DNA of 64,000 nt, taken from Sphyrna mokarran. Its lineage: Eukaryota. The stretch is taken from positions 30,442,001 through 30,506,000 of the forward strand of contig JAGIQG010000008.1 in the NCBI GenBank assembly GCA_024679065.1. Direction: 5' to 3'. A program made the translations under genes and the position numbers. The notes below the pieces were generated by a model. That model did not search any database, was not told the origin of the DNA, and saw only the letters and a list, made by a program, of their open reading frames with translations. Shown here piece after piece: positions 1 to 64,000 of the stretch (positions within the stretch are counted from its first letter, which is position 1; every line of letters starts with the position of its first letter).

Positions 1-2395
1 GCGGATGTCTTGCTTTGGGCCCCACTCCACCAGCAGGTACATCCATCAGTCATAATGAGATAGACGCACCCCCAGTCCATTAACCATATGCAATTCCATC
101 AGAACTTTCCTTTCAGTAGGTCCGCAGGGGGTGGTCCCCAACAAATACTGATAAATTATCAATGCTGACCCCACTTAGCAGGCATCAATTGGCCTCCAGG
201 TGAGAAGGCCATCTCGAGCCTTTCCTCTGTGCACTTAATTGGAAAGAGGCAGGAAAATGGTGGGATCTCTCCTCTGCACTTTTCCGTCTGGAGAACTACA
301 ATGCCCCTGGTCCAGTCCACATACCCCCTGCCTGATTTGGGCCCTGAGTTTTCAATAGATTATTGGAATTTTTGCCAGTTGGTGAGTAATTGATTATTTC
401 CCAGTGGCTTTTACTTCAGGAATGCAGCCAAGAATTCATTATGATTGTTCATAATAAAGGGCTGATAAAAGTGTGGGATGTAGAGCAATACAGATCTGGA
501 GTTACATCCACAGGAACTGGAGTCAGATTAGGCACTCATGGATAGCCCACCTGTAATATATCCATGCTGACTTTCTCTTCCTTCCCCAGGTACTCTGCTA
601 CCTGCCCTTTGAGTCTCTGGGGTTTAAGGGGTACAATCTCATGTTTGTCAATGGAGAATTGCAGAAGAGTACCATGAATTGGGACACCTACTCTGACAAA
701 TCCTGGAGGATTCCTGACAGCAGCCAAGGTTATGGAACTAAAAGGGTTAATAATCACACATGGTTAAAAATTACATGAACTGCCATCTGAACCTCAGTCA
801 CACAAGGAAAGCTATGTACAGATGACAGGTTTTTATTAACATAAGCCTAGATAAAAGTCAAGGACCATCTAATTGAATGATGTACAGTTGCAATTCATTC
901 TGCCCATTATAACAAGGAACAGTAGAAAGAGAGATTGAGATGCCATTAGTCAGAGATATAGCTTTCATTTCTTGATGATATAACAGGCACAAGTTTTAAT
1001 TGGATATTATACCCTTATGTATGCATGATGTAACCTTATTCAGTAGAGATAATTCCTATATGTCTATTGATATATGTTAATTACTTGTAATCAAAGCTGA
1101 GACTTTAATTGCCTATGTTTTTCTAAAATTTTCACTCTGAATTGTCATTTAGGGTCCTATAACCAAAGTGAAGTTCATCTTGAAACCATTCTATTACTTT
1201 ATCAGGCTACTTGAAAGGAATGATAATTTTAAATACAACAAGAAAATCATTGTAACAATCTCTAACAAGAACCACTGCTTCTTGCAATAGCATGAATTTC
1301 ATTATTCATGTACCAGTCATGTGGATTATAGAGATAAGTTATCATCAGCCAGCCCTAGTTACCCCACAACCATCCTCTGGTTTGACATGATGACTAAAAG
1401 ATTGTTGAAATGGCAGAAGATGAATGTATCAAGACTGCTGCCAGGATAGTGGGCATTCGCTGGCATGATGTGCTAATTGTAGGTGCACTCTATCTGACCA
1501 CTGCCCAAGTGGTCACTTTTGGGGTTGCAGTGCACCTCGTCAGCAAAATCATGTTATCTAGTTAATGACATCCTGCACCATGTGGCAATGGCTTTGACAA
1601 TAGATTTCAGCCCCAAATTACTTACAGACATGTTGAGCTTTTAAGTTGTTTTCTTTTTTAAAGGACACACAAGCAAAAACTGACTGAAATTGCAAAATAA
1701 CCTCTTGCTAGAGTTTCTATGTGGATTGACCAACCAGTCAAGAGAGAAAGTTGCACCTTCTTTCAGATAGAGAAAGAAAAAACTGAACTGTAATCCCCTG
1801 AGTTATATCCTAGACTATGGACATGATGTGAGTTGAAATAAAGTATTCTGGGCAAAAGGCATGTTTGTGTTTTTCCTTGCAGGAATATATGAGACAAGGG
1901 GTTAAAAACCAATTGTAATACTAATGTCTGTGCGCTAGTCTGGTGTTCCAGTTCTACTCTGCTCGTGTGTGCTGTGAAGGTTGCAGCTGAAGAACATTCT
2001 CTAGACATTCCCATGCTTACAAGGAGAAAAGTTGCTCCTTCTCTGATTGCTGGTTGCAATTCAAGTCAGCAAAGCCACAGTACAGAAGGAACAGGACAAC
2101 TTCTCTTAGCTAACCTGCAGCACCTGGAATCTCCAAACCAATTGTTCAACTGTCGAAGTCACCTCTATTGGAATTGCCCAACCTAACAGCCACATGTCTC
2201 ACCATCTACTCCTCACGGATCATCTATATATACCTTTTCACTTTAATTTTGAATTCACTTCTCATTTCTAATCTGAGTGCATGTATGTAGCATTTCTCTC
2301 ATTTTTTTCTCATGTTTTAGTCATTAGTAAACTCACTCCTTCTTTAACTCAAGAAAGTCTAGTTAAACTGCATCCTTTTAACACAAATATATTTA

Positions 2396-3558
2396 GGGCC
2401 CAATTTTACCATTGCAGCGTGCCCGGAAACAGGCACAAAAACTTGGATAAAGTTGGGCGTGAGGCGATTAGCTTGATCCATGCCCGCGTCTGTGCAGATG
2501 CCCAATTTACCAAGGCTCAAAAATGGCCACGATCCGAACCTCACCCAAATGCGTGCAAATCCATTTGCATGCACTTAAATTGAATTAATGAACCATCCCA
2601 ACTTTACCAGCATTTCCCCCTTTACCATCATGTTCGCGTGGCCACATTCGGTGTGAAACAGGCACACTCAGCAAAGGTCTGTTTCGGGCGCTCCACTTCT
2701 GAACAGATAAGTTCAGAGTTTCCAATGGTTCTGTGACTCAGATTGGTTGTGGGAGATAGGGGAAGGGAGGTGGGCCTGAGAGGAGGGTGGGAGGAGGGAG
2801 GCTAGATCATTTTTTGATTGGGGAGGGGTGGGCACGGAGGAGGGAGGCCCAATCATTTGCTGGTGGAGGGAGAAGGGAGGCCAGATCATTGTCTGGTGAG
2901 GGTAGGAAGGAGGAAGGCCAGATCGTTCTCTGATGGGGGTGGGATAAGGGAAGCCTGATCGCTCTGTAATGGGGGTGGCCAGATGGTTTTCTGGTGGGGG
3001 GAGGACGGAGGAGGGAGGGGACAGATCATTCTCCAGTGCAGTGCAGGAGGTAGGCCAGATTGCTCTCTGGTGGGAGAGAGGTGGTGTGGGAGGGAGGCCA
3101 GATGGATTTCTGGCATGTGGGGTGGGGTGGGGCGGAGTGACCGCTGCCACTTTGTGGGTGATCAGTGGGGTAGGGGGCAGTAGGTCACAATCGGTCTGGG
3201 TAGTGGGCAGGCGGATGGATAAGGGGGGAGCAGTTATTTGTGGGGAGTTGGAGCAATGTCTGTGGGGTGTTTGCTCCTACTTTTCATTCCCAGGCCGCTT
3301 TATTTGCTTTTTACGATCTGGGAGCAATGTGACAGCAGCGCACTCATCACTTTTTTTCCACCGCACATGCACAGTTGAAAGCTCCAATCAGAGCAGCACC
3401 ATTTCAGGTATGATAAGCCCAGCCCACAGCGCAATTCAGAATTGTGATTTTTTTTCCCAGGCTGAGTGCGTACGAGGGTAGCTGAGAGCAGTTTTCCAAA
3501 TTGGATCCGAATTGTGCTCGGATTCAGCACTTGGAATGAAAATGGTAAAGTTGGGTCC
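2396..3558. mobile_element. Non-autonomous TIR DNA element (PIF/Harbinger-like), ~1.16 kb
   Basis: Left end GGGCCCAATTTTACCATT; reverse complement of right end GGACCCAACTTTACCATT; G-rich degenerate internal repeats (ggccagatc...) at ~2760-3110; no transposase ORF. Confidence 0.6.
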
Positions 3559-6500
3559 TCGGACAGGGAGAAGGGATTCTAGAGAAAAGGGATCCTTATA
3601 AATTAACTGCGTTGTGACAAGCTGAGGGGTTTAAATAAAGAAGGGGGAACCAGTTCATCCCTCCTTCACTCAGGAGCATAACAACTTGGGGGTATCTTGT
3701 CCAGAATCATCATAAATTGGGAGACCTCACCTGGGGTCTAGACATAACACTGTATCTTGAGTAAGTCACAAATGCACTCTGGCTGCTTCTCTCTGTTCAC
3801 AGGGAAAACAATAATGTTTCCTCTCCCGCCATACCGAGGCTCTGTCACTGCTGAAGACAGAAAAGGACAGTGAACTGGAGCATGTTAGGTAAGTCACCTG
3901 TTCTGGCTTTGAAGGATTCCAATATAAAATAATTCAGGGCCACCTTCACAGACACTGGCAGTGCCACTCTGAAATTACAAATCTGCTTCCAAGATGCGAC
4001 TAAATTCCACGAGCACCTCCTTTGCGAATTGCAGATAACAAACACACTTCAGTGGAAGAAAGAAGTGTTCTCAGAAGACCCTGGGTAAACAAGACTTCTT
4101 GTTGAAAGCCCTTCTGTCCCTCCCAAGTGAACACCTTGTCTTTGCATTTGCTGCTATTAATATCTGCTACTATAGCCCCCACTATAAAAGCAAGTGGTGT
4201 GCCCAAAACCCTGGCAGTCAAAGGCTCCTTTGCATGCAGCACCACCTGCGCACTTCATCAACTGTAACCAACTCCTCCAAACACCCAGCACTTCCACCAA
4301 CTCTAAGAAATCCAGCAGAAATTATGTTCCGGCTGCTACACGGTATGTCGATGGCCATTTGCATTGCTTACTGGTCTTGCTGTCAGGGAGCATGTCACTG
4401 GGGCTGGTCACACAGATCCCACTGGCGGGAAGGGCTGGAAAATCCCACCTCAAGAAACTGCTGAGCTCTCTTTAGATTTTGCAAGACGTGTGGCATAAAG
4501 GACCATTGGCGGCAGCAGTACACTGGGGTACAGCTACAAAGAGCCATGTACTGATCCAAACAGACCATACACAACACCTGCCTTCATACAATAAGAATGA
4601 TCCAGTATCCTGTCAGATACGTTTCCACGAGGTGACTGAGGAACTAGAAAGTGACGATGATGTGCACGATGAGATGAAGAACGCATGTTTCACACTGACA
4701 ATCTCATGGAAAACATTAATGCTATTTCTCCTCTAAAGTATTTGCTAAACTTCTAATTATTTACCTTAAGAAAGTTGGTTATTACTTGTTATTGGTCAAA
4801 TGGATGTAGGTGCAAGTACCAATATACCCATGCGAATTCTAAATGACGTGTCCATTGACACGGAAGGCCATGGTAAAATCTACTGCTGTGAAACTCTCAG
4901 CGTACAATGGTTCACAAACTCCCAGTGGAAGTTCCATAGTCCTGGTTTGTAAATACAATCAATCCTCCTGCGTGCCACGGATGTTCTACATCATGAAAAA
5001 TGAGGTTTAGCAATTGTAGTGTGCTATGATTTCTTGGTAGCCATAATCTATGGATTTAATCTCATGCATAGGTACAGAATTGCTAAATTTACAGTTTGAA
5101 CAATAAGTTTAAATCCAGGATCCCTTCAGAAGGTATATAGCAACCAGCCAAAGTGACAAGAATTTGTTTAGCACAAAGGTGTGTAACTGAAGACAAATCA
5201 GATCCATTCCAGCTTTCAACCACCATACAGTCCTACTGAATTTAGATTAGAATCCTGAATATAAGCAGGAATAATATCCAAGGATTACAATTACGAGCAA
5301 TTAAAGAAACTTCCAGACAAAGTTATCTGAGTTACTGGTAGATTACCTTTACACTTTAGAGAATCAAAGACTCATCAGTTTTATAGACTTATTATAGCAA
5401 ATAAACATGAACATGCATTGTAAATAGTTTATTGGAAAAGGGCAAATTATCTTTAAAAAGGAAGGCGATGTTGTAATATGTCTTTAAAGGGATAGCATCA
5501 TGACATTCTTTTATAGGAAGTGTATCATGTGATCCAACCTCCATTTTAATTTGGCTTGGAGCAGAATACAGCTCTAATGTCCTTGAGCTCTCCAATCCTT
5601 TGTAATAGGTTCATGTGTGCCTAGAATTAATAATTGAACCCACAAGTTTCTTGCACAAATCTTTGACTGATTTGTGTCCTTATATCATTATATCACACAC
5701 AACAGATTTTAATTGAAGTTGTTTGCTTTCTGGCTATAATTTGCTTGCCTTATACCAATGAGATCCAGCCACCAAAATAAACAGGGCCCCTGTTGAGGCA
5801 GTGGGCAACCAAGGTAGAGAGATGTTTGACCAGCCTGCCACCCGAACAAAATCCAGCTCATTGTAACTAATATTGCTTTCATTATTCAAGTGAATTTGCA
5901 GCCTCTATTTGATAATAGTTTGAAATGCAACCCATGCTATGTTGAGTGCTACTGCTTTGTTTCAGCTGTCTGACATCTAATTTTATCTTTTTTTATGTGT
6001 GAAAGAAGTGTACTTGCTAGTGACATGGTTTTCCTGAAAATCTTCTTGGATTATGTGATCCCCTGCCCCCTCAGAGTTTATATATTATTTCTTACAAGAG
6101 CTCTGAATGTGGGTTCACCTTTCTCAGAAATGCAGTGGTTGACAAGTGTCAAGTTCTCTTGTCATCCTCCTCCTAGTCTTGTGTAATAAGGCATCTCTAG
6201 GGAAGAGCTGTGGTCAGAAATTCAGTTCAGGAGCAGAAGGAAATTTCTATCAGGACCATTTATGGGTCTCGACCCCAGGCCATGTCATACCACATCACTT
6301 TCAATGGGAGAGGCCCAAGGCGAGTTCAGTGTACAAATAGGAACAGCAGGCCCAGGGAGGAGGTGGGAACTGGTTACGGAAGACAATTTTAAGAGGCAAA
6401 CAGCAGCCATCACAGGGCTTACCCTTTCCTGCAGAAACAGAACAGGCTGCATGGAGGGTCAATAACCTCATGATCTTCACAAGTCCTCAACAGCTTTCTT

Positions 6501-6882
6501 CTCAGGTCACTCTGCTCAAGCGATGGCAGCTTTGAACACCTCAGTTGGACTATCCTTTTTTATAGGAGGTTTGTCATCAGCAGCCATTGTCAATAATGGC
6601 TCCTTGCTGAGAAATAGCAGTCTGCTCCCTCTTCCCATTGTTAACTTTGAAATGTCATTCTGTTCCTCTCCAGTCTATTAGAAGCAAGTGAGTTGGAGGT
6701 ATGTGGGTTGCTGGCCCGTCTTCCCTTTAAAAACTTCAGTGTGTCACAGGAGTGTCAAGGCTGACATGTCAAGGAGCGCACTATTTTCAAAGCATGCCTG
6801 CACCTCACCTCACATCCCCATCAGCAATTGAAAATCTTGCCAATGAATTGTATCTGTCCACTTCTTCAATACCTTAAGAATG

Positions 6883-7152
6883 CAGTGATTAGCACTGCTG
6901 CCTTACAGAGCCAGGGGCCCAGGTTCAATTCCAGCCTTGGGTGGCTTTCTTGTGGAGTTTGCACATTCTCCCCATGTTTGTATGGGTTTCCTCCAAGTGC
7001 TCTGGTTTCTTCCCACACTCCAACATGTGCAGGTTAGATTGATTGGCCTTGCTAAATTGCCCCTTAGTATCAGGAGATTACCAGGGTAAATCCTGGTGGG
7101 TTTCCAGGATTAGGGCTTGGATGGAACTAGTGTCAGTGCAGATTTGATGGGC
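6883..7152 (+). mobile_element. HE1/V-SINE-type tRNA-derived SINE
   Basis: tRNA-like head (gtgattagcactgctgcc, ggttcaattcc) plus V-core GGAGTTTGCACATTCTCCC...GGTTTC. Confidence 0.8.
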
Positions 7153-7195
7153 ATTGTGGGTCAATCCACAGAATGTGAACTGCAATGATTCAAAA

Positions 7196-7346
7196 GTGGT
7201 AAGAAGTCTGACAACACCAGGTTGTGGATTGTGTGCTGTTGGAGAGCAGAACACCTCATTCACCGAAGGCCATAGGTCGAAAGCTTGTGAGTTTACTATC
7301 AAATAAATCAGTTGGATTTAAACCTGGTGTTGTCAGACTTCTTACC
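7196..7346 (+). mobile_element. Miniature Penelope-like element with inverted termini and decayed hammerhead
   Basis: 27-bp inverted termini tggtaagaagtctgacaacaccaggtt; 11-bp TSD atgattcaaaa (7185-7195, 7347-7357); internal ATTCAC..GAAGGC-catag-GTCGAAAGCTTGTGAGT. Confidence 0.8.
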
Positions 7347-8379
7347 ATGATTCAAAAAGGCAGCTCTCCATCATCTTCTGAAGGGCAACTAGGGTTAGGC
7401 AATAAATGCTGGCCAGCGATGTCCATCTTCCACAAATGAATAAAAAAAAACTTTCTTCCTCATGCACTAGGGATTCTATAAGTAGACCTGTGTTACTACT
7501 GACCATGCTTTACCTATCTCTTTACTCCAATTTTGAATTCTTTCATAATTCAACCAAATAAACATTTGTCTACTCCTTCTCAATGTAGCTCAAAACTAAT
7601 TAATACAATTAGTGTTTCTCTTTCTTCCAACAGCTGATCTATTACATGGGAAATATAGTCATTGGGGCTGAGAACAGCAAAGCTACATGTAAATCAGCAG
7701 GTTCCACATATAATTGTCAGCCAATAAATATTAGATCAATAGCAGTTTCTGAGCTTATAAGCTATAAATTGATTACAGTTAAAATAATGTACGTCCCCCA
7801 ACATCTCTGCAGCTTAACATTTTCATAGACTTCAAGGCCAGATTCCAGTTGATTCGTGATGACCTTATTCAAAATGATAAGAAACACTTGCATTTCTATT
7901 GCGCCTTTTATGACTAGCTAATGTCTCAAACCACATTATAGTCTATCAGGTATTTTTGAGACATAGCCACTGTTATAACGTAGGATGCATTAAGCATTTG
8001 GGATTCAAATGCTCTCGAGAACTCGTTCAGCCCAAGTCAAGAAAATCCCAGCCAATGTCTCTTTCAGAAGTAAGAGCAAAACTTTCAATGCCACTGCTTT
8101 CAAGACAACTGAAATTGATCCCAAAAATGGAAAGATCTAAATTGAGAATACTTATTATTAGCAAATATAGTTACATTTTACATTAAAAGACAGTAGAGCT
8201 GGATTTTCCTTCTGGGAACAGGAAGCAGAGTTCAGGATTGTTTCAGGTCTCGAACATGCTCCCAGGGGAAACAGTCATTTATTACAATTTTCAAAAGGTT
8301 CATGGGAGTCTCAAAAGTGGAGGGCCAATCAAAGCTTTTCAGGCTATGAATCAGCTAAGCAAGAGATCACTCTATGATG

Positions 8380-8670
8380 ACATAGAACATAGAACATTAC
8401 AGCACAGAACAGGGCCTTCGGCCTTCGATGTTGCGCCGACCAATATAAAAAGCAATGCCCCTCCAAACTAAACCATTCCCTTCCCTTCCATATACTTATC
8501 AACTAACCTCTGAAACGCCACCAAACTTGGTGCATCTACAACTGCTGCAGGCAGGGCATTCCACTCCCAAACCACCCTTTGGGTAAAGAACCTACCTCTG
8601 ATATCTGTCCTATAACTATCACCCCTTAATTTAAAGCTGTGTCCCCTCGTGCTAGCTGGCTGTGCCCTCT
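8380..8670 (-). mobile_element. CR1 LINE 3' fragment
   Basis: ORF 8468-8683 TRGHSFKLRGDSYRTDIRGRFFTQRVV is a CR1 ORF2 C-terminus; ends in ggccgaaggcctgttc and a (TTCTATG)n tail. Confidence 0.85.
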
Positions 8671-9321
8671 CCAATTTTCCCAATCTCTAATTAAAAAATT
8701 GCTTTTGCAGCCAGGCCACCACTGTGGGAGAATGGGGTGTCAGTGGAGATAGCACCCGACCTACCACAGTACCACAATCAGAACAGGCAGGGAGGACCCC
8801 TCGGTCTGCCTGAACTGCTGGCCACACACCAGCCCTCTGCCAGGAAACTATCACAAAATGGCCCTTGTTACCTGTGAAAACCTGGAGAATGAATATTGGC
8901 CTCTGCTAACTGGCCTCAAATAGGTTCTTAATAAGCCTGATCAGCTACACACCACAAATGGGCAAAAATTGATTGTACATGGAAGTGGGAAAATGTATAT
9001 TTACCTATTTATTATTGACACAAGGAAGCTTACATTAACACTGCAATGAAGTTACTATGGTGCGGCCGATGGGATGATTTGCATCTCTCCATCCACCTCC
9101 AATCCCAACCCCAGTATAGGCTGTACGTCCAGCTCACAGTTTAACAGCAATTGGCTCCTAACAGTTGCAATGTAGCAATTGGTATGAAGCAAACAGTTAA
9201 AAAAAATTGAAATGCTCCTCTGCTTAGATGAATGGACCATTTCAGAATGCGCATGCTGGTTGGCTGAACTCTGTGTTTTGATGGAACCACAGACAAAATT
9301 TTGCTTTCCTTAACTAAAGTG

Positions 9322-9643
9322 GAATCAAAGAATCCCTAAGTGCAGAAGAAGAGCCACTTAACCCATCGAGAATGCACCAACCACAATCCCACCTAGGTCC
9401 TATTCCTGTAACTCCCCATATTTACCCTCCGAATCCCCCTGAAACCAAGATCAAGTTAACAAGGCCAATCAATCTAACTCACACATCTTTGAACTGTGGG
9501 AAGAAACCAGAGCACCCAGAGGAAACCCATGTAGATACAGGGAGAATGTGTAAACTCCACAGAGTCATCCTAGGCTGGATCTGAACCTGGGTCTCTGGCG
9601 CTGAGAGTTATCAGTGATAACCACTGTGACACCATGCCACCCC
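9322..9643 (-). mobile_element. HE1/V-SINE-type SINE
   Basis: Reverse-strand head and V-core (gaaaccagagcacccagaggaaaccc), CR1-type tail. Confidence 0.8.
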
Positions 9644-10484
9644 AGATTACAATCTGGATCTGTCAATCTGATTTATGTTTACTGACTACACATTAGTTTA
9701 ATCATGACTCAGATCAGTAAAACTGCATTCTCACAAAAAGCAAAAACAAAAAAGTGGCAAAGTGAAAACCAATCAGATTCATTACTACATTCTGCTTTAC
9801 TTTAAAGTTTCCATCTTGAAGATTTCCCAATGCAGCCTCATTTTATGGGTGTAACACGGACTTTGGCATGATTCTGCATTTCATTCCTTTCAAATTTCAT
9901 AATTGACCTCTTTTGACATTTTCTCTAAGTTCTGGGCATTGATTCAAAAGATCAGATAAGCAGTTTATCTTGATAGAAAATGCCTGCTCACTACTTCCCT
10001 TTAATTACAGCCAAATGCTTGCAAATCGGAAAAACTGTTCAGTTTAAGAATTTAAAATGCCTACTTACAAAGCTATTTATACCATTGAATAACCTCACTC
10101 ATACAACATTCTCTTTTCCAACCAACTTGAAAAGAAATTATAGTCTTAAAATCACAGTCGTAACAATTCACTTGCAAGAATGAAATTGAGGAAAGCGCTG
10201 ATCTGTCACAAATATTGTTCAGACTTGATGCTACTCTGATACAGAAAATGGAAAATAACATGTTCTAAAATTGCTCCATCTTCACAAAAAGAGCTTAGCA
10301 AACCTTCGTACTGGAATGCTGTTAGTTTGCTCTAATTCTGCATGGAATTTTTTCTGACCTGATGCTGTTGTCACTTACCTCCTATCCTGTGAAAATTGTA
10401 CCAATGAATATATTCATCAGGCACCCATCAATTTTTAGTGGCTGCATTTCAGAATAGAGTCAGTCGCTCTGCTTAAATCAGGAT

Positions 10485-10885
10485 AGGTGAAAGAATGGAA
10501 CAGTACGTGTTCCCCAAATAACATACTGGATAGTATTTCATTCCCCAAGTGAACAAATGATATGGAACATCATTCCTCAAGTGAAAGAATGGAATGGTAC
10601 GTAATTCCCAAAGTGAAAAATTGGAAAGTAAGCCATTCCCAGAATGGGACAGTACATCATTCCCCAATTGAAATAATGGGGCAGCATGTCATTCCCAGAT
10701 GAGGACAATACAGCATTCCCAGAGTGGGACTGTAAATCATTCCCCAATTGAAAGAATAGGTCAATAAGCCATTTCCAGAATAAGGCTATACATCATTCCC
10801 AGAATGGGACAATACATTATTCCCAGAATGGGGCGCAACGTCATTCCCCAAGTGAAAGAATGGGATAGTATGTCATTCCCCAGAT
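10485..10885. repeat. Degenerate minisatellite, ~21-32 bp units
   Basis: Recurrent core CATTCCC(CAA/AG)-(GTGAAA)-GAATGGGACAGTACAT, more than 10 imperfect copies. Confidence 0.75.
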
Positions 10886-12891
10886 TTAGTCAAACACATG
10901 ATCCTTCCCTGCAGAGAAGGTCAGAATAAAACTGGGGCTTAATCCATTTTCAATTGCATTTGACACAAGGGGGCCATTTACAGCCCATGTTAGCCATCAG
11001 CATGAATGGAAAATATACCAAGAATTTGGAAATGCATTTCTTACCCGCAAGATTGCTTTTTCTGATTGTCCATGTCTCTCGCCAATGACGTCACCACAAA
11101 GGCGAGAACTTCATTTTAATTTTTTTTTGCACACATTTTAATCTAATTAGTCAACCCCTGCCCCTCACTGAATATTCAAATGACTCCTCGGCAAGGTTTA
11201 CAGCAGCTATGTAAAGACATGAATCAGCTGAGTGCATTCCCTGGGGGAGGTGGACATGCCTGGCCCAAGTTGACCTGAGGCAAGGGACAGTGCCAGCGGC
11301 AGCGGCACGAGAAAACCTCTGGAGAGTCCTACTGGTGAGAGGGTCCCATTATGCATGATGGAGTGTTAGAGGGGGCACTGAGGGCATCGAAGAGGGAATC
11401 ATCAGGCATTTGGGGTGTGCAGCAGTCATTGAGGGTGGATCTTGCAGGGACGGTGTAGGGAAGTGAGGGAGTGAGCGGGCAATGATGGGGGATCTTGCAG
11501 GCACGGTGGTTGGGGAAGTGGGCAATGAGGGGGAATCTTGCAGGCAAGGGGAAGAATTGGGCAATTAGAGGCGTACAGGCAATGGTGGGATGAGCAGTGA
11601 GGGGGGAACTTGAAGGCATGGGGAAGCAGATATTGAAGGAAGAACTTACAGACATGGGGGTGGGGGAGGGCGGAGAGCAGGCAGAAAGGGGGAAGAAATG
11701 TCTTAGATACTTCAGCTGTGGTTGTTGGCCATCAGCGGGGGAGAGTGGGAAGAGTCCCTGTTGATTATGCAATGCGCCGTGATGGTGGTAGGCGGGTGGG
11801 GTGGGTAGAAGAAGAGCCCCTGAACCCACTGTGCTGGGAGGCAGGGGAGGGGAATAGATGTTAACTTCGGAGCTGACTGGGGCACCCTTCAAAGATGGCA
11901 TTCTGATCACTATGGACCTCACCAGTGCATCTAGAGAGAGACAGGTCGGTTTTTCAGTCAGAGCTTGGCAAATAATGCAAAACTTCCATCCGAGGTGTAC
12001 ATTCATGTTGTTACTAATCCTGGTCCTGAAATTCCTATATCAGGAGAGCACACTGGAAACTGGGCAACAGATCTAATCATGGGATCACTTCTCTGTCCAT
12101 TGAAACTGGACAGATGTTTTTGGGTCTACCAGTGTGGCCAAGTTCCTGAGAAGCAATTTTACCTCGGTGTTTTCTTCCAACTGATATGTCAGTTTTGTTG
12201 TCAAATTTCAGAAAGGCAATTATTATCCTCCGTTTGAAAAACAGATTTCAAATTCCTGTGTCCCATAAGGAAATCCTATTGCATGTCAAAAATGCCAGCA
12301 ACTTGTAGAGCACCAACTGGAACGAAATGTGTGCTTTAGTCAAATACAACTGGACAAACAATTGTGCCGTTGATCAAGCAGAATGATGCCAGAGAAACGC
12401 ACTATATTTCATGCAAGCACTGCAACTCCTGGTTACACAACCCATGTACAGATGATGCAGTTTGCATCAGCAACTGCAAGGAGAAAGACAAATTAATACC
12501 TTAAATGTAACCTTTTAAAGTTCACCCCTTTGGTCCTCTTCAGAGGCCAGTGTTTCTAGCAATGACTATTTTATTTCAGATTTACAGGGGGGCATTCTTA
12601 ATTCTCAGAAATGGTTTTGGGTTGAGTGAGATGTGAAAAGCACTCACTTCTAGTTTTATCACAGTGAGGCAAACACTGAGCACACAATTTGCTCTCCTTG
12701 GGGTTGGTCATTTAAATATTATAACAAAGGTGCATACCTAATGATTTAACATATCTTCCAGGTACAATCTGGCAACTAAAGGGAGGCCAAGACTGCGTCA
12801 TGGAGAAAAGAAATGCTTTTACAGAGCTGGTTGTGGATCAGAGCATTTCCTCCTAGCCCACAAAGCTGACCTGTTTTCCCTAAATCACAGA

Positions 12892-13185
12892 GGGTGGCGA
12901 ATGGGTGGCATGGCTACTTCACAGCGCCAAGGACTTGGGTTCGAGTCCTGGCTTGGGTCACTGTCTGTGTGGAGTCTGCATGTTCTCCCCATGTCTGTGT
13001 GGGTTTCCTCCAGGTGCTCCAGTTTCCTCCTGCAATCCAAAAAATGTGCTTGCTAGGTGCATTGGCCATGCTAAGTTCTCCCTCAGTATATCCAAAATGG
13101 CACCAGAGTGTGAGACTAGGAGACTTTCACAGTAATTTCATTGCAGTGTCAATGCAAACCTATTTGTGACTAATAAATGAATCTT
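12892..13185 (+). mobile_element. V-SINE with alternative (type-2) tail
   Basis: tRNA head and V-core followed by ...cacagtaatttcattgcagtgtcaatgcaaacctatttgtgactaataaat. Confidence 0.75.
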
Positions 13186-13189
13186 ACTG

Positions 13190-13410
13190 TGGAACTTGTT
13201 GCCCCATAGTGTGGTACAGTCAGAATTATTAAGTGGTTTCAAGAAGGAGAAAGATATATTTTTGATAAGAAACAGGTTAAAGAAAAATTGGGAACAGCTA
13301 GGAAGGTAGATTTGAAACCAAAAAGAGATCAGCCATGATCTGATTGAATGGCTGACCAGGCTTGAAAGGCTGAATTGCTCACTTCTGCTCCTAATTCCCA
13401 TGTTCCTATG
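13190..13410 (+). mobile_element. CR1 LINE 3' fragment
   Basis: gatcagccatgatctgattgaatggc...ggctgaattgctcacttctgctcc and (atgttcct)n tail. Confidence 0.7.
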
Positions 13411-14418
13411 TTCTCCCATTTTAACAATTAAATGAATACCAACAGCCTTCCTGTCTCAATTTCTCCCAGTGATCTGCCCCTTAACTGTAATGATGAACAC
13501 CTACCCATGACCCAGACCCTTCCCTCCCTTGTCTTCCCACGTCACTACCTTCACTAATCCAGTGCAGGCTTTCTATCAGCTCCTAGCCTGCAACTTCCTC
13601 TGGAACGCCCCGTAATGTCCAACAGGGAACCAAACCTATTAATTTGGCTGCTTTCCAGGTGGGAAACCTGCTGGGAAAAAAAAGATGGAAGCTATTCCAC
13701 AGCATGCAGGTAACAAATCCTCCTTTCCCTGTTCCCATTTCCCCAGCCACCCTCAACTCTGACCCAGCCACAATACCTACCTGCGATAACATCAGAGCCA
13801 CAGCATCTGTTACTAATGTTGCATAGCAATTACTTCAATTGGTTCAATCTCTGTGGACATGCTTTGCTTCACTTAGCTGACAAGGGGGCTGGCTGTCTGC
13901 GATATGTTGAAAATATTTTTCTATTCAAATTTCTTCATTAAAGTTAGACTCTGAAAATCAGTATTGGTATCCACGCAAGTAAAACATACTGGAAAAGCAA
14001 ACACAAGCCTTGCTCTTGCATATGTAATATGCTACAGGCACCCTTATTAATTGATGCAAAAACTGGGGTCAGGAAATTTAAATTCGTGTCGGGTTTGGAT
14101 TGCAGACGGGCAAGTCTGCAAATTGGCATCACCATCTCCTGTGCCAGCTTATCACCATCATTATGACCCTGTGCCATTTTCAGTGAGGATGGCAAGAGAT
14201 CAGATCAATTGCCTGTCACTTACTGGCAACAGCCAATGAAGGTTTATTATTGATAATTATGGCTCTGTTACCAGAGCAACTAGGATTTTCAGCCAGTAAT
14301 ATGGGTAAGCCTACGTCAATCGACATCATGTCTAGGCCCACATAGTGGGCTCAGGGCAGGAAGAGAATGGGAGGGGAGGCAATAAATTATGTGATGGGCA
14401 GCCTTCACACATAGTTTA

Positions 14419-14800
14419 GGGGACGACACTGGCATAATGGTAATGTCGCTTGGATTAATAATGCAGAAGCCCAGGTGAATTCTCAGTGATCTCAGGTTCA
14501 AATCCCAGCTGAATGGGAATTGAACTGAATTTGATAAATGAATTTGGAATTGAACTAGTTTCAGTAATGGTGATCGTAAAACCATTGTTGATTGCCATTA
14601 AAAACTTGTCTAGTTCACTTTAGGGAAGGGAATCTGCCATCATTATCTGGTCTGGCCTCCATGTAATTCCAGACTCACGCCAAAGGCATTGACTTTTAAT
14701 TGCCTTCTGAAATGGCCAAGTGAACCATTCAGTTCAAGGGCAGTAAGAGATGAGCAACAAATGCTGGGCCTTGCCAGCGATGCCCACATCCCGTGAAAGA
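14419..14800 (+). mobile_element. tRNA-derived SINE with LINE-derived 3' tail
   Basis: Head tggcataatggtaatgtc / ggttcaaatccc; tail caacaaatgctgggccttgccagcgatgcccacatccc, similar to LINE ends at ~7400 and ~21370. Confidence 0.7.
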
Positions 14801-14969
14801 AAGACAGACAAAAAAATTGGCTTCTGGATTACAGCTGCAGTCACTGACGGACCGCTGAAGGGGCTTCCTCTTGGAACATGGCCAGACGGCTATTTTGAAA
14901 ATAAAACTAACTTCACTGTCCTTCCCTGCCCGCTCTCTCTCTCCATCAAAAAGATTAGCAGCTTCCACC

Positions 14970-15285
14970 TCATAGAATCACATATTCTCTGTAGTGCAGG
15001 AGGTATTTGGTCTATTGAATCTGCACTCACCACAATCCCACCCAGAGCCTAGCCGCGTAACCCCACATATTTACCCTACTAGTCCCCCTGTCACTAAGTA
15101 GCAATTTAGCATGGACAATCCACCTAACCAGCACAGGATTGTGCGAGAAACCAGAGCATCCGGAGAAACCCACGCTGGCACGGGGAGAATGTGCAAACTC
15201 TGCACAGACAGCGATCCAAGCCGGGAATCAAACTCGGATCCTTGGCGCTGTGAGGAAGCAATACGAGACACTGTGCCACTATGCT
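14970..15285 (-). mobile_element. HE1/V-SINE-type SINE
   Basis: Reverse V-core and head. Confidence 0.8.
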
Positions 15286-15799
15286 GCTCTCAGTTGGTGA
15301 GGCTGTCAGTCTGAGTGCGGGAGGGCCTTTCTGGAACTCAGTCCTATTTCTAGTTCCCAATCCTGACTGAATAAGCAGCCCCAAGAGTCTTGAGTATGAT
15401 GCTGTTGCAATTCTTTATAGTTAGTATTAACATCAGTCATGCAATTGACTAACATAGTATTGGATACCTCATTCTACTTATCCAAAATCTCCTACTTAAC
15501 CTTAAACACCCTGTTTCCTCACTGACAATGTTGCAATTACCTGAAAAGTGAGAACATTCAAAGTTGTTATAAACCACTTACAGTCACCAAGATTATCCTA
15601 TTGTATTTCCATCTGGAACAGTTTTATCAAAGGACTGACAAAATTTAAGCTCTTCCTGGATCAAACGTCTGTGATGCTAAGTACCTCAATTATAATTTCT
15701 TTCAAACAAATCAAAAACATAATATAAATTTTAGAGTTTAACTTAACAGCCTGGTTTAAAGTTACCAACATGGAAAGAAAAAAGAAAGGCATCAGCGCA

Positions 15800-16160
15800 T
15801 CAGTTGTGGCTCAGTTAATCTCCAAGTCAGAAGGTTGTGGGTTCAAATCCTGACCCACAGCACAAAAACAGCACAAAAATCTAGGTTGACAGTCCAGTGG
15901 CCCTGTCTGCTCTTTAAGGACATAAAAGACCCAAAGGCATTCTTGTGAAGAAGATTTGGGGAAGTATCCTAACGCCCTGGCCAATTAACATTACAGAACA
16001 TCTGATCATTATCACAATTGATTTTGGGAGTTTGTTGTGTGCAAATTAGTGCCGCATTTCCTCCAGTACCACTGCACATCAGAAGTATTTAATGGCATAA
16101 GGCACACTAGGACATCCTGAGATTGTGTAGGACACTACATAAATACAAATCTTTCTTTAT
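15800..16160 (+). mobile_element. Deu-domain SINE (SacSINE1/AmnSINE-like), decayed
   Basis: gtggctcag...agtcagaaggttgtgggttcaaatcc head; ccctgtctgctc...gaagaag...ctggccaa Deu-like body; L2-type tail actacataaatacaaatctttcttt. Confidence 0.6.
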
Positions 16161-17004
16161 GTAAAGCTAAGTGCTATTGCCACAGGAGTGGTAACTCTCT
16201 TCCTGCAATTCACGATATACAATATATATATGATACTTATTTCAAACTTCACTAATATCTGCTCAACATTGATCAGACCAGTTAGGCAGTATTTCACTTG
16301 AAAAAATGTTTGTGGGAATACCCTCTAATCAGCTTGGAGGTACCTGATTAAATAATTAAAATCACATTATGAAACTTCTCTATTGATACCAAAAATCAGG
16401 CAGAGCTTTTTTGCCCCCCAAAATAGTTGCCAAACACATTTCATTAATAAAGAAAATAGAATAGATCTGAAAATGAAAATAGAGGTAATACAAGAGCAGT
16501 TACCAATGAATTTATAAAAAGTTTGTGTCAATGTTCTGCATAGAACAGAGGATTTGCAATGTTACGATAGGCCGTCACATTGCTGATACCGATCCTCCTA
16601 TAACATGGCCAGCTGAGAATTTCATTCGATCCCATGTGGTGAGGGAGATGAAAGTAATGCTTTTAGTATTTGGAGATCATTTTCTAATGTCACAGAAATA
16701 GGAAAGATAAAGAGCACTAAGTACTACAACGCAAAAGATTCCTGACCTCAGATAATTAGGCCAAATGCATAGGTCAGCCTCCATTTAGTTTTCTTTTAAT
16801 GCTTTCTTTCAGATAGTTTTGTGGGAAATTGTAATTAAGCAACTGAAAGTCAACCTCTGATTATGTGTATACCATCTTCATAAATAAAGTCAGCGAGCTC
16901 GAGGTTCAGTTATCCAATATTGAAGATGCCTTTTCACACAGTTATAATTCCAGCATTTCTCATGGTATTTTCATGTTCACTTCACCAGTATCCAAGTGTG
17001 GTAA

Positions 17005-17320
17005 GAAAGCCAAGAGAAGATTTGACAGAGGTGTTTAAAATCACAAGGAATTTAGATAGAGTAAATGAAGAGGAGCTATTTCTAATTGCCAAAGGGTCAG
17101 AGGGAAAAGATTTATGATTATCCAAAATCATTGGACACAGCAAGTAGTTTGGATTTGAAATGCGCTGCCTGATAGGGTGATGGATAGAAATTCAATGGTA
17201 GCCTTAAACAGAGAATTGGAGGAGAAAAAAATGCAATGACTGAGACTAACTCGATTGTTCTAATAAAGAGCTGGTCTCAATTTGATGGGCTGACTGGCAT
17301 TCTTCTATGCTGCACTGTCC
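17005..17320 (+). mobile_element. CR1 LINE 3' fragment, decayed
   Basis: REDLTEVFKITRNLDRVNEEELF motif and gatgggctgactggcattcttctatgctg end. Confidence 0.7.
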
Positions 17321-17809
17321 TGTAGTGTGATGAATCCATGACAAGCTGAGGTTCAGGAACTTTACAAACTTCAAACCTTGCATGACCTGTCATTCCTGCT
17401 GGGATATGTCGGTTACTACTGATCAACTCTCACTCCTGGGGAGCTGAATGAGTCTTCTGATGAACTGCAAGCTTATATCTTTTTATATCTTTGTGACAGA
17501 TGTTGGCCATTTGCAATGTCAGTTTATTCCCAGACTCCAATGAGTAATCATTTGCGTGGTGCGGAGTTTCCAGTCAGTGCTGCATCTTAATCGAGAATTA
17601 ATTTTTACTTTCAAGCTTCTTTTTCATTTTCACTTTGCCGTCTGTGAGAGGGTTGCATCTAATGACAGTAATATTTGAGATGACAGGACTTTTTTTTGTT
17701 ATTTCTTCCAATGCTGATATTTGTGCTATTGATTGGTTCTATCTCCTGCCAAAACAATCACTGGGGAATAAACCCTTGGCATAGAATCACACAGCACAAA
17801 AAAGTGGGG

Positions 17810-18114
17810 AGTGGCACAGAGGCACAGTGGTTCAAACACCAGGGACGAGCGTTCGATTCCCGACTTGGGTCACTGTCTGTGCAGAGTTTGCACATCCTCC
17901 CCCTGCCTGCGTGTGTTTCCTGTGGGTGCTCCAGTTTCCTCCCACAATCCAAAGATGTACGGGTTGGATGGATTGGCTACACTAAATTGCCTCTTAATGT
18001 CAGAGGAATCAAAAAGGCAAATGCGTGGAGTTGCAGGGATAGAGGCTCAGTGGGATTGTTGTTGGTGCAGGCTCGATGGGCTGAAAGGCCTCCTTCTGCA
18101 CTAGGGATTCTATG
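17810..18114 (+). mobile_element. HE1/V-SINE-type SINE
   Basis: Head, V-core and tail gatgggctgaaaggcctccttctgcactagggattctatga. Confidence 0.85.
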
Positions 18115-18461
18115 AAAAAGAGGCCATTTGCACAATCGTGCTGTGGCATCTCTTTAAAAGAGCTATCAAATTTAGTCTGCTCTTTGCCACTTTCACACAT
18201 TCCCATACTGTTTTAATGCGAAGCATTGCCTCGCACAATTATAGATTTATGGAAAGCAGTGATCAGTATTGCTATAATCAAGCAAAAGAAACACTATGGT
18301 AAATAGTTTCATTTAACTTTGCATTTGTCCACATCTGTAAAATATTTAAATAAAGAGAAAGAGATTGTAAAAACTATGGAAAGAAAATTTAAATACAAAT
18401 TTTTTTTTCGAAAAACAAGAATGCACTTTTTCATAACATTGCTTTACAGTTGGTCAAGATG

Positions 18462-18908
18462 TTTTTTTTTAAAGAGCAACACAGCACGGGAAACAGGCCC
18501 TTCGGCCCAACGAGCCCGCGCTGCCTTCATAACTATATAGTAGCAAATCCATTATCCTATTTTATTATTCCTATATAATAATATATATATTATTCCTAAT
18601 ATGGAAAATTCTCACTATAGGGACAATTTGTTTCCCAATCAGCCTAAGAGCGAATTTTTGGGTTGTGGGAGGAAACCGGAGTGCCCGGAGAAAACCCACG
18701 CAACCACGGGGAGAACGCGCAAACTCCCGCAGACACTGGCCCAATTCCAAGTGTCTGCACAGCCACATCGATAGTCTCTGAGCTGTCATGGTGCCCTTCA
18801 GATGGTCCACATAAAGCACTCATTTACGACATGAGGTACCAGGCAACCCATGAATCAACATCCAAGAGCTGTACCCGCACCACCTGCCGAATGCATGCTC
18901 AATGTTGG
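18462..18908 (-). mobile_element. 5'-truncated copy (3'UTR only) of the young CR1 family at 28185-31085
   Basis: Near-identical to 28185-28627 (about 6 substitutions and 1 indel by eye over ~430 bp); poly-A tail on minus strand. Confidence 0.9.
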
Positions 18909-19337
18909 GATAGCGATGAATTTTAACCACAAGTTTCAATAGAACACTCAGATTCATTCTGAAATACCTGAACCACTTTCAGATTGCATACAGAGCCACT
19001 ACTTCAACAGGGTCAGGCAGAACACACACCTCCATTTCATCCTATTTTTATCTGAATGCTTTGTGCTTTATGCTAGCAACAGTATGTGAATTGATGCAAT
19101 CTGTTGCCACCATTATTCCATTTTTCATGGTTGAGTTGGGAACATCACATTGATTGAATTACATTCAGTTCATGGAGAACAATCAAATGGCCTTTGATAA
19201 ATATGGCTGGTTTAAAGGAAATGAAAATAGTTTAAAAAAAAAGCATCATGGCCTACTGCACTTTTTGGAAATGAGTCGAACACAGAATGAAGGTGAGAAA
19301 ATGCGACAATGTTAATTGCTTTTTGTCTTGCTCAATT

Positions 19338-19655
19338 TCACAGAATCATAGAATTCCTACATTGTAGAAAGAGGCCATTCAGCCCTGCTCTGATAACAAT
19401 CGCGCTCAGGCCATATCCCCATAATCCAATTATTTACCCTGTTAATCTTCCTGACACTAAGCGGCAATTCAGCATTGTCAACAAACCTAACTTGCACATC
19501 TTTGGACTGTGGCAGGGAACTGGAGCATCCAGAGGAAATACCCGCAGACATGGGGGGAAAGTGCAAACTTCACACAGACAGTGACCCCAAGACCAGGAAT
19601 CAAACCCAGATCCCTGGCGCTGCGAGGCAGCAGTGCTAAGCACTGTGTCACCCTG
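19338..19655 (-). mobile_element. HE1/V-SINE-type SINE
   Basis: Reverse head, V-core and CR1 tail. Confidence 0.85.
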
Positions 19656-20169
19656 TCCTCCTTCCTGGGAGGATTTTGCTAAGTTCTACAGACACTGGCT
19701 GCCACTGACCATCATTTAGGTATAGACAATGAACAACAAGCTATTTGACAGTCCATATAGGTGAAGGTCATGATCAGTTCTAGGTCAGCATTCCATTTCT
19801 CATGTTCGCTATCCTTGTGTGCAGACTAACAATTTGCTGTCACTTGCTGCAATTTATGGCCAGTTTTGTGTTGTGTTGCGGTTGGTAAACATGGACTAAT
19901 ACTGTCCAGATTAATTTTGCTTAGGATCCTCATTGGCACAACAAAGCTAAAATATTCATTATATCAACTGGGGATAGTTTCAAAGCTGAATCCAAATAAA
20001 GCACAACTGTATCCTAACCCTCTTACAGCTAGCTCTTCCAGCCAAATTATAGTACGTAGAAATTGACCCAAACTAGCATGTCAAAGGAAATATTTCAGCA
20101 GGCCACAGATATGATTAACATGCTGCAAAATGTTTTGAATAAATTGAATGTAGCTAAAGTTCATGAATT

Positions 20170-21410
20170 GCTGTTGTTCCTTAGGGTAGTATCCTAGGCC
20201 TTACGATCTTCAGCTGTATCATCATCATAAACAACCTTGCCTCCATCATAAAATCAGAAATGGGGATGTTTGCTGATGGCTGCCAAGCATTCAGTTCTAT
20301 TTGTAACTCCTCAGAGATACCAAAGCAATCTACGTCCACACACAGCAAGACTTCTTCAGTGTCCATATTTAGACTGATGAGAGGCAAGTAACATTCACAC
20401 CACACAAGTATCAGGCAATGGTTATCTCCAACAGGGCAGAGCCTAACCACTTCCTCTTGGTACTCTTGCTGAATCTCCCACTATCAACATTTATCAGAAA
20501 CCAGCAGATTAGAGGCTGAGAAACTTGCAGGAAATAACTCATCCCCCCCAATCTGCAAAGACTGCTCACCATCCACAAGATGCATGATGGAATACTCTCC
20601 ACTTGCCTAAAGCACCTCCAACAGTCATTTCCAGAACAAAACAACACACTTCAATTGCACCTGCCCACCATATTAAACATTCATTCCTTCCACCACTGGC
20701 ACATGGTGGTAGCTGTGTGTACCTTCCAAGGCAAATTGCCAAGAATTTTTTTTTATATATTCAGTCATGGGGCATTGGCTCACTAGCTGGGCCAGCATTT
20801 ATTGCTCATCCTTATTTAAAAATCAACCACATTGCTGTGGATCTGGAGTCACATATAAGCCAGACCAGGGAAGGATTTCCTTTCCTAAAGGACATTAGTG
20901 AATCAGATAGGTTTTTACAACAGTCAACAATGGTTTCATGGTCGTCATTTGACTTTTAATTTCAGATTTTTCTTGAATTCAAAGTTCACTTTCTGTCATG
21001 GTGGGATTTGGACGAGGTCCCCAGAGCGTTACCCTGGATCTATAGACTACTCGTCCAATGATAATACCACTATGCCACTGCCTCCCCTTAGCCAAGGATT
21101 CATTGACAGCATCCTTCAAATCTGCAACCTCCACCAGCCAGAAGAACAAGGATAATAGAGCATGGGGATACTACCTTCTATAAGTTCTTCTCCAAGTCAC
21201 ACACCTTTCTGACTTGGAACTATATTGTTATTCCTTCACTGGGTCAAAATTAATGAATTCTCTCCCTGATAGCACTCTGGGCATACCTATATTACATGGA
21301 CTGCAGCAGTTTAAGAAGATAGCTCATCATCACTTTCTCAAAAGGCAACTTGGCAGCATTATATGATGGCCTTATCAGTGACAATCAGGCCCATGAATAA
21401 ATTAAAAATA
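20170..21410 (+). mobile_element. Decayed CR1/L2-group LINE (RT C-terminal part and 3' end), interrupted by a SINE
   Basis: gttccttagggtagtatcctaggcc (VP.GSILG), atgtttgctgatggc (MFAD.) RT motifs with frameshifts. Confidence 0.7.
20750..21088 (-). mobile_element. tRNA-derived SINE with LINE-type tail (related to 14419-14800 and 60885-61255)
   Basis: Reverse head ggcagtggcatagtggtattatc; tail gcaataaatgctggcccagctag. Confidence 0.7.
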
Positions 21411-22325
21411 TATCCTGGGGTCAGCATTGATCAGGATCTTAACTGGACAAACTACGTAAGTGCTGTGGCTGCAAGAGCAGGATACATACTGTTCAAGAAA
21501 TGGCTTAGTTCTTGACTCCCCAAAGCCTGTCCGCCATCCACTACACACAAGTCAAGAGTGGATGGGGAATACTCTCCAAATGCCAGTGTAATTCCAAAAT
21601 TATTCAAGAAACCTGACACCATCCAGGATCAAGCATCCCAACTGACTGTCGCTGAATCGCTCCTCGGCCTTTTGGCTAAGATTGATGTGCTACACTTGTT
21701 AGAAATCATGAGGTGACATTAAGCTTTCATTTGAAGCAATTTTTTAAAGCGGCATCTCAGCCTTTTAGCTAAGGTGAAAATGAGATCGAGCTTTGGAGGA
21801 GGTACAATGCCTGCTCCAATCAACTTGGATAATGTGGACCAAACGCGAGACAGGAAGTTGGATGCCTGATTTGTCAGCTTGCATCTGAAATGTCTATCTT
21901 GCTAAGGCTCTGAATTAGACTTTGATTGGATTGAATTGGATACAAACAAAAAAAATTGACTGTCATTGAATCCAATACCTTAAACATTCACTCCCTCCAT
22001 CACCAACATACGGTGCAGCAATGTTAATCATCTCCACGAGGCACTGCAGCAACTCACCAAGGCGTTTTCAATAACACCTCCCAAACCCACATCCACTGCA
22101 ACACAGAAGATCAAGGGCAGCAGGGGGAGGGTAACATCACCCAAAGGTCCACTACAATTCACACACCATTCTCACTTGGAAATAGATCATCACTGGTTAA
22201 TACCCTAATAGTATTTTGGGAGCGCTTTCACAAGACTTTGGCAGTTCAAGATGGTGCCTTATCACCACTCTCTCAAGAACAGACAATGACTGTTGGTCAT
22301 GTCAGTGAATGAACCAATAAAAAGG
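21411..22325 (+). mobile_element. Second decayed CR1/L2-group LINE fragment; host of the U2-headed element
   Basis: atcctggggtcagcattgatcag, caccatccagga, cattcactccctccatcacc paralleling 20480-21400. Confidence 0.65.
21656..21955 (+). mobile_element. U2 snRNA-headed retroposon (SINEU-like), 300 bp
   Basis: ATCGCTCCTCGGCCTTTTGGCTAAGAT matches U2 nt 1-27 at 26/27; second U2-like motif 21752-21773; A-rich tail; imperfect 14-bp TSD ctgactgtcgctga / ttgactgtcattga. Confidence 0.8.
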
Positions 22326-23461
22326 AAATGTATCCGTATCTAACAATAAAATTCCATCTTGGTGGTGGGGTGGGGATGGGAGAAGAAAGAAAGGAGACGG
22401 AAACCTTCTGGACTGTGGAGTGGAAAACTGGTTAGATCTTGCTACTTTCCAGTGAAGTAGTATGGACTGATTTCCTGCCCATTCCCTTATCCTTTAAAAT
22501 CAAGAGACTGGAGCAGACTCAATGGGCTGAATGGCCTACTTTTGCCCCTATGTCTTATATCCAAAGATTTCTGGTTTACTCTGGATATTCTGCCCATTCT
22601 AGCCTATAAGCACAAGAGCAATGCCTTTACGAACAAAGGGTTGGGTATTATAGGGAAGGGAGATGGGGTAGGGTGGGATAACACTCTGCTCCAGAAGCAA
22701 AGTTGGTGTGGGGCTGACTTGCTTAACACCAGTCTGATCCACAGTCATGACATGCTGTGGGTAAGTTCAATGGCAATCAATGGGGCTTCCACCCCTCATT
22801 TGGGAATAAGTCTCACCCCGGATGCTGCCAGCTAATCTCATCATTAGCTCCCTCAGTATCAGCAGGGGCAAAAACATTTTAGTGGGCACTGACAAGACTG
22901 CAATCAGGCCCGAGAAGGAGGATTGTAGATCCCAGATCCAGATAACCTGGGCTCTTGGGAGGGGAGAATTGGGCAGTTTTAAACATTGACTGGAATCCTA
23001 CAGCTTATGCATGGGAAAAAGGGAACTGTTGCTGTGCACAATCTGAGAATTCCTGCATTTCAGGAGTGCTTTAGCATCGTGGATCGGAGGTCAGAGCCTT
23101 TTTAACACGTGCAGTTAATTGGGTGGGTGCCTGTCTGACCAGCACTGGTCATAGGACTTCTGAGTTTGATGGGAAATTTTGGAAGTTTTGACTCTAGTCC
23201 GCCAACCATGAGCAGCGTATTATTGGGTTTAAAGCTTGTTTACCAGTTCAATTCACTCTTGATTATTTGTTTAAATACGGTGGACAGGCTGTCAATTTCA
23301 TAAGGGCAGAGGGGTGAGCTCGGGAGTGGCCAGGAAGGTGGGGGGGGGGAGCACCTGTCCTATTTTCTGTGTCCACCCCCACCTCACTGAAAACAGACCC
23401 AGCAAAGGCATGTAAAATCCAGCTCAAGGAGCGTAATATAGTGTGGATATGAACATGAAAC

Positions 23462-23770
23462 CGCACGGCAGCACAGTGGTTAGCATGCTGCCTCACAGCA
23501 CCATGGACCCTGCTTCAATTCCCAGCTTGGGTCACTGTCTGTGTGGAGTTTGCACACTTTCCCCGTGTCTGTGTGGGTTTCCTCTAGCTGCTCCAGTTTC
23601 TTCCCACAGTCCAAAGATGTGCAGGTTAGGTGAATTGGCCATGCTAAATTGCCCCTTAGTTTCAGGGGGATTAGCTATGGTTATGGGGATAGGGCCTGAG
23701 TATGATTGTGGTCAGTGCAGACGTGATGGGCTGAAAGGCCTCCTTCTAGACTGTAGGGATTCTATGATAT
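23462..23770 (+). mobile_element. HE1/V-SINE-type SINE
   Basis: Full head, V-core and CR1 tail ending gggattctatga. Confidence 0.85.
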
Positions 23771-24574
23771 CATGATTAAAAAGTGCATTTCGTGTCAAGA
23801 GACCCTTCATTAAAGTTTTATTTTAAGACCTCGGCCTCTCTGAAAATATCATGGTTCGAGTTGAAAATTTCTCCAGAGCAATCTGCCAGGGAGATAAAAA
23901 GGGTTAAATGAGTGACCTCCAATTGCCAAAATGGACACAAGGTGGACAATCCCCCAGCACGAAACAGTAAACTTCAACCTGCTCATCAAACAACAGGAAA
24001 CATGAGGCAGATGGTCAAGATGTGCCAAAACTTCCATCAAACTCAGAAGCAGTGTGACCAATGCTTGATCAGGCAGCCATCCAATTAACTGTACACATTG
24101 AAAAGGCTCCAACCTCTGACTCATGATGTTGAAGAATTCCTGCAGCGCAGGAATCCTCGGTATCAGCAAAGAGAACGTGCACAGTGACTGTTCCCCCTTC
24201 TGTTGGCATCAGCTGCAGAATATTGTTAAGTGTCTACAAATCCCCAAGCTTCTCAATGTGTTACTGAATGAATGAATTGGTAAGTATATAGAGTGTAAGC
24301 AGATAGGTTGATGAGGTAAGTGGGTCAGTGACAAGTGGATCAGGTGACAGGTGAGTGAATTGTGTGTGTCGAACAGGGTGAGTGAGTTGATGGGTTATGA
24401 GATAATCCAGGAGGGGTGGACAATTCCGGAGCTATTCAGATTGGATCAGGGGACAGTCGGGCAAGGGAGTTGGCTTGTGGGGGATAGTTATGGCAGTCAG
24501 GGGAGTTGGGCTTGTGGGGTGATTCCAGGAGTGATCAGTTGTATAGTTGCCTTACAGTTAGGTCTGACTATAAT

Positions 24575-24832
24575 TTTCATAGAACTATGGGTCCATTCGG
24601 CCCATCCAGTCTGCACCAACCAGGTCCTCTCTTCCATCCTATCCCCAAAACCATGGCTAATCCATCTAATCTACACATCTTTGGACTGTGAGAAGAAACC
24701 AGAACACCAAGTGGAAACCCATGCAGACATAGAGTGAACATTCAAAAGCCACACAGATAGTCATCCAAGGCTGGTTTTGAACCTGGGTCCCTGGCACTGC
24801 GAGGCGACATTGATAACCACTGTGCTGCCGTG
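24575..24832 (-). mobile_element. HE1/V-SINE-type SINE
   Basis: Reverse V-core and head. Confidence 0.75.
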
Positions 24833-25991
24833 TCATTGCTGTGTAACTATCCAGGTAGGTCAGAACTGTCCTTTATCAATCGGTCCTGAGGAGCAGCGGA
24901 ACTGTCTGATGGAAGTTCAAACGATACAGATAATTGGAAGGAGACATTACTTTGGAACTTCTGCAGAGTCCAGACGGGAGTCTGGGGAGGAGCATGCCTG
25001 GTTTCCGATGATCCAGAGATGGGAAAATCTGGGCCTCCGGCATGGAATTTAATGCATTCCCCGTGGTGAGTTTAATGGCAGGGGTGGAGAGGGTTAATTA
25101 AGTGTGAGGGTGGTGGGCGGGGACCCAATCATCTTCTCACCTGTCTCCCAGTTAAATTCTCAGTAGGAAGCCTTGTGCCTTCTGCCATTTAAGCCCCCCC
25201 CCCCCCCCGTAGGCAGTTAATGCCATTTAAGAGCCTCATCTCACTGTCACCATATTAACCAAACGGTCGGGGGTAGCTCCCCAAGCAGGAGTATGACAAG
25301 CAAACCCCATTCAAGCTAGATTGGGAGCTCCTGGAGGTTGAAAAGCATTTTGTGCTGATAGAGGCGCTAAGCATCAGGAAGAGAGGTGAGAGGCACTCCC
25401 TGTCCTAGCTGTGGGCACACTCCTGGCCACCGTCACTCGCCTGTGGCCTGGGATTCAGCGACACTAGTAGCTCTAGGGTGGGTCTCGTACCAGGAGCAAC
25501 CATTCCCTTTCCAGAGCTGCTGGCCTCTGACTAACTCCTGTTCCGAAGTCCTTAATCCTATGGAAGGCTACCTGTTATCCAGTTCAGTGCTTCAGCAGCA
25601 CCTCATTCAACAGGCCTTCCCTACAAGAGGTAACATGGGGCTGTCTCCAGCTGACAGGCAAAATCCCTGCCTGCTCCATTAAGTATCGTCCTTGATGTTT
25701 ATTTTAGAACTTAGAATAAACTAGAACCTTAGATGCAATCTTACCAACAATATTTTGAAATGCAATCCAGGCTAGGAGAGGTGGCTGTTGCAATGTAGGT
25801 GGCGAAATGTGTAGGCACCTCAAAATAGTTACACCCCTCTGAAAACTCCTTAAAAACAAAAGTGCAGCCACAGTTGCCAGATTGTTTTTAAGGATGGGAA
25901 AACCCTCCACAGTATTTACTCTGGCTACAGCTGTGATCCTTGGCTACGAGATGAGGGGGATTGAAAGGAGGTGTTGATATCCTCTGGCCTG

Positions 25992-26454
25992 TCAAGGGGG
26001 CCTTCGTGACACATGACAGCGCAGAGTTGCTGAGCAGAGACTGATAGCCAAGTTCTGCACACATGAGGACGGTCTTAATAGGGATCTTGGCTTCATGACA
26101 CACTATCTGTAACCACCGTAACTTGCCTGGGTTAGCAAAAAACCTCACTTACTGTGCTGTCTGGAGAAAATACACAATTCTCTAACAATGCTCAGGATCC
26201 CCTTCACACACATTGTTAGCCACTTTACCACTTGAATAGCAGGTTAGATGTAAGGATTCGCATTCTAATCAGCAATCTCTGACTGTCTGTGCTGATGTGT
26301 GCTATTGCAGACCAGAACACTGCATTTGCCTGACGAAGGCTATAGAGTCGAAAGCTTGCGAATTTACTATCAAATAAATCGGTTGGATTTAAAATTGGTG
26401 TTGTAAAACTTTACTGAGTTTACCTCAGTCCAACACCGGCATCTCTACATCATG
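25992..26454 (+). mobile_element. Penelope-like element 3' fragment (GIY-YIG C-terminus, pLTR and tail)
   Basis: Translates QGGLRDT*QRRVAEQRLIAKFCTHEDGLNRDLGFMTHYL* (stop 26110-26112); hammerhead; AATAAA; tail ...agtccaacaccggcatctctacatcatg. Confidence 0.8.
26324..26363 (+). ncRNA. Minimal type-I hammerhead ribozyme in a Penelope pLTR
   Basis: Stem I ATTTGC/GCGAAT; core CTGACGA; stem II GGC-tataga-GTC; GAAA; palindromic AGCT stem III; cleavage triplet CUU. Confidence 0.7.
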
Positions 26455-27132
26455 ACTGCCACTGAGAGGCATCTATCAGGTTTTGGACTCAATGGGGGAA
26501 CCGTCTGCTGTAAAACAATCCCTATTGCATTACCAATTTTCCCTCAGGTAGCCACTTAATTGATCTTAATTAGCCACACATCACTGCTGGGCAAGATCAC
26601 TCAGTTACACGTGGCGTTAATGACTCAACTCATAACCTTCAGAAACTCCCTGCCCTCCCTTCTCCAGAACTGCCTCTGGGTATCTGATAAGATTCCAACC
26701 CTTGTCTGCATGATACAGCAGAGCCTACTTAATCCTGTTGTGATAATTTTGTGCTTAGAAAGGACTGTAAGAATTGTAGAATAAGCATTATGTATCAGTC
26801 AGCTTCAAATTTAAAGGGACATTCCTTCCCATGTGTCATCTAAAATGATCAATCTCCATCAGACCCTGAATGAACATTCCTGTTATGGGATACTGCATTT
26901 TATGTAGAGTATAACATTCAGTGATATGGAAGCTGGCTCAAATCATTTCACTTAATCTGAACTGGTTTGAGCGTAGGGGCATACAGATCATCACTGACTA
27001 TATTTCCCAGCAGCAAAAGTTAATGGAAAGTGAACTGGCTTTCAAATTACAATTATAGTTAAGAATAAATGACTAGGACTAGGAGTTAGCACTGACACAT
27101 TTCAAACAGTGGGCAGTAAATATGGTGGTATT

Positions 27133-27475
27133 CATAGAAATCATAGAAACCCCAAAGTGCAGAAGGAGGTCATCTGGCCCATCGAATTTGCACTGACCAC
27201 AATTCTACCCAGCCCTACCCACATATCACTACAAATTTAGCCTCTCATTCCTCTAATCTACACATCCCTGGATACTAAGGATCAATTTTAACATGGCCAA
27301 TCAACTTAACCCACACATCTTTGGACTGTGGGAGGAAACCGGAGCACCCGGAGGAAACCCACGCAGAGAGGAGGAGAATGTGCAAACTCCACACGGATAG
27401 TGACCCAAGCCAGGAATCGAAGCCAAGTCCCTGGTGCTGTGAAGCAGCGATACGAACCACTGGGCTACCGCGTTG
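27133..27475 (-). mobile_element. HE1/V-SINE-type SINE (CR1 tail)
   Basis: Reverse head and V-core; (TTCTATGA)-type tail. Confidence 0.85.
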
Positions 27476-27499
27476 TCCATATTGTATTCATTTGTTTGA

Positions 27500-27785
27500 T
27501 AGCACAGTGGGCACAGCAGTTAGCACTGCTACCTCATAGCAACAAGTTCAATTCCTGGCTTGGGTTACTGTGTGTGTGGAGTTTGCACATTCTCCCTGTA
27601 TCTGCATGGGTTTCCTCCCACAGTCCAAAAGACATGCCTGTTAGGTGCAATTGCCCATGTAAATTCTCCCTCTGTGTACCCAAACAGTGCCGGAGTGTGG
27701 CAACTGGAGGTTTTTCACAGTAATTTCATTTCAATATTAATGTAAGCCTACTTGTGGCAATTATAAATAAACTTTAAACTTCAAA
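27500..27785 (+). mobile_element. V-SINE with type-2 tail
   Basis: Head and V-core then ccggagtgtggcaactggagg...aatgtaagcctacttgtggcaattataaataaactttaaacttc. Confidence 0.8.
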
Positions 27786-28184
27786 CTATGCTGACACGTA
27801 CACTTCAGGTACCAGATGACACTATGGACAGATTGTTACCTTGGGCATTGGGAGTATAAATGTCCAATTATTCATTCTCTTAGTGCCTATCTTATTGGTA
27901 TCATTGCCCGGTTTAGCTTTCCTGTGCAGTGCTACCTCTATGACTGCAGTATGGCTGACAGAAGATTGCTGGCCTTACAGGATACCCTCCTAGAAGGCCC
28001 AGTTTCAGAGTGAAACACATTGATGAGGCTCACAGACTTGTCAGGAACACTAAAAAGTATTTACTGACAAGGGGGGAAATTGTACAAAGGCTGACAGCCC
28101 TCCAGCTATCCTGCCCTGAAACATGTCTTGTACATGCCTTCAGACTGTTTTCTGTCTAAGAGAGGACTCCAGACCCATTCTCAG

Positions 28185-31085
28185 TTTTTTTTTAAGCGAC
28201 ACAGCACGGGAAACAGGCCCTTCGGCCCAACGAGCCCGCGCCGCCGTCATACTATATAGTAGCAAATCCATTATCCTATTTTAATATTCCTATATAATAA
28301 TATATGTATTATTCCTAATATGGAAAATTCTCACCATAGGGACAATTTGTTTCCCAATCAGCCTAAGAGCGAATTTTTGGGTTGTGGGAGGAAACCGGAG
28401 TGCCCGGAGAAAACCCACGCAACCACGGGGAGAACGCGCAAACTCCCGCAGACACCGGCCCAATTCCAAGTGTCTGCACAGCCACATCGATAGTCTCTGA
28501 GCTGTCATGGTGCCCTTCAGATGGTCCACATAAAGCACTCATTTACGACATGAGGTACCAGGCAACCCATGAATCAACATCCAAGAGCTGTACCCGCACC
28601 ACCTGCCGAATGCATGCTCAATGTTGGTCAAGTATGGACCGAATTACCTGTGGAAAAAAGCCGTAGTTAAACAGTCCTACTATATCCCTCTATCTGCATA
28701 CCGCTCATGTGGCTGTCCAAGAGACCCTTAAACAGCCCCAGCGTGCCTGCTCCCACCACCTTACTCGGCAGTGCATTCCACACCCCCACTACCCTTTGTG
28801 TGAAAAACTGCCCTCTAATATTCGTCCTATACATAGCCCCCCTCACCCTATGGCCATGACCTCTCGTCCTATCCATTTCTAAAGGTGGAAAAAGTTTACC
28901 TCCATTTACTCTATCTATACCCCTTATAATCTTATACACCTCTATGAGATCCCCTCTAAGCCGACGTCTTTCAAGGGAAAACAACCCCAGTCTATCTAAT
29001 CGTTCCTCATAAGACAGTCCTTCCATACCAGGCAGCATCCTGGTAAACCTCCTCTGCACTCTCTCCAAGGACTCCACATCCTTCCGATAGTACGGCGACC
29101 AGAACTGGGCGCAGTATTCCAAGTGAGGCCTAACCAAAGTTCTATACAACTGCAACATCAAACTCCTACTCTTGTATTCTATACCCTTTTCTATGAAAGC
29201 TAACATACTATACGCCTTCTTTATCACCTTCTCCACCTGTGAGGACACCTTCAGAGACTTGTGAACCTGCACCCCCAAGTCTCTCTGCGTCTCTATGCTC
29301 CGTATAGTTTTACCTTTTATCCTATAACTCTCTTCTACATTTTTCCGGCCAAAATGCATCACCTCGCATTTATCCGGATTAAATTCCATTTGCCATCTAT
29401 CTGCCCAGTCTACCAACCTGTCTATGTCCTGTTGTATTGCCTGACACTGCTCTTCTGTACCCGCCAATCCAAGCATCTTGGTGTCATCAGCAAATTTGCT
29501 GATCTCACCACCTACCCCTACTTCCAAGTCGTTTATGTAGACCACAAATAGAAGAGGACCTAGTACTGAGCCTTGTGGCACTCCACTAGTGACAGGCTTC
29601 CAGCCGGAAAAAGAGCCTTCCACTACTACCCTCTGTCTCCTCCTCCCGAGCCAGTTCTCGACCCATCTACATACCCGACCCTGTATCCCATGCGCCTTCA
29701 CCTTCTCTATCAGTCTACCATGAGGAACCTTGTCAAACGCCTTACTGAAATCCATGTAGACGACATCAACAGCCTGTCCTTCATCAACTGTTTTTGTCAC
29801 TTCTTCAAAAAATTCCACTAGATTTGTAAGACAAGACTTCCCCTTGACGAAGCCATGCTGCGTATCCCTGATCAGATCGCAGCGCTCCAGATGCTCATAC
29901 ATCCTGTCCCTAAGGATCCTCTCCATTAGCTTACCTATAACTGAAGTCAAGCTCACCGGCCTATAGTTCCCTGGGTGATCCCTCTGACCTTTTTTAAACA
30001 ACGGTACTACGTTTGCTATCCTCCAGTCCTCTGGGACCTCACCTGTGTCCAGGGAAGAGACAAAGATTTGCGTCAGAGGCCCAGCCAAGTCTTCCCTCAA
30101 CTCCCTTAGCAGCCTGGGGTAAATGCCATCAGGCCCCGGAGCTTTATATGTCTTTAAGCTGCCTAACAGCCCCAACACCTCTTTCCTCGTAATCCTTATT
30201 TCCCTCAACCGATCCTCAACTTTGTCAACATCAGGCACAGACATCTGTCCAGTCTCCTGCGTGAATACCGACGCAAAGTATTCATTCAGGATCTCCCCCA
30301 TTCCCTCAGGCTCTAAGCATAGATCCCCTCCTCTGTCCCTAAGAGGTCCATTCTTGCCTCTAACCATCCTTTTGCTCCTTACATAGGTGTAAAATGCCTT
30401 TGGATTTTCCTTAATCCTACCTGCCAGAGCCACCTCGTGGCCTCTTTTTGCCTTTCTAATACCCCTTTTAAGATCCCGTCTACACTCTCTATAAGCTTCC
30501 AGCGCTGTCTCAGTCCCTAGTTGCCTAGATCTAATGTAAGCCTCTCGCTTTTTCTTGATCAAGTTCTCAATCTCCCTGGTAAGCCACGGTTCTCTAATCC
30601 TACCTTTCCCATCCTTCCTCCTTGCCGGCACGTATCTTTCCTGCAGAGAGTTTAGTTTTCCCTTGAAAGACTCCCACATGTACCTCGTCGACCTGCCCTC
30701 AAAAAGCTTATCCCAGTCGGTATCTTTAAGATCTTGCCTAATCTGGCCGTATCTAGCCCTCCCCCAGTTAAATACCCTCCCTTTTGGGCCAGTCTCGTCC
30801 TTTTCCATTAATATCCTAAAGCAGACAGAGTTGTGATCACTATTTGACACCTGCTCTCCTACCTCGACGTCAACCACCTGGCCTGGCTCATTTCCCAGAA
30901 CCAAATCCAGTATAGCCCCATCTCTAGTCGGGCCATCCACATACTGCTCCAAGGACCCTTCCAAAACACACTGTACAAATTCCTCCCCGTCCACTCCTAC
31001 AGCCCTGGGCACACTCCAATCTACTCCAGGAAAATTGAAATCTCCCACTACTACCACCCTATTTTTCCTACACTTATCTAAAATG
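28185..31085 (-). mobile_element. Young 5'-truncated CR1 LINE with ~480-bp 3'UTR and poly-A tail
   Basis: Uninterrupted ORF2; CR1 3' end gggctcgttgggccgaagggcctgtttcccgtgctgt followed by an A tail. Confidence 0.95.
28667..31085 (-). CDS. CR1 LINE ORF2 (partial APE endonuclease plus reverse transcriptase), 5'-truncated
   Basis: VVVGDFNFP, ILDLVL, SDHN (APE); KAPGPDG, NYRPVSLTS, YMDFSKAFDKV, GVPQGSVLGPLLF, FADDTK (RT); ~805 codons with no stop or frameshift. Confidence 0.92.
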
Positions 31086-31602
31086 TGTAGTTCCCCAAGG
31101 CAGGTGCCTCTCTCTGCTGCATTGCCCTTAAAGAGACAATTACCACACTTAGCATTGGCACAGCAAGGGCACTGAGGAGGAATATGCTTTACTTGGCTCA
31201 AATGTTGAGCTCTGCGCCAAATTAAAATGAAATTCTTATTCATCCTTTGATAAATACAAATCAAAGATGAACAAAGTTTAAAAGGAGATGTGATCAATGA
31301 TCAAAATGTCTTTGAATAGCTAGCACTCAAGTGTGTTTACCTTCTTTGTCCTGTAGATGTAACATATTGATAAACTCAGGTTCCACCTTATTCCATATTC
31401 AAAGATTTATGAAAATTCTTCCAGTATGTTTCAACTGAACTCTCATTAATTCTATGAGACCTCATTAGATTATCTTATTTTATTGACATCCGTTTGTCTG
31501 GGGAGATGGTGGACAGTGCCCAGGATTCTGTGTTGAATATCATCTGTAGTTGCTGTACAGGCTGATTCATGAGTGCTCACCCTTTACACACTGAAGCCCT
31601 TC

Positions 31603-31900
31603 AAATCACAGAATTCTCGTAGTACAGAAGGAGGCCATTTGACCCATTGAGTCTGCACAATCCCAAACAGGCTCTAATTCTGTAACCCTCTTCTACCCTA
31701 CAAATACCCTACCCTAACGCTAGGGTCAATTTAGCATGGCCAATCAACCTAACCTGCACACCTTTGGACTGCAGGAGGAAGCATCCTGAAGAAACCCACA
31801 CAGACATGAGGAGAATGTGCAAACTTCACACAGGCAGTGATCTGAGGCTAGAATTGAACCTGGGTTCCTGGCGCTTGGAGGCAGCTATGCTAACCAATGT
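31603..31900 (-). mobile_element. HE1/V-SINE-type SINE
   Basis: Reverse V-core and head. Confidence 0.8.
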
Positions 31901-31999
31901 TATTTTTTTCTTTCAGTGGGCTGTCTTTACTGTTGTTATCTGGGAATCTCTTTTGTCCTCTACTTTCTCCACACCCTTCCTAATTGCTTGTCCATAGGC

Positions 32000-32900
32000 A
32001 TCCTGGTCAGCAGCAAGGATTTCCCATGCATCAGCTTCAATCCCTGGCAATTTTAAGTCTCACTCACAGACAGCCTTGTGTCAGATGTGGGCTACCTGTT
32101 GGACTTGTGCTGAAAGCAAGCTCATCATAGAGCATATCATCCATTTGGCTCCCGTGACTCAGCCAACAAAGTGGCTGACCACTCGAGAGCAAACATGCTG
32201 GGCATCCCTGCAAAATGGTGCACTTCAATGTCTGGCACTCCGTTGTGCCAGGAGGTGCCCAGTGTTTGTCTGAGGTAGCAGAGTTGGAAGTTGTTCAGCC
32301 GCTTTTCTTGGCTTGCATTAAGGAGTATGCTGAGAACATACGGAGCTTTGACTTTTTGGTTAGTTTGCTGTTGGTTCACAACTGACTTCTCAACTTTGAC
32401 ATGACAGCTGTGCCCCTGCCAATCCTACTGCTGATTTTGGCATCAAGTTTCAGGTTTCTAGCATTTGTTGATTCAATGCATGCAAAGCTGTCAAAGTGAG
32501 GTTGCTGCTGTTGGTGAAAGGTGGAGTCTTTTCACTCTGGCCCACAACTCTGCGGTCCCTGACACGGACTGTCAGTCCAAATCCCCTGCAGGCCTAGGGG
32601 AACTGATCTACAAGCTGTTGGAGTGAACTTCGGTACGGGATGCCAGTGTAACACCATCAGCAAATAGCAATTTGTGAATTGGACATTAAGCTTTCTGGTC
32701 TTGGCACACAGTGTTGTCAAGGTTGAACAGCTTGCCTTTGACTCTGGCAAGCAGGTAGACACTGTCATGTGAGTCACTGAAAATGTACAACGTGGGAAAA
32801 ATATACCAAAGAGAGTTGGTGCCCGGACTCAGCCCTGCTTTGATCCATTGCTGATCCTGAAAGCCTCCCCTTTGCTCCATTGTAACAAATAAAACTGTGC
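32000..32900 (-). mobile_element. Decayed RTE-clade LINE fragment
   Basis: Minus-strand pieces AFRISNGSKQG*VRAPTLFGIFF, LDAKISSRIGRGTAVMS, QEKRLNNFQLCYLRQTLGTSW resemble RTE/BovB RT and C-terminal motifs; frameshifted. Confidence 0.7.
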
Positions 32901-33024
32901 GGGTTTGACAGTCTGCTGAGACTTGATTCTAGCAGCTCTGAGTGCACCTAATCTTTGTTTGCCATGGACTTGCTTGTAGTTCATGAGAGGTGCCTTTGTG
33001 GTTGCAATTATTTCAGTCCATTCA

Positions 33025-33240
33025 GTTAAAATTTATTTATCAGTCACAAGTAAGGCTTACATTAACACTGCAATTAAGTTACTGTGAAATTTCCCTAGTC
33101 ACCACATTGCGGTGACTGTTCGGGTCAATGCAGCTAATCAGCATGGTTTTTTAGACTGTGGGAGGAAACCCACGCAGACACCAGGAGAGTGTGCAAGTTC
33201 CACACAGACAGTGACCCAAACCGGGATTTGAACCCAGCCT
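33025..33240 (-). mobile_element. V-SINE with type-2 tail, partial
   Basis: Reverse type-2 tail (gtcacaagtaaggcttacattaacactgcaa) and V-core. Confidence 0.75.
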
Positions 33241-35250
33241 CAGACAATAAGCATACCAGACAATACAGAGATATAGCTCCTGCAACTCCCTTCTTATACT
33301 TGAATAATTTTTGCAATTCCCATTTTGTAGTTCCTTGTCACCTGAGACACAAAATAGGTATCTCTTTTCCAGCAGGCACAGATACGATGGGCTGAGTGGC
33401 TGTAAATCTTTCTTTGTTTCCAAAAAGAGAATCGGTCTGCTGTATGAAACACAATCACACATTCGTTGTGAATTGTACTCTCTGTGTTGTAAAGCTAGTG
33501 GCATCCACTGTGTACTGGCACACTTGCTTATTTAACTTCCAACGAATGTGTTCCCATTATGTTGTAGACACAGTTGATGCTACAGTTAGATGGCACTGCA
33601 GAGCTCAGTGCTGGCTTTGGAATCACTGCAATCCTGATTTCAGAGTCGCTGGTCACATTTTGGGAGTGAAAAGGACCGGTGGTGCCACTCAGTTCTGATC
33701 ACAAACATGTCTGATTTTATTGAATTCCAACTTAGAGCCAGTTGCTGGGAAACGGGTCAGTCAGAGATGAGTGACAAGAAAAACTGGCATCAGTATCATG
33801 TGCGACAATGTTTTACCCTTGTTTACAGTCCTGCCAATAGTCCTGGGAGCAGGAGCAGTGCAAGGGCTGGGCAGGAAGTTAATTTTTCTGCACCATTAAT
33901 TAGGTAATTAAGCAATTGCTTAAAAACTGGCCTTTTAAAACATTCATTGAGATAGGTGGTGTTTGAAAGCTGAACATTTCTAACCTTTTGGCAATAGGGT
34001 CAGAAGCATGGAAAAAGCTTTATTTGGGACTGAAAAAAAAAGTGGACCTTTCAAAGAAAATCTATTCCACATAATGACATTTTAATAACACTAAATATTA
34101 CTCTATTCTATCTCAGATTCCAGCTCTTCAACTGCCCTGTCCACTTTGAAGGTTCAGATGCTTTCATTTTTTTTAAACCATGCCAGGTAGCCCAGATCAG
34201 AATGTGACCTATTTTCCTAATGTCCCACCTCCATTCCAGTTCTCCAGACATCCCGCCACCAGCAATGCACTGGCCATCATCCCCAACCCCTTTGCAACTA
34301 ATCCCTAGCCACCAGCAAAATCAGAGACATTTGTCCGCTTCCTGGCAGTCCTGAGTCTGCAACCCAAAAACAAACCCACCTCAACAGTCAATAGAATCAA
34401 TATATCAACAGTTCAGAATAACTGTACACAGATTGCACCTCCATGGAATTTGAATACAGGGTTATTAGGTTATCTTCAGTTCAATCTCTTGCACTGTTTA
34501 TTGATGCAGCTTTCTGTGGAAGACCATGAGATGTAGGAGCAGAAGTAGGCTATACGGCCCATCAAGTCTGCCCTGCCATTCAACGAGATCGTGTCTGCTC
34601 TAACAGAATAATCCTGAACTCCACTTTCTCATCTAATCCCTCTTGATTCTCTTCCTGCCTTTCTCAGCCTTGAGCATACTCAACAACCCAGCCTCTACAG
34701 CCCTCTGTAAAACTAGTACTGTCTATGAGTTTCAAAGTCTCTCCATATATTCCTTATACTTTACTCATTCATTCCCTCCAGACTGCCTGCATCTTAAAAA
34801 ATATTTGATTGACTTGTAGCTTAGAAGTCAAGCTAACCAGTTTAATCCAGCTATACTGTGTAGTTGAATTGATGTATGCTGGAATAGGGAGGGTTTAGAA
34901 TGGTCTTACCACCTGTCCTATCAAAAACAAAGTCCTCAGGATTTGCAGAATGAACATAACTTTTTAAAATATGATTCCTCCTCAATGGGTACCATGCCCC
35001 AAGAAGACATTGGTAACCATGGACTTGCATTTGATTGGTTCATAATTATGCTGGGAAGAGTATTGCAATGCTTTGCCTTCTGCATTCTGGCTGAGCAGGA
35101 AACTCTCCCACTCTTCATTGCATCAGCTTGTCTGGCCATGTAATGACCCTTCTCGTGGCCACCCAGTGAGACTTTCACCCAGAGGTAGGGATGCTAACAT
35201 TGTGCCACAAAACCTATAACATCCTTACCAAAGTAATATGAAGAAGATAA

Positions 35251-36206
35251 GGAGGGCGATTCTCCTAGCCCATTGTTCTATTCTAGCAGTGCAGCGGGCT
35301 GACGTTAGAGGAGACCGCTTAGTGAACTTCCCACTGGACGCCACAGCCTCCATGGTCTCCAGAACCTAGATTTCCAACATTGTCAGCTCCACGCTGGAAA
35401 TCAGTGCTGACCTGGTCTGAATATTGAAATCGCCACTTAAATATCATTAGCAGGCCCGGGACTGAAACCTCCAAGCCCACTAGCCTCTCCTCCCTTGCCA
35501 GGAGTGGTTCACTCCAGCAGGTTTACAACCATTCCCCACTAACAGGGAGCTGGCAGCTTACCCCGCTGGAGTGAAGGGAGGTCAGAGAGACCAGGAGGAA
35601 TGCCCCTGTACAGTGCCAGCCTGGCCCCCTGGTTCTGCCAGGGAACAAAGTGGCAATGCCTAAGGAGCATTTTGGCACCACACACTGGGCATCAGGCAGG
35701 GAGCAGGGCCTATAGAGGGAAATTGGTTGGGTTTGGAGTCCCGTTGCCAATCTGCATCAGGATCAGTGGTGGAGGGAGTGAAGGGGCTGATCAGGGCTGG
35801 CCTTCATGGGGGAATCGAGTTGGATCGGGAGGTCGGTGGACATGTCAGACCTGGCCTGGAGATATCTGGGAGGCCAGTCGACCTGGGGTTTGAGGGATCG
35901 GAGGGGCAGCAATGCTGTGCTGGCCAGTGTTTGGAAGACTGGCAGTGCAGGATTACTGTGCATGCATCTATCTCTGCGATGACAAACCGGTGCATGCGCA
36001 ATGGCCTACTCAGCGTTATGCTGCTGGTCTCTCCAGCGGGATTAGAGCCAGTGCACAGATTTTCAGGGTGAATCTCGCCAGGGCACTCTGTAGGACTCAG
36101 AGTGTAGGAGATTCATTCTGAAAATCCCATTAAATAAACCAGCGCAAGATACACCAGTTTTTACCTGAATTTGGCATTTTAGAACTTTTTTGGGAGAATC
36201 CCGGCC
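35251..36206. mobile_element. Non-autonomous TIR element (Harbinger-like)
   Basis: Left GGGCGATTCTCC; right GGAGAATCCCGGCC; GC-rich interior without transposase. Confidence 0.55.
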
Positions 36207-36399
36207 ACATAGCTTGTTTCTTACTTTACATTGCAAATCAACAACAAAAACATTTAATGTACCAACGTTATGTTGCTGATCTCTATGTTGCATATTTCAA
36301 GGTTGCTTGATATTTGAATTCCTGAGATATGATAAAGTGGGGAGGGAGTGGGGAGTGGTTAAACCAAATATAATAAAACAATTATAAAAGGAGGCTTAC

Positions 36400-36579
36400 T
36401 CTAAAGAATCAATGAGCTTCTTTGGCTCTACAGGTGGAGGGTAGATGACCTCTTCTACATGGTTCCGGTTGCAGTTTGCATAAGCGGTGGAGATGTGTAT
36501 GAAGGCTTCAAGTTTCTGCATCTTTCGGGCCAGCAATAGGAGCTGCTGTGTGGCAACCACATTGAGCTGCAGGGCATGT
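36400..36579 (-). CDS. Fatty acyl-CoA reductase (FAR family, FAR2-like), exon equivalent to vertebrate exon 4
   Basis: cttgcacag| ... |gtaagc; 180 bp; (K)[59 protein letters not shown](E); phase matches the upstream exon (AA|A = Lys). FAR1 versus FAR2 orthology not resolvable by eye. Confidence 0.95.
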
Positions 36580-37024
36580 CTGTGCAAGGCAAGAGCAAAG
36601 AAAAACAGGATCACGGAATGGGAAAACCAATCCCTGCCTGACGCAAACAAGTGTATTGGCAACCAGTCTAAACTCAACATTTCATCTTCTTGCAATTACG
36701 TGGGGCCTTGCTAGCACACAAAAAGCATCTCCTCTTCTTAAAAGAATGCCTTTGTAAACATGGGTGAATGCACTTGTCAGCAGTCACAGCCCGAAAGATA
36801 CAATAGCACTCTGAAACTATCAATCCATCCGCAAGGTGGCAAAGCAGTAAACATAGGAAAAATTTGCAAGTATGGACAGGCTCGTTGGCACCAACAGATA
36901 GCTCCATACAGTAAAAAGTAAACTCAATTCCCCTACTCCACTGAGGGTGGGATTTCAACTGCACTGTTATGAGGTGCCACTAATCAAGGTTTTCACCATG
37001 CCTCTCCTGTGAGAAGAAAAGCTA

Positions 37025-37151
37025 GCAAGTGGTCTGACAACACCAATTTTAAATCCAACTGATTTATTTGATAGTAAACTTGCAGGCTTTCAGCTTTTGT
37101 AGCCTTCTTCAGGCGAATGAGGTGTTCTGGTCTGCAATGGCACATATATCC
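37025..37151 (-). mobile_element. Short Penelope-like pLTR insertion with hammerhead (37078-37118)
   Basis: 11-bp TSD aagaaaagcta (37014-37024, 37152-37162); minus strand ATTCGC CTGAAGA A GGCT-acaaa-AGCT GAAA GCCT GCAAGT then AATAAA. Confidence 0.8.
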
Positions 37152-37539
37152 AAGAAAAGCTACACAGAGGTTTCTCATTGGAGTGTTGTTGTGTGCTTTC
37201 TAACAGCAGGTCACACACAAGCCTCCTCTCTGCAGGAGGTTCAAGACCCGGCAAGTTGTAAATGGAAGGACATAGGAGGAAAGGTTGGTTTTACACCACC
37301 ATGGAGCAAGCACAAATATGGAAATCTCTTTATGGGCCTGAAGGGATTGTTGGATTTCTTAATGAACAATCGGGAGTATGGAGTGGTCAGTTTCCAATTT
37401 AAAAGCTAGCTTATGCCGAGTTTTGTTCTAATCATGTTCCTCAACAGTGGGTACAAGAAGCATTTTGCAATGTTAACTTTGAAGGGTTCCTTTCCCAAAC
37501 AACTTTGGAAGTAAATGATACACTGATTGCTATACAATG

Positions 37540-38707
37540 GCCTGAATCTTCCCAGCAGCAATAATGTTGAATGGACTGCCTCTGTGGGTGAAGAATCTCC
37601 TGATCCTACGCTCATTGCTGCACATTTCTTCCGGGATCCTTTAATCCAAGAAGCCAAAGAAATGTGTACAGCAGCATTCCTCGAAAAACTCCATTGGAGT
37701 GGAGTAGATTAGGGGAATGATTTGCACTATTTTAATGGCACTAGCTGTCACATAGTACATTTAAGGCTCTGAATGTCAGTGAACAGATGTGTGGATATAT
37801 GGACAAGTCCGCAGTGAGTGAATGGATAGGGTGAGTATGTGGGTAGATAGATTTTAGGCAGGTGGTGAGTGGATGAGGGGATAAGTGGGTGAACACATAG
37901 GTGGCTAGGTCGCTGAGTGGATGAGCTGGGTATCTGGGTGAGTGAATGAAGTGGGCAAGCAGGTGAATGGGTAGATACTTGAGGAGGGAGTAAAGTGCTT
38001 AAGAACGAGGTGGGTAGGTTTGGAGGTGACAGATTGGTAGATCAATAAGTGAGTAGATGTGCGAGTCGGTTGATGGTAAGGTGAGTGAGTGGGTGGGCAA
38101 ATGGGGAGGGTGAGGTAATAGGTCAGTAGGCAGGTGAATGGATAGGGAAATCATCAAGTAGGGAAGTAGTTAGGTGGTCTATAATAATTGGGTTAGGGAT
38201 ATAGTCAATTAGGTGTGTGGAAGGTAGTTGGATCAGGTCAAGGATTAGTCATGTGATTGACTGGTAGGTGGGTTGAGTAAGGGGTTGTAATCAGGTCAGG
38301 TTGGAGGTGTAGGCGAGTTGGATAGTCAAATCAGGGTAGTTGGTGGGGTAGTCAGCAGTAAGGTGGATCAGGATGGTGGGGGGGGGTGGAATGGAGGGGA
38401 GGAGGGAAGTGAGTGTTGATGGATGGGTCACTTGTGGAGATACCCAGATCTGAGATTAGGTTATAACATATCTGACATCTCCTGGGTAATTATTTAGATA
38501 ATTCCCAAGGAACTGTTCTGAGTCTGACCCAGAGTCAAAAACATTCATGGGGAGATCCCAGGGAGCAGGAAAATTGCCCATCAGAAGATTAAAACTCCCA
38601 GGCAATTTTCATGTAGGACCACACGTCAGGATTTCCTCAGGGTCCTGACGTGCATCTTTAGTTGTTTACCCAGTCTATGATCTTCCAGAGATCGAAAGAT
38701 TTGGCCC
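37540..38707. mobile_element. Non-autonomous TIR element with G/A-rich interior
   Basis: Left GGCCTGAATCTTCC; reverse complement of right end GGGCCAAATCTTTC; resembles ~23850-25035. Confidence 0.5.
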
Positions 38708-39294
38708 TTTGCTACACTGTAGACTCCTTCTTGAATTTGATACAATTGAAAGTGGATGTTAGACCCAACTGCTGTCTAGGAAACATCTTATCTCAGACTA
38801 AATATTTTTGCCATTCTCAATTATACTGCAGATATTTTGACAACACTGTTAAATACATGGGTTACCTGCAGAGTGGACATTAGAAAGTTTAACCTGATAA
38901 ATATTTGTATTTGGAGGGGCCAGTTAGCTCAGTTGGCTAGACAGCTGTGTATATTTTGGAATAACGCACTGTGGGGTTTAATCCCCATTTTGGCACTGTT
39001 AGGCTTAGGACCTGCCTCTTTACTCTGCCTGGTCGTGAAACCATGGTTTATAGCAACCCTTGAATAATCAAGGATGCTACCTAGAGAGGAGGAAGATTTG
39101 TATTTATCCTCCACCAATATTTGGGAAAAAGATTGCTGTGTGAACACAATAAATTATAACTCTTTACTGCTATGGCCAAAAATGAGCAACAACTTCTGAA
39201 AGTAATGATGCAAAGTTACTGATACGGGAAATCAGAACTTAATTTTTTTTTTTGCTTTTCAAGTTTGGGTGCAAAGGTGACACAAGGGACATAC

Positions 39295-39461
39295 TTTAAA
39301 GGCTCGTCGAATCGTATGGTGGCTGCACAGTGGAAGACGACATTAATGCAGGAGAGCAGACGTTCAGTGTCCTCTGAGTTTATGGCCAGATTAGGCTGCA
39401 TCAGCTCACTGCCGATAGGAATGATCTTTTTCTGGAAGTCTTCTCTCACTCTGTCAAACAG
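39295..39461 (-). CDS. Fatty acyl-CoA reductase (FAR family, FAR2-like), exon equivalent to vertebrate exon 3
   Basis: ttccattgcag| ... |gtatgt; 167 bp; LFDRVREDFQKKIIPIGSELMQPNLAINSEDTERLLSCINVVFHCAATIRFDEPL(K), containing the FHCAATxRF motif of the FAR NAD-binding domain. Confidence 0.95.
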
Positions 39462-39577
39462 CTGCAATGGAAAAACAAAGATCAAAGCACTTGTTACACT
39501 TTCAAAATTTTCTCGGCAGTTTTGCTTCACTTTAGCAATAATGGTGAACTGTTAAACTTATCAGCCAATGATAAGAC

Positions 39578-39647
39578 GGTGGCGTGGGCTCGTTGGGCCG
39601 AAGGGCCTGTTTCCTGTGCTGTGTTGCTCTTTGCTCTTTGTTCTTTG
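39578..39647 (+). mobile_element. Extreme 3' tip of a CR1 LINE
   Basis: ggcgtgggctcgttgggccgaagggcctgtttcctgtgctgt with a (GCTCTTT)n tail; taagac duplicated on both sides. Confidence 0.7.
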
Positions 39648-40159
39648 TAAGACCGAATTAGACCTAATTCTATTCCTGTGTTTTATGGTCTTAAAAGAGT
39701 ACAGATGATTTTTTTTACTGATAAGACATAAGACATAGAATTAGACCACTTGCCCATTGAGTCTGTTCTGCCATTAATCCTGGTTAATACTTTTCTCATC
39801 TCCATTCTTTATCCATCTTTTTTATGACCATCTAATGGATTATGTGTATTTGTAATTTCAGTTTTGAAACTCCATGAAATTTGACTGATTTAAGACAAAC
39901 TATTACAGCTGGAGTTACACTTTGTCAGTGTGAATGATGGGTCAAACACCATAGGATATTAATGCATTCAACTGCCTTCCAACAGGACTCATTTAGATAT
40001 TCTACATCTCCATATCCATTTTACATCCATGATCAAGTGAAATACAATTGCATTCTATATTAATATTCAGTTTTCCAACACAAAGTTCAGTTCACTATGT
40101 ACTGATGCTTTAACCATCCAGAGATAGAAGGACTTAAGATAGGCACTTAAAAAATAAAA

Positions 40160-40727
40160 ATCATAGAATATAATCCTTACAGTGCAAAAGAAGGCCATTC
40201 AGCCCAGTGAGTCTATACCAACTCTCTGACACAGTATCTTACCAACTCTCTGACACAGTGTCTTACCAACTCTCTGACACAGTGTCTTACCAACTCTCTG
40301 ACACAGTGTCTTACCAACTCTCTGACACAGTGTCTTACCAACTCTCTGACACAGTGTCTTACCAACTCTCTGACACAGTATCTTACCAACTCTCTGACAC
40401 AGTATCTTACCAACTCTCTGACACAGTATCTTACCAACTCTATTCCCATAAACCCACACATTTACCATCTAGTTAATCCATCTCGATGGTTAATCCATCT
40501 AGTTTACAGATGCTAAGGGACAATTTACCATGGCCAATCTAATCTGCACATCTTTGGACTGTGCGTGTGTTGGGGGGGCAGGGGTAGAATGCGGGCGATG
40601 TAACTGGAGTCCCCATGGAAACCTACGCAGACACGGAGGCTAATGTGCAAATTTGACACAGTCACCTAAGGCCAGAACTGAACCTGGGTGCCTGGTGCTA
40701 CAGAGTAGCAGTGCTAACCATTGTGCT
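40160..40727 (-). mobile_element. HE1/V-SINE-type SINE containing a tandem expansion
   Basis: Reverse head at ~40680-40727, V-core, CR1 tail at 40160-40215. Confidence 0.75.
40216..40441. repeat. 24-bp minisatellite, 9 full units plus 10 nt
   Basis: Unit taccaactctctgacacagtRtct; R order A, G x5, A x3. Confidence 0.95.
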
Positions 40728-43094
40728 GAGAAATCAGCATAAAGAAAACACTCCTCGACTGCCTCACTCTCAGAGCACCAATTTGATTTGATGGAGGGCT
40801 CTGATATCGAACTAATAGTGTTCCCCATCCTTATCCATCCAAAACCAAATACAACTTCAGGATTTAGTGCAAGTGAAAAATAATGCTGAAATCCTAAAGC
40901 TGCAGTCTGTTATTCACCATATGCCCACCATCTCCCCACCCTCACCATGCCCCAGAGTCAGCAATCAATTAATCATTTGAGAAGTTCCCCTTTTCCACTC
41001 TTGCATCGCTGCTGGACTCCAAGAAAAAAAATTAGGCTTTGTTCAACTAGCTGAATGTAAGATTTGAACAGAGGTCAGAGAGATAACTATTGTGAAAAAG
41101 ATTATGCTGAACATGGTGTGGTTAAACAAGAATGTTGTTAAGTGTCAATGTTAAGTTTAATTGCTTCAGTTTTTCCATGATAGCTTTCACCCGCCTGTAC
41201 ATCTTTATTTTTCGGTATGTAGAGTTTTATAAAGGCTATTTGATTTTAACATTTTTTTTTTATTTTCCAGCTATCTGTGAGAATTCTTTAATGTGTCTGG
41301 TTGCTTGAATAGCTTAGTGGCACTCCTGCAGCTCCATACTCCATATCCTCATTAAAGAATCCACTGCACATTGAGAGGAAGTTAAGCTATTGCCACAGGG
41401 AGCACGAGATGTCTCAGCAAGGCTTTCTTAGAGGTCAGCAGCGAGCAACCTTGTTTCACCAATGACTGCAATCCAAAAGGAAAAAAAAACAGTAAAAATG
41501 AGAAATAAGAATACCAGTCTGAAGTGTTTTTTCCTTTAGGAAAAATGCATGCCAAAATCTTTAAATATTGATGCTTCAAGTTTACTCTAAAGAGTTTGTT
41601 CGGGTCACTTACACATTATGGTCAGACATGCTAGTTTTTACTTTGTCCCATTCTATTATTTTGATTTGATTTATTATTGTCACATGTATTGGGATACAGT
41701 GAATATATGCACTATACAATCATTGGGATACAGTGAAATGCGTGCTATATAGTCACTGGGATATGTGCTATGCAATCAAAACATACTGTTCACAGAATAC
41801 ATATGGGAGAAGGAAAGGTTAACATGCGGGATATATTGTTGCAGTTACGGGTTGAGTGCAGGAAAGATGCAAAAACAGCAATTTTTAGTTTAGGCCACAG
41901 TGAACACGTAACAGTTGATTTTTAAAACAGTTAAGCCAACAGTGCAAGCCGCCAATCTTTTAATGAGCCAAAGAAACCAGCTAAAATGGAATCTCTACTG
42001 ATTCTAACTGTTCTGAAGAGCACTCTTGGAATCCAGGCTTTCAAAGGGACAATCAGGTCTAATATCAAAAGTAGCTGTGGTATGGTAGGCACGCTGAACC
42101 TTATTGTAAAATGTGCAGAAGTCTAGAACTTAAACTGATCAGAACACAATGTTCTGCCAACATCTGTAACTAATAATTTCACATCATTCTTCAAACTGAA
42201 TTTTTGACTCATCGCACAAATAGGTGTCAAGAAATCCACTCAAACTTGCTGGATGTATTCAACTCTAGTCAAAAGTGCACAAGGTCATCTTTAAGTGAAT
42301 GGGCAAACCACTGTGAATGTCACATTCAAACTATTGAACCCACAAAGTGAGGTTAGCCATCTGTGACAAATTGGAAGTCAAAAAAAACAAAGTAGCTCCA
42401 ATGCAATTGCAATATTGGCGCAGAGTCTGAGGGAAGTTGAATTAAAAATTATTATAATATTTTTTCTTCCATTAGTGGATTTGGATTGGCTGTCACTTAT
42501 CTACTCACTATCTCTGAAAATTCCAGACTGTATAAAATACGTTGAGATCCAAAGAAACATTCTTTGCCTCCTTGTCTGGAATTCAGTGCCCAGTAAATGG
42601 GGGTTTTCTAGGTGAATTGAATTTGTGAGGCCACACAAGGCAACTGATGTCAGAGGGTTGACTTTGGGTCAGCAGAGGTCACCAGTCAATTGCCCCTAAC
42701 CGCAGTGAAGAAGCAGGTGCGATTTTGAAGCCTTGACCTCATTGGTTTCAAGCTGGCAAGGTACAAGGCACCACGTACCATGTGAGCACTTAAATGCCGC
42801 ACAGTTAATACCAGGTCAAAATCAGGCTGTCCCAGATAGAAGAATGGTAAATGCAGAAGTGTGGCTGTTACAATCAGAGTGGGGTGAACCAAAAGCAACA
42901 GCAGCTTAAATTATTTATGTATACACACTTGACTCAAGGAGCATCGGGGTTCTTTCAAGCACAGTGAATGGTACAGGTCAGCTATCATCAATTATGTTCA
43001 GCTTAATGACCACCACATCGAATTGTCCAATCCAAGATGTATCTCATCCATCATATATTGCATCAAGGAGGCCATGGTGACCTACCAACACCAA

Positions 43095-43445
43095 ATGTTT
43101 ATAAAATATGAGCAGCATTGAGAAGGTAGATAGTCAACTTCTTTTCCCAAAGGTAGTGGGATCTAAAACTAGAGGGCATAGGTTTAAGGTGAGAGTGGAA
43201 AGATACAAAAGGGTTCAGAGAGGCAATTTCTTCACACAGAGGACAGTGAGTAACCGGAACGAGCTGTCTGAAGCACTAATAGAGGCAAGTGCAAATTTGT
43301 TTTTTTAAAAACTATTTAGACAGTTAAATGAGTAAGATTAGTATAGAGGATATGGGCCAAAAGCAGGCAACTGAGACTAGCCTAGTGGTAAAAACCAGGT
43401 TAGGCTGAAGGGCCTGTTTCCAAGCTGTAAATCTCAATAACTATG
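43095..43445 (+). mobile_element. CR1 LINE 3' fragment
   Basis: LFPKVVGSKTRGHRFKVRVERYKRVQRGNFFTQR; ggctgaagggcctgtttcc end. Confidence 0.85.
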
Positions 43446-43484
43446 GCTCTTGAGGTAACAGCCTTTTATCAGGATCAAAAAATC

Positions 43485-43780
43485 CATAGAATCATAGAAT
43501 CCCTACAGTGCAGAAAGAGACCACTCGGCCTGCTGACTCATACCCAACTTAATTCTATCCCTGAACCCCACATAAATGTCCTGTGAATCCCACTCACCTT
43601 AAGGGGTCAATCCACCTAACCCACACTTCTTTATACTGTAGGAGGAAACCAGAGCACCCAGAGGAAACCCACGCAGACACGGGGAGAATGTGCAAACTCC
43701 ACACAGATTGTCAACAAAGGCTGGAATCGAACTCGGGCCCCTGGCACTGTGAGGCAGCAGTGCTAATCACTGTGCCACCT
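43485..43780 (-). mobile_element. HE1/V-SINE-type SINE
   Basis: Reverse V-core and head. Confidence 0.85.
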
Positions 43781-45323
43781 AACATCTAGTAACCCTTACT
43801 AAAAAAAGGCATTACCACCCATTCTGTACAGTCAATCAATCAGCAACAGAGATGCTAACATAAATGAACATATTATAAACACAGCAGCCTGACCAATCAG
43901 CAGTAAGATCTTGCCTACATTCCCATCCTTCACCATATAGAATTACCTATTTTTATTTGCTCCAATCATTCATATTTCATTTACTCGTCACTCCTCCAGA
44001 TGATGAGCAGAGTACATAGCATAAAATGTTAGAGCCCATCATTTGTTTGAAGGAATCTTTTTCAGAGCAGATTTTTCTGCTTTAACTAAAAATTGTCTCA
44101 CTTCAAACAACTTTTCAAAATACTAAATCTTGTGAAATATACTGATTTTATTCCAACGTGGCTTAATGTCATATTGTACTTGAAGGTCCCTTTACTCAAA
44201 TCTTTCAATAATAATAGTAAATATTTATCAAGCTATATTGTTTGTTCCTTCATTACAGAACTGAAAACTATGCTCATCCATTGATCCAATACTGAGTAAT
44301 TACAGCTAGTCTTAAATGTTAATTATTTAAATTGTTACGATTGCTTTAAAAGCAAGTCATGTGATTTGATAGGCACAGCCCAGCTATGCCCTGACCACCA
44401 AGGGGCTTCAATGTCCTTCAATCCCCCCCAACGAGGCTATCACATCTGGTCTCCACTGCTAGAAACCAGCTATGATTTTTGCCGATGTGAGGACTGACTG
44501 GTGAGGAAGCAAGTCTGAGTGAGCCTAAATGATGCCATCTGGGACTCACTAATGATGTGTAAAATATATTATTAATACTTAAATTGGTTTTGCTCCCAGA
44601 AAGGTGTGAAGCTGACCTCGCCGGCAAAACAGGTCCTGTAAGGTTATGTGAGCTAAGAAACTGTGCCCGAACTCGTCAAATTGTGCCCGCAATGCTTATA
44701 AAAGATTGCCTTTTGGAATAACATTCATCCCAGCCCTGTTCTCACAATTGAGGAATCAGATTTTAAGTGACCCCTCTGGTGTACAATGTTATCGGAATAA
44801 AATTCTAATCACAGGGTTCACCGAATGGGAACGCATGAAAAATTTAAAAGCAACATCGAAATGTCTCGAAGCACATGGTCTGCTTATTAAGAAAGAAAAG
44901 TGTGACTTTTTCCAGAAATCAATCCAGTATTTGGGTCATATTATTGATAGTAAAGACCTAAATAAAGCACCTAAAAAGATGGAACATTATTTTAAAAGCA
45001 CTGTATCTAATGAATATGATGCAATTGAGGTCCTTTCTAGGATTAGTAAATTATTGTGGCAAATTTGTTCCTAATTAGCAACATCAATAAAGCCATTGCA
45101 TAGTTTACTGTGTGTGAAACAGTCATGAGACTAGACAACAGAATGTGAAAAGCATACAAGGATGTCAAAAATGTTTTGCAGAAGTCTGAAATATTGGTTC
45201 ATTTTAATTCGAAACTACCAATTCTGCCCACTTGCAACACTTGGAGTAGGAGCAATAGCTTCATATACAATGCCTTCGGGAGAAAAATGACCAATAGCTT
45301 TTTCTCTGCATACTCTGACTAGT

Positions 45324-45516
45324 CATGATGTAAAGATGCCGGCGTTGGATTGGGGTGGTAAGAACTCAGTAAGAATTTAGCAACACCAATTATTAATCCA
45401 ACCGATTTATTTGATAGTAAATCCGCGAGCTTTCAACACAAGAGTGTTGAAAGCTCGCGGATTTACTATCAAATAAATCGGTTGGATTAATAATTGGTGT
45501 TGCTAAATTCTTACTG
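45324..45516. mobile_element. Palindromic Penelope-like insertion
   Basis: 13-bp TSD tactctgactagt (45311-45323, 45517-45529); perfect 73-bp arms 45367-45439 and 45444-45516; pLTR tail catgatgtaaagatgccggcgttgga on the left. Confidence 0.85.
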
Positions 45517-45796
45517 TACTCTGACTAGTGCCATATCTATCTATCTACGCTCGAAAAAAAAAAGCACTGAATATAATTTGGCATACAAAGATTTCATCAT
45601 TATTTATATCGAAGTCATTTCACACTATTGAATGATTATTAATCTCTAACTACTATTTTTGAGCTACATAAAGGCATAATATTGTTGCTGCTGGTTAATT
45701 GCAAAGATGATCACTAATCTTATCTGCTTATCCCTAAGATATAAAGTATCAGAGTACCATGCTAATACTGATTATCATGCTTAGTTTTATCTTTTG

Positions 45797-46108
45797 TGGG
45801 TGGCACGGTGGTTAGCACTGCTGACTCACTGTGCCAGAGACCAGTTTCGATTTTGACCCTGGTTCACTGTCTGTGTGGAGGTTACACATTCTCCCTGTGT
45901 CTGCGTGGCTTTCTTCCCGGTGCTCCGGTTTCCTCCCACAGTCCAAAAATGTGTGGGTTAGGTCGATTGACCAAGATAAATTGTTCCTTAGTGCGAGAAG
46001 GACGAGTAGCCTAAATATGTGGGGTTAAGGGGGTGGAGCCTAGGAGGGATTGTTGTCGGTGCAGGCTCGATGGGCCGAATGGCCTCCTTTTGCATTGTAG
46101 GAATTCTA
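45797..46108 (+). mobile_element. HE1/V-SINE-type SINE inserted in the Gypsy element
   Basis: Full head, V-core and CR1 tail. Confidence 0.85.
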
Positions 46109-46392
46109 TTGAACAGATACTACCAATTAGTTTTGCTAATAGATCATTTGTCTGAGACAGCATCTCAAGTTCATGGCCATACTGGAGATGGGGAAAGTGG
46201 TGGATAGGGTATTGAAAGGAATGAATTGTACACTTCCTGATTTGAAACCATATGTGTCAAGAAAACTTGAGGACTGTCCAAGGTGGGCGTTTATAATCGT
46301 GAATCTGACTGATCATTCCTCCTAATCTGCAGGAAAGGATTCTTAGACAATTACATGAAGGATATCCTGGTGTAGTCTGGTTGAAGGAATTA

Positions 46393-46902
46393 AATATGAT
46401 GTAGAGATGCTGCCTTGGACTGGGGTAAACACTGTAAGAAGTCTCACAACACCAAGTTAAAGTCCAACCAGTTTATTTGATAGTAATCCCACAAGCTTTT
46501 GAAAACACTGTTCTTTTGTCAGCAGAGACCGACAGCCAAGTTCCGCATACGAGGATGACATCAACTGGGATCTTGGGTTCATGTCACACTATCTGTAACC
46601 CCCATGACTTGCCTGGGCTTGCAACATCTCATTTACTGTCCTGTCTGGAGACAAACACATCTCTTTAACCTGTGCTAATGCTATTTCCACTCATATTGTC
46701 TGCATCTTTAAGACTTGAATAGCAAATTAGCTGTAAAGATTTGCATTCTAATCAGTGTTCTGTAAACTGTGTGTGACTTTATATGCTCTTCTCTGATCAG
46801 AACCTTCCACACGCCTGAGGAAGGAACAGCGTTTCTGAAAGTTTGTGGGATTATATCAAATAAACTGGTTGGACTTTAACCTGGTGTTGTGAGACTTCTT
46901 AC
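46393..46902. mobile_element. Penelope-like insertion with inverted pLTRs, GIY-YIG C-terminal remnant and hammerhead (46809-46850)
   Basis: 11-bp TSD tgaaggaatta (46382-46392, 46903-46913); ...WDLGFMSHYL*; CTGAGGA A GGAAC-agc-GTTTCT GAAA. Confidence 0.85.
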
Positions 46903-48959
46903 TGAAGGAATTAGCACATAGTTATTTTTGCTGGTCAGGTCTCGATGCTCAGATTGAAGAGAAAGTAGGACAGAGTCAGTAAGAAATATACCATCGTTGT
47001 CTCTTTTACACTCTTGGGAGTGGCCTAAAATACGGTGGCAATGATTGCATGTAGATTTTGTTGATCTGTTTGAGGGTTACATATTCTTGGTTATAATTAA
47101 TTAACACTGAAAGTGGCCAAATATTATATGAAATCTACTATATCTAAACAAAGCACTGAAAAACTTGACAAAATCTTTGCAAGACTTGGTGAACTGAAAC
47201 AGATGGTTAGTGATAATGGATCACAATTTACTGCAGAAGAGTTTAAGGATTATCTCGAACAGAAAGGTAATCAGCATTTAAATCCATACCATATCATCCA
47301 TCAACCAATGAATTAGCTGAAAGATTTGTTCAATCCTTGAAATAGTCTCTAAACGCTGCATTGTGTGACTAGCTTTCTGGCATCTTATAGAGCTACACAT
47401 GCAACTACCCAAAGCTGACCTGCATTACTATTCTAAGAGAAAGTTGAGAACTACGTTTGATTTGTTATTGCCTCCATAAATTTCAGAGATAGTAAAGCGT
47501 TAATAACAACCTCAAGTTGCTAGATAAGAAGCGAAGGCAAAGTAAAACTCATTTCAACAAGGAGATTATGTGTTAGCGCGTAATTATGCCATGAGTGAAA
47601 AATGAACATCAACCATAGCTTTTTTAAAAATAGGTCCAATTTCTTCAAACTGACAAAGAGTTAGCTTGACAGTGCCCTGCTGACCAATTGTTGTCATCTC
47701 AAAATGATTTGTCAGAATCATCTTCAGAAGTACCAACTTGTTTTGTCTCTGGTGTTGTGAATATTACTATGGAATCTGAGTTGCCCAATGACTGCATCTA
47801 TGCTATTGTACCAGGTGAGAATGATGCAGAATTTTTTCCAAGAGAAAAACTGTCCATTGAAATTCCAAATCATACAGTCAAGGATAACCAAATTCTGGAA
47901 CTTCATATACAACTGAAGAGGGATAGATGTATGATCGACTTTCTTATTGACTGTGTATAATGATTAATGATGCATATCACTGTGAGGATTATTGATCTTA
48001 TGTATGACATCGTAGTCATTTGTTGTCATGACCATGGAAATGAAGGGGGAGGGATGTTGTATATTTAAGAGTTGCATGATGGCTTCAAGAACAGATCACA
48101 CGGCTTGATGGTGGTATCATTAAGGTATTCCAGAGGCTCCTGCTTTTGTTTCAGTTTCTACTCTGGATAGGTAACTTCTCTTTCAATAAACCTTGTTGTT
48201 GAATCATTGCATGCAAACCACATCTTTTTCTCATTATGTAAAATGCACAACCCCCACATTACATTAGGATCTCTGAACAAAGAATGGAAAAAAGTATTCT
48301 CTCGCCAGCAATCATCTTAAATACCAGAGAAAAATTTCCATGGGGTTGTTGCCATTTGGGCTGATAGCCTGAAGAATCCATATTAACAGTCACTTATAAC
48401 CATTTGTGATATTATTCTGGCAGTTCCAGCAGCTTCCCACTGGAGAAATTCCTACCAGGATTTGGCTTGATTATGATGGCTGTCACAGTCAAATAGTTAA
48501 CAAAAACGAGGTTGATATGATACCTTTTAATCTATCAATATTTACTGTTAATCTGATGAATGGCCTTATTATCAAAGTACTTCAGACCAGTGACTCTCAT
48601 GGAGTTGAGCCAACAGGAATCATTACTGGGGCAATTAATTTGTGTTTCTCTTTACAGATAAATGGGTGGAATCAAAGAAACACGCATCTCTAAAATTCCA
48701 GTAAAAATCCCAATATGTGACCTATCCATTCATCTCAGCCTAGCTATATTGCCTTGAGTGAAAAAAAAATGTGAAGGAATTGGGAGGCTGCTGGAATAGC
48801 TGGTGGGATTTGGTGGGGGGAGTGGGGCAGTGATGGGGAGATAAGAAGACAATTCCAAAATAATTTTCCTCACACCAGGAAAGTTTTGGTTGTTGTCAAC
48901 CTGTTCCTTCACTGAGTTAGTTGCTAATCTTGCAAGGTCACTTCAAGCTTGCTTTCTCA

Positions 48960-49120
48960 CTCATAAAACCATAGAAACCCTATAGTGTAGGAAGCCATTC
49001 AGCCCATCGAGTCTGCACAGACAACAATGCCACCCAGGCCTATCCGCATATATTTATCCTGCCAATCTGCTTAAGGGCCACTTGAGTATGGGCAAACAGC
49101 CTAACTTGGATGTCTTTGGT
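48960..49120 (-). mobile_element. Partial HE1-type SINE (3' half)
   Basis: catagaaaccctatagtgtaggaagccattcagcccatcgag tail. Confidence 0.65.
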
Positions 49121-51739
49121 GGCACAATCCTTGTGCCTGTTATAAAATTTTACTCCAAGAGAAAAGATGTTTCCCATTTTCTCACATTTCGAATTCTACA
49201 ACAGAATCAGGCAAAGTTATATTTTAAAAGATAAACTTCATTTATTAAGATTGGCGTGGTGATGTTATGTTTGCAATGCTTAACTGGTTACAACAGGAAA
49301 CAAGGCAAGATGCAACAAAGCAAGGAATGGGTGATTAACCAACATCAGAAATGCACTATTTGTTATTCCTTAGAAGCTAACAAACTACTTTATTTTCTCT
49401 TCACAAAGCATAGAAAGTAACTTCACCACAGTAAATTTGTGAGTAAAATTTTCAAGCAGTGGTCCATAAAATGTTTTGCAACAGAGAATGGAGCAATGTG
49501 AATCACAGCTGACAATGCAAGTCTCAGCCTTAGTTCCTAATTGGAAATGATAGTGCACATTCATAGAGTGTGCTCTGCATCAGCAAGCCTGTCACTAACT
49601 GGCTTCAATTATATGTTTCCCTTTGTCCATTTCTCAGTTGTCTTTGCCCCCTACCTCTGCTACCAACAGGTGAGGAACAATTTGTGTGTCTCAATGTTGC
49701 TAAAATTCAACTATTTAATGAACCATCACCCTGTCAAATCTTGAGAATGCTCAGTCGAGATCATTACTACTTAGTGGGAAAGCTTCTGGCAAAAGGTAAT
49801 AAGATTTTGTGAGATGGTTTGCTGCAATATTAATAAGTTTTTGCACTTATTCGCTTGTTACTGAAAACCCCTGTAGAGATGTATTATGAATAGCAGCAGT
49901 GGAAGGGCAAAATGTTTTAGATTTTGCTATTACATTTATTTAAGTCGAAAGGCACATTGCAAATGGAAAACAAAAAGAAAGAAATACATAACATGTCTAT
50001 TATATCAGATAGGAGAAAAAACAAGTCAGTCAGGACCCTTCTATCTGAAGCTAGGGATATGAATAAAATATTCTCTTTTCATATACGTTGATGTAAACTA
50101 ATTTTGGATTAGTAAGAGCGAGCCAGGTAACCAATTTAATTATGGCACAAGTATGTGAACAATTTTCAGTTTTTCCAATGACTCCATTCTGAGATTGTAG
50201 AATAAAAGATGCTTGTTTTTACGGTGACTGTGCCCTCTGTCAAACTGCTTGTTGTAAAAGTGTGTTACTATAGATCACCTTTCTTCTATTTTGAGGGAGA
50301 GGAAAACAGAAGAGTTGTGCTGTGTTTTTAATCAAAAGATCATCATCCATGTTTTGACTCCATTGGCATTGTCACAATGTAGATTTGAGATATATTTTCC
50401 TAAATATTGTACCCTTTAAATGCTGGAAATGGAATTGAGCCTAACTTCTTAAGGGGAAGTGTTATATAGCAGATGCTGCTCAATATCCTTACCTGCAGGA
50501 ACAGTACTTGTCTCAACAGCTTTAGCTCATTATACATCGGGCATTGCGGAAAACTCTGCTAGTTCACCAATTCTTGATCAGTGTTGCAGTTCAGTAAATG
50601 GAATATATAATTTAATTGTTTTCTGTGTCCATTTATTTAATTAAGTGCAGATTAATGTGGCCCAGGAGATAATCCTTTCAAATGGCACAATGCCAGAAGA
50701 TGAACATTAACCTGTCTTTTTTAAACAGGTGAAGATTTGCTCCCTCTATCTCAGTTCAGTTCTTGCCAACACATTACGGTTACTAATATTATCCAGTAAA
50801 CACTTTGTTGAATTAAAATATATAGCAAACTCCTTACATTACTTGTAAAACATTTAAAGTTTACTTATTAGCGTCACAAGTAGATCTACAGTACAACACT
50901 GCAGTTAAGTTACTAAGAAAATCCCCTAGTCACCACACTCTGGTGCCTTTAAGTTACACCGAGCAATTAATATCCATGAGATAATGCTGGACACATGAAG
51001 CCTGACAGTAATAATGCAGCATTTTTTGTTTCCAAATTCAAGATTTGTAAGAAGTCAGATCAATCTCAGAATACAAAATTGAAGGCTGGATTTTCCTGCA
51101 AACAATGGATGTGATTCTACAAAAAAATTCTAAGTGCCAAACAAGTGAGAAAATGGGAGAGAAACACAGATTTTTTTCAGTGAACTGAGAGTAACAATCT
51201 TAAGGCACTTAATGCAAAAAGAAATTCTTGCCAGCAGAGCTAGAGCTGCCAAGGAAGCAGGCTGCTGACCTCTTGGGGCGCCGTTGTGCAGGCACCTATA
51301 TTGGGAAATCTCCTGCGATTACCCCCTCCACCCCTAGATATCACAATCCCTCTTCTCCACAACATGCCAATCACCCTAGTGCTGATCTCTCCCCTCAACC
51401 ATCCCACAGACATGGGGACTGCCCCCAAACCCCATCCCCCACCATCCCCTGTAATGGTCTACATGCCCTCTGCCAATCACCCCAACTGCAGAGTTCCCTC
51501 CCAGCCTGAGCACCACTTTTGTAGAGATCCCTCCCTATCCAATCCCACCCATCCCTTCCCTTCCCACTCCTACCTCGATTAGGATCCACTACAACACAGG
51601 CCTCATCCCTTTGGCGCTGCCCAGGCACAGTTATAGTACCTGATGGGCAGTTTCAGGGTACCCAGTCAACAGTGCAAAGTGCCAGGACACCAGGTAGAAT
51701 GGCACTGCTCCATGAACACTGCTTGGTACTCCGCCAGCT

Positions 51740-52476
51740 GTGATGTCGATGTTGGACCGGAGATGCCGGCGTTGGACTGGAGTAAACACCGTAAAAAGTC
51801 TCACAACACCAGCTTAAAGTCCAACTAATTTATTTGGTAGTAAATTCACCAGCTTTTGGGGTTTGCCCCTTTGTCAAATGAATGGAGAGTTCTGGCTCGG
51901 ACAGAACATGTACAGCACATACAGTTTACAGATTACTGATTAGAACGCGAGTCTTTCCAACTAACCTGCTATTCAAGTCTTAAAGATGCCGACAATGTGA
52001 GTGGAAAGAGCATTGGGCATAGGTTAAAAAGATGTGTATTGTCTCCAGACAGTACAGTAAGTGAGATTTTGCAAACTCAGGCAAGTCATGGGGTTACGGA
52101 TAGTGTGACAAGAACCCAATATCCTGGTTGAGACATCCTCATGGGTTCTTGTCACACTATCTGTAACCTCCATGGCTTGCCTGGGTTTGCAAAACCTCAC
52201 TTATTGTACTGTCTGGACACAATACACATCTCTTAATACTATGCAAAATGCTCTTTTCATTCACATTGTCTGCATCTTTAAGACTTGAATAGCAGGTTAG
52301 TTGTAAAGACTTGTATTCTATTCAATAATCTGTAAACTGTGTGTACTGTTACATGCTCTGTCTGAGGCCAGAGCTCTCCATCCACCTGACAAAGGGACAA
52401 ACCCCGAAAGCTTGTAAATTTACTATCAAATAAATTGGTTGGCCTTTAAGCTGGTATTGTGAGACTTCTTACTGTG
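51740..52476. mobile_element. Penelope-like element forming a ~330-bp inverted repeat
   Basis: Arms ~51787-52118 and 52142-52476; each arm carries a hammerhead remnant and the GF.SHY C-terminus; tail agatgccggcgttggactgg on the left. Confidence 0.85.
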
Positions 52477-53093
52477 GTTCCCCCAACTACCCAGGGGCTT
52501 CAATGGTCTCTGACCCCCTAATAATGGTCTCCACTGCTAGAGACTAGCTGTGATTCATTGAATGAAAAGCTCAACCATCGAGCAGTTAAGGTCAAGCGAG
52601 CCTGGATGATAGGATCTGGACAGACTAATGACATGCAAATGGTGATATATAAATCATGTCATTAATAAAGTTGGCTTTGCACCCTATCTGGGATTTTGCC
52701 AGCAAAACAGGACCAGTGTGATCAGGGGAGGTGAGAAACTCTCACTTGATCTTACCACCTCACTGAACAATGAGTGGGGTGAGGTCATAAGATCGCACCC
52801 TACATCATTCTATTTTTTTCTATGATAATGGAAAAAAATAGAATGGAAATTAGTGCACATTAGTTTATTTTCAGAACAAAATGCGTATTTTTGTCAAAGC
52901 CAAAAGCAACATAGGTTAAACTACAATTGAGAACAGCAGATGAATAATTAAGTTGAATGACATTTCTCTGCCTGTTATCTGTCATTTATTTTCAGTAATT
53001 TCATCCTTCTGACAGAGGAATGTCACACAAAAGGATTCATTTACTGCTATTAGCAATAGCAACTTGTAGTCTTGTGTGGCTGAAAGTACTTAC

Positions 53094-53190
53094 AATGCAT
53101 AGCAAGTTGAATCGCAATGATACAAGATAACGTGGGGTACGACCCCTAGAATTCTACCCTCGTAGTAGCTCACCCACATCCCTCCCCAAA
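53094..53190 (-). other. Candidate cassette (poison) exon in the FAR intron upstream of exon 3
   Basis: gaACTAACctttttttgtAG| 97 nt |GTAAGT; 4 CpGs; not recognisably repeat-derived. Confidence 0.4.
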
Positions 53191-56104
53191 CTACAAAAAA
53201 AGGTTAGTTCATTATTTAAAATAATTAAATCAACATGTCCTGAACACATTTTAAATCCTCAGGGCTTTTTTGCTTGACATGAGTTAGGAAAGAGAATATA
53301 TGTGAGAGTGAGCTAATTCTGTCTGTAGAACACACTGGGACCTGGGGTCAAGTAGGTGTGTGCTGTAAGAGATTTCAACTGATGGGCTAATAGGATGTAT
53401 CTGGGTTAAGATTTACAGAATCCTGCAAAACTATACAACGCCCACACAAATAATTCCAACCCTATTAATGCAACTCTGCTTTCTGCAACTGCAGCAGAAC
53501 TTTACCATAAGGAATTGGTTCCAAAGCTCAAATCTGTAAAATTACAGGTTCGAGAGAGGAGTCTAATGGCAGCTGGTGCTGTGCCAATTCCATTTGGTTG
53601 TGCCACTCCATTCTAAAGCAAATTCTAAAAGAGCAATCACTTTGTTTTTGGAGAATGTGTTGTGTTTACCATGTGTGCTGCAGTCAATGCACAGACAAAA
53701 ATATTACTAAAATATTCAGCTATAGGTAGCAGTGTTGTGTGAACAAACTGTAGCTGATACTTCCACTACCAAGCTAATCTACCTGTCAAGGAGCAATTTA
53801 ATCACGCCCCTTTTCCCAAGCTGCTAGCTGCACATATTATAAATTACTGAAGTGCTGTAATCCAATTTTAACCTTGCCGCGTAGTATTTATGATTAGGTA
53901 AATTGAACTCAGCAGAAAATGGTACGGACAGGATTCTTATGCATTTCTGATTCAAATTGATTTTGGCTTTTAACAAGTTGGCAGAATTAGATCCTCTCCC
54001 ATTCATAAAATACAGTGGTGGAATTTTAATTTCGGGTGAGAAAACAGGTGCAAACTGGCGTAAATCAGATTGCAACAGTCCCACACTTAGTCATCTTTTG
54101 GGAGGTAAGGTGCACACTGGCACTGAGACGGGTGGGACCTAAATACACTGGTCTGCCCGGATATTCAGGGCACCCCAATCTCAAATTTAAATTGTGGACC
54201 TCCCTCCCCCCGGACATCAACGACACTTCCCATCTGCCTGCACACCAATCATTGAAGGGATCTTTCTCCACTCCCAGCACCAATGGAGATCACCGCACTG
54301 TGGCCTTCCTAATTGGTTCCCCTTCATGACCTTCTGCATTAAAACCCGCCTTTCAGGCTCCACCCTCCTCATGTCTCAGCCCCTTAGCACTTTCAGCTGC
54401 ACCTAGTGCACTCAGCTGTACCCAGAATACAGATGTTTCCAGTGCGCTCAGCTAGGTTTGAATATCACGTAGAGTTAATGTTATTGGCTGTAATTTGGTT
54501 TCCGTGATGGCTGGGACTCAGCTGGAGGCCGAGGTGGATAATTCACCTGGTACTTCTAGCTAAATCAGTTTGCAAAACCATCAACCTTGCCTTTTGCACT
54601 CACATGCTGGGATGCAGGTTAAAGGTGTAGGTATTGATGGAGTGTACCCTTCCCCACCAATTGTTTAACTGTCCACCATCTTTCATAACTAGATGTGTCA
54701 GGGCTACAGAGACTTGTTCCAATCCATACTACATGGCGTGACTTTGTCCAATGTATGCATCCACTATTTGTAGCATCATCAGGCTGACACTTCAATTTTA
54801 GATGTCCCTCATGTACTGCCTCTGACCTACTTTCTACATTCTTCATTGAACCAAGGTTCAGCGGCTGGTGATAACGGTAGAATAAGGGATATATCAGGAC
54901 ATGAGGTGATAGACTGTGAAACAATTCTGGGGACTGTTAATGACCCACAATGCCTCATGGATATCAGTTTTTTTTCTCTGCTAGGATCTGTTCTGAATCT
55001 ATTTTATTTGTTTTGGGGTAACAATCTTCTTTCTTTTAACCATTTTGAGTCAAATGAATTCCCAAAACATCCCTAATTCTGTTAGTCTATGTGCTTTCCC
55101 AGAGTTAAGGGAAGGTTCAATTGCAACAAATAAGTTGCTCTTGTTTGAAGTATTGTCAGGGAAACGGGGCACAGCTCAATCACACAAGTTTCCTTAAGGG
55201 TACAGTCTCAAGGTTGCGGAGATTGGCAAAAGGGGAAGTCCGTTGTGCTCCTTTACAGATTCTTTTGTCCTGCTGCTTTCCAAAAAGCAGTTATATTGTT
55301 CTTCAAGCAATGACTCATTCGCTGGCATCATTTTTGTTGTCGTCTGCATTTTTAACCAAGTCAGTGCTCAGATCTTTTTGAAATACAGTGTTACTTTTCA
55401 TAAAGCTACAAATGAATGTCGAATGTTCAACATCATGAAGCAACTTGTCAAATAAAAGTGGGAATACTGAATATTTCTTCTTTTTCTTCCCCTAAATGTT
55501 TGCTTTTGCAATCCTTAAGTTTATTTCATCCCTCAGCTCTCAGTTCATAATAACATTTAGTCTGCATCTCCTTGAAAAGCATTCCTTTTGCCAGACTAAT
55601 ATATTAAATATGAAGCAAGCATGCAGTATATTTTCATCTGAACTGTTGTGGGCATTATGGGAGATTGGTGGGAAATGGACCTCATAACAGGAACTGAACT
55701 CATCTTCCTGATCTTCCTGCCATGAGATTAATGGAAACACAATTTGGCATATTTTATAACAAGCCTGTAACCCACACCACTGAGCTTTCCTCTTTGCAAA
55801 CAGTCGCTAATTAATTAGTGCCCAAATTATAAAGTCGCATACCTTACCTCTTTACAACAATGAAATATTTTTGCAAACGAATGCTGGAAAGGCATAACAA
55901 AGGCCTAATTTGGCTAGAGCTAAATACCACATCAGTCCAAGTTTATATGCCACAGCTTTGGCTTCATGTCAAAGCTATTACAGTCTTAAATCCTAAGGGA
56001 TACCCACAGTGCAAACTTTATTTGCCACAGATTTGCTGTGCGAAGCTTAGAAATCCCAATTTAAGAAATAATTACAATAATAAAAATTGATACAGGTAAG
56101 TGAT

Positions 56105-56645
56105 CAGAGTCGTAAGGGTTTACAACAATGGAAACAGATCTTTCTGTCCAACTTGTCCATGCTGCCCAGTTTTCATCATTAAGCTATTCCCAATTGTCCA
56201 CATTTGGCGCATATCCCTCTATACCCATCTTAACCATGTAACTGTCTAAATGTCTTTTAAAAGACAAAATTGTACCCACCTTTACTACAACCTCTGGCAG
56301 ATCGTTCCAGACACTCACCATCCTCAGTGTGAAAAAAAATTGTCCTTTTGTATCTCTTCCCTTTCACCTTAAACCTATGCCCCCTAGTTTTAGGCTCCAC
56401 TACTTTTGGGAAAAGGTGTGACTATCTACTTTATCTATGCCTCTCACGACTTTATAGACCTCAATAAGATCACCCTAAGCCTCCTACACTCCAGGGAAAA
56501 AGTTCCAGTTTATCCAGTCTCTCCTCATAACTTAAACCATCACATCCAGGTAGCATCTGAGTAAATCGTTTCTGCACTCTTTCTAATTTAATAATATCCT
56601 TTTTATAGTAGGGTGGCCAAAACTGTATACAGTATTCCAATTGAG
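56105..56645 (-). mobile_element. CR1 LINE 3' fragment
   Basis: LEYCIQFWPPYYKKDIIKLERVQKRFTQMLPG...LSYEERLDKLELF. Confidence 0.85.
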
Positions 56646-58359
56646 GCAATGAGGCAGTTAATATCATGAACTGTTAACAGTTCAGCCTTAGGAGGTCACC
56701 TTAATCCCTCAATGAATCATTGCCTAGTAGACATTCTCATTATTATTATAAGATGAAAACATGCGAATTAGGAGAAGACAATCACTCAGCCCTTCGAGCC
56801 TGCTCCACCTTCAAAAAGATCATGGTTGATTTGGTTGTAATCTCAGCTCTATATCCCTGCCTACCCCGATAACCTTTCATCCATTCATATTATATACTGG
56901 ACGCAATTCTCTGGCCATTCACGCCAGAGAATACAATGTCAGTGGGATTCTCCAGTCCCGCTGGAGTGAACGGAGATTTGGCTGAGCACCGAATTCTCTG
57001 TCCTTACTTGTAGCTGTGGTGGGGTTTGAATAGCTGGAAAATTCTGGGCATTAAATGGTCTATATTCGTGGAGTCAATTTGTTCCATTCTCTATTTTTCC
57101 AGTGTGGAGAATCAAGTCAGGCAGTGGCAGCCAGAACACTTAGGAGCAGATTTTCCTCTTTTGCATTTAGACATAACACAATTTTCAAGTTGGAACATAA
57201 ACCAGTAAGCCAGGCAGGAAGGATTGCATGCCTGTGATGTGCATGAAACACTCTTTCACAATTCCCCTCCATGAGCTATCCTTGCTGACTTATGCCCAAA
57301 TGAAAGAGAAGAAACTTGTCAATTAGGGCATTAGCTTTAAGTAGCTTGCAAGCATATAGAAAAACAACATGCAACATGGACTACTTAGAACTAATCCACT
57401 ATTAAAATAAAGGTAATCTGATCAGGACTATGTATTCTAAACTTCAAAACTGGGATCAAATGGTAAATTTAACAGTTTTCTCACCCCTTTATTACAGTAC
57501 CAGTTCTTCAAGTTGTGCTTCTTTCAATTTCAATTTATTTACTAGGTATTAATGAAATTACCATTACATCCTCCAGACTATCTGCACTTTTTATAACAAG
57601 GAATATAAAAGCAGGGAGGTTATGACGGAGCTGTATAAAATGGTCATTATGCAGCAGCAAGAGTACTGTGTGTAGTGGCCTAATGAATATCCTGTGCAGG
57701 GTCAACACCAGGGCATCTTGGTTCCCCCCCACCTCAGTCTTCTCTTCTCTAAGGGATACAACATCAGCCTAAGCTATTCCTCTTCACAGCTGAAACACTC
57801 CAGCCCTGGCGACATCCTGGTGAATAACTTGCCTGAGAATCAGTCACTATATATCAGTCATTATATATCAAAAGTAATTAACTTTTGAGATGCTTTGATG
57901 TACCAACCTAGTGTATCAACACATTTATTAAAATTACGACCATCTCACCAAACAAATATCCATAATACGATTGAAAATCAAACATGCAGCATGGATTTGA
58001 GTATCTTAGAATGTTCATATAGTAAAAGGCAAATTTTCAGCCCAATGTACCTGTTAATTGCTCAATGTATATACTCTGCACCCAAGTTCTGGCCCATCTT
58101 CTGTTTTCTAAGTTTTTGTCTGATTACATTTTAAACATGAACAAGCTTCAATAATTGTTGTGGTAATGAATTACATATTCTAATAATGCTTTATATTTGT
58201 AAAAAAAAAGACCTTCTTAATATGGCAGCATTAATTCTAAATTTATGTCACTTTGCCCCTTTAGCAATGATTCACTCACTGTGAAAATAATCTTTCACTA
58301 TTTACCCTTCTTTACTCTTTAATAATCTTCAACACTTCAAGGACAGCATGGTGGTACAG

Positions 58360-58625
58360 GGGTGGCACAGTAGTTAGTACTGTTGCCTCCCAACACCAGA
58401 GATCCCAGCTTGGGTCACTATGTGGTGTTTGCACATTCTCTCTGTGTCTGCAAGGGTTTCCTTCAGGTGATCTGGTTTCCTCCCACAGTCTAAAGATGTG
58501 CAGGTTAAATGGATTGGCCATGCTAAATTCTCCCTCAGGATACCTGAACCGGAGTGTGGCAGCTTCATTGCAGTGAGAATGTAAGCCTACTAGTGACACT
58601 AATAAACTTTTACTTTAACTTTACT
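58360..58625 (+). mobile_element. V-SINE with type-2 tail
   Basis: Head, V-core, ccggagtgtggc...aatgtaagcctactagtgacactaataaacttttactttaacttt. Confidence 0.8.
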
Positions 58626-60224
58626 TCTGTTCTCCTTAACCTGTGCTGCATCAGGCAATCCTGCCTTTGCTTTTCAAGGCATTTATATTCTTTCATCCTT
58701 GATATTATCTCAGTCAGTCTATTTTACATTTTTACCAGGGTTCCAAACATAGCTGACACAACATTGTAGACAGCAACAGTTGGGACCTAATCAATATCCT
58801 GTGCAGAGTCAACAGCACTGCCTTCTTTTAAGGCTCCATGCCATTACGAGACTGACAGACTCGGGGGAGGGTAAAAATTGTTCTTTGACGGTGACTCAAG
58901 CTGGGTGACAATGAATCCACAATTTGTTTTACGGTGCAGACTGATCTACTTCCCTATCGACTTCAATAGGGAGCAGAACAGGCAGAGTGTAAAATGAGCA
59001 ACCGATTTTGCGCCATTGACCATTTTGCGCTATCAGAAAGGATGGCTCGCATCTCCTGCTTTCCAGATTAAAGCTATTTGAGAAAGAATCCTGCAAAGAC
59101 CATTTTAAATGGAAAACCACTACATTTGGTGATGCTAGCCTGAAAATCACCAAAATACTAGTGAGAGGCGAGGCTAACAATGAGTGACAAAGTATCGTAA
59201 TGTGCTTGGAATAATTTCCTCCGTCTGCTATTTTAAACAGAGGCATACATATTTTCAAAATAAACAGGAGCATAATAGATTTAAAATAAATGAGTGAGCA
59301 GCACTGTTAAAATAGTGGAGTGATAAAATTGAGATAAGCACATTGAATTATCCAGGCAATAATTTGCTAGCAAAAAAAAAGGGGCAAACATTTCACACTA
59401 GGCTCTTTACAGACTGGCTCCCATAAGGTTACATTGGTATATAGGAGGTTATTTGTTTATGCAACGTAATTTTTAAAAAAATTGGGTGAATTACATTACA
59501 AATTTCAAAGTAGGAGTCACTGGGTGGGATTTTCCAGCTGCACTTGCCCAGGACTGGAAAAGCCTGCCCAAGATCAATAAATTGTGGCACGGCTCCTGCC
59601 CTGCCTGCCACGATTCCCATGAACAAGAAAATTCTGGTAATTATGTCACCATTACTTTAGCAACAAAGAATGATCTTAAATAAAAAGATCAGAAATATCA
59701 ACTTCCCTTTGCACGTTTCTAAACAGACCTATCAATATTTAAGCTGGTGCCAAACTCATACGGCTCACAGAAATGTCATAACATTTGGTGAAACTATAAA
59801 TTTTTGATCAAGAAAAATACATCATTTTGAAGTAAATCTATTCAAAGCAACTAGAATCTGGCATATATTCAAGCTGAGGAAAGTTTAGCAGTAGGATTAT
59901 TGATTCGCCAATGGTCATCCTAAACAGTGTCATTAGACTAATTTATGCACTTTCTGCTAGAATTTCAATTGTACCACATATCATAAACCCAGATGATTTC
60001 AGATTTCTTTTCATTTTCATAATATCTCAGTACTAACAAACTGAATCACTTCTTAATCCATTGGAATGGAATCTCTGATCCAGTGGGATACTTAAATGTA
60101 CTCATTCATGCAAAATACTTTTCACAAGTCCTATCAACAATGTTCAGGTCACTTAATATTTCAGGCTGGAACTTAATAGTCTCCATTACTTTGTTACAAA
60201 AATATTCCAAGTTGTTAAGTTCTT

Positions 60225-60390
60225 GAATATATTCAAGAGGTGGCTGGATATAGCACTTCGGGCGAAAGGAATCAAAGGTTATGGGGAAAAAGCAGGACTA
60301 AGCAATTGAGTTGGGCAATCAGCCATGATCATGATGAGTAGCAGAACAGGCTCGAAGGGCCAAATGGCCTGCTCATATCTTCTATGCTTC
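60225..60390 (+). mobile_element. CR1 LINE 3' fragment
   Basis: aatcaaaggttatggggaaaaagcagg...atcagccatgatc...ggctcgaagggccaaatggcctgctc. Confidence 0.75.
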
Positions 60391-60884
60391 TCATACAAAG
60401 TTGATGTTAGTTAATGTTAGACACAAAAAAAAATTAAGAAAAGCTAAACTAGACAGAAACAGCCATTAAGGGAGGGATGAGTATTTTCTTGGAAAGAAAT
60501 AAAATAGAAGTGTCCATAATGATATTATTCAAAGTGAGAAATGGAATGTCATAATATAACTCTTGAAAGTGTAATTATTTTAAGTGCTGCGATGCTTTCA
60601 TAGATATTATTGTGAAAGGTTTTTTATCACTTGCAAATGTAATGGTCAAGGTTTTATAGCAAGGCTAATGGCATTCTGCGTTATTTATAAGCAAATGCAA
60701 CAACTTTGGGTGAGTGGCAAATGAGTTGATCAAATCAAGTAAACCAATGTTACTGTATGAGTTGTATCACCCTGCTATTAGCTTTGCAAAAGCAGCAACC
60801 TCTCTGTCTGCCTCATCATTAAAATATACCAGATGTTGCATTCCTGTAATAGCTTACTTCAGAAAGTTTACATTTGTTTTGTTT

Positions 60885-61255
60885 TTAATTAGTCCATGGG
60901 ATGCGGGTGTCGCTGGCTGGCGTAGCATTTATTGCCCATCCTTAGTTAACCTTGAACTGAGTGGTTTGCGAGATCATTTAAAAATCAACCACATTGTTAT
61001 GGGTCTGGAGTCACATGTAGGTCAGACCAGGTAAGGACAGCAGATTTCCTTCCCTAAAGGACATCAGTGAACCCGATGGGTTTTTTATGACAATTGACAA
61101 TGGTCATCATTAGGCTTCTATTTCCAGATTTTTATTAAATTCAATTCAAATTTCACTATTTACCATGGTGGGATTCAATCCCAGAACCCCTGAGCATTTC
61201 ACTGGGTCTCTGGATTATTAGTCCAGTGACAATGCCACTACACTATTGCCTCTCC
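60885..61255 (-). mobile_element. tRNA-derived SINE with LINE-type tail
   Basis: Same family as 20750-21088 (shared aatcaaccacattg, ggagtcacat, aaggacat blocks). Confidence 0.75.
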
Positions 61256-62014
61256 TTTCATTCTGAAATTGTGATAAATTTAATTACTGCCAATTAATCT
61301 TTCTTGTACTGAAAATGAATAATTATAAATTAACTGTTTTATTCTCAGTTTAATTGTTGAGCTATTAAAATAAAAGTAAAATTTGAAATTAATCTTAAAA
61401 CTTTTATTTTTGGTTGCTTTTCCTCAACTAAATCAATTTTTTTTCTCTCTCTTTCTCCAAGTGTTGTGACAGTGAATCTGCCCACTCTAACTTCCATCTC
61501 CTTCTCAGGACTTGTACTGTTCTTTTCACTTGTTCAGTCTTATTGGCTAAACAGATACACAGTTTCTTATCCTGTTCGCCAGGTTTCCTTGCTGCTATGT
61601 TACCATCTCATGCTTTAGTAACTTGGCACATTGTATAAAAATCTTATGACACAAAGTTGAGTCAAAGAAAGGCAGATATCATTACATGTAGTCACAGCAA
61701 AATCTGGCACAATAAAATGGTCCAAAACTTCCTCAAACTGTGTAACTCACAACTTAGTTGCGTAAAATTTACACTGTTTCTGCAGTAGGTTACTCTGAAA
61801 TTTTTTGAAAATCTTATTAGCATATACCAGGACATGTAAATCAATGTAAAATTAGCAGAAATCAATGTCATGAATGCCTGAGGTGCAGGAGCAGCTAGGA
61901 ATTTCTTTCATATTTGTTCTTTTATACATAAAGATATTTTTCTACGGAGATCAGGCACATCAAGCTTAAGCCATTTTTTGAGATCATTTTTGAAGTGAAC
62001 CAAATTCATCAAAC

Positions 62015-62320
62015 AGTGGCACAGTGGTTAGCTGCCTCACATGCCAGGGACTAGGGTTTGATTCCTGGCTTAGGTCACTCTGTTTGGAGTTTGCACATTC
62101 TCCCTGTGTCAGCATGTGTTTCCTCCTGATGCTCTGCTTTCCTCCCACACTCCAAAGATGTGCAGGTTAGATTGATTGGCCATGATAAATTGAACCTAGT
62201 ATCGGGGGGATTAGCAAGGTAAATATGTGGGGTTATGGGAATAGGGCCTGGGTGGGATTGTGGTTTGTGAGGACTCAACTGGGCTGAATGGCTTCCTTCT
62301 TTACTGTAGAAGTTCTATGA
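62015..62320 (+). mobile_element. HE1/V-SINE-type SINE
   Basis: Head, V-core and CR1 tail ending ttctatga. Confidence 0.85.
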
Positions 62321-63017
62321 AGACCCCATAAGTGTGCCGCAAAAAATATTTTAAATGATTATATGATTCAAAATTCATATAATTAAGCTAAAACCAGCCT
62401 TCGTCTTCAGCTGTGATCGGCATCTCCAAAACCTGATGAATCTTGGGCCTTCCACACGTGCAGCAACTGGGAAAGAGACGCACATTCGTGGCTTAGATTT
62501 TTGCTTACGCAAAAAACAAAAACACAAAAAGGACACAAAAACCCCGGGAGAAGTGAGAGAGACAGGGAGAGATTACAAAAAAAAAAAGCAGGCAAGAGGG
62601 CAAGGAGAAGTTAAAAAGGAAGTTCCCAATAGGGAAGAAGGCAGAGAAAATAAGAAGGGTGCTTCAAAATTTTCTTTTACAGTATAGAGGTGTGTCATGA
62701 CATAGGAAAGATTAAACCAGAGATCCCCTCAACCTAACTTACTGTCAATCAGGTATTTACCTGGCTGGCTCAGTGTCCTCAGCTCAGCGCTGCTAGCAAA
62801 TCTGAGGCCAGTAACTCTCCAGTTTCAGTAACACCACTCTCTGGAGCAATGGCCAATACCAATTCTACATCAAGAACTAAGAACAGGACCATGCCTGAAC
62901 CCTGCAGGAAAGGTTGGTGGCGCAGCATTGCTGGAGCCCAACTTAAAAGGACGGCAATAATCTTCCCTTCTGGATGACCCTTGCCACAGCATGGGTTGCC
63001 CTAGCAAGAGGGAAATA

Positions 63018-63135
63018 CAGTAAGAAATCTGACAACACCAGGTTTAATAGCAAATAAATTGTTTGGACATAAAGCTGGTGTTGTCAGGCTTCTTACTGTG
63101 TTTACCCCTGTCCAACGCTGGCATCTCCACATCAC
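63018..63135 (+). mobile_element. Miniature Penelope-like element (inverted pLTR ends plus tail)
   Basis: TSD agcaagaggga(a/t)ata (63003-63017, 63136-63150); cagtaagaaatctgacaacacca / tggtgttgtcaggcttcttactg; tail tccaacgctggcatctccacatca. Confidence 0.8.
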
Positions 63136-64000
63136 AGCAAGAGGGATATAGGAATACATACTTGCCTCCAAACCAGACCACGGGAATATCCATCTGGGTT
63201 TACCTGGCTGTCTGTTTACAATGGCATGGCCTCTGCCCAAGTCCTTTAATTGGCCTTTAAGTAGTCAATTAATGGTCTCAAGTGGCCTTCCTACAATCCT
63301 CCTATCCCAAACCTAATTGGTTTGAATCAGGAAAGTAACTGGGTCTCCACCCCACAGCTGCTTGCCTGATTTCACAGCTTCTCCAACCATCTTGCCAGAG
63401 AGCATTAATTCCACCACATAACTCTTACTCTGACATTATAAACTGATCTGCTGCTCCCATATAGTCCACTGGATTTAAATTCCACTGGCTTTAATGGAAA
63501 GGAGAAGTTGGCAGGATGCATAACAAGTGGGTGATTTGCAACAGCCAGGTTTTTGCCAATGCACAAAATGACCATTCCCTCTGTACAGCTAAAGTGGCCA
63601 TGCTTGGGCTGGCCACTATTTTGAATGACACCAACATTTTAGATTTTGTACTTATCATAGAATTTTGCTTTTGAAACAGATGAATTTATATTCCTACTCT
63701 ACATTTAATTTAGAAAGGTAACTAAATGCATGCACATAATGCGCATGTGTTGATCTGAGAAGCAGCATGTCTAAATATTGAATATGTTGGACCAACAGAA
63801 TAATCCAGATGCAGAACCAAGTTAGTTCAGTAAGCTGATATGCATTCGATTAAATCTATTGCACATGGAATGAAGATCAAGCAGATCTTAGTGTGACACC
63901 CCATTTACACCAACATACCCGACTCCCTCACCAGAATTCTATCGCTCTACCCACCATGGAATCGGAGTGGGCGAGGGACAGACAACGGAAAGGTCTACTG

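Follow-up and report, generated by a model that had tools for sequence, protein, structure and literature searches.

A minimal type-I hammerhead motif of Penelope-like origin at the FAR1 locus of Sphyrna mokarran

The FAR1 locus and its repeats

The window analysed is a stretch of 64,000 nucleotides from Sphyrna mokarran (assembly GCA_024679065.1, contig JAGIQG010000008.1, positions 30,442,001 to 30,506,000 of the forward strand). Two exons of host FAR1 lie on its minus strand, one encoding approximately aa 63-121 (39288-39464, 93% identical to basking shark FAR1) and the other approximately aa 119-179 (36399-36581, 92-95% identical to shark FAR1 proteins). The best FAR1 protein matches come from sharks, with basking shark at 95%. 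Beyond these two exons, comparison of four shark FAR1 proteins with the window gave no match above threshold; the rest of the window is therefore probably FAR1 intron, if the gene continues on both sides.

Repeats of several kinds occupy this sequence. An open frame of 877 aa with endonuclease and reverse transcriptase (RT) Pfam matches (28667-31300, minus strand, hence FAR-sense) belongs to a LINE, which we take by resemblance to be of the CR1/L2 type. An RT fragment with an RVT_1 match (44652-45074, +) is presumably LTR-retrotransposon-like, again by resemblance. The 5′ end of a U2 snRNA (21656-21683, +), under the Rfam gathering score, is likely a truncated pseudogene. An abundant short interspersed repeat of ∼200-340 bp, found at 6883-7150, at 27130-27780 and in >15 other places, with some inverted pairs, is probably a shark SINE.

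The focal insertion and its hammerhead

The insertion on which this analysis centres (25993-26454, +; insertion B below) is a 5′-truncated Penelope-like element (PLE) in which an ORF end is followed by the 3′ UTR/pseudo-LTR (pLTR) and a tail. Its truncation point lies near 25993 and its 3′ end was placed by homology to the tailed arm of another insertion (D). What survives of the coding region, as located by tblastn, is the 3′ end of a GIY-YIG endonuclease ORF (25993-26112, +), 39 codons that contain one in-frame stop and run up to the TAA at 26110-26112. These 39 aa are 79% identical (tblastn E 5e-15) to the C-terminus of P0004, a protein of 643 aa from the shark Heptranchias perlo with an RVT_1 domain, a CX4CX2C linker and a GIY-YIG-type C-terminus. 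Seven relatives, returned among 10 candidates, are 79-92% identical to the ORF end. The cluster of P0004 has 54 members, and all 15 members listed are from Heptranchias perlo. By tblastn the ORF end matches both P0004 and P0002, the latter bearing a Pfam GIY-YIG match; a 31-aa piece of the ORF end taken from the window alone had no Pfam match, and a PDB sequence search with P0004 returned 0 matches. The RT part of the element is not present in the window, its RT domain being known from the relative P0004. The ORF end is also recognizable, as weaker remnants, at 46545-46595 (+) and 52132-52100 (-). In Heptranchias perlo, predicted isoforms of XRCC5/Ku80 and of a divergent kinase-domain gene (P0007, P0105) include or cluster with PLE sequence, reflecting either exonisation or an annotation artefact.

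Downstream of the ORF end lies a complete minimal type-I hammerhead (26324-26363, +), recognized from sequence, fold and a descriptor scan. Stem I joins 26324-26329 to 26358-26363 (ATTTGC/GCGAAT) through 6/6 pairs, one being G-U. Within it are the core CTGACGA (CUGACGA in RNA, 26330-26336), an extra A at 26337, the 4-bp stem II (GGCT-atag-AGTC, 26338-26341 with 26346-26349), GAAA at 26350-26353, the AGCU palindrome at 26353-26356 and U17 at 26357, 3′ of which cleavage is predicted from the sequence only. All elements of the minimal type-I motif announced by the earlier note are present. AATAAA at 26373-26378, a candidate polyadenylation signal (AAATAAA is invariant in 7/7 aligned copies), is followed by a GT-rich tract near 26396-26404 and by the PLE tail of ∼38 nt (26417-26454), delimited by homology between arms.

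The minimum-energy fold of the focal copy contains stems I and II, and the energy of the 40-mer is unremarkable (z -0.61 versus shuffles); in single-sequence folding no hammerhead copy is more stable than its own shuffles (z -1.43 to +0.89). Chance occurrence was estimated with a descriptor combining an intact core, a 4-bp stem II and a variable stem I, run on both strands of the window and on dinucleotide-shuffled controls. With at least 5 of the 6 stem I pairs, 26330 is the sole match in the window, and 1/400 shuffles match; with all 6 pairs, none of 1000 shuffles does. Shortening stem I to 3 bp gives two window matches, 26330 and 46815, against one match in 5/1000 shuffles and two matches in 0/1000. 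The nine matches of an Rfam scan of the whole window (E ≤ 10) include no hammerhead model, and the motif is therefore assigned to no Rfam family. The 26324-26363 motif is almost certainly a minimal type-I hammerhead of the PLE kind.

Copies, decay and covariation

Six hammerhead copies had been listed in the window, and all were found at their places; they are homologous, with nhmmer E-values of 1e-39 to 1e-46 from a profile built from these six copies themselves. The list lacked a seventh copy, without the 5′ strand of stem I, that runs from 46522 (-), and five more arms that hold the downstream part only, the ribozyme being missing or partial. Two of its entries, at 51883 and ∼52381, are not separate copies; both are arms of one insertion (F). 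In hammerhead numbering, changes of G8, G12 or U16.1 and a G at position 17 disable the ribozyme. Only the focal copy is fully intact, one (46809) keeps its catalytic nucleotides and 5/7 are disabled. The core CUGANGA, GAAA, U16.1 and H17 are complete at 26330 and 46815 and incomplete in the other five: 4 nt of CUGANGA are deleted in 7258-7292 (+), U16.1 is changed to C in 37118-37078 (-), C3, G8 and G12 are changed and G17 is present in 51883-51844 (-), G8>A occurs in 52380-52419 (+), and the stem-I-less copy from 46522 (-) combines G8>A with G12>A. The copy at 46809-46850 (+) keeps the core, reads AGUU at the palindrome and forms 4/6 stem I pairs. Same-strand copies lie 5.6-20.5 kb (+) or 5.4-9.4 kb (-) apart, in separate insertions.

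An extra A between positions 9 and 10.1 is common to 7/7 copies. The 10.1-11.1 pair is G-C in four of the seven (focal included), G-U in two and A-C in one. AGCU is kept in 5/7 copies, again including the focal one. Reduction of stem III to this palindrome, as had been proposed, holds for four of the six listed copies and is broken in two, because of U16.1>C in 37118 and AGUU in 46809. Pairing of stem II through changes of sequence is also seen, in a register slightly different from that first given in three copies. At 7258 the stem is GGCC-ata-GGTC with 4 bp, where 3 bp had been assigned both here and at 26324; GGAAC-agc-GTTTC strands a U before GAAA, the in-register form being GGAA-cagcgt-TTCT. 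CpG methylation drives mutational decay. Since three G8>A changes, two G12>A changes and the two G-U pairs at 10.1-11.1 fall at CpG sites, and the window is CpG-poor (observed/expected 0.26), methylation-driven decay explains them.

Several other candidates were discarded. Weak model matches at 40768-40810, 53981-54041 and 56823-56845 hold no ribozyme on inspection. A scan of GTDB genomes for the pLTR end, aimed at contaminant fish or shark contigs that might hold independent copies, returned 10 matches, with 8 weak loci (≤23 bits); they are taken as chance, because the best three alignments fit the search pattern only and contain no ribozyme.

Three types of copy can be distinguished (A/B/C, E and F), with 78-88% identity within types and 65-75% between, the exception being 46522, which is 76-78% identical to the F arms. 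Their different stems II were recovered, so that the coexistence of several ribozyme subfamilies, as stated in the earlier note, is borne out. Pairing was assessed by shuffles that ignore relatedness among the seven copies. In a MAFFT alignment 84.6% of 65 stem cells pair, a value reached by 1/500 column shuffles and compared with 11-49% in slid controls; the figure is slightly conservative because stem II of the 7258 copy is misaligned by one base. Double changes affect 4/10 pairs in this alignment, a count reached by 322/500 shuffles. When the seven related copies are in register, 57/64 stem cells pair; with one copy per insertion, 47/50 or 44/50 cells pair according to the F arm chosen (shuffle fractions 0.0003 and 0.003). 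Watson-Crick double changes are again found in 4/10 pairs (shuffle fraction for this count 0.44), at stem I positions 2 and 5 and stem II positions 3 and 4. Unaided, RNAalifold recovers stem II and not stem I. Of the candidate covariation in these seven related copies, true double changes between subfamilies affect the four pairs; its amount had been overstated, since many single-sided changes fit post-insertion CpG decay. The compensatory changes are read as the product of selection in separate parent subfamilies before insertion, followed by neutral decay of the present copies; selection in the parents is favoured because the three subfamilies, although no more than 65-75% identical, have all retained the catalytic nucleotides and the two stems.

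A motif arisen by chance, whose ‘covariation’ is the mere mutational decay of one repeat, is exceedingly improbable. It would accord with the Rfam result, with the ordinary fold energy and with the seven core or closing-pair deviations compatible with CpG deamination, but the full motif is absent from 1000 shuffles and lies where PLE hammerheads are published. Moreover, stem II positions 3 and 4 alternate between C-G, G-C, A-U and U-A, which needs transversions on both sides.

Insertion architecture

Seven insertions, between 118 and 737 bp long, account for all the copies. Insertion A (7196-7346, +) consists of a short inverted arm and a pLTR end with the hammerhead 7258-7292, between target-site duplications (TSDs) of 11 bp, exact. 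Insertion C (37025-37151, -) is a FAR-sense pLTR end with the hammerhead 37118-37078 and an exact 11-bp TSD. The other four have no single strand. Insertion D (45324-45516, 13-bp exact TSD) has head-to-head inverted pLTR ends with a tail on the left arm; its arms are identical at 73/73 aligned bases and truncated within stem II, hence without the ribozyme core. Insertion E (46393-46902, 11-bp exact TSD) combines a long plus arm, with an ORF remnant and the hammerhead 46809-46850 and without tail, and a short minus arm with the dead stem-I-less hammerhead from 46522 and a tail. Insertion F (51740-52476, no clear TSD) has two inverted arms, 293/335 identical, with both hammerheads dead and a tail on the left arm. 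Insertion G (63018-63135, 15-bp TSD with one mismatch) has inverted pLTR ends that comprise only sequence downstream of the ribozyme, with a tail on the right arm. An Rfam match to mir-1781 (63020-63096, 35.8 bits for a gathering score of 68) is the hairpin of these inverted arms.

Collectively, TSDs of 11-15 bp flank 5/7 insertions; a length of 11 is reached by 7/600 random zone pairs of similar size, and the TSD search found none at insertions B and F. Inverted head-to-head arms also occur in 5/7. Tails are found on 5/12 arm ends and never on both ends of one insertion. Past one fixed anchor, seven arm ends lie at 13-17 nt and five at 51-64 nt. Published PLE architecture comprises 5′ truncation, an inverted 5′ copy and a 30-40 bp tail at one end (PMC8557442, PMC3846280), and the two groups of arm ends match the two tail-bounding start sites of PAc, a PLE of Anolis (PMC11167929). 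In inverted elements both outer ends are element 3′ ends and abut the TSD. Simple cDNA fold-back was considered for the inverted arms of insertion E and rejected, the tail being on the short arm and not on the long one. Two target-primed cDNAs joined at their far ends would be a better fit, because both outer ends are 3′ ends at the TSD and the tail of E is on its short arm only; the anole PLE protein extends both target strands (PMC11167929). In the centre of insertion D (45435-45448), directly before GAAA, a 5-bp hairpin with a 4-nt loop is seen by eye; it is apparently the ribozyme's own stem II, and the two arms may have been joined through homology that it provided.

Identity of the parent element and comparison with known systems

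Protein homology, TSDs, inverted arms and tails bear out the Penelope-like origin advanced earlier. The motif is best understood, with a probability of roughly 0.9, as a minimal type-I hammerhead in the pLTR of a Neptune-type shark PLE, carried by a 5′-truncated dead insertion. Membership of Neptune is suggested by the linker and by the distribution of PLEs in vertebrates. The truncated copy in the window does not reach as far as the linker; the CX4CX2C linker is seen in its 79%-identical relative P0004 and is of a type common to Neptune and Nematis; in PMC8557442 a CX2-5CxxC linker before GIY-YIG is given as a Neptune feature shared with Nematis. Vertebrates sampled in bioRxiv 10.64898/2026.07.22.740005 have Neptune and Poseidon PLEs only.

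It is improbable that the copies represent a non-autonomous retrozyme or SINE-like family in monomeric form, instead of truncated PLEs. Such an origin would suit the shortness of the insertions (118-737 bp) and the report that vertebrate retrozymes derive from pLTRs and are present in one chondrichthyan (bioRxiv 10.64898/2026.07.22.740005). However, the window contains no head-to-tail tandem units, the 5′ breakpoint differs in every insertion, three insertions retain endonuclease ORF-end remnants, and inverted arms, tails and TSDs are marks of PLE insertion. The same preprint describes vertebrate non-LTR retrozymes with type-I hammerheads, pLTR-derived as here, and finds them in the single chondrichthyan sampled; they form head-to-tail tandem arrays, whereas the shark copies are solo or head-to-head, and the window has no series of at least two head-to-tail units with complete hammerheads by which a non-LTR retrozyme is defined.

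The closest known counterparts of the shark copies are the minimal hammerheads (min-HHRs) of metazoan PLEs, described with a palindromic helix III and an extra nucleotide by Cervera and de la Pena in 2014 (PMC4209133), who report several covarying families per genome and, at distances of 100-700 bp, opposite-strand second copies. Like the focal copy, they are of type I, with CUGANGA plus one extra nucleotide, G10.1-C11.1, GAAA, a palindromic 15.1-16.1 segment, U-H, a short stem I and a location in the 3′ pLTR; like the window copies, they are mostly solo and truncated. The painted-turtle row and the consensus have the same layout, with G-C-U-U after GAAA and AAAUAAA downstream. Compared with the rows of that paper, the 6-bp stem I and 4-bp stem II of the focal copy are nearer to canonical sizes than many, and no cartilaginous fish is among the rows examined of its Fig. 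S3. With Neptune PLEs as described in PMC8557442 and PMC3846280, the shark copies share the C-terminal GIY-YIG domain, 5′ truncation, an inverted 5′ copy, a 30-40 bp tail and TSDs, and the relative P0004 has the CX2-5CxxC linker; TSDs are 8-10 bp in the rotifer PLE examples and 11-15 bp here, and no microsatellite targeting is seen at the seven window sites. PAc, a Poseidon PLE (Frangieh et al. 2024, PMC11167929), has a pLTR hammerhead too, two reverse-transcription start sites that bound its tail and priming from both target strands. It belongs to another clade, and its ORF begins at stem II, which is not evident in the shark copies.

The motif, the palindromic stem III and covariation within a genome are thus already published, and the same layout is known in turtle and fish PLEs. 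The whale shark genome is reported to contain Penelope elements (PMC8455134), as are vertebrate lineages at large (PMC4350176). A literature search, with most subscription journals outside its coverage, found no description of a PLE hammerhead specific to sharks. The present case adds a shark example to a motif of which the genomes of fish, coelacanth, frog and reptiles have yielded thousands of copies, and a single window shows how ribozyme subfamilies differ and decay.

Folding, cleavage and role

A loop of 2 nt is unable to close stem III within a monomer. With just two bases between A15.1 and U16.1, the monomer of the shark hammerhead therefore cannot close its stem III. Processing of the precursor RNA in the parent element would take two ribozymes, either repeated along one tandem transcript or located on separate RNAs that the element's protein brings together; they would pair AGCU with AGCU, exchange stem I strands and cut 3′ of U17. 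Published PLE work suggests that cleavage in the parent would be slow and probably protein-assisted. Predicted folding gives stems I and II a probability of ∼0.2 in a 101-nt context and of ∼0 in 200-340 nt, and the predicted active dimer reaches -12.3 kcal/mol versus -24.7 for the best misfolded dimer. These energies agree with the poor unaided folding of published PLE hammerheads: minimal forms showed no activity as monomers and weak activity as dimers (PMC4209133), and the anole PLE hammerhead cleaved only with the element's protein (PMC11167929).

Cleavage as a dimer or with the help of protein is, by analogy, the somewhat favoured role of the hammerhead in its parent. That the ribozyme is a dispensable passenger, or a folded structure for protein binding or regulation, with cleavage not needed for transposition, is less likely but a serious contender. 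In vitro, insertion by the anole PLE is normal when its ribozyme is mutated, and none of the reads terminated at the cut site (PMC11167929); Naiad PLEs thrive without canonical hammerheads, and parasitism of PLEs by hammerheads has been raised (PMC8557442); predicted folding is weak. Yet the retention of catalytic nucleotides and both stems across the three subfamilies points to selection in the parents, and a pure binding role would not require CUGANGA, GAAA and UH. As for the focal genomic copy, it is most likely inert in place, because it is antisense to FAR1, has no nearby partner and no known transcript; the closest copy on its strand that retains the core lies at a distance of 20.5 kb.

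On the FAR1 side, the minus-strand copies had been described as damaged and lying in the FAR pre-mRNA. The damage is real and 37118 lies between the mapped FAR1 exons, the others being presumably intronic. The three FAR-sense ribozymes (37118, 46522, 51883) are all dead, and the focal copy, the only intact one, is antisense. AATAAA is intact and FAR-sense in four minus-strand arms (37068, 45411, 46477, 51834), where it provides possible intronic polyadenylation sites. Host co-option of the FAR-sense copies, to cut or prematurely polyadenylate FAR1 pre-mRNA, might be read from these four AATAAA and from the position of insertion C between two exons. It is very improbable: core changes disable 3/3 FAR-sense ribozymes, the F copy is enclosed by a long fold-back (731 nt, -492 kcal/mol) in which its hammerhead stems have probabilities of 0.000, and AATAAA is the element's own conserved sequence. 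Head-to-head arms are predicted to form long double-stranded RNA in FAR1 pre-mRNA (-125 kcal/mol for D, -492 for F and -201 for E), and these structures may be editing substrates.

A candidate helix between pLTR end and tail

Alignment of the five tailed arms reveals a candidate 7-bp helix (+) between 26383-26389, just after AATAAA in the pLTR, and 26427-26433 in the tail. It was noticed after the alignment had been looked at. In these five copies 35/35 cells pair, and 2/7 pairs are doubly changed. Of the 1561 possible 7-bp helices none ranks higher, and no other is >90% paired with two double changes. RNAalifold predicts it. It encloses the short insertion endpoint near 26414-26416 and lies ∼20 nt before the long one. 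A neighbouring helix overlaps it by four bases and is preferred when the focal copy is folded as a single sequence, the pLTR-tail helix then having a probability of 0.00; the combined structure of both is reached by 46/500 shuffles.

A tentative proposal is that the pLTR-tail helix, together with its competing or pseudoknotted neighbour, may be a further conserved RNA structure of shark Neptune-type PLEs, located 3′ of the ribozyme, and that it would mark the two start sites of their telomerase-like RT. Structure at PLE start sites is not unprecedented, since the anole PLE has an AC-rich stem loop there (PMC11167929). In a literature search by title and abstract start, no paper describing such a pLTR-tail helix in PLEs was found. 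Together with the head-to-head insertions, the helix yields testable predictions on the choice of start site by the PLE RT and on priming from both target strands. Two further observations concern the tails. The tailed arm ends at 26452-26454 and 45324-45326 read ATG, at which, speculatively, the ORF of the following unit might begin in a tandem parent. The left-arm tail of insertion F (51740-51770, -) exceeds the others by ∼10 nt, apparently because a stretch of tail sequence is repeated; the RT may have jumped template as synthesis began.

What the first reader, a model, noticed from the sequence alone, without database searches (positions are those of the whole stretch)
28185..28666. CR1 LINE whose 3'UTR contains the V-SINE core domain
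Seen: between the ORF2 stop and the CR1 3' end, the minus strand at ~28338-28463 reads gtgtctgcgggagtttgcgcgttctccccgtggttgcgtgggttttctccgggcactccggtttcctcccacaacccaaaaa...ttaggctgattggg...aaattgtcccta. This is collinear with the central domain of the HE1/V-SINEs scattered through this window, but has no tRNA head. The same arrangement is in the independent copy at 18462-18908, so it belongs to the mobile unit rather than being a later insertion. Known: HE1 SINEs share only their 3' tail with HER1 (CR1) LINEs, and the origin and function of the V domain are unresolved. Inference: either the LINE captured a SINE 3' half (reverse tail exchange) or the V domain has a cis-role that also benefits LINEs.
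Basis: partly seen in the sequence, partly recalled or inferred. Interest (0 to 1): 0.75.

Follow-up and report, generated by a model that had tools for sequence, protein, structure and literature searches.

The report
Shark LINE carrying a SINE core
A young jumping gene (a CR1 LINE) of a shark-like fish appears to carry in its tail end the conserved core of a different, parasitic repeat family (V-SINEs), probably picked up by recombination; this would give a way to test what that core does, but the link to the LINE's coding part is seen in only one copy so far.

Summary
The V-like segment is real. 28337-28469 (minus strand) matches the central domain of the window's V-SINEs at 100 of 130 columns (0 of 1000 shuffles), with no tRNA head. 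It sits in a 454-nt 3'UTR behind an open CR1 ORF2; three ordinary CR1 ends measure 49-61 nt.

The second copy (18462-18908) starts 39 nt downstream of the ORF2 stop, so it shows that UTR+V+tail is mobile, not that it belongs to the LINE. Indirect evidence still favours one LINE unit: no leftover LINE tail, both parts young, and a 10-nt microhomology at copy 2's 5' end.

The direction is SINE to LINE: ORF2 nests among cartilaginous-fish CR1s, and other CR1 ends lack V. The donor was not a local dead copy (8-9 CpG against a mean of 1.35). A cis-role is neither shown nor excluded.

A 2016 paper says such domains were not found in LINEs. Nine searches found no V-bearing LINE, but Repbase and Dfam could not be searched. 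Verdict: new variant of a known kind, family-level linkage unproven.

The parts
28667..31093 (-). CR1 ORF2, 5'-truncated inside the endonuclease domain, open for 808 codons; stop codon at 28669-28667
   Evidence: the stop-to-stop frame runs on to 31300, which looks like flank (by eye)
28470..28666 (-). Proximal 3'UTR segment of unknown origin (197 nt), shared with copy 2 from 28627 down
   Evidence: no second match in the window beyond copy 2; no hit in Rfam, Pfam in 7 frame pieces (53), protein search of one frame (72), plasmids or two contig collections (54, 55); fold z -1.13 (48)
28337..28469 (-). Headless V-SINE central domain (about 130 nt)
28246..28336 (-). AT-rich spacer (23% GC); colinear with the SINE post-V region but not significantly similar
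28194..28250 (-). CR1-type 3' terminal stem-loop, the likely RT recognition signal
   Evidence: (z -2.15 for 28185-28336; 4 of 200 shuffles)
28185..28193 (-). A9 tail; no clear target-site duplication
18462..18908 (-). Copy 2: 5'-truncated copy holding only proximal UTR, V, spacer, stem-loop and A tail
   Evidence: 10-nt match between element 28632-28623 and target DNA 18458-18449
39572..39650 (+). 57-nt fragment 91% identical to the terminal stem-loop, ending in short pyrimidine-rich repeats instead of an A run; very short copy or V-less sister subfamily
23460..23778 (+). Example of a full local V-SINE with tRNA-like head, V domain and CR1-like tail (tail A), used as comparator
12890..13190 (+). 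Example of a local V-SINE with a different tail (tail B) joined at the same 3' edge of V
56110..56647 (-). Ordinary old CR1 3' end with a short V-less UTR (61 nt), used as comparator
43097..43435 (+). Ordinary old CR1 3' end with a short V-less UTR (49 nt), used as comparator

Best explanation
A recently active CR1 LINE subfamily of a cartilaginous fish has a lengthened 3'UTR containing the headless central (V) domain of a V-SINE, acquired once from a SINE and since copied as part of the LINE RNA. SHOWN: the anatomy of one ORF2-bearing copy; an independent second insertion of the 3' 440 nt; ORF2 nested among V-less CR1s. INFERRED: that most copies of the family have this 3' end; and the route. 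The likeliest route is that CR1 reverse transcriptase primed on a V-SINE RNA (or a SINE/LINE hairpin recombinant), copied tail and V domain, and switched to LINE mRNA at the edge of the tRNA head. A 5'-truncated SINE insertion into a master LINE's UTR gives the same product. The capture is older than the present copies, from an ancestor or sister of the local SINE family. The element moves by ordinary target-primed reverse transcription from the terminal stem-loop, and V most likely rides as a tolerated passenger, as it does in the MER6 DNA transposon.
For: One unit: no CR1 hairpin between the ORF2 stop and V, and only a 5-error match past the A tail, so a nested insertion into a complete LINE is ruled out. 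Both parts are young: copies 97.5% alike, and an open 808-codon frame survives in 220 of 500 simulations at 1.25% divergence, 13 of 500 at 5% and 1 of 500 at 10%. Copy 2's 5' end looks like a truncation: the target DNA matches the element exactly for 10 nt across the start point, including 5 nt that copy 2 lacks; 0 of 2967 random window stretches reach 10. Direction: ORF2 sits inside an 18-row clade whose named rows are all chondrichthyan (99/98 support), on its own stem with two unnamed proteins. 3 of 3 measurable ordinary CR1 ends have 49-61 nt UTRs against 454. No V-domain hit in 85 related loci, 36 of them with at least 300 nt downstream. Module edges: similarity starts at the end of the head and stops where tail-A and tail-B SINEs diverge. 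Donor not a local dead copy: LINE-V keeps 8-9 CpG (17 SINE copies: mean 1.35), four of them at sites where 0 of 17 copies have CpG, and has the longest branch, 0.23.
Against: ORF2 and V are seen together in one copy only; no genome was held and no read-level data were obtained, so copy number and the share of V-bearing copies are unknown. The 85 comparison loci are mostly distant (32-63% amino-acid identity), and no DNA was available for the closest relatives (80-83%). The 197-nt proximal segment has no known origin, so the history involves at least one more step. The V core is better kept than its flanks (9 of 67 against 17 of 59, P=0.046, boundaries chosen after seeing the data; dead copies 13.6% against 14.5%), which a pure passenger model explains only if the constraint acted in the donor SINE lineage. 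The tail is mosaic-looking, so the crossover point is not fixed.
Confidence: 0.6

Rival explanations
1. Same capture, but V is kept because it works in cis for the LINE RNA (stability, ribosome or ORF2p recruitment, localisation, or promotion of template switching). It would then be a portable retrotransposition-enhancing element.
For: Changes since the split from the local SINE master avoid the two-hairpin core (P=0.046). 15 of the 17 predicted core pairs equal the commonest pair in the SINE copies. Two young copies within 64 kb suggest a successful family.
Against: The test is post hoc and cannot tell constraint in the donor SINE from constraint in the LINE. The V fold is no more stable than shuffles (z 0.17 and -0.15). 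Ordinary CR1s in the same window moved without V. MER6 carries a headless V though it moves as DNA (PMC6887750).
Confidence: 0.2
2. The 440-480 nt unit (proximal segment + V + tail) is a separate non-autonomous element with an unknown head, and copy 1 is a one-off chimera made when RT switched from that RNA to a CR1 mRNA near the stop codon.
For: Copy 2 holds nearly the whole unit and none of ORF2. The 39572 fragment shares the tail without V, and has an 11-of-13 match to the sequence around the ORF2 stop just upstream (6 of about 600 random stretches do as well), which could mark a V-less form of the same LINE.
Against: No B box or tRNA likeness in the proximal segment; T runs inside the unit could stop Pol III (general knowledge). 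Copy 2's 5' end shows truncation-type microhomology. The switch would have to fall within 39 nt of the stop. Both parts are equally young.
Confidence: 0.15
3. This LINE lineage is the source of the V domain: V arose as part of a CR1 3'UTR and SINEs took it with the tail.
For: [quoted passage not shown] LINE-V has CpG where local SINEs are nearly fixed for TG/CA.
Against: V-SINEs range from cnidarians to vertebrates (PMC4824008), while this ORF2 is a derived chondrichthyan branch. No V in 85 other CR1-like loci or the window's other CR1 ends. The similarity starts exactly at the end of the SINE head.
Confidence: 0.04

Closest known systems
HE1 V-SINE / HER1 CR1 LINE pair of sharks and rays (listed in PMC3747384, table passage; original papers not seen)
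   Same: CR1-clade LINE and a tRNA-headed V-SINE sharing a 3' stem-loop; the local SINEs fit this description.
   Different: The sharing known for the pair is the 3' tail (recalled; standard SINE-LINE model). Here the LINE also holds the SINE's central domain, and its UTR is 454 nt, not about 55.
MER6/MER6A Tc1-Mariner MITE of mammals (PMC6887750, parts 1 and 3 of 5 read)
   Same: A headless V-SINE piece carried and amplified by an unrelated mobile element.
   Different: MER6 is a non-autonomous DNA transposon; here the host is an apparently autonomous retrotransposon of the same clade as the SINE's partner, so V passes through RNA and can be assayed in cis.
Ceph-domain-like sequence in RTE 5'UTRs, Ingi-3_AC and R4-1_ADi (PMC5786205, parts 1, 3, 4 of 5 read)
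   Same: Part of a SINE conserved body found inside LINE UTRs; for Ingi-3_AC the author suggests LINE-SINE recombination.
   Different: There the LINE is mostly the donor and the site is the 5'UTR of RTE; here it is the V domain, a CR1 3'UTR, and SINE-to-LINE direction.
Ordinary chondrichthyan CR1 LINEs (55-69% amino-acid identity; libraries in PMC13343379)
   Same: EN+RT ORF2, terminal hairpin, 5' truncation.
   Different: Long composite 3'UTR; A9 end instead of a microsatellite in both copies. The 3' ends of the published consensus sequences could not be read (cells cut at 400 characters).

Membership tests
CR1 clade LINE | ORF2 with apurinic endonuclease and reverse transcriptase domains | tested here: met
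   Pfam PF14529 (E 4e-09) and PF00078 (E 4.9e-34)
CR1 clade LINE | ORF2 phylogeny within vertebrate CR1 | tested here: met
   33-row tree of the C-terminal 300 aa: inside a clade of chondrichthyan-labelled and unnamed relatives, 99/98 support. I picked 24 of the 240 listed proteins and 8 of 85 loci; no L2 or Crack outgroup; midpoint root.
CR1 clade LINE | 3' terminal stem-loop | tested here: met
CR1 clade LINE | 3' terminal short tandem repeat (recalled feature) | tested here: inconclusive
   copies 1 and 2 end in an A run; the 39572 fragment ends in short repeats
CR1 clade LINE | 5'UTR and ORF1 | not testable with these tools
   copy is 5'-truncated near 31090; no genome held
V-SINE superfamily | Central V domain (80 bp per PMC4824008, about 120 bp per PMC6887750) | tested here: met
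   100 of 130 columns against the local SINE consensus, 0 of 1000 shuffles; not aligned to a published V consensus
V-SINE superfamily | tRNA-derived head with A and B boxes | tested here: not met
   so the unit is not a V-SINE, it only carries the domain
V-SINE superfamily | Non-autonomous, Pol III transcribed | not testable with these tools
   copy 1 is joined to an open ORF2; no expression data obtained
V-bearing CR1 subfamily (proposed) | ORF2 joined to the V-bearing UTR in several independent copies | tested here: inconclusive
   1 copy with ORF2 and V, 1 copy with V but no ORF2, 1 tail-only fragment; no close relatives in public contig collections

The most novel reading that the evidence does not exclude
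An autonomous, recently active vertebrate LINE family has taken up the V domain and keeps it under selection because it improves retrotransposition in cis. This would be the first functional role for a pan-metazoan SINE core domain, and would remove the stated objection to the idea that such domains mediate SINE-LINE exchange.
Probability: 0.2. Interest if true: 0.8.

Novelty: new variant of a known kind. Interest (0 to 1): 0.5.

Why it matters
Why SINE central domains have been conserved since the cnidarian-bilaterian split is an open question. [quoted passage not shown] Kojima 2018 has since shown part of the Ceph domain in LINE 5'UTRs. A young CR1 with an open ORF2 and the whole V domain in its 3'UTR would be a direct counter-example for V and would show module flow from parasite to host element. 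It would also make V testable in a standard cis retrotransposition assay with and without the domain. If V is only a passenger, the case is a neat but modest example of repeat chimerism, comparable to MER6.

Tried and rejected
No whole genome is held, so family copies could not be collected. Rfam: nothing in the window at gathering score, one E 2.9 chance hit in the UTR. ARAGORN: 0 tRNA genes.

None is a member of this family. Exact motif scans for the tail and the proximal UTR: 0 hits in genome and viral contigs. The only profile hit among the 85 loci is the hairpin of L085, not V.

The idea that the proximal UTR is a coding fragment (for example a transposase) or a small RNA got no support. 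The idea that the AT-rich spacer is a G-to-A-drifted copy of the SINE's post-V region was not significant (108 and 113 of 1000). Special stability of the V fold was rejected. A polyadenylation signal about 90 nt upstream of the A run is too far to explain it (general knowledge). No target-site duplication over 6 nt was found.

Sequencing runs: 18 of 21 listed rows hold part of 28184-29400; X1 0.96 (may be the source), X2 0.51, and X3-X5 of three other organism labels 0.25-0.35. None was laid on the sequence, so which part they hold is unknown and they are not used as evidence.

Earlier scan notes: nothing in 4 look-ups. Published chondrichthyan CR1 consensus sequences exist in the supplement of PMC13343379, but only the first 400 characters of each are served, so the zero motif hits there mean nothing; that supplement may bear on novelty.

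Full report
Setting. The window is repeat-rich vertebrate DNA with more than a dozen copies of one SINE family. Named relatives of the LINE protein with the highest identity come from sharks, rays and a chimaera (55-66%; turtle and bird CR1s 43-53%), so the host is taken to be a cartilaginous fish. No whole genome is held.

The observation. On the minus strand a 5'-truncated CR1 ORF2 runs without a stop for 808 codons from about 31093 to a stop at 28669-28667 (Pfam endonuclease and RT domains). Behind it lie a 197-nt segment of unknown origin (28666-28470), a V-like segment (28469-28337), an AT-rich spacer (28336-28246), a terminal stem-loop (28250-28194) and nine A's. A profile built from 14 SINE copies of the window, none of them the finding, hits this UTR at E 4.2e-24 from model position 74 on, that is, without the tRNA-like head. 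Against the profile's consensus the V segment has 100 of 130 identical columns and beats 1000 of 1000 shuffles; the upstream segment shows no likeness to the head (738 of 1000 shuffles do as well) and the spacer none to the SINE's post-V region (679 of 1000; 108 of 1000 with a transition-tolerant matrix). The similarity is real and confined to the central domain and the terminal hairpin. That this domain is the published V domain rests on recall and on descriptions in PMC4824008 and PMC3747384 (passages); the defining paper is not held.

What copy 2 does and does not show. The copy at 18462-18908 is 97.5% identical over 448 nt with unrelated flanks, so UTR, V and tail move together and moved recently. 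But it begins 39 nt downstream of the ORF2 stop. It cannot show that the unit belongs to the LINE; that link is seen once.

Three indirect results favour one LINE unit. First, no CR1 hairpin lies between the stop and V, and none of note past the A tail, so this is not a short element nested in a complete LINE; ORF2 must have been copied from the distal tail. Second, the ages agree: an open frame of this length survived 220 of 500 simulations at 1.25% divergence, 13 of 500 at 5% and 1 of 500 at 10%, counting substitutions only. Third, the target DNA just past copy 2's tail matches the element exactly for 10 nt across copy 2's start (28632-28623 against 18458-18449; 0 of 2967 random stretches reach 10, 6 reach 9). 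Microhomology of this kind is typical of 5'-truncated LINE insertions (general knowledge), and it shows that the template went on at least 5 nt further. Against: a 57-nt fragment at 39572 shares the tail (91%) without V and has an 11-of-13 match to the stop region just upstream (6 of about 600 controls), possibly a V-less sister form; and a one-off template switch cannot be excluded.

Direction. In a 33-row tree of the C-terminal 300 aa (24 of 240 listed proteins and 8 of 85 loci, chosen by me; midpoint root), the ORF2 lies inside an 18-row clade whose named members are all chondrichthyan (99/98), on a long stem with two unnamed proteins of 80-83% identity (100/100). Ordinary CR1 ends have 49, 57 and 61 nt between the end of ORF2 and the hairpin; this element has 454; a fourth end could not be measured but is also short by eye. 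None of 85 related loci, mostly distant and 36 with at least 300 nt downstream, has a V hit. V-SINEs occur from cnidarians to vertebrates (PMC4824008). So V is a gain in this LINE lineage. The captured piece has module edges: it starts where the head ends and stops where two SINE subfamilies of the same window switch to different tails.

Donor and age of capture. LINE-borne V is 79-80% identical to the local SINE consensus (17 SINE copies: 79-92%, leave-one-out) and has the longest branch in a V tree, 0.23, with no supported sister. It keeps 8-9 CpG against a mean of 1.35, and at four of these sites 0 of 17 SINE copies have CpG. It is therefore not a decayed local copy; it left the SINE lineage before the local copies spread, or came from another V-SINE family, and has since been replicated in an active master. 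The terminal hairpin is ambiguous: its distal half is like ordinary CR1 ends, its 5' arm like the SINE tail, and alignment scores are close (52 against 41-49). Template switching and a truncated SINE insertion into a master both fit.

Function. Differences from the SINE consensus fall less often in the two-hairpin core (9 of 67) than outside it (17 of 59; P=0.046, boundaries chosen after inspection), whereas dead copies decay evenly (13.6% against 14.5%). 15 of 17 predicted core pairs equal the SINE majority pair, but the fold is no more stable than shuffles (z 0.17, -0.15). This shows constraint somewhere on the path between the two masters, not that it acted on the LINE. Passenger status is the simpler reading; a cis-role remains open at about 1 in 5.

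What is known. Luchetti and Mantovani 2016 (PMC5804259, passages) state that no such conserved domains had been found in LINE sequences. [quoted passage not shown] Luchetti 2019 (PMC6887750, parts 1 and 3 of 5) describes a headless V-SINE inside the MER6 transposon. Passages of PMC11481361, PMC5499810, PMC13343379, PMC6036668 and PMC5753468 added nothing on V in LINEs. Nine literature searches (listings and abstract starts) showed no V-bearing LINE. Repbase, Dfam and subscription papers were not searchable, and the 3' ends of the chondrichthyan CR1 consensus sequences in the supplement of PMC13343379 were cut off, so the family may already be deposited without comment.

Verdict. The element is a CR1 LINE (membership tests met except the tail repeat and the missing 5' part) and not a V-SINE (no head). 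It most likely represents a young subfamily that captured the V domain. Rough odds: LINE subfamily with V as passenger 0.6, with a cis-role 0.2, separate short element plus one-off chimera 0.15, LINE as source of V 0.04. Novelty: new variant of a known kind. Interest 0.5, held down by the single ORF2-linked copy and by precedents for chimeric repeats.

Noticed in passing
window 12890-13190 (+), 27500-27780 (+), 33020-33240 (-), 58350-58600 (+), tail-only pieces near 50850-50950 and 9006-9059: A second V-SINE subfamily with the same head and V domain but a different tail ending in A/T-rich repeats; it parts from the main subfamily at the 3' edge of V. Its partner LINE was not identified.
   Followed up: partly
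window 39540-39650 (+): Tail-only fragment of the same CR1 type ending in short pyrimidine-rich repeats, with a weak match to the ORF2 stop region about 25 nt upstream; possible V-less sister or parent form.
   Followed up: partly
window 40211-40441: 24-bp unit repeated 9.6 times at 98% match, inside the tail of a V-SINE copy on the minus strand: a recent tandem expansion within an old repeat.
   Followed up: no
window 51760-52485, 46396-46905, 45325-45517, 26033-26457: Another repeat family of about 400 nt that occurs several times as head-to-head inverted pairs; identity not determined.
   Followed up: no
window 10487-10885: Degenerate tandem array with nested 24-, 32-, 56- and 80-bp periods; not examined for coding potential.
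   Followed up: no
L085:81-520; proteins P0056, P0122, P0124: CR1 sequences close to those of cartilaginous or other fish occur in records labelled as bacteria (Aeromonas, Carnobacterium, Klebsiella, Proteus) on short contigs, most likely host DNA contamination of assemblies.
   Followed up: no
window 28645-28666 (-): Just after the ORF2 stop there is a pyrimidine run followed by a splice-acceptor-like motif; whether LINE transcripts or host introns use it was not tested.
   Followed up: no
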